Assembly: GCA_002269645.1 (NCBI GenBank) | Contig: NIVC01003584.1 | Location: 25,582 to 89,581 of the forward strand | DNA from: Macrostomum lignano | Lineage: Eukaryota | Reading direction: 5' to 3' | DNA length: 64,000 nucleotides | Part shown: one piece after another, positions 1-64,000 of the stretch | Layout: the number at the start of each line of letters is the position of its first letter | How positions within the stretch are numbered: the first letter of the stretch is position 1 | Translations under genes and position numbers: made by a program | The notes under the pieces: generated by a model | Database searches by the model: none | What the model saw: only the letters and a program-made list of their open reading frames with translations | What the model was told of the DNA's origin: nothing

Positions 1-2698
1 GCCGGTTGCCCTGTGGAATATCACTAAAACTCAATCCTATCCTGTCGCTAGGATTGAAACCAACAGCTTCATAGCAACTTAATACTACTCAGTAGTAGCT
101 TTAGAATGCTCCATTTTAGTATCAATAAATAAAGTGTATAAACTTTTCTTGATCACCTTATCGATGTCACTTGGCAAACTTTATGCTAGCTGCAATGACA
201 ATGCCCCATGGCTACGAAAAGAGAAGGCGGAAAGGAAAGGCGGAAGTGAAAGAAGACAAACGGAGAATGGAAGAAGAACAAGACAAAAGAGTAGACTAAA
301 AACTGATCAAGATGGTCTTTGAGACACCTGGCTCTTGAAAATGGATGGCTGGATGCCAGGATAGCTAATGATGCAGGTTAGAGCATTCCATAATTTACAG
401 TAAGTGGGAATGAAGCACCGCTTCCATTGCCAGTTCTAGACAAAGGAATCTGAAGGGAGAAGCCGTGCTGTTTGCTGCTACAGCGGAGACCAAAGTGTGA
501 CTGTGGAGCAAAAGGGGGCAGGTGCTGCTGAAGTTCGCTGGAGCCTCGACCCCGCAGAAGTCAATGAACAAAAGCAAATCCACCAACAGTTCAGCGAGCC
601 CTAAGGCTATATAGAACCTCGAAGGAGTCACCAATGATCTTGGCAGCCTTCAGCTCGACACGGTCCAATAAAGTAAGATGGGGACTCGCTAGCAGATCAA
701 ACCGACCCGGGTGACAAAAAGTGGTCTAATTTTACCTTTATACTCGTAGGGTAGCCAAATGAGTTTAAGGAATAGGATGTTTAGCTCTAGCAATACAACC
801 GAGCATAGAAGCTGCTTTTCTTTTTTGGGTTATAAGGTGCTCATACAATGTAAGTCAATTATTGTCAATTATGACACCAAGAAGTGTGACTTTATTAGAA
901 ATATTGAAGACTGAGTTTTCAAAAAACTGGTGGAAATCACAGAAATCCTTCCTGCTGCTAATGATTATTTACTCAAATTTATTAGAATCAAACTTGACAT
1001 TCAAGTCAGAACCCCGTTTGAGAAATCTTTTGAAGGTCTGTGCTCAAATAAGATGCAACATCAGTTCTACAAATTTGTAAGGCCTAATTAGGTGGGTGGC
1101 AAAATTTAAAAGAGGCATGTAGAGTGGTATCATCTGAAGACTTTCTGAGCTTCAAGAAGGTGATTTATTAAAAGTAAGAATTTGAGGACCTAAGACAGAT
1201 TCCTAAGAAACACCGGCATTAATATCTCAATTTGGGAACAATTTTATCAAATTGAAACACATAATTTCCTGTTTGGTAAATAGGAAGAAAATCAAGAAAT
1301 AAGGGGGCCAATTATATCCCATAAGATGGTAATTTGTCGATAAGGCCCCAATGCTACACCCGATCAAAGGCTTTACTGATGTCAAGACAAACTACATTAA
1401 GTTCATCCCGAACACACGTGTGTGAAGACAATGCAATCTGCCGCTGAAACTGCACAGCTGATTGGTGGCTCTTTATAACTCAGATAAGATGTGCTCAGTG
1501 CTGCTGGTAATGTGGAATCATTGCCTGATCTCACCAAGAGTAACATTTCTGTCCAAAATCGTCTTCTAAAATCTTCTCCCAAGCCTGGACGCTAAAGTTG
1601 GTCAGGATCGCCGCCGTAGGGGGTGGGGAATACAAACGGAAAGGCAGCTCCAAGGCCAGCAATTGTCTGTTAGACAAATGGAGGACGAAGAAATTTAAAT
1701 AAAGCCCTGGCTGTTCATCTCTTCATCGATCAGTTAAATGAGTGATTGATAGATAAAAATATGGCTGTTAGCTGACGGCCTAAAACCGAGTGACTCGCAG
1801 TAAACAGTTCGGCTCACTGCGAATGAATTATATTAAAATGAAATATGCCATTTTTGATGCAGCTAATGGCTTCTACCCGTGCCCAACAAAGCTGTAATGG
1901 CCCTGCTGCGTTCCGGTTAGTAAGGGACTCTCAGCTTAATCTGACTCACTGCATCGTATTGATTATTCACAGCCAAACCCATTAGAAATTTGTGCAAAAC
2001 GAGAGCTGCATCTGAGCTTAGGCTGGCACTCAAAAGGCTGCACTTGGCTGCACACCTCAACAGGCTGGATTGCCGCGAGCTGTTGGGCTTTAAATTTTGA
2101 CAGCGTCGCTCTGTCAGCGCTTTAGTGTCTTTGGTTAGTGAGTCGCAGTTAAGACCGAACCCGTGCTCAAAGCTGAAAAATTAAAGAAGTGTGGCGGCTA
2201 CCTAATGACTTTCACTCGTAGTCTATGACACCACTTTTGCTTTTACGCACCGCGCTACTCTATTTAGCCAACGGGCATAATCAAATATAAAACCAACCGT
2301 GTTCCTTAAGATTGGCCTTGCTCAGCAAGCCGCCAAAGAAGAATGAAACCATTGGCAATGCTTTCAGAGAAGAGATAATGTCTTATCATTGACATGTTCA
2401 TTATTGGGAGGCAGGAGGAAGAGACAGAGCGGGATGGAGTGTACGTAAGCGATATCCCCTGGAAGGCAAAATGTCTGCATGCCCCATTAACGATCTGATC
2501 CTTGACTATTTGATAATAAATCAGATCTATCTATAATGAAATGGAGACAGGCATGGAAGCATTGCGGTAAATGAGCAGATCGGCCAGATCCAAGTCTTGA
2601 AGATGCCCTGAGTCACTGATGCCAAGTAATAGCGGCTGTTGAGAAATATCACCAACGATAATTGTCTTCACGCAAGTGAATTCTGCTAATGATACACT

Positions 2699-2858
<160 letters not shown>

Positions 2859-3196
2859 ACTAATGGGCCTAAAGAGGTGGCTTTAGTCTGTCTTATTCAT
2901 TACGGCCGCCAGTTGCTTCTCATCTTTTTAGTCACGGAGGGCTGTGGGTTAAAACTCAAATTCATTTATTGACGCAGACACACAATAGGCTAATGGCTTC
3001 GTCTCTGTGATCAGCTGCTGCAGCCTCGATGCGACAACGACAGAAAGCAAATCGAAACTCTCAACGGTCTCCAAGCTCACTGATTCTGGCTAAGGGCGCA
3101 GCGAGTTAATGCATGGAGCTAATGGATTTCAATCCGGCTCACGCCGCGCTGACAGCTCTGTTTACCGATAGACAAGCGGCTGCCTGCTGATCGAGA

Positions 3197-3210
3197 GTCT
3201 CCATGGCAAC
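3197..3210 (+). promoter_or_regulatory. RFX X-box-like motif upstream of WSC-PAN copy A
   Basis: GTCTCCATGGCAAC fits the 14-bp X-box consensus RTHNYYWTRRNRAC, ~90 bp upstream of the ATG, and is identical in all three copies. Confidence 0.45.
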
Positions 3211-3301
3211 GCATCAAAAGGCTGCTGTTATTTAGCCTCTCTCTCGCACAGAGATTCGGCAATCTTCTGCTTAATGCCGCACTGACAAACCCAGCCTGGC
3301 C

Positions 3302-4135
3302 ATGCCTCTCTGCAGGATTCTCTGTACTGCTCCGATCCTGAGCTGCCTGATCTGCGCCGCTCTCTGCCGCCAGTTCCAGATCTCGGACCTCGGCTGCTTC
3401 GTTGACGGCGCGAATGGCGTGAGAGACGTCGTTGACATGAAGCACATTGGCCTCATACGGATCGGAAGCTCCGAGGTATCTCCGATAAACGATGCCAGTG
3501 GCGCTTTTGTCGGCAGCTACTCGATAATGACTCACGAGCTGTGCAGCAGCGTCTGCGCTCTGGGCGGCTTCCAGTTCGCGGCTCTGCAGGCCATATACTG
3601 GTGCTTCTGCGGCAACTCCTACGGGTCGCAGGGCGCTGCTCCCGACTCGGACTGCTTTCTTGCCTGCAGTGGAAACTCGGGCCAGAACTGCGGAGGCAAC
3701 TGGCGAAACCGGGTGCTCCAGCTGAGCTACACCAACGGTGAGTTGCTGCTGCTGGTGGCCACTTGTTTAGCATCTGTTCTCCATATGTTGCTGCATTGTA
3801 TTTTTGCTATTAAACTAAGTTTGAAGCAGTAACTCAAACATTATTAAGTGGCGAACTGTTTCACGTCAAATTATTCATTTCGAATCGAAGGTAACAACTT
3901 CTTCGTCGGCGGCAACCGGACCTTCGTCGAACTCAACATCCCTGATGCGCCGAACTTTACGACTGTGAGCGCTTCAAGTCGGGTCCATTGCGCGTATCTG
4001 TGTGCTAGTAAAGATTCCGGTTGCCAGGCGGTGATCTTCAGCCAGCAGCAGCGCCTGTGCCACCTGCTGGAGTTTGCTGCGGTCCCGGCCGCCTTCAGCA
4101 GCGAAAGCAGCGGCGACTTCTTCGTCCGTGGCTGA
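3302..4135 (+). CDS. Secreted WSC + PAN/apple-like protein, copy A (226 aa, 2 exons)
   Basis: Exons 3302-3737 and 3891-4135 (AACG|gtgag...aag|GT, phase 1). Hydrophobic N-terminal signal peptide; 8-Cys WSC pattern (GCF..C..C..WCFCG..C..AC.G...CGG.WRNRV); 4-Cys PAN-like pattern (HCAYLC..GC.AV.F.....C.L). Confidence 0.88.
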
Positions 4136-6369
4136 GTGCAAATAAAGCAGACGTTGATGCAGTCGAGCAGAGCAGACGAATTGTAAAAAAATGCAATTTC
4201 GTGTTAGATCAAGACGCACAATTTTAAATCATGGCTCAGATTTTTTTATTCCAAAATTCAATACCTTCTATCTATTTTAAATCGCAGCGTTTCAATGCAC
4301 TTTTCTTGATAGCCTTTGAGAATACTCTTCTGTTCGTAGGACATTCGGTTTCCGCTTTTGAGCTGTTAATTGCGGTTGATAGGAAAAGAGTAGCTGTTTG
4401 TGAGTGTCACCGTTTTTTTATAATCTCTTCAAAAAGAGTAAGTCTACCAGAGAAATTTAATGTGTCATTCATTTTATATTGCCTTTTGCTTTCCTCCCAA
4501 ACAGCAGCAAGTGTCATTTGTACACGCTTCTCCTGCATATGCGATACATTTTTTGTGCATATGATTTAATCAGCAATGACATCTGTCAACCCTTGTTTCG
4601 ATTCGGACTAGCAGCTAAGGGCATCTTCAAGAACAACATCTTGCAGATTCGTTTGATTGTGTTGTGTTACTACACGTGATCGAACAGCTCCCTAAGATTG
4701 TTCTGCAGCGAACGAGCCTGGAAATGGCGTCAGCACACTGACCGGACTGACTCCGCTACTGAGCGTGAGATCGCGTCAAGGTAAGGCAGTCAGTCCGTCC
4801 CTAGAGCGTACGGTACCCACTTTGCTCGAGACCCAAATGATTAATGAACACAGACGCGAGTCTTACTTTGACTTCCAATCGGCACGGCCGTAAGCAAGGC
4901 AGCGAGTTCGTCAATTAGTAGTATTGAGATTCCGATATTGCAGTTTATTGATTCTGTAGAGTCTAGTGTCAGGTGTCAACGGGCCACGCTCACCCTGCCC
5001 ACCGCCAGCAATTCTCTATTTATTAAGGCTGCCTGGCGTAAGCCCTAGGGTCTCACGCCAGACAGCATTATCAACAACTAACTTGTTGGCCAATCACCAA
5101 TTGACAAGGGACACGGGAATTGACAAGTGCTAACAAAAAGGGGGAGAGAGGGGCCAGGCCAGCCAATCCGGCTGGGTACGCATAATAAGAGAAGGGGCAG
5201 AGAATAAGGGTTGATACACAACTGGGGGGGGGTTGACGCAGACAGAATGGGGGGGGGGTTTGGCGCAGGCACGCGGCCAGGGGGGGGGGTGGGAGTGCAG
5301 TGCCGGGCACACTTGACCGAGAGCCAGAGATTGCTCATCGGTGCAAGTGCACCCGGGCACAACACCCTCCCCCACCACAAAAAAGAGTGTTCATACAATA
5401 GACTAAAAGTTAAAGCGCATAAAAGTCTCGCACTCCCGACATCAGTTGGGCCGGCAGGGTCTTGTCGCCGCGCTCCGCTGCCAGCCAAGTTGCCACTTCG
5501 CGAACCTCCGTAGGTTTTCCCGGGTTTCCCGCGAACGGTGCTGATGATGCCAGCAGGAGCCGCTCCGAGAGCAGGACAGCGATGCGTCGCGCATGCCATC
5601 GGCTGTGTACCAGCCGAGCGGTGACCTCGAACTTGAGGCCCGGTAACGTAGCCAGGTACAACCATTGAGAGTCTCCGGGCCAGTCCGACGACTCGGTGAC
5701 CAGAATGCGACCTTTCACGAAGCCATTGTCGCCGAGAAGTTGCACGAATTTGTCCTAGACCGACACACCCTGCTCGCCTGAAACCCGGCGCCGTTCCCAC
5801 AGCCGCACCAACAGAGGCAGTTCTCGCTCCCTGGAGAGTTGCACTTGCAACACAACCGCTGCTTTTTGTTGCTCTCAGTCCAGTGCCGCATTTTGCCCAT
5901 CCAACTCGGCTTTCCCAACCGCGATCGCCCGCGGCCACCCAGCAGCCGTCGGAGATCGGCTTCTATCGCAGGTAGGAGTGGCGCGGCCGCTGCCCTTAGG
6001 CCGAGTGCAAAAGGATTCGGGCGTCCCCGATGAGTTGGGCGGTTGCAGCATTTGACGGACACAGGCAGTACGGCGAATTCACCACAGCAACACAGGCTTC
6101 TGGGACGCGGTCTTTTCCACTCGCAGCAGGTCATAACGATCCGATATTGCAATTGCCAGCCGACTCAGCACAGGGTCTCCAGAGTAACTCTGCCACTAAC
6201 TAACGCGTACAGTAACCAGCTATTTGTATTGTTTACCCATACGGTACCCAGCAGTTCCGAGCGCACTTGAGAACTCTCACATAGCACATGTTTCTGGCGA
6301 TTTTTATTCATTTTTATTATTTTTATTTGACTCAAAGCCCTGAGTGGGCAGCTCAGGTGCCCAGCCCAA

Positions 6370-7050
6370 TTAGTACAATATTGGGCTACCGAACCGTCGA
6401 GGCAGGACACCCCTATTAGCACGAGCTGGGCGCCCTTGGTGTACCAGAGGAGGTTCAGCCTGACCTTCCGGGTGGGTCACTCTTCGAGCCCAAATGGCAT
6501 CCGGTTCGTCATCATCATACACAGCCGTCTGCTCAAGATCGGGCATCGTCGGCAACGGGGGGTCGGGTGGTGCCCGGCGGGAGTGTCGCTCGGGGTCCCT
6601 GACCCTACCCTCTGCACGACGTTTTTCCCGAGCCGGCGGACGCCGTTGTCTGGAGTTTGCGTCGACTTTCCTTAAGTTATTGTAATGTACAACTCTCGGC
6701 CTACGAGCCCCTTCGTGCATTATTTTGAAATTGACATCGGAATTTCGTTCGGTTTTATCGCCGGATCTCTTCAGTCTTCAGTTCGCCGCCTTTCCGATCG
6801 TCACGGACAAAATTCTGCAGCAGCACCTTGTCACCGACTTTAAAGCTGAGGCTGCTGGCAGATGCGTGTTTCTGAACGTAATCTTACACAAATTTTGTCC
6901 TGCCATCCCTGCGAAATCGCCCCTGCAGCTTCGATGGGGTGGACTTTATCCCCTGATGAGCTCCTCCAGTCGCAGAGGTGTGCTATTTTTGGATCAATCA
7001 ACAGATATTTTTGATCTTCCGCCTCCAGGCGACGCTCCGTTGACAAATGG
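6370..7050 (-). mobile_element. Degenerate Ty3/gypsy-like integrase C-terminal remnant
   Basis: Minus-strand frame SDVNFKIMHEGARRPRVVHYNNLRK...RANRGVLPRRFG resembles gypsy integrase C-terminal and 3' tail motifs; the upstream core is broken by stops and frameshifts. Confidence 0.55.
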
Positions 7051-9173
7051 CGCTTCTTCTGAAATCTTAGAACAGCTGCTGGCCCTCGTACCTCAAGTTG
7101 CGCTCCTTTGTTGTTGTCCGTACGTTAAAGACGCAAGGATGTCGTTCGTATGCGCCACTAAGCAAGTAAAGTTTTATATCGGAATACGCGACAGACATAC
7201 TTATGTCTGTCCAGTGTAGTCGATATGTTTAAACTTGCAGTTATTTATTGGCAACGTGTTACGTAACAAAATGTACAATTGTACATATACTGTCTAGATT
7301 TAGATGTACCGAAAGTCAGAGAACTTCGAAAGTTTGTTAACAGACTTGCGGACAAGAATGCGCGGCTATAAGAGATTCGGCAGTGTTCATTTAGGTGATA
7401 TCAGATCACGGCTTGACAGGTTCTTAATCTCGTAAATCCCAGAGAGAAATCAGCCTAGGAGTGCGCTTGGCATGACTGAAATGTCGTGCCGTATTCAATC
7501 CGCGCCCAGATAAAATAACGCATCCAAAGTTATTCAGCCAAATACTTTTCTGCCTAGGATAATGGTTGGCATAACACCGGGGAGGCCGACCCAAAAAAGG
7601 GGTAGAAGGACAAAAAAACTAGAGTAGATTGCACTACATTAGCAACAGGCGGTCTTAAAAGTCAGAGAGAGAGAGAAAAGGAAATTAAATCGAGGTGCTG
7701 ACAAGAGAAACCTAAGAATGGAGAAATCAGCACTTGGCGGCTAGACTCGCATTGGCAATTTTAGCAGACAACAAACTCTAATGGGTACGCGCAGTCTAGT
7801 CTTGAGCTAGTATATTTATTGATTCTTAGTTTATTAGAACGCGGGGTTGACAAGGTCTTAGCGGGGGGGAGTTGTACGTGTGCATGACTTGCTATGTACT
7901 CGTACGTTAACCAATCAGAATGGGGGAGGTGAGAAAGGTGGCGTTAGGCGCGGACGGGGGGCAGGCGCAACAGGCGAATCACGAGTAATAGTACAGACGT
8001 GCAATAAAATAAACAAATTTTCTCTTCAAACCACGAGGCGAGGCAGGTAATATTTAAAAGTAATAAAAACTGGACCTCTTTGCGCGCCACCCTCACTGAG
8101 AGGCCTAAAATATCGATCGAGCAACTATTATACTGTACAAACCGCTCTAAATACACACATCAATGACAAAATTAAAACGGCCCAATTGGGGGCTAACACA
8201 CGAAAAATTAGAGGGAAAAAAGAAAATGATACGATTAATTGTCAGTGTATGTTAATAAATCTGACCTCTCCGTCGCAGAGCTAAAAGGCCCAAAAACTAA
8301 GAACCCGGCCGACCAGACCGCCAACTTAATCCACGAGTCCTAGAGGCAGGTCAGGAACGCCAAAACGAACAACTCGCGCAATTACCATACCGTGAGGAAC
8401 TCGAGAGCTCCTGACTAAACTGAATGACTAAAAACTTTCATTACTATGACCTGAGAAGTTATTGAAATAAAAGTTGCTTCAAAGAAGTCAATGAAAAGTT
8501 GTTACGAGCGTATCAGAGAAAGAACCAAAAACTCGAGTTCGAATATCTCTCTTTGCTAATTAAATTTCACCAGTTCGAACCAAGCAATCAAATCGAACCA
8601 AAAGGTACATTCAAAGGTGAGTAAGTCGGGCTTCAAAAGAATGTGTGCCCTTAGCAAACAACTGAAGGTGTGCAGAATACGCCGGCCAGCCGTGTATGTC
8701 CGAATAGCAGGAAACTTGAGTCTCAGAAAAATTACAAAGCTGCTGTTTAGGAGTGAGGCAGAAGGCAATAAATAACCATAACACCTCAATTCTCTCTGGC
8801 TGACTTCCGCCTGAACAGAGATTATAAAATATCTGATTGCAGACACAGCAACTACTCCTTTTTAATTAACAGAGCAAAAGCAGAAATCGAGTGTCTTGCG
8901 CACAGACGCGCATTCGCAGAGTATCAAGGAAAGTACCAGCATTGAAACATTTTAGTAAGAATATAAAGTTGTTAAATTTCGGCACGAGAAAGGCTGGAGC
9001 AAAAATAGTTTCGCTTAAATTTCAGTCAGTGGATTTCAGAGGCGGTTAGTACTTCTAGTCTTTGAGTAAGCTTAGGTATGCTTGCTAGTTGACATTGTTC
9101 GTCTTGATCTAAATTGCGCTTCTTACAGCTCGTCCGCTCTGCTCAGCTGCACCAGCACCTGCTTCATTCGCAC

Positions 9174-10003
9174 TCAGCCACGGACAAAGAAGACGCCGCT
9201 GCTTTTGCTGCTGAAGGCGGCCGGGACCGCAGCATACTCCAGCAGGTGGCACAGGCGCTGCTGCTGGCTGAAGATCACCGCCTGACAACCGGAATCTTTA
9301 CTAGCGCACAGATACGCGCAATGGAGCTGACTTAAAGCGCTCACAGTCGTAAAGTTCGGCGCATCAGGGATGTTGAGTTCGACGAAGGTCCGGTTGCCGC
9401 TGACGAAGAAGTTGTTACCTTCGATTCGAAATGAATAATTTGACATGAAACAGTTCGCCACTTAATAATGTTTGAGTTACTGCTTCAAACTCAGTTCAAA
9501 CTTAGTTTAGTGGCCCAAATCCAATGCAGCAACATATGGAGAACAGATGTTAAACAAGTGGCCACCAGCAGCAGCAACTCACCGTTGGTGTAGCTCAGCT
9601 GGAGCACCCGGTTTCGCCAGCTGCCTCCGCAGTTCTGGCCCCCGTTTCCACTGCAGGCATAGTTGCACTCCCAGTAAGGAGCAGCGCCCTGCGACCCGTA
9701 GGAGTTGCCGCAGAAGCACCAGTATGAGGCCTGCAGAGCCGCGAACTGGAAGCCGCCAAGAGCGCAGACGCTGCTGCACACCTCGCGAGTCATCTGGACG
9801 CAATGGATAGCATAGTCTATCTGTGATACCTCCGAGCTGCCGATCCGTGTGAGGCCAATGTTCTTCATGTCAACGACGTCTCTCACGCCATTCGCGCCGT
9901 CAACGAAGCAGCCGACGTCCGAGGTCTGGAACTGGCGGCAGAGAGAGGCGCAGATCAGGCAGCTCAGGATCGGAGCAGTACAGAGAATCCTGCAGAGAGG
10001 CAT
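9174..10003 (-). CDS. Secreted WSC + PAN/apple-like protein, copy B (221 aa, 2 exons)
   Basis: Exons 10003-9583 and 9418-9174; same splice sites and Cys framework as copy A. Confidence 0.88.
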
Positions 10004-10095
10004 GGCCAGGCTGGGTTTGTCAGTGCGGCATTAAGCAGAAGATTGCCGAATCTCTGTGCGAGAGAGAGGCTAAATAACAGCAGCCTTATTGATGC

Positions 10096-10109
10096 GTTGC
10101 CATGGAGAC
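10096..10109 (-). promoter_or_regulatory. RFX X-box-like motif upstream of copy B
   Basis: GTTGCCATGGAGAC on + is GTCTCCATGGCAAC on -. Confidence 0.45.
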
Positions 10110-10490
10110 TCTCGATCAGCAGGCAGCCGCTTGCCTATCGGTAAACAGAGCTGTCAGCGCGGCGTGAGCCGGATTGAAATCCATTAGCTCCATGCATTAA
10201 CTCGCTGTGCCCTTAGCCAGAATCAGTGAGCTTGGAGACCGTTGAGAGTTTCGATTTGCTTTCTGTCGTTGTCGCATCGAGACTGCGGCAGCTGATCACT
10301 GCTGCATGAGCACCCATAGATATCTGTTTTCAGCTGCACAGGTGGCGACGAAGCCATTAGCCTACCGTGTGTCTGCGTCAATAAATGAATTTGAGTTTTA
10401 ACCCACAGCCCTCCGTGACTAAAAAGATGAGAAGCAACTGGCGGCCGTAATGAATAAGACAGACTGAAGCCACCTCTTTGGGCCCATTAG

Positions 10491-10558
10491 TTATCTATCT
10501 ATCCATCTATCCATCTATCTATCTATCTATCCATCTATCTATATATCTATCTATCTAT
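10491..10558 (+). repeat. (TATC)n microsatellite
   Basis: Short imperfect counterpart of the 2699-2858 tract. Confidence 0.9.
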
Positions 10559-11354
10559 CGTTGGCTAAATAGAGTAGCGCGGTGCGTAAAAGCAAAAGTG
10601 GTGTCATAGACTACGAGTGAAAGTCATTAGGTAGCCGCCACACTTCTTTAATTTTTCAGCTTTGAGCACGGGTTCGGTCTTAACTGCGACTCACTAACCA
10701 AAGACACTAAAGCGCTGACAGAGCGACGCTGTCAAAATTTAAAGCCCAACAGCTCGCGGCAATCCAGCCTGTTGAGGTGTGCAGCCAAGTACAGCCTTTT
10801 GAGTGCCAGCCTAAGCTCAGATGCAGCTCTCGTTTTGCACAAATTTCTAATGGGTTTGGCTGTGAATAATCAATACGATGCAGTGAGTCAGATTAAGCTG
10901 AGAGTCCCTTACTAACCGGAACGCAGCAGGACCATTACAGCTTGGTTGGGCACGGGTAGAAGCCATTAGCTGCATCAAAAATGGCATATTTCATTTTAAT
11001 ATAATTCATTCGCAGTGAGCCGAACTGTTTACTGCGAGTCACTCGGTTTTAGGCCGTCAGATAACAGCCATATTTTTATCTATCAATCACTCATTTAACT
11101 GATCGATTAAGAGATGAACAGCCAGGGCTTTATTTAAATTTCTTCGTCCTCCATTTGTCTAACAGACAATTGCTGGCCTTGGAGCTGCCTTTCCGTTTGT
11201 ATTCCTCACCCCCGACGGCGGCGATCCTGACCAACTTTAGCGTCCAAGCTTGGGAGAAGATTTTAGAAGACGATTTTGGACAGAAATGTTACCCTTGGTG
11301 AGATCAGGCAATGATTCCACATTACCAGCAGCACTGAGCACATCTTATCTTATC

Positions 11355-11808
11355 TTATCGCTGATTGATAAAGGCGGCACCTTTTTTGGGGCAATCGCCA
11401 CTCTGGACAAAGAAATCCCCTGAGCGTTGCCGTTTTCTGGAGCCCCAGGTTAGTGAGCGACGCAGTTTTAGTCTGCGTTTGCTGCGTCTGCGTCCTGTGG
11501 TGTCGTTGTCTAACCCACCCCCGCGGAGGCGCAGGACACGATGGAGGCTGTCTGGCTCGTGCTGGTGCGGACCATTTGTCGTTCCCAGGTCGAGGCCTGG
11601 GTCCACGGGCCCCCCGGGGCTCCGACTGGTTGCTCATGTCAGTTGGAGTCCCTCCTTGGATAGTGTCCGCAAGCTCCGTTGCATAAGCTGCTGGTGCTGC
11701 TGCATCATCGCGGTCATGAAGTCGAGGAGGGCGTTAACATCAATGCTAGGTGTAGCAGAAGAGGCGGCAGAAATCGGTGCAGCGGCCTGAGCAACGGGAG
11801 GAGCCATT
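11355..11808 (-). mobile_element. Gag-like retroelement fragment (degenerate)
   Basis: ATG at ~11806 gives MAPPVAQ...LLDFMTAMMQQHQQLMQ, similar to LTR-element gag N-termini. A later frame contains LHRVLRLRGG and DCPKKGA (possible decayed zinc knuckle). Frames are broken. Confidence 0.4.
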
Positions 11809-11910
11809 GTCCCGGTTTAAGTAGCTGGTGACGCCCCACTGAGGTCGAAAGGCGGTTGCTTAGTTCCGTCATAGCCGCTCTGATTGCTTTTCCCCACGGA
11901 CGGCGTGGAA

Positions 11911-13062
11911 GGCAGAAATGACCAGGTGGGGCTGGGAAGAAGGGTGCGGCACCCTCAGCCTGAGCTGGCCTCGTTGATGTGCAGGTAGCTTGGGGTGTTT
12001 AAAGGGGTGCGAGGGCCGCTAGTCACTGCACATGTCACAACCAGTCTCAACCAAAAACCTCCGAGCTCAGGTAGCCACGGATATCCGCCTGTGGCTCATG
12101 AACTACTTATCGGATGAGCTGCTGCCCCAGCTGCGCCGCCTCATCAACACCCTGGTGAGCCGGGCGGAGTCGGAGACCGGCGTGCTCATGCCGGGCTACA
12201 CCCACCTGCAGCGGGCCCAGCCGGTGCGCTGGTCCCATTGGCTGCTCAGCTACGCCTCCATGCTGCGCAGGGACTGCCAGAGACTGGCCGACTGCCGGGC
12301 CCGCACCGCCGTGTGCCCGCTGGGCAGCGGCGCCCTGGCCGGCAACCCCTTCGAGGTGGACAGGCAGGCGCTGGCCGGTACGGCGAGGGAATCGGAGCTG
12401 GGGAATCGGGGGTTGGGGAATTCGGGTGTGGGGAATTAATGCGTGTGGAATTGGGAAGAGGAAGTATTGTCTTTAATTCTTAGATTCGAGAAAAGGTATT
12501 CCTAGAATCGTGAACAGGTATTCCTGGAATCGTGAACAGGTATTCCTAGAATCGTGAACAGGTATTTTTTAGAATCGTTACCAGGTATTCCTAGAATCGT
12601 GAGCAGGTATTCTTAGAATCGTGAGCAGGTATTCTTAGAATCGAGAACAGGTATTCCTGGAATCTTGAACAGGTATTCCTGGAATCCTGAACAGGTATTC
12701 CTGGAATAGTGAACAGTTATTCTTAGATTCGCGAACAGGTATTCCTAGAATCATGAACAGGTATTGTTACAATCGTGAACAGGTATTCCTGGAATCGTGA
12801 ACAGGTATTCCTGGAATCGTGAACAGGTATTCCTAGAATCGTGAGCAGGTATTGTTACAATCGTGAACAGGTATTCCTGGAATCGTGAAAAGGTATTCCT
12901 GGAATTGTGAACAGGTTTTCCTGGAATCGTGAACAGGTATTCCTGGAATCGTGGACAGGTATTCCTGGAATCGTGAACAGGTATTCCTGGAATTGTGGAC
13001 AGGTATTTCTGGAATTGTGGACAGGTATTTCTGGAATCGTTGACAGGTATTCTTAGAATCGC
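11911..13062 (+). pseudogene. Inverted partial duplicate of ASL (end of exon 1, intron 1, exon 2, part of intron 2)
   Basis: AATGACCAG|gtggggctggg at 11917-11936 matches the ASL exon 1 donor. Exon 12071-12377 is a ~99% copy of 19811-19505 (about 3 differences seen). Exons 1, 3 and 4 are otherwise absent. Confidence 0.92.
12495..13061 (+). repeat. 22-bp minisatellite (ggtattcctggaatcgtgaaca)n, ~26 units
   Basis: Direct tandem periodicity; a single seed copy lies in ASL intron 2 at 18725-18752 (minus strand). Confidence 0.95.
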
Positions 13063-13536
13063 GGGAACCTGCCTCTTCGTGACGTTTCGTTAAAAATTGC
13101 TTTATTATGCATTCAGTTAAGCAACAGCAGTGTGCAGTGATTGAATGCTTCCTAAATTTGCCTTAACCAGTCCCCAGCCCTTTTGGCTAAAGAAAATTCG
13201 TTTCTCATTTATCCAGAAAAAAATTACAGATTCAAAACGGCTTGAGTCTGTTTTATTCATCATCACCGCTAGCTGCTTCACGCAAGCAGACGGTGGGCCT
13301 GATCGCTTCGGCGCCTCCTGCGCAGCCGAAAAAATATCTTGATTTGAGCTCATGCATCTGCGAGCAGTTGCATGCTCGATGTGACAGTGACAGAAAGCAA
13401 ATCGAGACTCCCATAATCGCACAGCTCACTGATTCTTAATAACCACACAAGGCGTTAATATAGATTTCAATCTGGCTCACGCGGCTGCGACAGAGCTCTG
13501 TTTACCGATAGGCAAGCGGCTGCCTGCTGATCGAGA

Positions 13537-13550
13537 GTCTCCATGGCAAC
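13537..13550 (+). promoter_or_regulatory. RFX X-box-like motif upstream of copy C
   Basis: GTCTCCATGGCAAC, same position relative to the ATG as in copies A and B. Confidence 0.45.
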
Positions 13551-13642
13551 GCATCAATAAGGCTGCTGTTATTTAGCCTCTCTCTCGCACAGAGATTCGG
13601 CAATCTTCTGCTTAATGCCGCACTGACAAACCCAGCCTGGCC

Positions 13643-14471
13643 ATGCCTCTCTACAGGATTCTCTGTACTGCTCCGATCCTGAGCTGCCTGATCTGCGCCG
13701 CTCTCTGCCGGGAGTTCCAGATCTCGGACCTCGGCTGCTTCGTTGACTACACAAATGGCGTGCAGAGAGACGTTGGTGGCATGAAGAACATTGGCCTCAC
13801 ACGGATCGGCAGCTCCGAGGTATCTCAGATATACGATTCTATCAACTGCGGCCAGATGACTCGCGAGGTGTGCAGCAGCGTCTGCGCTCTGGGCGGCTTC
13901 CAGTTCGCGGCTCTGCAATCGACATACTGGTGCTTCTGCGGCAACTCCTACGGGTCGCAGGGCGCTGCTCCTGACTCGGACTGCTTTCTTGCCTGCAGTG
14001 GAAACTCGGGCCAGAACTGCGGAGGTGATTGGCGAAACCGGGTGCTCCGGCTGAGCTACACCAACGGTGAGTTGCTGCTGCTGGTGGCCACTTGTTTAAT
14101 TTTTGGCCTTCGTATGTTGCTGCATTGGATTTTGGCGACAGACAAACAAACTTTTAAGCAGACAATCAGATGCCTTTCAGTGGCTCAACTCAACTCAACT
14201 TCAAATTATTTCATTGCAAATCGAAGGTAATGACTTCTTTGTTCGCGGCAACCGGAATTTCGTCGAACTCAACATCCCTGATGCGCCGAACTTTACGACT
14301 GTGAGCGCTCCGAGTCGGATCCAGTGCGTGTCTCTGTGCTCCAGTAAAGGCTCCGGTTGCCAGGCGGTGATCTTCAGTCAGCAGCAGCGCCTGTGCCACC
14401 TGCTGGAGTATGCTGCGGTCCCGGCCGCCTTCAGCAGCGAAAGCAGCGGCGACTTCTTTGTCCGTGGCTGA
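13643..14471 (+). CDS. Secreted WSC + PAN/apple-like protein, copy C (222 aa, 2 exons)
   Basis: Exons 13643-14066 and 14227-14471 with conserved splice sites; flank homology to A/B from ~13235 to ~14840. Confidence 0.88.
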
Positions 14472-15384
14472 GTGCGAATGAAGCAGGTGCTGGTGCAGCT
14501 GAGCAGAGCAGACGAGCTGTAAGAACCGAAATTTAGAGGCAAATCAAAACAAACAGTGTCAACTAGCAAGCATACCTAAGCCTACTCAAAGACTTTAAAG
14601 TACTCAAAAGTACTCAAAGTACTAACAACTGTAGACGTCTGCGTCTGAAATCAACTGGCCGAAATTGAACGCGAACCTATTTTTGCTTCTCATCCGAAAA
14701 TGCTAAACCTTTTTTACTTTTACCAAAATGTTTTTATGTACTTTCCTTTATAATCTTTGCGAATGCACTTCTGTGTGTTAGGCATTCGATTTCTGCTTTT
14801 GTTCTGTTAATTGTTGATTAGAACAGAGTAGTTTTGCGCGCAATCGGATACTTTTTGTCAGGATTCATTTTGTCAGTTAGTCAAAGGAAAGCAGCATTCG
14901 ACCACTGCGCAATGGTGTTGCTTAACGGAATGTAGAATAAAGCAATGGTTTAACGAAACGTCACGAAGAGTCAGGTGCATGCCCCACTGAGAGTCGAGGG
15001 ATGCCCAGTTGCACAGATGAGACACAGGACTCACTGATAAATTTCGTTTAATAAAACATTCTAAACCCTGCTGTGCCGCACTGCAGTCCTTGGTGAATCT
15101 GAGAGAACGGCCTGCAAGCATGGCTGCATGGTTTCTGACCAATAGCAGAGGCCCAGCAACACCAAATACGTCTGTTACCGCCCGAGAAGAGAGCGAAGGC
15201 CCAGACTCCCGACGGTTCATCAGGCTGATGACAATTCTTCTCTAGCGTGTGTACATGACTCAAAGTTTTCTGTGATTTTTTACTGACATCAATCGAGGAC
15301 TTTTTACCGACTTTCAGCTCTGCATCTTCCGGACCGAGTCGTGCTGCCCACCAGCAGTGCAGTGCAGGAGCTGCTGCAGCCACC

Positions 15385-15585
15385 GTGGCGTGTCAGGCTC
15401 TCACGCTACGAGCCCTGCTTCCATTCCGTGCGCGGTCACATAAGTTGAGGCTCGTGCAAGGAGAGTTTACTGACGGTTGTCATGCGATCCACAGCCTTGA
15501 GGGCCAACCCCAAAAGTGCAGGGTGTACATGCTTGACAATCAGAAAATCAGGACCGCTGTACACCCCATGCGAGCGTGTGGTGCA
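15385..15585 (+). mobile_element. SINE-family copy (decayed head)
   Basis: Shares body motifs ggtcacat...gccttgag.gccaacccc...gtgtacatgc...aggaccgctgtacac with the 20660-20878 element. Confidence 0.6.
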
Positions 15586-16047
15586 GGTGTGTAATTGCGT
15601 ACAGTATTGGTGTGACCATGGGAGAGTCCGCGAAATGGGCAGGATTGACTCAAGAGAGCCTGAGGCATCAATCCAAGTCAACTGCTGGCAAACTAATTAA
15701 AACGAAGCGAATGCATTCACAATTTTTCATCATTCATTGACTAAAGAGCTACAAAATTCACATATTGATATTCGCCTGCACCAGCTGATAGGCATTGTGT
15801 ATAATTTATTGTGCATAATTTAAGCTGACTGGATGCTCAGGCTTGAGTGGAAGCATGCAGGACATCGATTTGTAAACAGCGTGTAGAATAAGAGATTATT
15901 AAGCGAAATTAAATCAGCAATTCAGAACTCGCTGCGCTATGGTTAATATGGATGATTGGAATTGCACATTAGAGCTCGAACACTGCGATTCATAAGGCAA
16001 TCAATGGTGACAAACAACAGGCACTCGCTTGTCTTTGCAAAGCTGGC

Positions 16048-17160
16048 TGTGTGTCTGTTTGTGTCTGCTTGTCCCAGTGTCTGTCTGTCCCTGCCTGTCC
16101 CAGTGTCTGCCTGTCCCAGTGTCTGTCTCAGTGTCCTCCTGTCCCAGTGTCTGTCTGTCCCAGTGTCTGCCTGTCCCAGTGTCTGCCTGTCCCAGTGTCT
16201 GCCTGTCCCAGTGTCTGCCTGTCCCTGCCTGTCCCATTGTTTGCCTGTCCCAGTGTCTGTCTGTCCCAGTGTCTGCCTGTCCCAGTGTCCTCTTGTCTCC
16301 AGTTTCTGCCTGTCCCAGTGTCTGTCTCAGTGTCCTCCTGTCCCAGTGTCTGTCTGTCCCAGTGTCTGCCTGTCTCAGTGTTTGTCCCAGTGTCCTCTTG
16401 TCTCAGTTTCTGCCTGTCCCAGTGTCTGTCTCAGTGTCCTCCTGTCCCAGTGTCTGTCTGTCCCAGTGTCTTCTTGTCTCAGTGTCTGCCTGTCCCAGTG
16501 CCTGTCCCAGTGCCTGTCCCAGTGCCTGTCCCAGTGCCTGTCCCAGTGCCTGTCCCAGTGCCTGTCCCAGTGCCTGTCCCAGTGCCTGTCCCAGTGTCTT
16601 CTTGTCTCAGTGTCTGCCTGTCCCAGTGCCTGTCCCAGTGCCTGTCCCAGTGTCTGCCTGTCCCAGTGCCTGTCCCAGTGCCTGTCCCAGTGCCTGTCCC
16701 AGTGCCTGTCCCAGTGCCTGTCCCAGTGCCTGTCCCAGTGCCTGTCCCAGTGCCTGTCCCAGTGCCTGTCCCAGTGCCTGTCCCAGTGCCTGTCCCAGTG
16801 CCTGTCCCAGTGCCTGTCCCAGTGTCTTCTTGTCTCAGTGTCTGCCTGTCCCAGTGCCTGTCCCAGTGTCTTCTTGTCTCAGTGTCTGCCTGTCCCAGTG
16901 CCTGTCCCAGTGCCTGTCCCAGTGCCTGTCCCAGTGCCTGTCCCAGTGTCTTCTTGTCTCAGTGTCTGCCTGTCCCAGTGTCTGCCTGTCCCAGTGTCTG
17001 CCTGTCACAGTGTCTGCCTGTCACAGTGTCTGCCTGTCACAGTGTCTGCCTGTCCCTGCCTGTCCCAGTGTCTGCCTGTCCCTGCCTGTCCCAGTGTCTG
17101 CCTGTCTCAGTGTCCTCCTGTCCCAGTGTCTGCCTGTCTGTCTTTCGGTCTGTCAGTCAG
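16048..17160 (+). repeat. 12-bp minisatellite (tgcctgtcccag)n with 16-bp variants
   Basis: Tandem periodicity; source of the spurious SQCL/ACPS/PVPV ORFs. Confidence 0.97.
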
Positions 17161-17538
17161 TGAGGCGGTTCATCCATATCTTATGTTTTCACTCTTAAAA
17201 TCTCTTCTCGTCTCAATGAAGATAAAGGTTAGGAGTTGTAAATCAGGTGAACAATTAAGGTCATATAACCATTCGAAATCAGCAATAAGAATCACACACC
17301 ATAAAAAATGATTAGAAAATTTCAGCAGAAAATGGCTGAACCTAAGAATCAAGCAGAATTCCGTATACCAGTTGGCCTGAAGATTCGCATTTATCATGCC
17401 AGTGAATCGTGATGAACTGCATGCAATTCTATTAGTACTCATAGAGCTAGCAGAAACGCGATGATACCTGCAGTGATTTGCCTAATTCAGCTAAATATTG
17501 CAGTTGTCAGAAAGTTTCTGTTTCAATCATCTCGTTCG

Positions 17539-18483
17539 TCACTTCTGCTCGTCCCCCAGCCACCGCCTGAAGGCAGCCACCTGCTGGCGAACGGACTCCA
17601 GGGCGGTGCCGCCGAAGGCGCCGTACTGCTCAACGCTCGTCTCAAAGTCCCACAGCTGGGTGACGTCTTCGCCGAATTTCTCGCTGCGGGATGATTGGGG
17701 ACAGAGGTCAGTCAGTCAGTCAGTCAGTCAGTCAGTCAGTCAGTCAGTCAGTCAGTCAGTCAGTCAGTCAGTCAGTCAGTCAGTCAGTCAGTCAGTCAGT
17801 CAGTCAGTCAGTCAGTCAGTCAGTCAGTCAGTCAGTCAGTCAGTCAGTCAGTCAGTCAGTCAGTCAGTCAGTCAGTCAGTCAGTCAGTCAGTCAGTCAGT
17901 CAGTCAGTCAGTCAGTCAGTCAGTCAGTCAGTCAGTCAGTCAGTCAGTCAGTCAGTCAGTCAGTCAGTCAGTCAGTCAGTCAGTCAGTCAGTCAGTCAGT
18001 CAGTCAGTCAGTCAGTCAGTCAGTCAGTCAGTCAGTCAGTCAGTCAGTCAGTCAGTCAGTCAGTCAGTCAGTCAGTCAGTCAGTCAGTCAGCTGCTCACC
18101 TGACAGTCCGGAAGTCCTCAAAGGTCAGCTGGTGCAGCTGACACGCCTTGGCTTCGGCCAGCGCCACGCAACGCCCGGAGGCGGCGTGGGCCTCCCTGAA
18201 CGGCACCCCGCGGCGCACCAAATAGTAGGCCAGGTCGGTGGCCAACATGTCGCAGCTGAGGGCGCCGGCGCAGGCCTCCGGATGCACCGTCAGGGTGGCC
18301 ACCACGCCGTCGGCGATTCGAACCACGGCTGACACGGTGTCAGCTGAGTCGAACAAGCCCTCCTTGTCCTCCTGCAGGTCCTTGTTAAAGGCGCTGGGCA
18401 GGGACTTCTGCACCATGAGCAGGGACACCAGGTGGCCGCACAGCCGTCCGGTTTTGCCGCGGATGAGCTCCAGACTGTCCGCG

Positions 18484-18515
<32 letters not shown>

Positions 18516-20505
18516 GCTGTACGCGTCCGACAGCGTGACGAAGCCGAACTCCTTGCTGCAGAAGAGGATCAGGTCCTCGGCGAGGCGGCTCAGGTGGTTG
18601 CCAAGCATGGCGGCCGCGAACTGGAACTCCGAGGCGAAGTCGCGGTCCGCCACGGCGTCCAGACTGTTCCAGGTGACCCCAGAGGTGAAGCCGAGGGCGT
18701 CTGGGATTTCGGAGGGGGCTGATCAATACCTGCTCACGATTCTAAGAATACCACGCCCTAATTCAGCACACCCCAATACCCCACACCCTAATTCTCCACA
18801 CCCAAATACCCCACACCCAAATACCCCAACACCCCAATTCCCAACATCCAATACTCTACAACCCTATTCCTCACACCCAAATACCTCACACCCCAATTCC
18901 CAACATCCAATACTCCACACCCCTATTCCTCACACCCTTATTCCCCACACTCCAATTTCCCCACACCCAAATTCCTAACACCCAATACCCCACACCCCAA
19001 TTCCTAACACCCAAATACCCCACACCCCATTTCTCCACACCCCAATACCCCACACCCCAACTCCCCACACCCCAATTCTCCACACCCCAATTCTCCACAT
19101 CCCAATTCTCCACACCCCAATTCTCCACACCCCAATTCTCCGCAACCCATTTCTCCACAACCTAATTCTCCACACCCCAATTCTCCACACCCCAATTCTC
19201 CGCAACCCATTTCTCCACAACCCATTTCTCCACAACCCAATTCTCCACACCCCAATACCCCACACCCGAATTCCCAACACCCAATTCCCAACACCCAATT
19301 CCCAACACCCAATTCCCCACACCCCGATTCCCCACACCCAATTCCCAACACCCAATTCCCAACACCCAATTCCCCACACCCCGATTCCCCACGCCCAATT
19401 CCCCACACCCCGATTCCCCACACACAATTCCCCACACCCGATTCCCCACACCCAATTCCCCACACCCCGATTCCCCACACCCAATACCCCATCCCTCGCC
19501 CTACCGGCCAGCGCCTGCCTGTCCACCCCGAAGGGGTTGCCGGCCAGGGCGCCGCTGCCCAGCGGGCACACGGCGGTGCGGGCCCGGCAGTCGGCCAGTC
19601 TCTGGCAGTCCCTGCGCAGCATGGAGGCGTAGCTGAGCAGCCAATGGGACCAGCGCACCGGCTGGGCCCGCTGCAGGTGGGTGTAGCCCGGCATGAGCAC
19701 GCCGGTCTCCGACTCCGCCCGGCTGACCAGGGTGTTGATGAGGCGGCGCAGCTGGGGCAGCAGCTCATCCGATAAGTAGTCCATGAGCCACAGGCGGATA
19801 TCCGTGGCTACCTGAGCTCGGAGGTTTTTGGTTGAGACTGGTTGTGACATGAGGGGTCAGTCCCCCCTAAGCTACATGGATAATTAGGGGTCAGTCCCCC
19901 TAAGCTACATGGATAATGAGGGGTCAGTCCCCCCTAAGCTACATAGATAATTAGGGGTCAGTCCCCCCTAAGCTACATGGATAATTAGGGGTCAGTCCCC
20001 CTAAGCTACATGGATAATTAGGGGTCAGTCCCCCCTAAGCTACCTGGATAATGAGGGGTCAGTCCCCAAGCTACCTGGATAATGAGGGGTCAGTCCCCAA
20101 GCTACCTGCACATCAAGAGCGCCAGCTCAGGCTGAGGTGCCGCACCCCTCTCCCCAGCCCCACCTGGTCATTCCTGCTCCGCCCGGTGTGCAGCTTGGCG
20201 GCCGGGGCGCCCACCAGCTCCTTGAGGCGGCGCTCATTGGCGGTGTGGATGTCCTCGTCAGACGGCGCCGGGACGAAGCTGCCGGACTGCCATTCGGCGG
20301 CCACCAGATCCAGGCCGCGGTGCAGCTCGGAGGCCTCCGCCTCGGTCAGGAGGCCCGCGCCAACCAGCGCCGTGGCGTAGGCGCGGCTGCCGCGCAGGTC
20401 CTGGCGCCACATCCGCTTGTCGAAGGACAGGGAATCGTTGAACGCCTGCATGAGCGGGTCCAGGCCGCCTGTGAACCGGCCGCCCCACAGCTTGGACTCG
20501 GACAC
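17539..20505 (-). CDS. ASL: Argininosuccinate lyase (4 exons, 464 aa without the initiator Met)
   Basis: Exons 20505-20164, 19811-19505, 18700-18100 and 17683-17539, all GT-AG and in frame. Motifs [40 protein letters not shown] signature and [11 protein letters not shown]. No adjacent ATG (in-frame TAA at 20532-20530). Confidence 0.97.
17707..18090 (-). repeat. (TGAC)n microsatellite filling ASL intron 3
   Basis: About 96 perfect units occupying 384 of 416 intron bases. Confidence 0.99.
18755..19497 (-). repeat. G-rich ~19-20-bp minisatellite in ASL intron 2
   Basis: Units like gaattggggtgtggagaat on the sense strand. Confidence 0.95.
19851..20105 (+). repeat. 33-bp minisatellite in ASL intron 1
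   Basis: ggggtcagtccccctaagctacatggataatta, about 7-8 units. Confidence 0.95.
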
Positions 20506-20659
20506 CTGCGAGGGTTCGGGATTTTTTTTTTAGAGGCAGGGGGGTTGTGTGCACCCTGGCGCACTTTAAGCGACATAGCACACAACCGGCGAGAGGCATT
20601 ACTGCTCATTCCGCCGACTCCCCTGAACAGGCATACAAGCGCGCGGATACGTACGCAGG

Positions 20660-20878
20660 CACACACTCACACAGGAGTGTACAGCGGTCCTAACTTTATA
20701 TTATCGTTAGGCATGTACACTTCACTGTGCCTTGGGGGGTTGGCTCTCAAGGCCGTTAATTGCACGAGCAGAGCCAAGCCGAGATTCCAATTCCGCCCTA
20801 AATTAATGTGACTGCACTTGGAATCGAGCCTGGGTCGCTGGCACACCAGAGGCGCTAGACCGCTGGGCTACGGCCCCC
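20660..20878 (-). mobile_element. tRNA-derived SINE
   Basis: Minus-strand head GGGGGCCGTAGCCCAGCGGTCTAGCG (Pol III A box) and GGCTCGATTCC (B box), no complete cloverleaf, followed by a body shared with two other copies and a TG-rich tail. Confidence 0.7.
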
Positions 20879-20946
20879 CTTGAGGGTTCGGGATGGTACG
20901 AGCCGTAATTATTGTTGTCAAAAACTTTACCGTGACAAGAATAGCT

Positions 20947-21363
20947 AGAGTCATTGAAAAAAAAACTCTCTAGTGACTCTAGCGACTTCGAGGCAACTCT
21001 TGTGACTTTTAACGACTGTTAGGCGACTGTTGCGTCACAAGACTTGTAGAATCGTATAAGAGCCGTCCAAGAATTTTTGTGTTAGCGCTTAACTTTCGCT
21101 AGAGATGCGACTCTGATTCATCAAGCGACGCAATGCGCTTCAAACGCAACTCAGTGACTCTACAGCGACTCTGGCGTAGAGACGACTTTACGGCCCCAGA
21201 GTCGTTTCAGAGTCGCAGGCTATAAAGCGATTCTTGAGCAACTCTTTGACGACTTTTTGGCGTCTTGTATCGTGACATCTCGTCGTTTTAAAGTCGTTTA
21301 GAGTCACTTATTTCCAATTTTACCCGTCATCTGCAACGACTCTGGGGCGACGCAAGTGACTCT
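20947..21363. mobile_element. MITE-like dispersed repeat with AGAGTCAYT termini and internal GACTC/GAGTC motifs
   Basis: Ends agagtcattg...caagtgactct are inverted; the element is homologous in reverse orientation to 44219-45872 minus the mariner insertion. Confidence 0.65.
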
Positions 21364-21368
21364 TCTCG

Positions 21369-22310
21369 GCCTGGGTCCCTTTTTCATGGGGCTGTGAGCA
21401 TCTTGGCCTGGATCCCTTTTTCATGGGGCTGTGAGCATCTTGGCCTGGATCCCTTTTTCATGGGGCTGTGAGCATCTTGGCCTGGATCCCTTTTTCATGG
21501 GGCTGTGAGCATCTTGGCGCAGCGCATCTTGGCCTGGATCCCTTTTTCATGGGGCTGTGAGCATCTTGGCCTGGATCCATTTTTCATGGGGCTGTGAGCA
21601 TCTTGGCCTGGATCCATTTTTCATGGGCTGTGAGCATCTTGGCCTGGATCCCTTTTTCATGGGGCTGTGAGCATCTTGGCCTGGATCCCTTTTTCATGGG
21701 GCTGTGAGCATCTTGGCCTGGATCCCTTTTTAATGGGGCTGTGAGCATCTTGGCCTGGATCCCTTTTTCATGGGGCTGTGAGCATCTTGGCCTGGATCCC
21801 TTTTTCATGGGGCTGTGAGCATCTTGGCCTGGATCCCTTTTTCATGGGGCTGTGAGCATCTTGGCGCAGCGCATCTTGGCCTGGATCCCTTTTTCATGGG
21901 GCTGTGAGCATCTTGGCCTGGATCCATTTTTCATGGGGCTGTGAGCATCTTGGCCTGGATCCATTTTTCATGGGGCTGTGAGCATCTTGGCCTGGATCCC
22001 TTTTTCATGGGGCTGTGAGCATCTTGGCCTGGATCCCTTTTTCATGGGGCTGTGAGCATCTTGGCCTGGATCCCTTTTTAATGGGGCTGTGAGCATCTTG
22101 GCCTGGATCCCTTTTTCATGGGGCTGTGAGCATCTTGGCCTGGATCCCTTTTTCATGGGGCTGTGAGCATCTTGGCCTGGATCCCTTTTTCATGGGGCTG
22201 TGAGCATCTTGGCCTGGATCCATTTTTCATGGGGCTGTGAGCATCTTGGCGCAGCGCATCTTGGCCTGGATCCCTTTTTCATGGGGCTGTGAGCATCTTG
22301 GCGCAGCGCA
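21369..22310 (+). repeat. 37-bp minisatellite (catcttggcctggatccctttttcatggggctgtgag)n
   Basis: About 24 units with a recurrent 15-bp catcttggcgcagcg insert; no spacers. Confidence 0.97.
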
Positions 22311-22349
22311 TCGTCCACAAAAGGCGCCAATACTGTAAGCAGGCACTCA

Positions 22350-22505
22350 CACACGCTCACACAGGATGTACAGAGGCCCTTAACTTTCCAACCGTCAGGC
22401 ATGTACAGTCTCGGTGCTTTGGGCTGAGTCGCACAACCCCCAAAATGAATGTGACCGCGCAGAGTGCAGGTGGGCCCATCCTAGATGCGTACTAACCACC
22501 ACCAA
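22350..22505 (-). mobile_element. SINE-family copy (diverged)
   Basis: cacaggatgtacagaggcc...ggcatgtacag...aatgtgaccgc aligns with 20668-20815. Confidence 0.55.
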
Positions 22506-22796
22506 GTCTGCTTAACTTGCATCGCTTACGGTGAATGCTCTGATTGCTGAAGCCTCACCTTACTTTCACCAGTTGCAGGTTTGCTTTCCGACATGCTTTT
22601 CAAGTTATTTGATTGGTTTATTAACTGTTACGGACAGGTAGGCAAATCTGAAAGGGGATAATTGAAAATACCATTCGACATATTTACCCGGACTTCGAAC
22701 TCAGGATTTACAGTCACTATCATTTCATAAAACTGATTCTATATACCACTAACCATACATAAAGCTTGAAGCTCATGTTAAACTATGAGTTATTTA

Positions 22797-23525
22797 CATT
22801 TACCCTACCTGATGCTTCAGGCTAAACAATTTGAGCTCCTAATATTTACCCTACCTGAAGCTTCAGGTTGAACAATGAGTTCCTCATATTTACCCTACCT
22901 GATGCTTCAGGCTAATCAATTTGAGCTCCTAATATTTACCCTACCTGAAGCTTCAGGTTGAACAATGAGTTCCTCATATTTACCCTACCTGAAGCTTCAG
23001 GTTGAACAATGAGCTCCTCATATTTACCCTACCTGAAGCTTCAGGTTGAACAATGAGCTCCTCATATTTACCCTACCTGAAGCTTCAGGTTGAACAATGA
23101 GCTCCTCATATTTACCCTACCTGAAGCTTCAGGTTGAACAATGAGCTCCTCATATTTACCCAACCTGAAGCTTCAGGTTGAACAATGAGTTCCTCATATT
23201 TACCCAACCTGAAGATTCAGGCTAAACAATTTGAGTTCCTCATATTTACCCAACCTGAAGCCTCAGGTTGAACAATGAGCTCCTCATAATTACCCTACCT
23301 GAAGCCTCAGGTTGAACAATGAGTTCCTCATATTTACCCAACCTGAAGATTCAGGCTAAACAATTTGAGCTCCTCATATTTACCCAACCTGAAGCCTCAG
23401 GTTGAACAATGAGCTCCTCATATTTACCCAACCTGAAGATTCAGGCTAAACAATTTGAGCTCCTCATATTTACCCAACCTGAAGCCCCAGGTTGAACAAT
23501 GAGCTCCTTATATCTAAACTACCTA
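22797..23525 (+). repeat. 44-bp minisatellite containing the 16-bp palindrome ACCTGAAGCTTCAGGT
   Basis: Period 44 (22981 to 23025); two alternating variants; no unique spacers. Confidence 0.96.
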
Positions 23526-24099
23526 ACATCAATAAAAATGATCACTCTGAAGCATTCAGCTCCACCAGAAAAGTACAGAAACTAAACAAAGTAACAATTT
23601 ACTTTAACAAAACAACTTAACTTGGCTAAGTGATTCATATATTTATTTGACTGGTTTCTGGTATGCATAAATTGATCTAGATAAAAGGCAGTAACGCATA
23701 TAGAAATATCCAAAGAATAGACATCCAAAATAAAGCAATAAATCAAGTGAAATCACAACAGATAAGATTAACTAAGAAAAGCCACAGCTCAATATAACGC
23801 CAGAAAGAGCCAGCGAGAGTGACGCGCACAGGCCGGTGACTGTGGCGGTGACACGTGAAGGACAAAATTTTAATAAAAATACATTTGCAGGAATAAAGGA
23901 TAAACATGGGGACTCTGTGTCGTGAGAATGTCTGTCGCACTACTCATCTATGCATGCTTGAAGTACAACCTGAACTGTTGAATAAAAATAAGCCTTCTGC
24001 AACATTGATTGAGGTAATTTTATACGATGGACAAGCACGTCTCGAAACTGGATCAGCCACTTGCTTCATGGTGCATTTTCGGCATTAACATGTCCTTCC

Positions 24100-24960
24100 A
24101 CCTGTCTGTCTATCTAGCTGACTGTCTGTAACTATCTGCCCGGTTGTCTGTCCACCTGTATGTCTGGGCACCTGTCTGTTCACCTGTCTATCCACCTGTC
24201 TATCTGTCTGTCCACCTGTCCTTCAACCTGTATATCTACCTGTCTGTCCACCTGTCTGTCCTCCTGTCTGTTCACCTGTTTATCCACCTGTCTATCCACC
24301 TGTCTTTCTGTCTGTCCACCTGCTTATCTACCTGTCTGTCCACCTGTCTGTTCACCTGTCTATCCAACTGTCTATCTACCTGTCTATCCAACTGTCTATC
24401 TACCTGTCTATCCAACTGTCTATCTACCTGTCTATCCAACTGTCTATCTACCTGTCTATCCAACTGTCTATCTACCTGTCTATCCAACTGTCTATCTACC
24501 TGTCTATCCAACTGTCTATCTACCTGTTTATCCAACTGTCTATCTACCTGTCTATCCAACTGTCTATCTACCTGTCTATCCAACTGTCTATCTACCTGTC
24601 TATCCAACTGTCTATCTACCTGTCTATCCAACTGTCTATCTACCTGTCTATCCAACTGTCTATCTACCTGTCTATCCAACTGTCTATCTACCTGTCTATC
24701 CAACTGTCTATCTACCTGTCTATCCAACTGTCTATCTACCTGTCTATCCAACTGTCTATCTACCTGTCTATCCAACTGTCTATCTACCTGTCTATCCAAC
24801 TGTCTATCTACCTGTCTATCTACGTGTCTATCCACCCTGTCTATCTATATGTCTGTTCACCTGTACTTCAACCTGTGTCTGCCAAACTGTTCTCCCACCT
24901 GTCTATTCACCTGTCTATCCACCTGTCTATCCACCTGTCTATCTACCTGTCTGTCCACTG
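24100..24960 (+). repeat. 24-bp (2x12) minisatellite tctatccaactgtctatctacctg with degenerate flanks
   Basis: Tandem periodicity; source of the CLSNCLST/YLPVYPTV ORFs. Confidence 0.96.
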
Positions 24961-24986
24961 TTTCCCCGCCTGTCCCCAGACGGTCT

Positions 24987-27900
24987 TCACGGCAGCAGGG
25001 GTTGCCAGGCGGCGTGCCGCAGGCAGCGGTAGTAGAGGCCAGGCGGGGCGAACCACAGCACAGTGGCCGGGTCGGCAGGGTGGCCGCAGCCAGGACTCGG
25101 ACAGGCCACGGCGCCGGAGCGGGCCTCGGACACGCAGCGGGTCACGTGACGAGTCCAGCAGGCGGCGCAGTGCCAGTGCCGGCAGGCGGTCAGCGCCGTC
25201 ACCCAGTCGGCGGGGTCGCTGAGCCACGGCCTGGGCGACCGCACCCCGCAGCTGCCGCAGGCGGCCGACGTCTGGGAGCGCCGGAACTCTTCGACATCTC
25301 GCCGCTGACCGGCTAGCAGCGGCGGCAGGCGTCGGGGCGTCCGAGATGTCCGCCCGCCGGCCGACTCAATGCTAATGACGTCACTGGCTGGGACAGGCGC
25401 ACTGGAGTACAGCCAGCTGTACAGCGGAGGGCATGTCAAGGCGGAGATTCGAACTCCGGACGACAGGTCAGATTCGCTGACTGTCGAATCGATGCTTTCG
25501 TCATCAACAATTGGCTGGTCTTGGCCGGGTGTGGACAGCCGGGCCAGCAGCGCTGGGAGGGAGCTGAGGAGTGGCGGCGAAAGCGGGATCTTGTCACGGT
25601 GGGGAGATCTAGTCACGGTGGGGAGATCTAGTCACGGTGGGGAGATCTTGTCACGGTGGGGAGATCTAGTCACGGTGGGGAGATCTTGTCACGGTGGGGA
25701 GATCTAGTCACGGTGGGGAGATCTAGTCACGGTGGGGAGATCTAGTCTCGGTGGGGAGATCTAGTCACGGTGGGGAGATCTAGTCACGGTGGGAAATCTG
25801 GTGGGGAGATCTAGTCTCGGTGGGGAGATCTAGTCACGGTGGGAAATCAAATCACGCGAGGAGATCGAGTCTCGGTGGGAAATCTAATCACGGTGAGATC
25901 TAGTCACGGTGGAGAGATCTAGTCACGGTGGAGAGATCTAGTCTCGGTGGGGAGATCTAGTCACGGTGGGGAGATCTAGTCTCGGTGGGGAGATCTAGTC
26001 TCGGTGGGGAGATCTAGTCACGGTGGGAAATCTAATCACGGTGAGATCTAGTCACGGTGGGGAGATCTAGTCACGGTTGGGAGATCTAGTCACGGTGGGA
26101 AATCTAATCACGGTGAGATCTAGTCACGGTGGGGAGATCTAGTCACGGTTGGGAGATCTAGTCACGGTTGGGAGATCTAGTCACGGTGAGGAGATCTAGT
26201 CTGGGTGGAGAGATCCAGTCAGGGCCTGGAGATCTAACAGTCCAGATCTAGTCACGGTGGGGAGATCTACCCACACCAGCAGGGATCCAGTCACAACTCA
26301 CCCGAACGGGTCCTGACAGGCCAGCAGGCGGGTCAGGACGTGTCGCCGATCAGCCGGAGAGCCGCAGCCCAGCAGGTGCAGGCGAACTCGGGTCGAGCCA
26401 AACCGGACAGCCCTGGACGCAGACGGCAGCTTGCCACCAGCTGCTGGCAGCTCCTCCATCAGCAGGGTGGGGCCGGGCCACCGCCAGCTCGTTGCCATTG
26501 ACGACGGCCAAGGACGCAGCCAGATCTTGGTCGGCCAGCTGTCACTGCGCCTGCCGCCACCGCCAGCGCCAGCCTCCAGCAATCGATTCAGCAGCTCCCT
26601 CTGCACAGTCAGCACCGGTCTGAAGTCATCCTCTCGATCCTCTTCATTATCCTCTTTGAGCTGAGGCTGCTCAAAGCTGCCATCGGCTCGGCTCGACCGC
26701 TGCGTGGGCGGCTCGCCTTCGCTGGGCGAGAATTCAGCGAATCCCAGCTCGTCGGAGGCGAATTTGGCGAGCAGCTCGGAAATGCCGGCAGCCTCCGCCA
26801 GGGTTGATGAGGCGCGTCGGCTGAGCCTGAGAATGCCAGGGATAAATTCAAAACTGCCCAATTTTCTAAATGTACTTTTATACTACTCATTGCAAGTAGC
26901 TTCGGAGTTAATCGGGTTTGAGACTTAGCTCAGCATCATTCTCAATCAATCCAGCTCAGCATCGTTCCCCATCAGTCCAGCTCAGCATCATTCTCAATCA
27001 ATCCAGCATAGCATCATTCTCATCAGTCCAGCTCAGCATCATTCCCCATCAGTCCAGTTCAGCATCATTCTTAATCAATCCAGCATAGCATCATTCTCCA
27101 TCAGTCCAGCTCAGCATCGTTCCCCATCAGTCCAGCTCAGCATCATTCTCAATCAATCCAGCATAGCATCATTCTCCATCAATCCAGCTCAGCATCGTTC
27201 CCCATCAGTCCAGCTCAGCATCATTCTTAATCAATCCAGCATAGCATCATTCTCCATCAGTCCAGCTCAGCATCATTCCCCATCAGTCCAGTTCAGCATC
27301 ATTCCCTATCAGTCCAGCCCAGCACCATTCCCCATCAGTCCAGCTCAGCATCATTCTCAATCAATCCAGCATAGCATCATTCTCAATCAATCCAGCTCAG
27401 CATCGTTCCCCATCAGTCCAGCTCAGCATCATTCTCAATCAATCCAGCATAGCATCATTCTCCATCAGTCCAGCTCAGCATCATTCCCCATCAGTCCAGT
27501 TCAGCATCATTCCCTATCAGTCCAGCCCAGCACCATTCCCCATCAGTCCAGCTCAGCATTGATCATTCTTAATCAATCCAGCATAGCATCATTCTCCATC
27601 AGTCCAGCTCAGCATCATTCCCCATCAGTCCAGTTCAGCATCATTCCCTATCAGTCCAGCCCAGCACCATTCCCCATCAGTCCAGCTCAGCATCATTCTC
27701 CATCAGTACAGCTCAGCCAACTCACCGCAAGCCTCCAGCATCTTGAGCAGTGCTCAGATCCAGCCGCCGCTGCCAGTTGTCCTCCAGCCAGTCGGCCAGT
27801 TCGTCTTCCGCTTCCCGTCTCGCCACCCGCCGCATCCGCTTGCGACGATGGCGCTTTTGCTTTTGGCGACCTAGACTGCTTCTGTTGGCACAAGAAGCTG

Positions 27901-29042
27901 CAGAATCTGCAGCGTCTGCATCAACAGAAGCAGCAGCAGGCGAAGCAGCAGCCCGAGCTCTGCAAGAGAACAGTTGGGCACAGAATGCTCGCAATAATGA
28001 GTTGTCCATGTTGCATACGGATAGCTAATGCTTGTATACTACTGCAAATACGAGGTTAACAAGTAGTTTGATGCGGGTTTTAACAAAGAATATCAAATGG
28101 ATTGACCAAAGAAAAAAATGATAAAAAATATAATTACAGAAAACCAGCAAGTGTGTCATTGACGAAAGAAAATGTTTAAAGGGTCAGAACGATGTTAACG
28201 AATAAGGCTAAATAGTTCGGTTTAGGGTTGAAGGATAGGGTTTTGTGTTTTATGATCAAAATGTTAGGTTAGAAGGGTTGAGAGATTAGGGTTGAAAGGT
28301 CAAGGTTGAAGGGATGAAGGGTTGAAGGGTTAGGGTTGAAGGGTTGAGGGATTTGGGTTGAAAGGCAAATGTTGAAGGGTTTAAAGGGTGGGGTTGAAGG
28401 GTCTAAAGGGTAGGGTTGAAGGGCCTAAAGAGTAGGGTTGAAGGGTTTAAATGGTAGGGTTGAAGGGTTTAAATGGTAGGGTTGAAGGGTTTAAATGGTA
28501 GGGTTGCAGGGTTAAAAGGGTAGAATTGAAGGGTTAGGGTTGTAGGGTTAGGGTTGAAGGGTGTTATGCTGGTTGCGAAGCTTCTGTTTTCGAATATTCT
28601 GGACAATAGTTTCAGATAAAATACCGCAAAGTGAGTTTAATAGTTACTTTACAGTTCTATAAACATAGAGAGTAAAAAAATTCATCAATCTTTTATCTGC
28701 TTTCAAATTTCTAAAAGAGAAACATGCTGAAAAAAAACTGAGGCTGTACCTGGCAAAGGTGCGGGTCAGCGGTCGGTGCCAGCGGTCGTCAATGATGAGT
28801 TCATGCGGGGGCATCAGGCTGTGCAACACCAGTTTGGGTGCCGACGCCAGCGCGGACAGCGGCAGCGACACGGGCTCAGGGAGCTGCTGGCCGGCGCTGA
28901 GGCTCTCAACTGCCGATGGGGCCACCCCGAGCAGCTCGTACAGATTGAGCAGTCGGCTGCGCTCGGGTTGGAAGCGGACTGGCAGACGGACTTCGCAGCT
29001 GGCGTCTGAAGCATGGGCAGGTTGACGTAATTTGATTCCCAT
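24987..29042 (-). CDS. Protein with C-terminal RBR-type RING1 finger (predicted 542 aa, 4 exons; 3' end uncertain)
   Basis: Exons 29042-28750, 27959-27726, 26826-26302 and 25563-24987 join in frame via GT-AG. The last exon has CGSC...CRHWHCAACWTRHV...VACPSPGC, the RING1 pattern of RBR ligases. IBR and RING2 were not found. Confidence 0.7.
25587..26270 (+). repeat. 19-bp minisatellite (ggggagatctagtcacggt)n, intronic
   Basis: Tandem periodicity within the predicted intron 26301-25564. Confidence 0.96.
26928..27720 (+). repeat. ~26-bp minisatellite (ccagctcagcatcattctccatcagt)n, intronic
   Basis: Tandem periodicity within the predicted intron 27725-26827. Confidence 0.95.
28220..28560 (+). 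repeat. Degenerate telomere-like (TTAGGG/TGAAGGG) tract, intronic
   Basis: Repeated ttagggttgaaggg and gggttagggttgtaggg motifs. Confidence 0.75.
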
Positions 29043-29045
29043 TGA

Positions 29046-29059
29046 GTTGCCATGACAAC
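29046..29059. promoter_or_regulatory. RFX X-box-like motif next to the RING gene start
   Basis: GTTGCCATGACAAC lies 3 nt upstream of the predicted ATG (29042). Confidence 0.45.
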
Positions 29060-29091
29060 CCGCGTCAGTCGGCCGCAGCAATCAAATCTTA

Positions 29092-30250
29092 TCTACATGT
29101 ACCTGTTCTCATCTAATCTCAGCATATCTACCTGTTCTCATCTAATCTCAGCATATCTACCTGTTCTCATCTAATCTCAGCATTTCTACCTGTTCTCATC
29201 TAATCTCACCATTTCTACCTGTTCTCATCTAATCACACCATATCTACCTGTTCTCATCTAATCTCACCATATCTACCTGTTCTCATCTAATCACACCATA
29301 TCTACCTGTTCTCATCTAATCTCACCATATCTACCTGTTCTCATCTAATCACACCATATCTACCTGTTCTCATCTAATCTCACCATATCTACCTGTTCTC
29401 ATCTAATCACACCATATCTACCTGTTTTCATCTAATCTCACCATATCTACCTGTTCTCATCTAATCTCACCATATCTACCTGTTCTTATATAATCTCACC
29501 ATATCTACCTGTTATAATTTAATCCCACCGTATCTACCTGTTCTTATCTAATCTCACCATATCTACCTCTTCTTATCTAATCTCACCATATCTACCTGTT
29601 ATCATTTAATCTCACCATATCTACCTGTTTCTCATTTAATATCACCATATCTACCTGTTATCATTTAATCTCACCATATCTACCTGTTATCATTTAATAT
29701 CACCATATCTACCTGTTATCATTTAATCTCACCATATCTACCTGTTATCATTTAATATCACCATATCTACCTGTTTCTCATCTAATCTCACCATATCTAC
29801 CTGTTTCTCATCTAATCTCACCATATCTACCTGTTATCATCTAATCTCACCATATCTACCTGTTATCATGTAATCTCACCATATTGATCTGCCCTCATCT
29901 AATCTCACTATATCTATCTTCTCTCACCTAATCTCACCATATCTACCAGTTTTCACCTAATTGCACCATATCTACATAATCCCATCTAATCTCACCATAT
30001 CTACATCTTTTAATCTAATCTCACCATATATACCTGTTCTCATCTAATCTCACCATATCTACATCTTTTCATCTAATCTTACTATATCTACATCTTTTCA
30101 TCTAATCTCACCATATCTACATCTTTTCATCTAATCTTACTATATCTACATCTTTTCATCTAATATCACCATATCTACATCTTTTCATCTAATCTTACTA
30201 TATCTACATCTTTTCATCTAATCTTACTATATCTACATCTTTTCATCTGA
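29092..30250 (+). repeat. ~28-bp satellite (atctacctgttctcatctaatctcacc)n
   Basis: Tandem array; the same unit occurs inverted at 32260-32890. Confidence 0.96.
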
Positions 30251-30308
30251 TATTTTTAAAGTATATAATAAGCCTTGAATAAGCTAGAAATAAAGACTCA
30301 AAAACGCA

Positions 30309-31759
30309 CTAACCAAGATCGAGGATCTCCTCTCTCACGCCATCCACAGTCGCCCTGGTCAGTTCAGCCACCTGCCTCTGCACCTGCCTTTGCCTGGCCG
30401 TAACTCGAACTGCTCTCCGTCTCTGCGAACGCGAAGTCCCGCTAGCCGCAGGGGGGATTTTATCAGCCCGAAGCCTCTTGAGGCTGCGCCGGTACTGGGT
30501 GAGCAGGGACTGCACCGCAGGCATCCAGCCCAGGCTGCAGTCGCACCGGCTGACCCCAGGTGCCAGCAGACGGTTGCCTTGGATTGAGAAGTTCTCCTCG
30601 ATCATGAATATCTGCAGACCTTCCAGCATCTCCTCCGACTCGGCGTATTTAATGAAGAAGCCCTCCATGAGCTCCCATCGATTCTGCTTGCTCAGCGAGT
30701 ACCGCACCGATGTGTCCACGCTGTGCCCGATGTTGATGGGGACGCGTTTGGGAGGTGATGTAACTTGTGAGAAATGGGGGATGAGGAATGGGAAGATAGG
30801 GAATCGGAGAGGGGGAATAGGCGATGGGGAATGCGAATGATGGGGGATGGGGAATAGGGGATGGGGAAGGCGAATGATGGAGGTGGGGAATGGGGGATGG
30901 GGAATAGGGGATGGGGATTGGGGGATGGGGATTAGGGGATGGGGAATGGAGGATGGGGTGGGGAATGGGGGCTGGGGATGGGGAATGGGGATAAGGGAAT
31001 GGGGGATGGGGATTGGGGATGGGGATTGGAAGATGGGGATTGGGGGATGGGGATTGGGGGATGGGGATTGAAAGATGGGGATTGGGGGATGGGGATTGGG
31101 GAAAGGGGAATGGAAGATGGAGGCTGGGGATTGGGGGATGAGGAATTGAGGCTGAGGATTGGGGGATGGGGATTGGGAGATTGAAAATGGGGGATGGGGG
31201 ATGGGAATTGGGGGATGGGGAATGGAGGCTGGGGATTGGGAGAGGAAAATAGGGGATGGGGGAAAAGGGAATGAGGGATGGGGATTGGGGGATGGGGAAT
31301 GGGGGATGGGGAATAGAGAATGGGGGCTGGGGAATGCCAATGGGGGATGGGAACTTGGAAGATAGGGAATGGGGAGATGGGGAATGGGGAGATGGGGAAT
31401 GGGGAGATGGGGAATTGGAGTTTGGAGAGAAAGTGGGAGGGAAGAAAATAAGCAAAGAATGAGAACATGCTGTATTCGAATTACAATGGAAGAATCAAAC
31501 CCAACACTCACTCAAAATGCCTCCCAAACAGGTACCGACTGTCGCCCAGACGCACCGGTCGCCATCCAGACTCCGCCCCATCGGGCACATCTGGCGGCAG
31601 ATAGCAAAACTGCAGCAGTCCCTTGGTTCGACTCTGTCGCAGAATCTGCTTGGAAGTTCGACAGTTCTGCCGCTTGAAGGGGCCGCCGCCGGGACCGCAC
31701 ACGGGCCGGCCGCAGGGGCAGATGTTCCAGCAGTCGTAGCTGAGAAAGTCGCGAGGCAT
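30309..31759 (-). CDS. Hypothetical protein (~219 aa, 2 exons)
   Basis: Exons 31759-31512 and 30720-30309 join in frame (ga|gtgagt...cacag|c). Both are GC-rich islands between repeats. No family recognised; the second acceptor was chosen for frame. Confidence 0.5.
30770..31435 (+). repeat. G-run low-complexity array (ggggatggggattg)n, intronic
   Basis: Dense G4-5 runs; source of the spurious PIPHPP/GWGMG ORFs. Confidence 0.95.
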
Positions 31760-32259
31760 ATTACTGACCTACTGGGCTACATCATAAACTATAATGGCAT
31801 AACTAAGCTACTTTGTAAATGATCAGAAATGTCAATCTTTTAGCCAGTTTTCCATTGCAGCCGCTTTTCCTATAGACTTAAAGTTTGCGCGCTGCCCAGA
31901 AAAATGAGAGTTCTGGCCTATGGGGGGTGAGTAGGAGAGCAGAGAGAGTACAGCTGGCTGCGGTTGCCATTGACAACACAATGGACTCGCGCGCGCAAGC
32001 GACCCCTCCCCCGGCAGCTCTGGGCTGGGTTGCTGGGGTTTGGGGTGAGGGGTTTGTGATAGCAAGAGTAGAGCAGAGCCATGCTCACCTGCTCAGCCAT
32101 GGCCAATGTGCATGAATCAGGGAGGGTGCGGGCACTGGTACAGCATTAACAGCTGGGAGGGCGAGAGAGTGCCCGGCTGATGAAATGCTAGGAAATTCTA
32201 TGGTGAGATTAGAACAGTGAACACTCATTAGTGAGAGAGAAAAATGATAGATGAGACTA

Positions 32260-32890
32260 GAGTAGATAGGGTGAGATCTGATATAAGAGCATGTCGATGT
32301 GGTGAGATTAGATGACAACATATAGATACGGTGAGATTAGATGACAACAGATAAATACGGTGAGATTAGATGATAAAATGTAGATATGGTGAGATTAGAT
32401 AAGAACAGGTAGATATAGTGAGATAGATTAGATGAGAACAGGTAGATATAGTGAGATTAGATGAGAACAGGTAGATATAGTGAGATAGATTAGATAAGAA
32501 CAGGTAGACATAGTGAGATTAGATGAGAACATGTAGATACGGTGAGATTAGATGAGAACAGGTAGATATAGTGAGATTAGATGAGAACAGGTAGATATAG
32601 TGAGATTAGATGAGAATAGGTAGATATAGTGAGATAGATTAGATGAGAACAGGTAGATACGGTGAGATTAGATGATAAAATGTAGATATGGTGAGATTGG
32701 ATGAGACAGGTAGATATAGTGAGATAGATTAGATGAGAACAGGTAGATATAGTGAGATTAGATGAGAACAGGTAGATATAGTGAGATAGATTAGATGAGA
32801 ACAGGTAGACATAGTGAGATTAGATGAGAACACGTAGATATGGTGAGATAATATGAGAACAGGTAGATATAGTGAGATGAGAACAGGTAG
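32260..32890 (-). repeat. ~28-bp satellite, inverted relative of 29092-30250
   Basis: gtgagattagatgagaacaggtagatata is the reverse complement of the 29-30 kb unit. Confidence 0.95.
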
Positions 32891-33109
32891 ATACAGTGAT
32901 GATAATAAAAAGCTTAGGGACACTACCAGCACAGAGACGAGCAGACAAAAATGAGAATAAAGGCAGAATGCAAGGGAAGCGGAAGAACAGATGTTGAGAG
33001 GAAAGGTGAAAAGTCATAAAAAGCGGCAGATAGAGAGGAGTCATGGCACTCCAATGGAAAATCACAGGAACTAGACAAGACAATGGATAGCTTTGATTGA
33101 CAATGGCAG

Positions 33110-33123
33110 GTTGTCATGACAAC
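33110..33123. promoter_or_regulatory. Palindromic X-box-like motif
   Basis: GTTGTCATGACAAC, a perfect 14-bp palindrome upstream of the 30.3-31.8 kb gene. Confidence 0.35.
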
Positions 33124-33659
33124 TAAACGGGGATTAATGCAGATCAAACGTATGCTTCTAAAAGTACATCTTCAGCTACAGATTAGTGAAGAGAATGAAA
33201 GCATTAGACAATGAAACATGCATAACTAAGTTTTGAATTTGCGAAAAGCGCATTTGAATAAACTGATTGCAATATAATTTCGCAGCACTTGTCAAGCAAT
33301 ACAAAACTGATACATTTTGTAGACGATTGATCAGACTACTTTTAGTAGCATCGGGATAGACAAGACAACGTTTAATGGGCCTGCGCTAAATATTCACTGA
33401 ATAAGATGTGAGTCTTCGAATCGTGGAAAATGCCATTGACAGGTGGACAGGCAGGGAGACACTCACAAGTGGACAGGTAGGGAGACATGCTTACTCAAAA
33501 GTGGACAGATAAAAAGACAGGTGAACAGGTGGATATGTAGAGAAGCAGGTAGAGAGGCAGCTAAAGAGGTGGACAAGTAGAGAGGTAGGTAGAGACATGT
33601 AAGTGGAAATGTAGAGAGACCGATGGGTATTTGCAGGCAGGTATGAGACATACAGACAA

Positions 33660-33935
33660 GTAGACAAGTAAGAGGGACACGTAGACAGGTGGACAGGTAA
33701 GAGGGATATGTAGACAGGTGGACAGGTAAGAGGGATATGCAGACAGGTGGACAGGTAAGAGGGATATGTAGACAGGTGGACAGGTAAGAGGGATATGCAG
33801 ACAGGTGGACAGGTAAGAGGGATATGTAGACAGGTGGACAGGTAAGAGGGATATGTAGACAGGTGGACAGGTAAGAGGGATATGCAGACAGGTGGACAGG
33901 TAAGAGGGATATGCAGACAGGTGGACAGGTGGGTG
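33660..33935 (+). repeat. 29-bp minisatellite (gacaggtggacaggtaagagggatatgta)n
   Basis: Period 29 (33692 to 33721), just downstream of the HEAT gene stop. Confidence 0.93.
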
Positions 33936-34079
33936 GACACAGAGACAATATATTCCACGATTCGTGACGGCTGCAGCACTGAGGTCTCGAGGCCCCGGTG
34001 CCAGAAAGCAGTACAAGAATGCAAGCTACAGACACTAAACGGTGTCTCAGTCAATACACGGACATCAGGCAGAGGTCAG

Positions 34080-37000
34080 TCAGGGAGGCAGCAATGGCGA
34101 CAGGGCATCGAGCAGCCGGGGGTCTCGGGTCTGCTCGATCCGGCCGCGCAGAATCCCCGGGCCGAGCAGGCGGGCCAGGCCGGCCAGGCAGTCCTCGGCG
34201 GCGGCTGCGGCCAGCTGACTGTCCTGCCGGTGCTCCAAGGCGTAGGCCACCGGCTCCAGGAAGGCTTCCAGGTGGCGCTTGAACACGGGCTTGCCAAGGC
34301 CGCTGGCCACCTGGGGCAGACGGCGCAGCACCGACTCTAGCAGGGCGAAATGGTGGGCGAACTGCCTGCGGGCAGACGGGCGGTGGGTAGGCAAGTGAGT
34401 GAGGGAGCCTGTGTGCAAACAGGTGCAAAAATAGACGGAGACTGTTAGTGGGCAACAGCAATCGGAAAACTGCAATCAGACAACTGCAATCAGACAACTG
34501 CAATCAGACAGTTACAACCAGACAACTGCAATCAGACAACTGCAATCAGACAACTGCAACCAGACAGCTGCAATCAGACAGTTACAACCAGACAACTGTA
34601 ATCAGACAAATGCAATCAGACAACTGCAACCAGACAGCTGCAATCAGACAGTTACAACCAGACAACTGTAATCAGACAAATGCAATCAGACAACTGCAAC
34701 CAGACAGCTGCAATCAGACAGTTACAACCAGACAACTGTAATCAGACAAATGCAATCAGACAACTGCAACCAGACAGCTGCAATCAGACAACTGCAACCA
34801 GACAGCTGCAATCAGACAGTTACAACCAGACAACTGTAATCAGACAAATGCAATCAGACAACTGCAATCAGACAGATGCAATCAGGCTACCTGTAAGTGG
34901 TAGCCTTAGCCAGCAGAGGCAGCAGGTCAGCCAGACGAGGCCGCAGCTCAGGCAGATCGCACAGCTCAGCCAGGAGGTGCACGCATCCGTCGGCGATCTC
35001 CCAGGGCTCGGCGGGGCGCCGGAAGTTGTGATTGGAGCAGCCGCCGCCCGGGGACATCTTGGGCGCCAGCGAGCCGCAGGAGTACATGGTGCGGTCCGTG
35101 TGCAGCGCCTCGTCGTTGTCGCGGATCCGCTTGGCCGCGGCGACGCCGAACAGCGCCGGCTCGGAGGCGAGGCCGGACGCGGCCGAACTGGACTCGGGCT
35201 GGCTGGCCGGCTGGGACAGCCCGGCCGACAGCTCGGACAGCAGGGCGTCGCCGAGGCCGGGGTTGCTGGGCAACAGGCTGGCAACGAGGCAGCGCAGCGA
35301 GGCGGCGGCGCCCTGCCTGACGGAGGGCACGCTGTCGCGGAGGTTGGCGGTGAACAGCGGCAGCAGGCGGTCCAGCATGCCGGCGGTCTCGGCGGGGTGC
35401 GCCGTGGCGAAGCGGCCGCAGGCGATGCAGGCGGCGTCGCGGACTGGCCAGCTGTCGTCGTCGAAGCAGACCAGCAGGGCGGAGTACAGCTGGGGCACGT
35501 GCGGCTGCACCACCGCGGGGTCCACCTGGGTGGGGGATGGCGATAATGGAGGCCTTGGAGTCGCTTCAGAGGAGAACATATATGAGCAATTAGTGGGGTC
35601 AGTGACCCTGGCAGGCATGTGTCAAGGGGTCAGCTGACCTCCATAGACTGAAAAATACCATGTTGGAACATATTACTGGGGTCAGTGACCTCCATAGACA
35701 GTATAGTGACTGCAGGAGCACATTGCGGGGTTCAGTGACCCACATAGACAGTACAGTGATTGCGGGAGCACATTAAAGGAGTCATTGACCCCCAAAGACA
35801 GTATAGTAACTGCAGGAGCATATTACTGGGGTCAGTGACCCCGATAGACAGTATAGTGACTTCAGGATCACATTACGGGGTCGGTGACCCCAATAGACAG
35901 TAAAATGACTGCAGAAGGGTACTTGAGTCAGTGACCCTCATATACAGTATAGTGACTGTAAGAGCACGTTACGAGGATCAATGACCTCCAGACCATATAC
36001 ATGTACACTATAGTACAGCAGGGTTAGTGGACTCCATCCCCCAAAGAGCAAGCTCACAGCTCACCTTATAACCCAGCTCGGCGATGCAAGCGCAGGCGGC
36101 CTCCCTAACAGCGTGATTGTTAGCCCTGGACTGTTCCACGTAGAACTTGACCACCTGTTCGATGTTATCGCTAACCAGCCGGGGGCCTTCAACTACAGTG
36201 GCCAGCAGGCGCCAGGTCTCCTGGTTGAACAGCCGGACTCCCTCGGCCATGTAGTAGCGGTTTAGGCACAGCGGCGGCACCAGCAGGCGCTGAATCTCTG
36301 GCGGCGGCTTCGACCGCTCGTCCACGTATTTGAGCAGGAAATTCCTGGCTGCCAGGCTAGCGGCCATTCTCACTTGGCTCCAGTTGTCCGACAGGCCTGT
36401 GGCCAGCTGCTCAGCGATGCGGCCTCTGCAGGCTGTTGGGGCGGCGTCCCCGCGGGACACCGCGGCGAGCACCTGGAAGCCGGTCTCGCGGACGAACCGG
36501 TTGGTGTGGCGCAGGGTGCTGAACACCAGCTCGAGGAGCTCGTCGTCAAGGAGACGGGCGAAGCCGGAGCCGTAGCTGAAAATTTATTCGTAAATTCATT
36601 TAGGAAGGAAAAAAGGGAGTTTCAGCTACCCAAAAGTACACAACGAACCGCCTAAAGTACACGGAGGGATAGTAAGTATTTACACAAGTTTCCATTACAA
36701 AAAACGATCCAGAGTTAAAAAACCCATAACCTCAACAGCCTACTAGCTCAGTAGCAAGAGTGTGGGCAGGCTCAGTTGCTAGGCTAGCCTCCCAGAATGT
36801 CAGTTGCCGGCAGCCCATCTCTATGGCAGCTCACCCCCAGCTTCATCTCTATGGCAGCTCACCCCCAGCTTCATCTCTATGGCAGCTCACCCCAGCTTCA
36901 TCTCTATGGCAGCTCACCCCAGCTTCATCTCTATGGCAGCTCACCCCCAGCTTCATCTCTATGGCAGCTCACCCCCAGCTTCATCTCCATGGCAGCTCAC

Positions 37001-37737
37001 CCCCAGCTTCATCTCTATAGCAGCTCACCCCCAGCTCCATCACAGGGCAGCGATCACCCCCAGCTCCATCTCACGGCAGCTCACCCATCAACCACGCAGA
37101 GCAGGCAGCGCATCCAGGTCTCCAGATTCTTCCAGCCGGCCGTGTCGTGAAAGATGGCCTCCTTGTCGTGCCGCTCCGCCGACATCATTGGCGACGGGCT
37201 GTCGGGTCGCGACGAGTCGGAAGGCGAGGCGTCCCTGGCGTCGCCAGCGGTCATCCGCTCCAAGTTGTCGCGGATGCCCGCCAGAATCAGCGGCCGGAGC
37301 AACTCCACGAAGAAGCCGCCGCTGTCACCTCCGCCAGCCGCTTCGGTGGGCTGGTCGCGCCGGCAGACTTCGCCGACGCACTCGCCGGCGGCAACCCGGA
37401 CTCGAAACTCCGGATCGCTGAGCAGCGGCAGAGCTCGGTCGAGATGCCGACGGAGCAGCTCCGGGGAAACCGGCGGCTGGAGATGTTGGAGCAGCAGGCA
37501 GCTGGCGCGCAGGCAACCGAAGCGCTGCTCCCAGGCCTCGGGCTCCAGCTGGCCGGAATCGGCCGCCTGCCACTTGGTATCCAGCCAAGCTGCCACCGTT
37601 GCTAGGGCAGAGCTCAAGTCGGTTGCCAGGGCGGACTGGACGGCAGTTTCTGAGCGGTCTCGCTCGAGCTTGGTGCCTGCGCAGAGGCCATCCAGACTGG
37701 CCGTCAGCGAGGCAGACTGCGGATGATCCACCTCCAT
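34080..37737 (-). CDS. HEAT/ARM-repeat protein (predicted 694 aa, 4 exons)
   Basis: Exons 37737-37085, 36575-36065, 35525-34891 and 34365-34080 join in frame via GT-AG. HEAT-like signatures: LLSDPEFRVRVAAGEC, LRHTNRFVRETG, LSDNWSQVRMAA, NNHAVREAAC, FDDDSWPVRDAAC, LRDSVPSVRQGAA. Confidence 0.88.
34475..34885 (+). repeat. 14-15-bp minisatellite (caactgcaatcaga)n, HEAT intron 3
   Basis: Tandem periodicity. Confidence 0.95.
35590..36000 (+). repeat. Degenerate ~55-bp repeat with ggggtcagtgacccc hairpin, HEAT intron 2
   Basis: Recurring ggggtcagtgaccc...atagacagtatagtgactgcaggagcacatt. Confidence 0.8.
36810..37080 (+). repeat. 28-29-bp minisatellite, HEAT intron 1
   Basis: (cagctcacccccagcttcatctctatgg)n. 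Confidence 0.93.
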
Positions 37738-37784
37738 GAATATGGAGGGCGGCTTGGTCTGGGTTTGGTTTGCTTTTGAAGGGC

Positions 37785-38370
37785 CCAGCAACTGAGGATC
37801 TGGGAGGCTGACCCAGCAACTGAGGAGCTGGGAGGCTGGCCCAGCAACTGAGGAGCTGGGAGGCTGGCTCAGCAACTGAGGATCTGGGAAGCTGGCTCAG
37901 CAACTGATGATGTCGGAGGCTGGCCTCAGCAACTGAGGATCTGGGAAGCTGGCTCAGCAACTGAGGAGCTGGGAGGCTGGCCCAGCAACTGAGGAGCTGG
38001 GAGGCTGGCCCAGCAACTGAGGATCTGGGAAACTGGCTCAGCAACTGAGGATCTGGGAAGCTGGCTCAGCAACTGATGATGTCGGAGGCTGGCCTCAGCA
38101 ACTGAGGAGCTGGGAGGCTGGCCCAGCAACTGAGGAGCTGGGAGGCTGGCTCAGCAACTGAGGATCTGGGAAGCTGGCTCAGCAACTGATTATGTCGGAG
38201 GCTGGCCTCAGCAACTGAGGATCTGGGAAGCTGGCTCAGCAACTGAGGAGCTGGGAGGCTGGCCCAGCAACTGAGGATCTGGGAAGCTGGCCTCAGCAAC
38301 TGAGGATCTGGGAGGCTGGTGGCCCAGCAACTGAGGATCTGGGAAGCTGGCTCAGCAACTGAAGAGCTGG
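37785..38370 (+). repeat. 28-bp minisatellite (cagcaactgaggatctgggaagctggct)n
   Basis: Tandem array immediately upstream of the HEAT gene start. Confidence 0.95.
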
Positions 38371-39059
38371 CCGTAGTTTATTTAGGAAACACTGAATGTC
38401 TTGAAATAAAAAAACATGGAAATGACATCTTGTTAAAAATATAATTTCTTAGCCTTAAAACTGTCAAAGTACAGGCGGATTAATTATTTATCAAACTGAT
38501 ATGCTCTTAGCAACGCAATGCACTCGATGCATTTAGATACAAAATGGGTTAGAAAATTTGTACTCACAAAAATCTTTGATAAAAAATGATGCTTTTCGCC
38601 ATGTATAATGACAGAACAGCCATTACAATGGGGTTATGACTATAACATATTTCAATTTGTCATTTGGCACAACAAACTTGAATTAACAACAGCAAAAGTA
38701 CACAAGGACATGACCAGTTAGCAACAAACACTCAAGCTGAATACGTTCAGAAAGAAGCACTAAATAATCGGTTACTTGTACTTTCCTACAATAAAGTTCG
38801 ATGACGCGTAAAACAAAAGTGCTTTATTGGAAAACTTATTCAATAAAACAGCCGTATTGATAGCACTGGGGTCTGTCTGCAGCACCGAGGACTTTCACTT
38901 TGGTCTTTGGCATCATGATTTGATGAACTTTTCTGCGCAACATGGAGCCAGCATAATCTGGCTAGAGGCGCCACAATCCAACAGGGGGTGTCAAAATTCA
39001 CTGAAGGGCGCCACAATTTAACAGGGGACGCCACAATCAACGGGTAGCGCCACAATCCA

Positions 39060-39985
39060 CTAAGGGCGCCACAATCTGCCGGGGTACCTCAATACACTAG
39101 GGGCCCACAATCTACAGGGGTACCTCAATACACTAGGGGCCCACAATCTACAGGGGTACCGCAATACACTAGGGGCCCACAATCTACCGGGGTACCTCAA
39201 TACACTAGGGGCCCACAATCTACAGGGGTACCTCAATACACTAGGGGCCCACAATCTACAGGGGTACCTCAATACACTAGGGGCCCACAATCTACAGGGG
39301 TACCGCAATACACTAGGGGCCCACAATCTACCGGGGTACCTCAATACACTAGGGGCCCACAATCTACAGGGGTACCTCAATACACTAGGGGCCCACAATC
39401 TACAGGGGTACCTCAATACACTAGGGGCCCACAATCTGCCGGGGTACCGCAATACACTAGGGGCCCACAATCTACCGGGGTACCTCAATACACTAGGGGC
39501 CCACAATCTGCCGGGGTACCGCAATACACTAGGGGCCCACAATCTACCGGGGTACCGCAATACACTAGGGGCCCACAATCTACAGGGGTACCTCAATACA
39601 CTAGGGGCCCACAATCTGCCGGGGTACCGCAATACACTAGGGGCCCACAATCTACAGGGGTACCTCAATACACTAGGGGCCCACAATCTACAGGGGTACC
39701 TCAATACACTAGGGGCCCACAATCTACCGGGGTACCTCAATACACTAGGGGCCCACAATCTACAGGGGTACCTCAATACACTAGGGGCCCACAATCTACA
39801 GGGGTACCTCAATACACTAGGGGCCCACAATCTGCCGGGGTACCGCAATACACTAGGGGCCCACAATCTACCGGGGTACCTCAATACACTAGGGGCCCAC
39901 AATCTACAGGGGTACCTCAATACACTAGGGGCCCACAATCTACAGGGGTACCTCAATACACTAGGGGCCCACAATCTAACTGGGG
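39060..39985 (+). repeat. 36-bp minisatellite (gggcccacaatctacaggggtacctcaatacactag)n
   Basis: About 25 units; translates as the spurious LWAPSVLRYPCR repeat. Confidence 0.97.
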
Positions 39986-40029
39986 GCGCTACAAGCAACT
40001 GTGGGCACTACAATATACTTGGGAACAAA

Positions 40030-40790
40030 ACAATACACTAGAGGGGGCGCCACACTACACTAGGGGGCGCCACACTACACTAGAGGGGCGCCACAATACA
40101 CTAGAGGGGGCGCCACAATACACTACAGGGGGCGCCACAATACACTAGAGGGGGCGCCACAATACACTACAGGGGGCGCCACAATACACTAGAGGGGGCG
40201 CTACAATACACTAGAGGGGGCGCCACAATACACTAGAGGGGGCGCCACAATACACTAGAGGGGGCGCCACAATACACTAGAGGGGCGCCACAATACACTA
40301 GAGGGGGCGCCACAATACACTAGAGGGGGCGCCACACTACACTAGAGGGGGCGCCACAATACACTATAGAGGGGGCGCCACAATACACTAGAGGGGGCGC
40401 CACAATACACTAGAGGGGGCGCCACAATACACTAGAGGGGCGCCACAATACACTAGAGGGGCGCCACAATACACTAGAGGGGGCGCCACAATACACTAGA
40501 GGGGGCGCCACAATACACTAGAGGGGGCGCCACAATACACTAGAGGGGGCGCCACACTACACTAGAGGGGGCGCCACAATACACTATAGAGGGGGCGCCA
40601 CAATACACTAGAGGGGGCGCCACACTACACTAGAGGGGGCGCCACAATACACTATAGAGGGGGCGCCACAATACACTAGAGGGGCGTTACAAAACACTAG
40701 AGGGGCGCCACAATACACTAGAGGGGGTGCCACAATACACTAGAGGGGGCGCCACGATACACTAGAGGGGGCGCCACAATACACTAGAGG
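40030..40790 (+). repeat. 22-23-bp minisatellite (gggggcgccacaatacactaga)n
   Basis: About 33 units; shares both ends with the adjacent 36-bp unit. Confidence 0.97.
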
Positions 40791-41464
40791 GTGATTCCAA
40801 AGATCCCAGCTGTTTCATACAAACTACGAGCATTACTCGTGAGAAGACAAGAATGAGAGGTCCGAACACCATCAGAGACGCTGCAAGCATCAGCAGCCAA
40901 CTACAGAACATTGAGCAGGCAAAGTGCTCAATGCATTATTCTGCTTATTTTATTTCAGCAGTTATGCAAAATACTAATCAACTGCATTGGGAAATATCTA
41001 AAAATAATACTCTATATCTCACTGCAATCTCTAGAGTTGCCATGGGCGCGAGCTGAGAGTATGCCAAGACTACACTGTAACGGAATGTACAAATTCAATA
41101 GATATTACACTGTTTGATGTTAATATGTTAGCGGCTGTGAAACTATAACTATATATCAGTAAGCTGATTGGCATATTTAACTAGCATATTGGCTTTCTAA
41201 GAAAAGTACATCGCGATGAAACAGTGCGCAACTTGTGAATTCGGATTTTATTCTAACAAAAATGCCACATTTTCAACTGTCAGCATGCAAGCTTAGAGAG
41301 CTGCGTTTTGTTTTAACGACCTGCCCTAAATGACTGACGGCACGGCGAACTGAGTTTGTGGTTCAGAAGGAAAAACAGGGAAGACTGACACTGATATTGA
41401 ATCTCCGCTTTGAGATCCAGAGAGCAGTCAAAATGTCAAATGCGCTGAAAATCTAGTGAGCACT

Positions 41465-41990
41465 TTTGGACACCTTCCATTTGGGTTTCGGGCACCTTTT
41501 ATTTGGGTTTCGGACACCTTTCATTTGCATTTCGGACACCAATTTGAAATTTGGACACCTTCCATTTGGGTTTCGGAAACCTTCCATTCGGGTTTCGGAC
41601 ACCTTTCATTTGGATTTCGGACACCTTTCATTTGCGTTTCGGACACCTTTCATTTGGATTTCGGACACCTTTCATTTGCGTTTCGGACACCTTTCATTTG
41701 GGTTTCGGACACTTTCCATTTGGGTTCCGGACACGTTCCATTCGGGTTTCGGACACCTTTCATTTGGATTTCGGACACCTTTCATTTGCGTTTCGGACAC
41801 CTTTCATTTGGATTTCGGACACCTTTCATTTGCGTTTCGGACACCTTTCATTTGGGTTTCGGACACTTTCCATTTGGGTTTCGGACACTTTCCATTTGGG
41901 TTCCGGACACGTTCCATTAGGATTTCGGACACCTTTCATCTGCGTTCCGGACACCTTTAATTTGGGTTCCGGACATCTTCCATTTGTATG
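41465..41990 (+). repeat. 22-bp minisatellite (ttcggacacctttcatttggg/cgt)n
   Basis: Tandem periodicity. Confidence 0.95.
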
Positions 41991-42243
41991 AGCACAAAAC
42001 AGTGATTCCAGAAACTGACAACAGCAGGAAGCGGCAGCGGTGAGAACAAAATTCGCAGTTGTGAGAGAATTTCACTAACAGACAATTAGGCTGCAGCACT
42101 CCCGGCAGGCAAATTTTATACTGCAAAACTCGTAAAAAATATTCAAAGACAATTCAGGGCGTGACCTACAAAAAATAAATAAATAACAGTACTGATAATA
42201 ACAAAATTGTATTAGATGGGACTATTACACTAGCATGGGATTC

Positions 42244-42631
42244 CTACGAGATCAGCACCCCATAGCAACCGTTGCTAGGCTCGCTAATCAGCGTCAATTC
42301 GGCCGGCAATGGAGAGCCGCAGGGCGGATCCTCCGCTGTCGGCTCGAACACCTGGCAGGTGAGGCCGTCGTCCCGGGCTGCGGATTCGAGCGGCGGACTG
42401 AGCAGGCGGATGGTCAGGCCCAGCGACTCGGCCAGCAGCTGCAGGTCCTCGGCTTCGGGCAAGGCGGCGGCCAGCAGGCGGGAACGCAGCTGCGGTTCAG
42501 GTGCCTGCCGCTGCTCAGCCTGGATGAGGGTCAGCGCCGCAGCGGCCTCCAGAAGGTCGCCGTCACCTCGGCTGCCGTTGAAGGCCTGTCAGATCAGCGG
42601 TTGACGTGCGTTCTAGGAGGAATGTATGTGT

Positions 42632-42678
<47 letters not shown>

Positions 42679-42679
42679 T

Positions 42680-42742
<63 letters not shown>

Positions 42743-45700
42743 TAGACAGACAGACAGGCAGACAGACAGACAGACACAGACAGACAGGCACACACACACA
42801 CATACACAGACAGACCTGCAGGGTCTCCCACTCGCGGAACAGCGAGCCGGGCTCAGCCCGAATGGACGCCAGCCGGGTGTGCAGGGAGCGCAGGCTGGCG
42901 CGGGCCCTGGCCAGAGGCGAGCTGGGCTGCTGCCGGGCGGCCACTGCCGCCGCAAAAGGCGACTGCGAGGCCGGCAGCTCGTCTGCTGCGGCGCAGTCCA
43001 CAGCCTCCTCTGCCGCTGCGGCCGCAGCAGCCGCCGCGGTGGCGCCTGCTTGGTCAACGGGGTGGAACGGCCAGGTGTCGCTGAGCCAGCCGTGACGAGC
43101 GAAGGCCGAGTCCAACTCCTACGGGGCAGTGAGTGCAAATGCAGCGCTGCAGATTCACCTGATTTGATCTCAGCCCTTGAATTATAATTATAGCTTCTAT
43201 TTTCGAAGACAAATTTTAAGCATTCATTACACTCGCAATTAATTACTATAATGCAACTCTCAAGCATGGGCCTGGTCTTATCTATAGATTCGTCTACTAA
43301 TACCAACCTTACCTACACTCTTGATTTGTATGCAATTCGTTAGTAGTAGTATGGCCTCAGCCTTGTCATTTTACTGCAATGTACTTTTATAATTGCATCA
43401 TTCAAATTTCTTTCCAGCTTAGTCTAATCGCATCTCCTTAACTATATTTCCTTATTGGACTGTTTCAGTCCAATCTCATCCCCAGTTCAATCTAATCTCA
43501 TCCCTAGTTTAATCTAATCTCATCCCTATTCCAGTCTAATTTTATCCCCATTTCAGTCCAATCTCATCCCCAGTTCAATCTAATCTCATCCCTAGTTTAA
43601 TCTAATCTCATCCCTATTCCAGTCTAATTTTATCCCCACTTCAGTCCAATCTCATCCCCAGTTCAATCTAATCTCATCCCTAGTTTAATCTAATCTCATC
43701 CCTATTCCAGTCTAATTTTATCCCTATTTCAGTCCAATCTCATCCCCAGTTCAATCCAATCTTATCCGCAGTTCAGTCTAATCTCATCCGTATTCCAGTC
43801 TAGTATCAGCCCAGCCGCACCTGCAAGCAGTGCTGGCAGTCCCCGGGCAGGTGCCGCCGCTTCAAGCAGAATCCAAAGAGCGCCGCCCTGTGCAGAGCGC
43901 AGCGCCGTCTCGACCAGCTGCCGAAGCTGTCGGCGCCAGCGACGCGCCGAATAAAAGCGCCGCGACCGCTGCAGTCGGCTAGGAAGCGCTGACGCTGCTG
44001 CTCTGCTGAGCAGTGCAACGCCGACTTGGCATAGTCGGTGAGTCGCTCTAATTGGCCGATGGGCAGGCGGTGACTCCGCTGCTGCTCAGGCGAGGATGCC
44101 GCCTGCTCAAACGGTGACTCTGTGATGACGGATGCGTCTGGCGACTCGCTAGCCAGAATGCTGCCTACAATTCCGTTGAATGTCGAATTTCAAATGTTGA
44201 TGATGAATGAGATGAAACAGAGTCACTTGCGTTGCCCCCAGAGTCTTTTCAGACTCGTTGCAGGTAAAAAAATAAAAAAATAAGTGACTCTACGAGGGAT
44301 ACTCTAAAAGTTTTGCAATTCGACTATTTAAAGTTAATTTTGCCAAACTTTTCTATTACAATCCTTCAAAGTAGGCTCCCCGGAACTGCAAACACTTGTG
44401 CGCTCGTCCGAGCCACTTGTTCATCAAGCCCTGGAAGTCTTCAATTGGGATGCCGTCAATCGCCTCCTTCGCCGCCTGCTCCAGCTCCTCGTCGGACTGA
44501 AACCTGCGCCCCCTAAGCGACTTTTTGATTTCTGGAAAGAGCCAGAAGTCGCAGGGGGCGAGGTCTGGTGAGTAGGCCGGGTGTGGTAGCGTTGAAATGC
44601 CCTCTTGGTCCAGGAACGCTCGAGTTGCAGCAGCCGTGTGGGCGGGGGCGTTGTCATGGTGAAGCTTCCGCCCTCGCATTCCCGTCCTTGGCGCCCTCTG
44701 GGTCACGCTGTCGATCACGACTGGCAAGCACTCTTCAGTGTACCATCGAGCAGTGACTGTAGCTTGACCCTCCAGCTTCACCATCGCCACCACGCCTTGT
44801 GAGTCGAAGAAGATGGCAAACATCCGCTTGCCCTGGGACCGGGACCGCCTTGCTTTCAGGGGTCGTTGACCACCTTCCGGCACCCACTCTGCACTGCTGC
44901 GCTTTGTCTCGACGTCAAAATGATACAGAAACGTCTCATCACCAGTGATGACCTCAGAGCGGCGCTGATGGCTCCCGTGCTCATATCGATTGATGAGAAA
45001 CTGACAGAACTCCATGCGGGCCTGTTTTTGAGCATCTGTCAGGATGTGGGGTATCCATCGGGCACAAAGCTTCCTGACTCTCAGGTGATCGTGTAGAATC
45101 GTATCGACCGCTGCCGATCCAATGCCGACATTCATAGCTAGCATGTCCGTGGTGATTCGCGGATCCTGATGAATCAGCTCCTGCACTGCAGCGATGTTTT
45201 CCTCCGTCACTGCTGTCGGAGGTCTCCCGGGCCGGGGGTCGTCAGAAAAGCTGGTCCTGCCGGCCTGGAACTCGCGGTACCAGCGTGTAACCGTAGCATA
45301 TGACGGCGCTTGAGCCTCCAATGTTGCTAGTAGCTCGGCATGAGTCTCAAGCGCCGTGAGCTTTCGCTTGTGGCAGTACCAAATTAGTAGCCGATTCTGC
45401 TCACGATTCAATTCCATGGCTGCAGCTGTACAGTTAAGGAGTCTCTGACTTTGACTGGGGGCTGAGCAGGCGTATATGTATGAATTCACTTGAAAATTGA
45501 GGTGGGGACTATGTACATGTTTATTGTACAGAGAGTTGGTTTTGAAGATTGTGCGACTTGCGCAAGTGGTTGAATTGCAAAACTTTTGGAGTATCCCTCG
45601 TACATGTAGACGCCTTTGAAACGGCGAGATGCCACGGTACAGGTGGCCGAAAAAGCCGTCAGAGTCGCCTAACAGTCAATTTGATGTGTTTTGTTGTTTG

Positions 45701-48697
45701 CGACTCTGGGGCCATAGAGTCGTACCTGAGGCGTGCTTGAGTCGCTGTAGACTCACTTGGTTGCGTCTGGAGCGCATTTGCGCCACTTTATGAATTAGAA
45801 TCTCATTTCTCGTTTATAAAAACTCTGTTTAGTGACCCAGTGAGTCACCAGTGAGTTGTTCACAATGACTCTTTAGTGATTATTGTCTCGGTAACTGTTT
45901 TTTTAACGGGATCAGAATGGAAGCAGAGGCAATAAATGCGAGGAGAATTGAAGTTGACATTTTTTCAACGCAACATTTGCTATTGCTTTGGGGCAGACCC
46001 AATTTTCATCTTTTGATTTGCATTGCCTTTCTTAATAGCTTAATAGCTAATAGTACAATCGCACATCATGTGTTTAAGAATCATAAAAATGGTATGGATT
46101 GACTTATTAGTTTTATGAATCGATTTTTCATTCAGTCTTAGCTCTATAAATACCAATCAAGCTATAAGAAAGGCGTGTACATTAGGTCTGTCTCCTTTAA
46201 AAACAATAACGATTTTTGTGCTGATCAAATGAAAGCCTCCAATTTCCGTAATGCATTTTTTTAAATCGTTCCTCGAATTTTTCATTCAAAGAAACGTAGT
46301 CTCCCGTCCTACTTGAGAATTTATCGACTGTTAATGCAGAATATGTTAAAGTAGTGTCTGCTAGCAACGCATTCAAATGTTAAACAATGCGCTTAGTTTT
46401 CAAAGTACAATATGTCAGGAAATAATCCTAGCAATAACTTCTGTAGCCAAAGTGCAATTTAATTTGGGACAGAGGCTGCGGCAGTGCAGTTGGCTGAGGC
46501 TTGCGAATTTCCTGACTCAAAGAAAGCCAATTCGCTTCTTGGCTCTTTCCGCGCCAGCTGATTTCAGGGACGGCCCGACTTTATTAACAAGGTTAGCTTC
46601 AGTTGCTAGGCAGAAATGTGACTGTCAAATATTGTCGAAAAAACTGTTAGCATTTGTTATCAGCAACTAGCATAGTGCATTAGAATCTTAATTATGATTT
46701 ATTGTTCGGTGTAACTAGCCGACGTGTTAAGTTCAGAAGGCAAAAATCATGAGGCTTTTATCTAGCGATTGATACATTATAAATGGTTAAATATGCTTCT
46801 GAAATCTGCAGTGCTATGAAGTCTAAGCACCTGAACGATTGGTTATTATTGAATTCAGATTAGAGAAAAGCAGAAATCAAACCAGAAAAATGATTTTATC
46901 GAAGTACAAACAAGCGCTTTGCTCACGGTATTCTTGCGCCAGTGGAGACTCGGCTAAAATATTCATGTGCAGTTGACTGTTGGAAATTCGGTCTGGTTAG
47001 AGCGACTGCTCAGACACACAGACACGAGTACATTGAGAATGACCCAGATGACCCAGTATTGAATACAGTTTTATAGTTCTATTGTTACCTCTGCAAACAT
47101 AGAACTTGACACAGATTGTACTGTGTCTCAAACTAATACTATCTAATAATATTAATCATATATTCGCGGGAGGGCAGCAAAACACCCTGGCGCAATGCCT
47201 CCGGCAACATTGTCCGACACAACCATTGCATTGTATTGCGTTTTGAGCTTGTGGTCGACTTAGATCTAAATCTATATAAATCTAAACCTTTAAATCCCAG
47301 ACAGACTCACTCAGCCCGGCCTTGTGGAAAATCTCCCCGATCCGGTCCTGCAGCGCCTCATCGTACAGACACCAGTCGCCGGAGGACAGGTCCAAGTCCA
47401 GGCCGAAGCTTGACGAGTGCGACAGCCGCGAGCTGGCCAGCAGGTGCGCCACGTGCACCTCCTCCCAGGCCGACCGGGCGTCCGCCAGCTGCCGATCGGC
47501 CGAGGCGACACCGTCGGCAACTTCGCGTCCGCCGGAGGCCAGACGGTCGCAGACAGTCAGCTGATCGGCGGCTTCGGCTGACAGCGCAGCGGCGGCATCG
47601 ATCAGGCGGTCCAGCATCTCCAGGGTGGCTGAAGGAGAACCCGCCGTCGCCGCCGTTGCTGCCGATGTCGCTCCAGCTCCAGCTAATGGCGGATCAACCG
47701 ACGCCGAAGCGAAATCGATTCCCGAGTCCTCCATGAGCCAGCAGGCGGATGTGGCCACGGCGGTTGATGAGGCGGCGCAGTCGGAGAACAGCGACTCGCC
47801 CTGGCGCAGCGAGGTCAGCAGCTGCTGGCGGGTCAGCTCGTCATCCTCGTCATCTGCGTCTTCTCGGTCGGCAAAGAGCTCGTCTTCGGCGGCTTCTTGA
47901 TGCTGCTGCTGCGGCTTCTTGCTGTTGAACTCGTCTCGCCTCCTGGCGAACTCGGCACCCAGCGAGGTGTCCAGGAACTCGGCAGCGTCAGCATCGGCTG
48001 GCAGCTCCGGGTCAACGCTGGGCGATTCGACTGCCGCGTTGCTATCGCCGTTGCTATGGACGCGAGCGTAGATGTGCAGCACCCGGTGGAACAGGTCCTG
48101 GTTGTGCTCGTTGACGTAGCCGGGCAGAGACGGCTGCTGGGACTGCTGGCGGGGCGGGGATCCGGGTGCCGCGGCTGGAATGGAGGGGTATAACAAATAT
48201 CTGGGTGTAACATCCGCATAGCAACAAAGCTGATAGCCAGATCTCTCAGCATTGAACTAACTCAGTCATCGCTCACCACAAGTGCCGGGCCAAGCAACTG
48301 CGGAATTGCCGACAGAGCCAGAATGAATAAACCAGCTGTCTCGGTTGACGGACTCCAAGCTGGACACGGCTCTGAGACTGTCAGTCCTGAACTCCACATC
48401 CTGAACTGAAGCGGCGGTGGCGGCAGCAGCTGAGCCGTCACCGTCAGGCAGCGCCTCCTCTGCTGAGTCTATCAGAAAATCCTGGTTACCACCGGCCGCT
48501 GCTGTAGCTCGACTGCCTTTGAATTCTCCGAAGTTATCGTCGCTGTCATCATCGTCGGGATCATCGTAGCCCAGCAGGTGCCGGGTCTCACCAGCGATTC
48601 TCGCCGCACCGGCTGACGCCGGCAGCTGCCGCAACTCAATGGCGTCGGCAGCTTGGCGGCGATTGCGCTGCCGCTGGTGCTGCTGGGTGTTGCCCAT
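42244..48697 (-). CDS. OTULIN/FAM105-like OTU-domain protein, probably catalytically impaired (at least 757 aa, 5 exons)
   Basis: Exons 48697-48277, 48174-47311, 44164-43821, 43118-42816 and 42585-42244 join in frame. The C-terminal ~330 aa show OTULIN-like motifs in order: LTDY, FIRRVAG...CALHRAALF, HGWLSDTW, DLLEAAAALTL, EDLQLLAESLGLTIRLL, LTLISEPSNGCYGVLI. Alignment was from memory of OTULIN motifs, not a search. Confidence 0.75.
42633..42815 (+). repeat. (CAGA)n microsatellite, intronic
   Basis: Tetranucleotide array within the predicted intron 42815-42586. Confidence 0.97.
43430..43800 (+). repeat. ~22-bp minisatellite with ~88-bp higher-order unit, intronic
   Basis: Recurring ccagttcaatctaatctcatccct and ttcagtccaatctcatccc. 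Confidence 0.88.
44293..45600 (-). mobile_element. Full-length mariner (DD34D) transposon, 1308 bp
   Basis: 29-bp TIRs cgagggatactc(t/c)aaaagttttgcaattc with 1 mismatch, TA duplication at 44291-44292 and 45601-45602, and an uninterrupted transposase ORF. Confidence 0.97.
44356..45417 (-). CDS. Mariner transposase (353 aa from MELNREQ)
   Basis: WIPHIL linker, TGDET, HHDNAPAH and YSPDLAPCDF; 34 residues between the second and third Asp. Confidence 0.96.
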   Translation of the reverse strand: MELNREQNRLLIWYCHKRKLTALETHAELLATLEAQAPSYATVTRWYREFQAGRTSFSDDPRPGRPPTAVTEENIAAVQELIHQDPRITTDMLAMNVGIGSAAVDTILHDHLRVRKLCARWIPHILTDAQKQARMEFCQFLINRYEHGSHQRRSEVITGDETFLYHFDVETKRSSAEWVPEGGQRPLKARRSRSQGKRMFAIFFDSQGVVAMVKLEGQATVTARWYTEECLPVVIDSVTQRAPRTGMRGRKLHHDNAPAHTAAATRAFLDQEGISTLPHPAYSPDLAPCDFWLFPEIKKSLRGRRFQSDEELEQAAKEAIDGIPIEDFQGLMNKWLGRAHKCLQFRGAYFEGL

Positions 48698-49078
48698 TGG
48701 GGCGACTGACGCTGACCCGTTGGGTAGCGCTGGGGCCGGCTCTAGCGACTGCCGCGTGCGGGGGGCGGGTCGGGTCGTAAGTGGCGATGCTTTTGTGGCT
48801 GCTAAGGGGTGACTCTATTGCGATTGCTAAGGTGGTGATTCTCTTAAGGGGGTGATTCTTTTGCCGCTAAGGAGCAGGTGATTCTTTTGTTGCTAAGGGG
48901 GAGGTGATTTTAAGGGGGAGGTGATTCTATTGTTGCTAAGGGGAGGTGATTATTTTGTTGCTAAGGTGGATCTTTCGAGCATTTCCTAAGAACATATTTT
49001 ATTCTTAAGAATAAAATGTGCATAAAAAGGCCAGTAGTTCAAACAAAGGTGTGAAAAAAAACATCACCAGAAACTCAC

Positions 49079-49289
49079 AGTGCAACAATGCGACAAGCTG
49101 TCCTGACCAACACTAGCATCGCCTGCTTCAACAGCATCAGCTGGCAGGTGTCTAGTCCTTGTCTGTGCACTCTTAATCCGATAGCATCCGCAGCCGCAGG
49201 TGCAACAGTCTTCTTCCTCTTCTACAAGCAGACTCTCTTGACCTTCGGTTTCGCTAGTCTCTCCGAGTTGTCTTTGTTGTTGTTGTTGC

Positions 49290-49320
<31 letters not shown>

Positions 49321-49579
49321 GCTGCTGTTGCTTGTGGTAGCGACAGAACAGCCGGTAGGCGATCACGCCGCCGATCCCGATGCCGACAGCGGCTGACAGG
49401 CAGACGATGGAGCCGACACCGCGGACTGGAAGGCGGCACAGGGCGGCTGCTGAGTGAGCGCTGGTTGCGTCAAGCAGCAGGCTGCAAGCGCTGAGCAGCA
49501 GCAGGGCTGAGCTCACGCAGCAGGCGGCTAGGGACAGGCCCAGAGCCTGAGCTACTGATAGCCTAGAGCTAACTAGCAT
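49079..49579 (-). CDS. Probable upstream exon with two hydrophobic segments and polyQ (may join the OTULIN-like gene)
   Basis: MLVSSRLSVAQALGLSLAACCVSSALLLLSACSLLL and GVGSIVCLSAAVGIGIGGVIAY segments, Q19, donor act|gtgagt at 49079; a phase-0 acceptor cag|tcg at 48748 is in frame with the 48697 ORF. Confidence 0.5.
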
Positions 49580-52500
49580 TAGCCAGGCCTCGCCATTAGT
49601 CTCCGCGGACAAAACAAAGAATCCGAATAAAATTAAACGAATGAAGAATAAAAATCCAGGCCCCCGATTTGACTTTCTTCTCCTGCCAGCCGCTATTTTT
49701 GTCTCTAATACCCCCGCGAATATCTCCGCTGGCTTCGTGTTTCCCTCCCACCCCCAACCCAAACTGCGGAGCACCTATCCTATTCAGACATTGGTTCCCA
49801 TGGACCTCGCCTATACACTCTATACAGGTCCTACAGAACGATATGGAAGCGGGACTTGGGCCTAATACCGGTACGAAATAATGGAAGCGCAGGGCTAGAC
49901 GGAAGGGGGGGCAGGCGGAGAAAACGCAGATGTGGCGCTGCGCAGAAGGCCACCAACTAGCCATATCTTCCTCTCGTTCCCTCACTGCCCCCCCCCCTGC
50001 ACCAATAGCAATGTCCTGTCAGCGGCGAGCTATTAATAAGACAGGCCAGTTCCGAATGGGTAACCAACCTGAACTAACCAGCCAACCAGCCTCAGAAAAA
50101 AACCCGAGCCATTAGTGTAGAAAAGCAGGTTAAGGCGAAAAAGGACGGGACAAGCGCTGCACGCGGTAACTGATATGCGCGTTCTTGTTCACAGGACCGG
50201 ACATGAAAAATGGTGAGGGTTTTTTATCGGGAGCCAAGCCGGCAGTGTGGGACTGTCAGCTGGGCCCCGTTCTGTCCCTGCGGCTACCAACCCTCGGCTC
50301 GTACTGCGGGCAAGCATTGCAGACAGATACAGGCAGTGCAGGACGCAAAGTGTATGTGGGAACTCGAGTGCGGCCAATGCCGTGTACCAAAGCCAACGAA
50401 CTGCACTAAGGGTTTCAATCTGCCTCCGATATGCGTAATTTTATGGCTTTTTTTCAAGCTAACTAGCAACTGTAGCTTATCCACTGGCAACACGAAACGG
50501 GTCACTGGGCAAACAAGTTGTTTAATAATAATAATATATAATGTATGTTGCTTGTCTAAAACTAAATGTATAGAAAATATTTTTAGAAAGGATCGAACTC
50601 TACAGTTTCATATACTTTGCCCACAGTAAAATACATTCACCAGCAAATGATGCCTAGAGCCAATCCTGCATAATTTGATGAAGTCCTAGCGACTGGAGGA
50701 TACTGGAAAGGAAGGAGGTAATCGATTTTGTACAAGTTTAAGTCGCCGTCACTCTGTCTCCGTCCTACCCTAAAGACTAGACTCAGCCTCAACTCTGCTC
50801 AGCCAGTCAGTCAGTACAGAAACTCCAATTGAGTGCAGCAGAGAGAACATTTGAGAGACGGCAGCTCCTAGTCTTCGAAAAAGTTTTGGAGACGAACTAA
50901 CGGAGAGAGAAAAAAGTTAATTAGCTCGCTTCCGATCGAGATATAAGAGACCGAAGTATTCCCGAGAATGAGAATTTCTAGAACACGGAAGGGATAAGAA
51001 AAAATTGATGTGCTCGCACAGCATTTTAATAATGCAATAGCAAGTCCAGCACGTATGTATTGCTTCGATTTTCCCTTCATCGAGCCAATACTCGAGCGGC
51101 AGCGCATCCTGCAATCATAAATCGCATGCGGAATAGACGGGCACTAATGCCAGGGGAAGCAGGAATCGATGCAGGCACAGTTAACTGGGCAAACATTAAG
51201 GCAATTGCCTATAGAAGAAAGCTTGTTGCAGCATAAAGTCTAGTTAGAAAAGTTGTGCAGTATTGCCTAAGCTAGCCGAGCTAAAAATAGCAGAAACTGC
51301 AGTGTAATACTCGTATGTAGATTCTGTTGTGACCCAAACAGACCTGAAATGAGACTTAGGAGAGATTTGACAGCGGAAACTAAACCTTTCTTTTATGTCC
51401 GAAAGGCCCACACCGAAGCCTGCCCAGTCAAGATTAGGGTAAACATTCCTAGGAAATGAACATATACTAGGTACTAGAAAAATAGTATATGTAGATTTTT
51501 TCGCTAAAAGATATTTAATAAGGGGTTATCGATTGAACGCTAGCAATTAGTGTCGAAAGCATCGCAAACAGCACGGGTTTTTAGACAGACTAGCCAATAT
51601 TTCAGGCATGTGACGCGGCAACTTACCCCGATCTAGATCAACAGAGACCAGCGGCAATGCTCGAGAGCGAAACGGGCCACCACCGCCAGAGTGCAGTACC
51701 AATAGCAGCACCACTTTGCGTCTAGCCGACAATGAGCTCCCGCCACTGTTGTTGCTGCTAGACAGCCACATACTCATGCGGCCTCTGCCGCCGCTGGCGG
51801 GCCTGCGACCAAAGTAGCGTCTGCGCGATTCGGGCAGAGGACTGGCAAGACAAGCGGGATCTAACAGCGGCCTAGGATGCGAAAAGCTTGGCCAACAGCT
51901 GGCAGACAGAGGGGTCAAGTAAGAGGACGGTAGATAGCCTAGCCGACCAGCGGATGCGACTGTAGTCGATAACAGCCGGAACAGACGGATGCGAAGAAGC
52001 CGCTTGATTAGTGGAGGCAACGGGCGCTCGGGGGGAAGCATAGTGCGACCCCTTCCCGTGCAGCCCTGCCCTCCACCCCGCTGAAGCAAAGGCTAGCGGT
52101 ACGCGATGCCAATTGTTGCCTTGCCCTCCTCGTCTTCACACACTCCTGTTCGCGTATTTTCTTCAGGCTTTGGCACCTTAGTTATTTCTTCGGCAAGAGC
52201 GGCGACTGTAGCCTCTAGCGTGGCTTTCCGTTGATTTCTATTCGTTCTCGCTCGGGTCCATGCTGCGCACTTTATAATACCGCCTCTCACTATGCACCCA
52301 TGTGCACATAGAAGATAGGGTAGTAGATTGGGCAGTATTTTCCGTCCACAGAATACTTTTGAACGATGGGCGCGAGCGCACGGGCGTCTCAGATACTTGG
52401 CAATTAAGCGGGGCTGTCTGTCAACGTATTCGATTCATGGCGGGAAAATATTGATGACTGGACTTCAAGACGCATGCTCCATAACGGCGCGCTTTAGCTG

Positions 52501-55500
52501 GATATTTGCAGCAGCCACAGGGCTCGGATTAACTGAAGGTTGCGCGTAACGCTAACATGGGATTTTTCGCTAATGCGTTATTTTTGCCAGAAAGGAGCAA
52601 TTGAACCTCTTTGCGTTCAGCACGACCAAATGCGGCCAGAACAGAGGGCAGTCGGCCTCAGCAACCGCTGCGTCTGTTTTTCTACCCTTCAAGAGTGCAG
52701 AGTATAGAATGAGTCAACGCGGCGCTGGCGGAGTACGGGGCCAGCCAAGAGCAGGACGAGCAAAGGGGAACGGGATAGCAGGATGGATTTGCTGCGAATG
52801 CCGCTGTCGAATATAAATCGAATCCACAAAACGGGCGGACGGCCCAAGGGAAAGGGGGTAGGAATAGAGAGAGCGGCAGGCGAGTCAGCGAGATGGGAAA
52901 GGGCCACTAGTAGAAGCAGGCTCTAGGCAAGGGGGCAGGGACTAGAAGGGGGAATTTAGAAGACCGCCACGAGGGATTAATCAAGGGACGCCGGGTGGTT
53001 GGAAAGAGAAAAAGAGCGCAAGAGATGAGGGGGCGGTAGCGGCAGACGCAAATCCGAGTGCAGAGTCGCTAATGCGAGCAGCGCCTTGAATAACAGCCGG
53101 ATAGGAGCAAGCACGAATGGAGAGCAGCGTATTTCTTTACTGGCACAACTTCCTTGCTTCGCGGTTTTTTTTCTTTTCTTAGTAACGTTAAGCTAGACTG
53201 AAGCGTCTTTGCGGGAGGCAAGGTTCCTCTCAGGAGGGGGTACGGAGCTGAAAATCCGGCAGAGACGAGATTCGGGGAGTCGGGGTAATAAAGGGGATGG
53301 AAAAAATATGGAATGTCAGTGTAGAGGATACACGAGGCCTTTACAGCGCAGGCGATTCTTTGATGCGGAAGGCAACCACTTGTGACGAGGAGCGAAGGGG
53401 AAGCCTTCAGACTACCTCGGGCAGTTGGGCAGCTGCAGGCTCGAAGCGGACTGGCGAATCCAAGTTAGTTCTTAGATGCTGAATGAATAACTTTAGTCTG
53501 CCTCGCCAACTCGTCGGTTTTTCCACAAAATTGTTTGCTTTAGGACTGGATGGAATTCTTTTGGCCGCCAACACAGACTTGATGAATGCGTACGCAAGGC
53601 AGAGGAATTCCAAAGTTGTCTTTAATGTAAATCGGTATAGACAATCAGTTGAAAATTGCAAACGCTTGCTGTGGAGCTTCTTTTACTGTTGGGCTTCTCT
53701 CGGTGAGCAGATTAATTCAGTTGCTAGCCAAAATTTTAATTTAGTCTGACACGCACAGCAGAACGACGATCTAGTGAAATGCAGAACTTTCTCTTCGGAA
53801 TATTTGATAATATACAACAATGAGTGACAAACTTTGAGTCTCACACCCGAGCTCCTCTTATATGCAGAATTACGCTTCTCCGCCTGTTGCAGCAGTAACG
53901 AAAGCAGAAAAAGCTCGCAATAAAAGCAGAAAACTGAGTGGGTGGAGACTAAAAGGCGCCTGTGCGCAGGCGTGTGAACTAATGAACGAAGAATGAATAG
54001 AGAAGGAATGAGCGACCGCTTCTTTTAGCTTGAAGCAAATAGAAGATGCAGAAGGGAAAAGAGGAGAGACTGGGGGAAGGCCGGAGACGGGTCGTGTTCA
54101 GACCTGACGCGCAGACTGGACAGAATGCAGACAGACGGAGAGAGTGGAGGAGAGAAAGGGACTTGGGTCGCTGGTTGCCTACACCAGAAACTAGCCCCGC
54201 ACTGATGTGTCTGTCTACAGGGGGAGGAAGGAAAGATAGGCAGGGAGAATGCTCGCGACGAAGGCAACACACAGGGAACGTTTCCAAAGTGCTCGGAGCT
54301 GGAGGGAGAGAGTAGGATTAAAAATCAGACAGAAATGAGCAGTTCGAAGAGTCTAAATGGAATTATAGTCGAACAAAGAAGACAAATTAGGACAAAAGTG
54401 AAGCAATTTAACGGCTAGAACTGTTAAAAAGATGCAACTGTACTCTAGATGCTCAAGTAGAGTAACTACAGAGAGTGCGAAAAGCACTAGACTCAAGAGC
54501 GGACTTCTTTACGCGAACTTAGCTGCAAGAGCCTATTGAAAAGATTTTTTAGGAAAGCGAAATTGTCTTCTTTACTGATTCGAAAAGCTGCGCTGTGTTC
54601 CTCATCGCGTGTCGAAGTACACTCGATCTTCTGAGCCGGGACCAGCAACAAAGTTCTATTACACTGATCAACGGACGAGACTTCTCGGTATATTCGATCT
54701 TATCGAAGGGTGCCTGATGAAGCTGAGCAGTTCTGCTATCGAGACACTGCTCCAGGTTTAAACGTCTCAAAGATGGCTGATAAGAAACACGAGTGTAGAA
54801 ATCCAATACCACCGAACGAAATAGGAAGCTTATGTTGTTGGACTCAACTTGATGTAGTAGCCGCTTGAAGCGCTGCCGCGTGAACTGAATGCAAACAGCA
54901 GGCGGAAGACAGGCCGGGCTTTGCGGGCAGCGCAAATTAAAATTCCACAAGAGACTCCCACCGCGCTGCAAATTCAATTCATTCCCTCGACAGCGGAGGG
55001 GAAAACGCAGTGGGATAAGGTGACAGTGGATGCACGACCTTCACCCATTGTACTGCCAACATAAGACGCCCCATGTGCGCGCATGCGCTCAAGGCTATCC
55101 GCTTTCCGTCCCTCATCCCTCACCCAGTATTTCGCTTCCACGCATTGAATTAAAGCAGCTGAGCGCATCCCAGTCAAAGAATACTGAGCTAAATCAGATG
55201 TGCGCAGATAGGCAGTCAGACCGACCCCAAGCTGCATTTCCAATACAAACACCGAGATTGGAAATTCAGCTATAGGGATGCATCAACTCCGCAGACTCTT
55301 CTCTCTGTTGCTGGATAGAGATTCACTTGGCAACGAACTCAGCCTGCCCCGTGACCCCGCGATTGCGCTTTTGGAATGAATAGAAACTGGAACGATAAAG
55401 GCAAAAATTATGGCACGCAAGTAATGGAAATAACTATGGTAGATTGCTTAAAATAGATTCGACCCAGATCGCAAAGTATGCAGAAAATAAATCATCTGAA

Positions 55501-55638
55501 ATATAGCTAACCTACGAGTACACATCAGCTAGGGTAAAGAAAGAGAATGACCCCATCAATCATCAACTAGGCTAATTACGAATTAATTTATATTAGGAAA
55601 TGGTAGCTAAAATCAATACTTGGCTGATTAGAGGTAGC

Positions 55639-57662
55639 TTGCGGGTTGTTCGTTGACTTCGAAGGAGCATTTGACAATGTCCTCTTCCGCTCCTTCAGAA
55701 ATTCTCTTTCCCGCAGGAATGTAAGACACAGCATTGTTCGCTGGATTTATTTTATGATCCGCAAAAGGTTTGTGACATCCACACTTATGGGCGTTACCCT
55801 CACCCGGGCGGTGATGAAAGGCGGCCCGCAAGGTGGCGTGCTAACTCCACTTCTCTGGAATCTCGTCATGGACGAACTTCTAACCGCTGACATTCCCAGC
55901 AGTATCACCAGGGCGGGATTCGCCGACAAGGCGGCCGACTGGGCTACACAGCATGGCCTAAAAATCAGCGTCACTAAGACTGTCGCTGTCGTTTTCACCA
56001 AGCGCCGTAAGTGGGAGATGAAAAACCTCACTGTCTATGGCAGAAACATCCCCTTCAAGAAGGAGGTCAAATACCTCGGTGTGACGCTAACGCATGACCT
56101 GCGCTGGACGAAGCACCTTGATAACGTCATCGGTCGGGCAAAACGCTGCTTTGCCCAGCTGCGCAGAGCCATCGGGCCGACTTGGGGCCTCTCGCCTAGA
56201 ACGGTCCGTTGGATTTATACCGGCATCATCCGGCCCAGTATCACATACGCGAGTCTCATCTGGACTAGCGTGCTGGAGCAGAAGGCCGCCCGTCAGCGGC
56301 TGTACCAGCTTCAGGGCAGCATTTGCCGTGCCATCACAGGTGCGTACCCGTCCACCCCTTACGAGGGGCTGAACACTATCCTTAACCTACCTCCGCTTCA
56401 CCTATTTATTAGGGCGGAGGCTATGAAGTCTGCCTCCCGGCTTATCAGAGATAAAACGGTAAATAACGCGCCCTCTGGCTTTATGCCAATGAAAACATTA
56501 ATCCCGCATATGGACTTTGTCCGCCGCGACCTTAACAACATCCACATGGACCTGGGCAATGTGGATAGTCGACCTCCCGCCCTCAACATCAGGAGGGGCT
56601 TCAAGACCGCCATCCCTGGCCGAGACAACATTCCGCTGGATGTCGGTGTGAACCGGCGCAGCCAGGGCATTCACTGCTTCACCGACGGCTCGCTGTTCAA
56701 CGGCCGCGCTGGAGCGGGTATTGCCATTTTCCACGAGGGTAAGATGCTTCTCCAGGAAAGTCTGCACCTCGGTGAGAACACCTCAGTTTTCCAAGCTGAA
56801 ATTTGCGCCATTGAGCAGTGTGCCCAGCAACTGTTTCAGGCGAACATTAATAATTTTGACATTAATTTCTACACTGATAGCCAAGCTGCTATTAAGGCCT
56901 TAACCACTGAGAATATCTCCGCTGCTACAGTATCTCAATGCCACCGCAGTGTGCAATCTCTCTCAGTCCTTAACAGGATTAGAATTATCTGGACACCTGG
57001 TCACAGCAACATCCTGGGCAACGAGCTCGCGGACTCTCTCGCCAAGGAGGGCAGCAACCCAGACGGCAACCACCGTCTGATGAGGCTACCCACCCCCAGG
57101 TCGCAAGTCACCCGCCATATCAACAGGTGGCTCCATCAGCAGCACCAGCTCCACTGGAACAGCTGCACCGAGTACAGGCAGAGCCGCTCTGCCATGCCTA
57201 ACCTGAACAGGAAAGTCTCTGATTATCTGATTTCGCTTAACAAAACCGACCTCAGGGAGATGTGCATGGTCCTAACCGGCCACGGATTCTTCCAGAGACA
57301 TATATCGTTGCAAACCGGTTGCCCTCCCACCTGTCCCTTCTGTGGCATAGGAGAGGAGACCGCGGAGCATCACGTCACCTTCTGCCCTTACTTCAACAAG
57401 GCGCGGCACAAATACCTCGGCCACCCCCAGCGGATGGACGAGCTGACCACCGCGGACAATATCCGAGACCTCCGCGCCTTCGTCCGGGACTCCGGCCGGA
57501 TGAGGGTCGCCGATGCCTCCACTGCGGACCTGCCGACTACTGGCGGGGACTGGGCGCACCCCCAAGGCTAATCCTTGTGCTCTTTTACCTTGGGGTTGCG
57601 ATAGGGCCTCGCGGCCTATTCGCGGCGCCTGCGCCCCCCGTCAGTAGTAAGTAGTAAGTAAG
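55639..57662 (+). mobile_element. 5'-truncated non-LTR retrotransposon (RT C-terminal half, RNase H, CCHC; Loa/I/R1-group-like)
   Basis: 10-bp TSD tagaggtagc at 55629-55638 and 57663-57672; 3' (AGTA/TAAG)n tail at ~57643-57662. Confidence 0.92.
55646..57571 (+). pseudogene. Truncated LINE ORF2 fragment
   Basis: [28 protein letters not shown]; RNase H motifs [34 protein letters not shown]; CPFC..EETAEH..C. RT motif reads FADK, indicating an internal deletion. Confidence 0.9.
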
Positions 57663-60600
57663 TAGAGGTAGCAAAGTTTCATAGGCCTGCACTCACACAT
57701 CTTAAGGCATTCAGTCCGGTTCAACTAATCCACATATTTCTACCCTGTGGAAGATGTATACGCCCGCAGAAAATAGCAACGGAAGTTATACTTTACAAGT
57801 GAAAAAGCCGCATTTTAAAACCCAGGAATGCAGGCTAAACGCCCATAAAAGCCTTAGGTCTTAATCGATAGCTCGAAAGAAAGGAAAATTACAACCAAGG
57901 CGCATGCGAAAGTCGCTACAGTTGGCTTCCAAGCAGCAATAGCGAAGCGCTCACAGCAGACTCAGACTATTAAGTATATCTGCCAAGGGTCGGGACTGGA
58001 ATATTTTGGTAGAAAATGCACGACGGGAGACAGAAGCGACTCAAATGGAGAGGAAACAAGGCGTACTTTTGAGTAACTAAATAGCCCTAAGAGCAGAGGA
58101 ACTTCGACTCGCTACACTTTCTTTTCTTTTATAGATAAGCAGGAGGCCGTCGAAGGTACGTATATTTTTCGCATCACAAGTGCATTTTGCAAAATTAAGA
58201 ATGTGAGCACTGGTATTTTTGGTTTGGTAAGCGACATTTTTTGCCTCGCATCAGGAATCGTCAAGCTCTTAAAAAATAGCTACGATTTATTTTTTTAAAA
58301 TCGATTTAGACGAAAATTGGTCGATAAGTCAGAAAATGTGCATTTAATTAACAGTCGATTGCAGTCTTGCGGAGCGCTCACAGTGCACAGTGCTCATGTG
58401 TACACCTAGAATACTCTAATGAGGGCACTGGCACTATGATTGTCAAGTTGATGTACATTTTCTGACTTTCATAGTTTCATTGACCCGTTGTCGTCTAAAT
58501 TGATATAAATGATAATTTTAGGGTTATTTTTGTTGCTCATTTTCAAGAGCCTGACGAAGCCTGACGCGAGGCGTAACATGTCACTTAGCTCGTGCCAAAA
58601 ATGCTAGTGCTCACATTCGTAATTTTACTAGAGCATTTTCCAAGCCGATTGAGCCTAGGAGCAAGCAATTTAATCCTTAGTGGGAAAATAAAGCTATCAG
58701 GAAAATCAAGCAATCGGGGCGACGTAACGAAAAATTTCTGAACAAAGCTGCCACAGTATCTAATGGTTTTACCTGGTCTTACAATGCCAAGACTGAGAAA
58801 TTTAGCTCGAGCTGCAAGCCAAGCAGCCAAACAGAAGCCAGACACCGATCGAGTGGAAGCAACTTCAAAGGGGACGCCGCCAACGTGGAGATCACCTTCC
58901 AGTAAAAACAGCAGGGCAGGCGGCAGCTCCAAAGGTACCAACAGAACCTGCTGTCCATCCATGCCATCGGAGACTTTAAATTATAATAATCAGACAAACT
59001 CAAATACTGACAAGTCGACTGTATTTATCAAGGACAAGTTGGCAGTAAGTTCTACCATTCTGTTTCGATCTTCTTCGTTGACAACAGTCAGATAGTAGCA
59101 CTAAGAAGTCGGTGTATGATTTTTTAATAATAAATTCTGCTCTCCTGCTCAACAAGCGCAACTCGGTCTCTCTCTATAAGCGGAGAAGACTGCACTCCTT
59201 GCTCACACTGTGCGTGCCGCGAGCATTCCCGACAGTGCACGACTCTCGGACAACTTCCTGCCGTCTCAAGCCAGCAAGTCTTGCCCTGTCCGCCTGTTGT
59301 ACTCAGATTGCTGAGACGGCGCTGGTTGAACTATGGGGGGTTGGACGATCTCAGCAAAGAAAAGTAACAGCTTACGCGGCAAAGGGAAGAAAAATGAAGC
59401 ATTGGATGAGCTGCCAGATAAGAACACGAACATGTGCATAGAAATCCCATATAGACAGCCATTAGCTGCTCTGGTGGAAGAGAATGGAAAGGGGAGTAAG
59501 CATAATTGGTGCGCGGTGGCCCAATGAACAAAATGCTTATGGAATTTGGAGGTAGCTACACGCGACTGGGAGAACTCAAACGTGACAGAGAGCTCAGAGT
59601 GGGGAGAGAAAGGGAGTTCACTACTTGGGCAGCACTGATCAGCTCATAAATACATTGGGGACACGAGGCATTGGACGAACCTCAACTCAGGAAACACGTG
59701 ACTCATGCAACCCCTCAAAGTACTCAAAGGTGAAAATATTTTTGCACGCTTACTAACATGTTGACTCATTTCTCAGGGAGACGGCTCAGAGCACAGACAA
59801 ACAGGTAGACTGGGATATTGGGACCACAGGCCAGATCTATCCGGCCATCGGGTAGTTTGAAACTTCACAACAGCAATCTAAACTGTTCAAGGTTTATATC
59901 TTCTCTCAGGTCCCTCCTCTCCCCTCTCCTTTATATCAGGTCATACCAGGATCATTTTAACTTTACAAGTCTCTTCTTAGCTATCTTCTTTATAATCCTT
60001 TTCTTGTTTCTCCTCTCTCATTACATTCTTTCTTCCTTATCTCTCCTCTATTCTCCCTTGTATTCTCATTGACATTTTCTTCATTCTCAGCTGACCCGCT
60101 AAGAACTGGAGAACCAAAAAGTCAATCCTACGATACCCTAGCCCAAAACCGCTAAGAACACAGCCTGAACTGATAGCTAAAACTACACAAGAGAAAATAA
60201 ATAGAAAACACAGACTGACACAAACAAGTACAGTGCCGCCTCCAGCGTTTCAATTTGTTCTTAGCTGAACACACAGAGAGAGATGGAACAGCATAGAAAC
60301 GCAGCGGGCAATTGAGCAGCTTTATATCAGATATAAAGCTGAATATGCAAACAATTGGTTTAATGTATTTTTGTAATTAGTAATTAAAAATGATTTTGCA
60401 GGTGCATTGGTAAACAATATAATAGGAACTTTACACTTCGCGCGCCCGGGTGAGACTTGAGGAACAAAGAAAAGGGAAAGATGGGCTGGGGGGAGTCAAG
60501 AAGCTTTTTCAAGTCTCCAAGCCGCTGATGCAACAGAGAAGAGCTTAGAAAACCAGCAGGCCTGGCGATTTCACAATTTAACAATTTTAGGCGACAAAAA

Positions 60601-60961
60601 ACAAAAAAATGCTAAAAACTGCGACTCTCAATCAGGCAATACATTTGGCTCTACTAACAGTAGCCTGATGCGGACATGAACTGAGCTCTGCATTCAATAT
60701 GAGAATTTAATAGCCACAGAAACAGGCCTGGGATACCCGGTCTGCTCAGGTCAAATTTCTAATGTTATACTAATATAAATTAGTCTTAACTAAACAAGAA
60801 AAGCGACAGTCAATGAAGAATAACACCCCAGATACGGCACAGCTGGGGTAGTTAGATGGAGAAGAAATGCAAATTTCCATCATGCATTCTTAAGACAATC
60901 GAATTGAAATATGAATGATTATTTATTATTCATGGGTTAATCTCCCACGGCCTCCAACAGG

Positions 60962-61099
60962 AAGGGGTTGGCAAACTGTTTTCCTCAAAAGTCCAGATAG
61001 AGAAGAGAGACAGACCGGATCGATATTGTGAAGTTTTAAAAGGCCCGTGGGCCGGTTAGAGAGGCTTCGCGGGCCGCATGTGAGGTTTGCCAACCCCTG
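60962..61099. mobile_element. hAT/Charlie-type MITE (~138 bp)
   Basis: Inverted ends aggggttggcaaac...gtttgccaacccctg with internal gcgggccgcatg, the terminal pattern of MER58-like hAT MITEs; no 8-bp TSD visible. Confidence 0.7.
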
Positions 61100-61376
61100 G
61101 GCCCAGAGGGTGACAACCGGGCCATGCCACAGAGTACCTGAATGCATTATAGAGGCACAATAGAGTGAGAAAGCAAACACTGCATTAACCTAGAAGTAAT
61201 CAGCAAATTAGTTCTAAGCGAATTAATTTAACACAATAAGCAGATAAACTGAGCCCAGTATTTCTTATCAACAGTGTTTTTTAGACTAAATTAAGAGAGA
61301 GAAGAAATCGCTACCCCAGTTGGGAACGAATGAGACAGGTGAGACAGGGGGGTAGGACAGGAGGGTTGGGGCACAT

Positions 61377-64000
61377 TCAGTCATGCAGCTGGGCAATGAG
61401 CCGCTCTCTCTCCTTCTCCAGCTCGCCCTCGCTCAGGTCCATGCTGTCCGAGGCGTTCAGCGCCGCCTGCGACTCCTTCGGCGGTGCATCGTCGGCAGCA
61501 GTCTTCGAGGAGCCGCCACCGCGACCTCCGCGCTCGTCACCGGAGGCTGCCGACGACCGGCTGGAATGTCGGCGCGCGCGCTTCCCGACCGCCGCTGACG
61601 ACGAGGCGCCGGAGTGGCGCCGACTCCGGTGCTGCCGGCGCCGCGAGCCGCCGCTTTCCTCGCCGTCGTCAGGCAAGTCATCGCCGCCGCCGCCGCCGCC
61701 TTCGTCGCGTTTTCGTTTCCGACTGCTGCCGCCGCCGCTGGAGGACTTGCCCTCCTTTCTGTGTTTCTTCTGCTCCTTTTCTTTCTTGTCCTTTTTCTTC
61801 TTTTTCTTCTCGCCACCAGCTTCGCCCTCGCCGTCGTCGGAATGCCGACTCTGCTTTTTCTTCTTCTTTTTGGCTTTTTTGTCGCGCTCGCCGCCGGAGT
61901 CCGCCTTCTCGCCGTCCAAGTCGCCGTCGCTGTTTCGACGCGACTTCTTGCGGTCTTTGTCCTTAGACCGGTGGTCCTTGTCCTTGTCGACCTCCCGGTC
62001 GCGGTCTTTCTTTTTCTTCTTTTTCTTGCCCCAGCCGCGGCGCCCGTGCCGCCAGACGCTGCGGATGCCGCCGGTTCGGCGAGGCTCTTCAAGAAGTCCT
62101 TGAACACGATGAGGCGCTCGACTCGAGCGGGATGGCCTGGAAGCAGTCGGCCTGGCCGAATCTCTCCCTGACGGTGTCCCAGCTGGTGCTGGCGTCAACA
62201 GGCGGATCGGCCGAGAACAGCAGCTCCTTGAAGGCCTCGGCATGGCGCTGCATCTTGCGGCGCTCCTCTGCACGCTTCTCCTGCTCGATACAGCGCGCCT
62301 TCTCCTGCAGGCTGTCGAAGCTGCGCTCCACGTTGCCGGGGTCCAGCGAGCGGCCGCGCTCGTCCGAAGCGATCAGGCGAAGGAAATCCTCCAGCGCGGT
62401 GTCCGGACAGATGCTGAACGCGCGGTCCTTCATGATCTCCTTCACGATGCGCTTCTCCTCGGGAATCGTTTCTTCAGATCGTCCACGTAGAATTTGAACA
62501 GGTCCAGCGGCGTGGAGCCCTGCTGGCACAGCATCTGGTCGAAACGACGGTCGCGGCAGATGTCGCGGAAGCAGTCTTTCCATAGGGAGTTCGCAGTGAG
62601 CCGGCCCTGGGATGGGAGGAAATGCAAATAGACATTCATTATAGGAGCTTTGCTTTGCTTGTCTATTCTCCTCAGTGACAGATCTACTCCAATCAGTGAC
62701 AGATCTACTTTAATCAGTGACAGATCCACTCCCATCAGTGACAGATCTACTCCAATCAGTGACAGATCTACTCCAATCAGTGACAGATCTACTTCAATCA
62801 GTGACAGATCTACTCCAATCAGTGACAGATCTACTTCAATCAGTGACAGATCTACTCCCATCAGTGACGGATCCACTCCAATCAGTGACAATCTACTTCA
62901 ATCAGTGACAGATCTACTCCAATCAGTGACAGATCTACTTCAATCAGTGACAGATCTGCTCCCATCAGTGACGGATCCACTCCCATCAGTGACAGATCCA
63001 CTCCAATCAGTGACAGATCTACTTCAATCAGTGACAGATCTACTCCCGTCAGTGACAGATCCACTCCGTCAGTGGCAGATCCACTCCCGTCAGTGGCAGA
63101 TCCACTCCCGTCAGTGGCAGATCCACTCCCATCAGTGACAGATCCACTCCAATCAGTGACAGATCCACTCCAATCAGTGACAGATCCACTCCCATCAGTG
63201 ACAGATCCACTCCCATCAGTGACAGATCCACTCCAATCAGTGACAGATCCACTGCCATCAGTGACAGATCCACTGCCATCAGTGACAGATCCACTCCCAT
63301 CAGTGACAGATCCACTCTTATCAGTGACAGATCCACTGCCATCAGTGATAGATCCACTCCCATCAGTGACAGATCCACTCCCATCAGTGGCAGATCCACT
63401 CCCATCAGTGACAGATCCACTCCCATCAGTGACAGATCCACTCCCATCAGTGACAGATCCACTCCCATCAGTGACAGATCCACTCCCATCAGTGACAGAT
63501 CCACTCCCATCAGTGACAGATCCACTCCCATCAGTGACAGATCCACTCCCATCAGTGACAGATCCACTCCCATCAGTGACAGATCCACTCCCGTCAGTGC
63601 AGATCCACTCCCGTCAGTGGCAGATCACTCCCGTCAGTGGCAGATCCACTCCCGTCAGTGGCAGATCCACTCCATCAGTGACAGATCCGCTCATACCTGG
63701 TCATGCGCAGCTCGTCCAACAGCACAACGAAGGCCTCTCTATTCTTCCTCTCTTGCCGCGCTGCCTCAGCTGGTTCTCCTCTTTCTTATCGTCCTCCTCT
63801 TTCTCCAGGCGGGTGACGTGTTTCTGAAAGCAGATCAGCGCGTCCTCCTTGTCCATGTCTAGCAGCTCGCGGTCGAGCGGAAGCTGGCGCTATTGCTGAG
63901 CTGCTGTGCCTCAGTCCAGGTGGTCAGGTAGTTCATCTCCTTCATACCCGCCAGAATTCTCACCGAACCGTTCGATATTCCTGCGCTGCAGGGCCCGCTG
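61377..64000 (-). CDS. PRPF40: Pre-mRNA-processing factor 40 homolog, 3' part (FF domains and Lys/Arg-rich tail), frameshifted in this sequence
   Basis: Exons >64000-63697 and 62606-61377. Motifs [48 protein letters not shown] and terminal [17 protein letters not shown]; they are recovered only by switching frames at about 6 single-base indels. Confidence 0.9.
62672..63690 (+). repeat. 22-bp minisatellite (agtgacagatccactcccatc-a)n filling the PRPF40 intron
   Basis: About 45 units within the intron 63696-62607. Confidence 0.97.

Follow-up and report, generated by a model that had tools for sequence, protein, structure and literature searches.

In the window, a 64,000-nucleotide stretch of the Macrostomum lignano genome, two neighboring paralogs that we call A and B differ more in their coding sequences than in their flanks. 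We found that this excess probably consists mainly of conversion tracts from other paralogs, and not of unusually fast mutation of A. Genes A and B, together with a third copy, C, are intact two-exon genes with GT-AG, phase 1 introns and undisturbed frames and splice sites. They span 3302-4135 (A, plus strand), 9174-10003 (B, minus strand) and 13643-14471 (C, plus strand), encode proteins of 226, 221 and 222 aa, respectively, and are built as follows.

3302..3737, plus strand: gene A exon 1, signal peptide and WSC domain; 145 codons plus 1 nt; donor GTGAGT at 3738
3891..4135, plus strand: gene A exon 2, linker and PAN/apple domain; stop TGA at 4133-4135, with AATAAA immediately 3'
9583..10003, minus strand: gene B exon 1, signal peptide and WSC domain; short loop with an extra Cys; PYWECNY patch
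9174..9418, minus strand: gene B exon 2, PAN domain
13643..14066, plus strand: gene C exon 1, short loop; PDSDCFL patch; mosaic
14227..14471, plus strand: gene C exon 2, PAN domain

All three proteins have the same architecture, a signal peptide followed by a WSC and then a PAN/apple domain. The WSC match (Pfam PF01822) scores 53.6 bits in A, 48.4 in B and 50.9 in C, well over the gathering cut-off of 27.8. The PAN_1 match (PF00024) is borderline, at 22.0 bits in A, 21.3 in C and 19.7 in B, so that only A exceeds the cut-off of 21.4. The eight WSC cysteines (C32, C81, C85, C101, C103, C118, C122 and C130 in A) are kept in 24 of 24 aligned family genes (23 distinct coding sequences), the short-loop forms carry one extra, ninth WSC cysteine, and the four-cysteine framework of the PAN domain is likewise conserved. 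Both N-glycosylation sequons are present in A and B, and only NFT is kept in C. GC3 is 0.74-0.81 in the exons versus 0.38-0.41 in the introns. The initial annotation had described a secreted-type WSC-PAN family in which an otherwise conserved scaffold carries a small number of hypervariable patches, and the gene models, Pfam matches and alignments bear this out, as they do the conservation of the cysteine framework. The loop variants it listed (PINDASGAFVGSYSI in A, QIDYAIHCVQ, and QIYDSINCGQ in C) and the PDSDCFL versus PYWECNY difference are all there.

Structures of WSC domains have been solved for Kremen1 (5FWS-5FWV) and for the sensor domain of yeast Wsc1 (7PZ2; PMC9024836). The family resembles both in its Pfam WSC match, its eight-cysteine pattern and its predicted fold. 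In the AF2 model, pLDDT is 76-91 for the WSC core and 70-80 for the PAN part, and the model aligns with the Kremen WSC domain (E ~4e-6 to ~7e-6; 26-28% identity; ~114 columns at an rmsd of 2.0 A) and with that of Wsc1 (E 1.6e-5, target-normalized TM 0.72). Unlike either protein, the WSC-PAN proteins have a long or short variable loop inserted before the core. They are also small and have two domains: the kringle, CUB and transmembrane regions of Kremen1 are missing, as are the transmembrane region of Wsc1 and its Ser/Thr-rich stalk. Likeness to the PAN/apple domains of HGF, plasminogen and apicomplexan lectins is limited to the borderline PAN_1 match, the four-cysteine core and a fold that weakly resembles the N domain of HGF NK1 and plasminogen PAN (E 0.27-1.1, probability 0.8-0.93, ~55 residues aligned), and the C-terminal half of the PAN domain (CQAVIFSQQQRLCHLL) differs from all of these in being a family-specific, extremely conserved motif. 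We infer that the products may be secreted glycan-binding (lectin-like) molecules, whose specificity would be tuned by the variable patches. The roles put forward in the initial annotation, as immune lectins or as mucus or seminal-fluid proteins, are candidate functions.

When the genome (764,410,778 bp in 5269 contigs) was searched with A, 181 exon matches were returned, ~100 of which are of the WSC-exon type. Six family copies lie on the contig that holds the window, C3584. The close protein matches are all from M. lignano, and the exact A, B and C proteins were not found in the protein collection searched. The family is large and clustered and, on present data, apparently restricted to the Macrostomum lignano lineage. 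Among the 30 best exon-1 matches, about 8 carry defects; these include a lineage with a shared W-to-stop change and three exon-1-only copies. One such exon-1-only copy, G2, lies on C3584. The exon-1 match of L029 splits over two frames, a probable frameshift, and the exon-junction region of L012 is disrupted. Across the family, the signal peptide and the cysteine scaffold are near-uniform, as are the proximal promoter and the PAN domain in its C-terminal half, and variability is gathered in three to four hypervariable patches of the WSC domain and of the PAN domain in its N-terminal half. The conserved upstream segment is the following.

3162..3301, plus strand: proximal 140 bp upstream of the A ATG; equivalents at 10004-10143 (minus strand) for B and 13503-13642 for C

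These 140 bp, presumed to comprise the core promoter and 5'UTR, are ~97-100% identical over seven aligned subfamily-I genes; the upstream region of L018 does not align.

Genes A and B lie in the two arms of an inverted duplication.

1482..4189, plus strand: arm 1, A upstream flank and gene A, with a 517-bp insert inside
9108..11350, minus strand: arm 2, gene B and its upstream flank
4700..6200, no strand assigned: A-B spacer, a dispersed-repeat fragment with at least 40 genomic copies

The insert (2274-2790) is found only in the A arm and adjoins a (GATA)40 array at 2699-2858. The repeat in the spacer includes a 665-bp unit that is found in pairs 6.4-7.3 kb apart, a spacing that indicates an LTR retroelement. 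This LTR-type repeat explains why the 3' flank of A is unlike those of B and C. Two redundant contigs, C878 and C4204, carry a homolog of A's unique far-upstream flank (97.8-99.5% identity), and there it adjoins a B-type gene. The gene at A's syntenic position is 97% identical to B and 92% identical to A. At the position on C878 that corresponds to B, we found an exon-2-only fragment that is itself mosaic.

We then compared A and B region by region. Over the whole alignable 5' flank they differ at 24 of 1302 bp (1.8%), and in its distal part (1482-2273 versus 10559-11350) the ~9 differences in ~790 bp counted earlier proved exact, at 9 in 792 bp. Over 666 bp of coding sequence there are 50 mismatches (7.5%) and one 15-nt indel, which amount to 30 amino acid substitutions and a 5-residue indel, with nine codons purely silent. 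The earlier manual count of ~22 replacements against ~4 silent changes was wrong: by Nei-Gojobori counting (NG86), Nd is 38.5 and Sd 14.5, for a whole-gene dN/dS of 0.77. That the coding sequence is more diverged than its flanks holds for the A/B pair, but it fails for A-C and B-C, in which the coding sequences are 8-9% divergent, the introns 23-24%, and the flanks beyond -150 range from 17% divergent to unalignable. For A/B, divergence is 3.1% in coding sequence outside two tracts, 5.9% in the intron and 14.5-17% within the tracts. The coding sequence looks more diverged than the flanks because these two tracts hold 37 of the 50 coding mismatches (74%) and the indel.

3433..3629, plus strand: tract 1 in A (CDS nt 132-328); 100% identity to G2; encodes the long loop PINDASGAFVGSYSI
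3630..3699, plus strand: tract 2 in A (CDS nt 329-398); PDSDCFL patch; C/L002 type

G2 (G000:C3584:12302-12734, minus strand) lies outside the window, 16 kb upstream of A. Over the 197 bp of tract 1, A has no mismatch to G2, and 25 mismatches plus the 15-nt indel separate it from B. Tract 2 of A has 12 mismatches to B, one to L002 and three to C in the window alignment; in the exon-1 alignment, A and C have a single mismatch in nt 329-395. The same picture emerges from the 55 exon-1 columns at which A and B differ. At every such column from nt 58 to 293, A has the G2 state, and from nt 342 to 398 it has the L002 state at all columns and the C state at all but nt 342. Almost all of the A/B differences are states that another paralog also has.

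Partition trees and segment distances showed that different segments of A have different closest relatives. The nearest relative is B for nt 1-141 (0.021), G2 for nt 142-330 (0.005, compared with 0.161 to B), L002 for nt 331-436 (0.037, compared with 0.111 to B), and again B for exon 2 (0.042). The same is true of C, which is G3-like except in nt 331-436, where it is L002-like, and its combination recurs on C878 (L017). The match between A and G2 runs through 78 consecutive polymorphic sites, though the two differ at 83 of 238 overall (permutation p<0.001). Over the family, a PHI-like (pairwise homoplasy index) statistic was 0.280 versus 0.351 +/- 0.010 under permutation (p<0.0005), and 35% of informative site pairs fail the four-gamete test. 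Additionally, the variant micro-tract of G2_2974 recurs in the UniProt protein P0001, which presumably derives from the separate, earlier ML2 assembly.

These data point to the following history. A young inverted duplication, with flanks 98-99% identical, holds A and B as its arms. In one of them, most probably A, ectopic (interparalog) gene conversion would later have replaced sequence within exon 1. The segment copied from G2 or a G2-type gene, no shorter than 187 bp and no longer than ~298 bp, would have brought the long-loop cassette with it, and the neighboring ~70 bp of A are of the C/L002 type. The B-type gene at A's syntenic position suggests that conversion ran from other paralogs into A, and the mosaic exon-2-only fragment on C878 complicates the history of the inverted pair. 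Family-wide, the same process would shuffle a limited set of old variants at the three to four hypervariable patches. The variability of the patches would then reflect depth, that is, old variants, rather than rate, as dS is raised there too. Selection may favor new combinations.

The initial annotation had instead attributed the A/B excess to rapid diversifying substitution. In this alternative, which we consider quite unlikely, many new substitutions on a recognition surface sped the divergence of the coding sequences after duplication. The differences between A and B, however, pre-exist almost entirely in other paralogs and cluster in two tracts, and gene-wide dN/dS does not exceed 1. The A-B value given above lies below 1, as do the family estimates (0.42 under M0; mean pairwise 0.57, CI 0.45-0.74). 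The highest regional omega, 0.79 (0.46-1.39), was found in codons 111-146, rising to 1.18 (0.60-2.92) within subfamily I alone; these values favor the alternative, but among the regions tested none has a dN/dS significantly above 1, every CI including or lying below it. Moreover, dS rises along with dN (rho 0.51), from 0.02-0.07 in the conserved parts to 0.43-0.69 in the loop patch, versus a mean of 0.23. Changes confined to the A or the B lineage are few, and most of them are nonsynonymous, as diversifying selection would predict.

The site models gave a divided answer. An M2a-like model fitted the WSC partitions significantly better than an M1a-like one, by far more than under a null without recombination: in codons 111-146 the LRT was 19.9 (null 95th percentile 2.3), with 26% of sites at omega ~3, and in codons 48-110 it was 16.4 (null 95th percentile 3.0), with 2% of sites at omega ~7.5. 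Candidate sites are A98, A119, A126 and A133. Recombination is known to inflate tests of the M2a type. Because it is pervasive in these data, this test, run with fixed branch lengths, is unreliable and does not demonstrate positive selection. FEL-like per-site likelihood-ratio tests of 228 sites yielded one at p ~0.002, which was lost after correction, and placed ~49 codons under purifying selection. Diversifying selection may still act on the shuffled variants, and point-mutational positive selection may contribute.

We judge it very unlikely that A's G2-identical tract is an artefact of assembly or polishing, in which reads from paralogs were mixed in the Mlig_3_7 consensus. Such mixing would fit the 100% identity of the tract and the fact that A's combination is seen on one contig only of a redundant PacBio/Illumina assembly, in which ~64% of bases are error-free by REAPR and 180 Mb lie in blocks at least 95% identical (PMC5730564). 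The tract, however, brings in an indel and 25 mismatches relative to B with a clean open frame, and the mosaicism is family-wide, being seen again on independent contigs (C/L017, L002/L003, G2 copies on four contigs, G3 copies) and, for the G2_2974 variant, in P0001. Relaxed constraint with birth-and-death decay, in which redundant copies drift and the patches are loops free of constraint, is least likely of all: it fits omega values of 0.4-0.8, the defective exon-1 matches and an omega near or above 1 in near-identical pairs (on very few changes), but not the intact frames, splice sites, scaffold cysteines and sequons (both in A and B, NFT in C), the codons under purifying selection, the extreme conservation of the promoter and PAN C-terminal half or the exon-intron GC3 difference, and drift cannot account for tracts identical to other paralogs.

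Conversion between paralogs and mosaic gene structure are familiar from MHC class II exon 2, plant R-gene clusters, the sea urchin Sp185/333 genes, snail FREPs and the pseudogene-templated chicken Ig V genes. The WSC-PAN family resembles these in its clustered paralogs, in its conserved leader and scaffold with few hypervariable patches, in variants common to paralogs in differing combinations, in its recombination signal, in dS and dN that are both raised in the patches, and in partial copies that could be donors. It differs in its domains, WSC and PAN, in that it is not known to be expressed, to serve in immunity or to diversify somatically, and in that a dN/dS above 1 is not established. 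The family is real, uncharacterized and mosaic, and of an evolutionary kind already known. A further-reaching reading, which we regard as unlikely, is germline cassette-shuffling, in which ~100 clustered genes and fragments swap tracts so that old loops yield many specificities, with selection (by sexual conflict over seminal fluid, or by recognition of microbes or glycans) favoring combinations. Such a system would give flatworms an equivalent of Sp185/333, FREP or MHC-type diversification, built around a WSC lectin fold. The constant parts in such a scheme would be the promoter, leader and scaffold, and exon-1-only copies such as G2 would be among the exchangers.

M. lignano is known to express prostate-limited putative seminal-fluid transcripts with WSC domains, among them Mlig-pro4, 5, 11 and 46, each with many paralogs in the Mlig_3_7 annotation (PMC5977470 Table S1, PMC6953679, PMC4490696). 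These are similar to the WSC-PAN genes in coming from the same species and in encoding a signal peptide and a WSC domain, which at the Mlig-pro46 locus are encoded in one exon. The Mlig-pro46/pro63 gene is AT-rich (GC 38%), unlike the WSC-PAN family at 59-60% GC. Searched with up to three mismatches, 18 published Mlig-pro primer pairs (the other 58 transcripts being left out) had no match in the window or in the fetched family loci.

Altogether, the A/B pair illustrates that comparing the coding sequences and flanks of recent duplicates can mimic diversifying selection where the cause, here, is probably conversion from a third paralog. Claims of positive selection thus need paralog-aware tests first. 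Because long identical tracts are common to paralogs, the family can also mislead work in M. lignano that relies on RNAi, ISH or the quantification of expression. More broadly, the analysis documents, in a model flatworm, a large, uncharacterized and apparently lineage-restricted family of small secreted-type WSC-PAN proteins, in a species in which WSC proteins are already the commonest annotated class among putative seminal-fluid proteins. If its members are expressed in reproductive or mucosal tissue, the family would offer a tractable case of recognition diversity generated via recombination between paralogs.

Three intact genes of the WSC-PAN family, which we call A, B and C, lie in the window, and a further copy, G2, lies upstream of it on the same contig (G000:Cn denotes contig n of the genome):

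3302..3737 and 3891..4135, plus strand: exons of gene A, intact, two-exon, 226 aa
9174..9418 and 9583..10003, minus strand: exons of gene B, intact, two-exon, 221 aa
13643..14066 and 14227..14471, plus strand: exons of gene C, intact, two-exon, 222 aa
G000:C3584:12302-12734, minus strand: G2, 16 kb upstream of A

In A, B and C the intron (GTGAGT...TCGAAG) is in phase 1, and the proteins share the order of a hydrophobic leader (mean Kyte-Doolittle 2.4 over residues 6-22), a WSC domain (Pfam 48-54 bits; cut-off 27.8) and a PAN/apple domain that is borderline (19.7-22.0; cut-off 21.4). Each has eight cysteines in the WSC part and four in the PAN part, with the sequons NRT and NFT in A and B and NFT alone in C. 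An AlphaFold2 model had a mean pLDDT of 65.5, with values of 76-91 in the WSC core and below 50 in the variable loop (residues 53-64). It matched the WSC domains of Kremen (E ~4e-6 to 7e-6, rmsd 2.0 A) and yeast Wsc1 (TM 0.72 on target), and its second half weakly matched the PAN domains of HGF and plasminogen. A ninth WSC cysteine is found in short-loop forms (B Cys68, within 9583-10003; C Cys69, within 13643-14066; also G1 and G3, two other copies on G000:C3584) and is absent from the long-loop forms A, G2 and L002, the last a family locus elsewhere in the genome. This cysteine is presumably unpaired, and might lead to covalent dimerisation or tethering.

An inverted duplication contains A in one arm (1482-4189) and B in the other (9108-11350), and the arm of A has a 517-bp insert at 2274-2790. 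The initial annotation had proposed diversifying selection on the grounds that the coding sequences of this pair are more diverged than their flanks. For A and B this is indeed the case, and the nine or so differing sites that it reported in the distal flank are exactly nine. As a property of the family the pattern does not hold, because it is reversed in the A-C and B-C pairs: there the CDS is 8-9% diverged, against 23-24% for the intron, and divergence is also much higher in the flanks past about -150. The earlier count of ~22 replacements against ~4 silent changes was in error: between A and B, 30 amino acids are substituted, an indel spans 5 residues and 9 codons carry silent changes only (Nei-Gojobori Nd 38.5, Sd 14.5, dN 0.079, dS 0.103, dN/dS 0.77).

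Divergence between A and B by segment
Distal 5' flank: 9 mismatches in 792 bp, 1.1%
Whole alignable 5' flank: 24/1302 mismatches, 1.8%
Whole CDS: 50/666 mismatches and a 15-nt indel, 7.5%
CDS nt 142-328: 25 mismatches and the 15-nt indel, 14.5%
CDS nt 329-398: 12 mismatches, 17%
CDS outside both tracts: 13/424 mismatches, 3.1%
Intron: 9 mismatches, 5.9%

The coding differences are concentrated in two tracts, which together hold 37 of the 50 mismatches and the indel. When we examined an exon-1 alignment of 25 family genes, we found that wherever A and B differ from nt 58 to 293, A has the G2 state; at their differences from nt 342 to 398 it has the L002 state throughout, and also the C state except at nt 342. 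Exon 1 of B has about three private sites, that of A none. A and G2 have no mismatch over nt 132-328 (197 bp) and only three over nt 31-328. The closest relative of A accordingly changes along the gene:

Closest relatives of A by segment
A nt 1-141: closest to B (0.021)
A nt 142-330: closest to G2 (0.005); distance to B 0.161
A nt 331-436: closest to L002 (0.037), then C (0.046); distance to B 0.111
A exon 2: closest to B (0.042)

C is also a mosaic, being G3-like apart from an L002-like stretch at nt 331-436. A and G2 match at 78 consecutive polymorphic sites, though 83 of 238 differ overall (permutation p<0.001). Across the alignment, a PHI-like (pairwise homoplasy index) statistic of 0.280 compared with a permuted value of 0.351 +/- 0.010 (p<0.0005), and 35% of informative site pairs failed the four-gamete test. 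G2 otherwise belongs to another subfamily, whose N-terminus, upstream region and exon 2 are all unlike those of A; the shared tract is thus strictly internal to exon 1, as a conversion tract predicts. At G2_2974 (G000:C2974:~102033-102446) and L016 (G000:C1517:~71755-72186), the changes that set near-identical copies apart are tightly clustered (LQAIYWCFCGN to LQSAFWCYCGK or LQAMQWCYCGN), and these look like further micro-conversion tracts in the same patch.

The A/B pattern is best explained in two steps: a recent inverted duplication would first have produced the two arms, and gene conversion between paralogs of a large mosaic family would then have altered one of them. The flanks favour A as the recipient. 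The unique region far upstream of A (contig positions 19543-27770) has homologs on C878 and C4204 that are 97.8-99.5% identical and run straight into a B-type gene, with 97% identity to B and 92% to A; six exon-1 sites separate B from these genes. Since a B-type gene occupies the syntenic position of A on both contigs, A is the copy that probably changed. The history of the pair is not simple, given that C878 has at the expected position of B an exon-2-only fragment, itself a mosaic (9 mismatches to B_878, the B-type gene on C878, and 11 to A). A simple inversion between C3584 and C878, which would put a B-type gene at the position of A, was not adopted in view of this mosaic fragment. The 3' flank of A has been replaced by part of a dispersed LTR-type repeat that occurs at least 40 times and whose 665-bp unit recurs as pairs spaced 6.4-7.3 kb.

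Diversifying selection is the main alternative source of the excess coding divergence, and we assessed it in 24 genes (23 distinct CDSs) drawn from the closest clades of the roughly 100 copies. Pairwise dN/dS ranged from 0.1 to 0.8, with a few near-identical pairs at or above 1 on very few changes. A one-ratio codon model gave an omega of 0.42 overall, and of 0.38 (codons 1-47), 0.38 (codons 48-110), 0.81 (codons 111-146) and 0.29 (exon 2) by segment. Mean pairwise dN/dS, with codon-bootstrap intervals, was 0.57 (0.45-0.74) for the whole gene and 0.79 (0.46-1.39) for codons 111-146, rising to 1.18 (0.60-2.92) for these codons within subfamily I, the subfamily of A, B and C; no gene or segment was significantly above 1 by this pairwise bootstrap. 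Some evidence does point toward selection. In M1a/M2a-type site-class comparisons, with branch lengths fixed and one tree per segment, only the two WSC partitions favoured a class with omega>1: codons 48-110, with an LRT of 16.4, and codons 111-146, with an LRT of 19.9 and 26% of sites at omega ~3; the 95th percentiles from null simulations without recombination were 3.0 and 2.3, respectively. The candidate sites are A98, A119, A126 and A133 and, more weakly, A44, A116 and A120. FEL-like per-site likelihood-ratio tests singled out A44 alone (p ~0.002 among 228 codons) and found purifying selection at ~49 codons. Smoothed FUBAR-like posteriors were discounted (400 grid cells for 228 sites; prior mass on beta > alpha 0.37-0.46), so that our reading rests on the LRTs and the pairwise estimates. 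Recombination inflates site-class tests of this type. Because it is pervasive here, we regard the omega>1 class as suggestive rather than demonstrated. The hypervariable, secreted-type family proposed by the initial annotation does exist, while selection as the cause of its variability is not shown.

Synonymous divergence also bears on this question. In the variable loop dS is 0.43-0.69, against a mean of 0.23, and across windows dN correlates with dS (rho 0.51, p 0.03). The raised dS indicates that the variable patches are old, deeply diverged variants, and not the product of an acceleration confined to nonsynonymous sites. Homogenisation or constraint has acted on the nucleotide sequence of the conserved parts: the C-terminal half of PAN (GCQAVIFSQQQRLCHLLE; A codons 187-206, window 4009-4068) has a dS of just 0.02-0.07, and the 140 bp 5' of the ATG (3162-3301 in A) are ~97-100% identical across seven aligned subfamily-I genes, while the upstream region of another locus, L018, does not align. 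As synonymous divergence among these seven genes is 0.1-0.2, the 140 bp presumably represent a shared core promoter and 5'UTR. The uniformity of both stretches could reflect concerted evolution or constraint. GC3 is 0.74-0.81 in the exons of A, B and C (3302-4135, 9174-10003, 13643-14471), against a GC content of 0.38-0.41 in the introns and 0.37-0.51 in the flanks. With introns this AT-rich, GC-biased gene conversion is unlikely to be the sole cause, and codon-usage selection on expressed genes appears to fit better.

The remainder of the window contains several further features. The two Lyase_1 segments are inverted relative to each other, 99% identical and separated by 7.1 kb, with minisatellite arrays between them, and the abundance of such arrays (periods 4-141 bp, up to ~1.1 kb each) fits the repeat-rich M. 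lignano genome:

12031-12390 (plus) and 19492-19851 (minus): 360-bp exon-like segment, Lyase_1 (argininosuccinate-lyase-like) fragment, Pfam E ~5e-33
12476-13061: 22-bp array just upstream of gene C
16051-19491, 21364-23524, 24145-27717, 29100-33930, 34453-43802 and 62672-63692: minisatellite arrays
44356-45675 (minus) and 55628-57571 (plus): open frames, one with mariner/Tc1-type transposase domains (HTH_48, DDE_3), the other with reverse-transcriptase and RNase H domains

The family itself is large. A genome search with protein A returned at least 181 exon matches, of which we count ~100, as a lower bound, as WSC exons on some 60 contigs. Six copies lie within 30 kb on C3584, three of them (G1, G2, G3) just upstream of the window, and C878, C4204, C2171 and C2974 hold further versions of this cluster, redundant or homeologous; duplicated blocks of at least 95% identity make up 180 Mb of the published Mlig_3_7 assembly (PMC5730564). 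The WSC domain occurs widely (3487 matches at E <=0.001 among 1.84 billion representative proteins), and two-domain relatives of ~210 aa came from M. lignano in every case whose source was checked. Close protein relatives of A, B and C are all uncharacterised M. lignano proteins, labelled 'WSC domain-containing' or 'Apple domain-containing', and none of eight family proteins had an exact match in a 15-billion-protein collection. A 1003-bp Logan contig from SRR24204725 (L052) encodes a 47%-identical signal-peptide and WSC exon, which ends in a GTGAGG donor placed like that of A; this is perhaps a relative from another Macrostomum species.

Among the 30 best exon-1 matches, about 8 are to defective copies. 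L009, L011 and L013 (G000:C462, C135, C2093) form one pseudogene lineage, with a Trp-to-stop change (GGD*RNRV) in common; the match in L029 is split over two frames, probably by a frameshift; the exon-junction region of L012 is disrupted; and L004, L017 and L030 lack exon 2, with G2 on C3584 among the exon-1-only copies. The shared stop, the exon-1-only copies and the break in L029 together indicate birth-and-death turnover, and defective copies are possible conversion donors.

In a set of 76 M. lignano transcripts that are prostate-limited and putatively of the seminal fluid, WSC-domain proteins form the commonest annotated class (PMC5977470 Table S1; PMC6953679; PMC4490696). We found no match to the A/B/C family for the Mlig-pro46 and Mlig-pro63 primers (bioRxiv 10.1101/734301) in the window and all fetched loci, nor for the primer pairs of 18 published transcripts (PMC6953679 supplement) in the window or fetched family loci, and A, B and C were therefore set aside as published seminal-fluid transcripts. 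The Mlig-pro46 primer maps instead to C40:1208361, a distant, AT-rich gene with a signal peptide and WSC domain. One such exon there (L051; G000:C40, ~1208361-1208620) carries both the Mlig-pro46 forward and the Mlig-pro63 reverse primers (L051 positions 1501 and 1745). The two had been handled as independent seminal-fluid candidates, and their presence in one exon suggests that RNAi or qPCR cross-targets paralogs. Seminal fluid as the site of A/B/C action is a lead, not a result. The best mechanistic reading is that A, B and C are secreted lectin-like proteins, in which the WSC loops would set ligand specificity.
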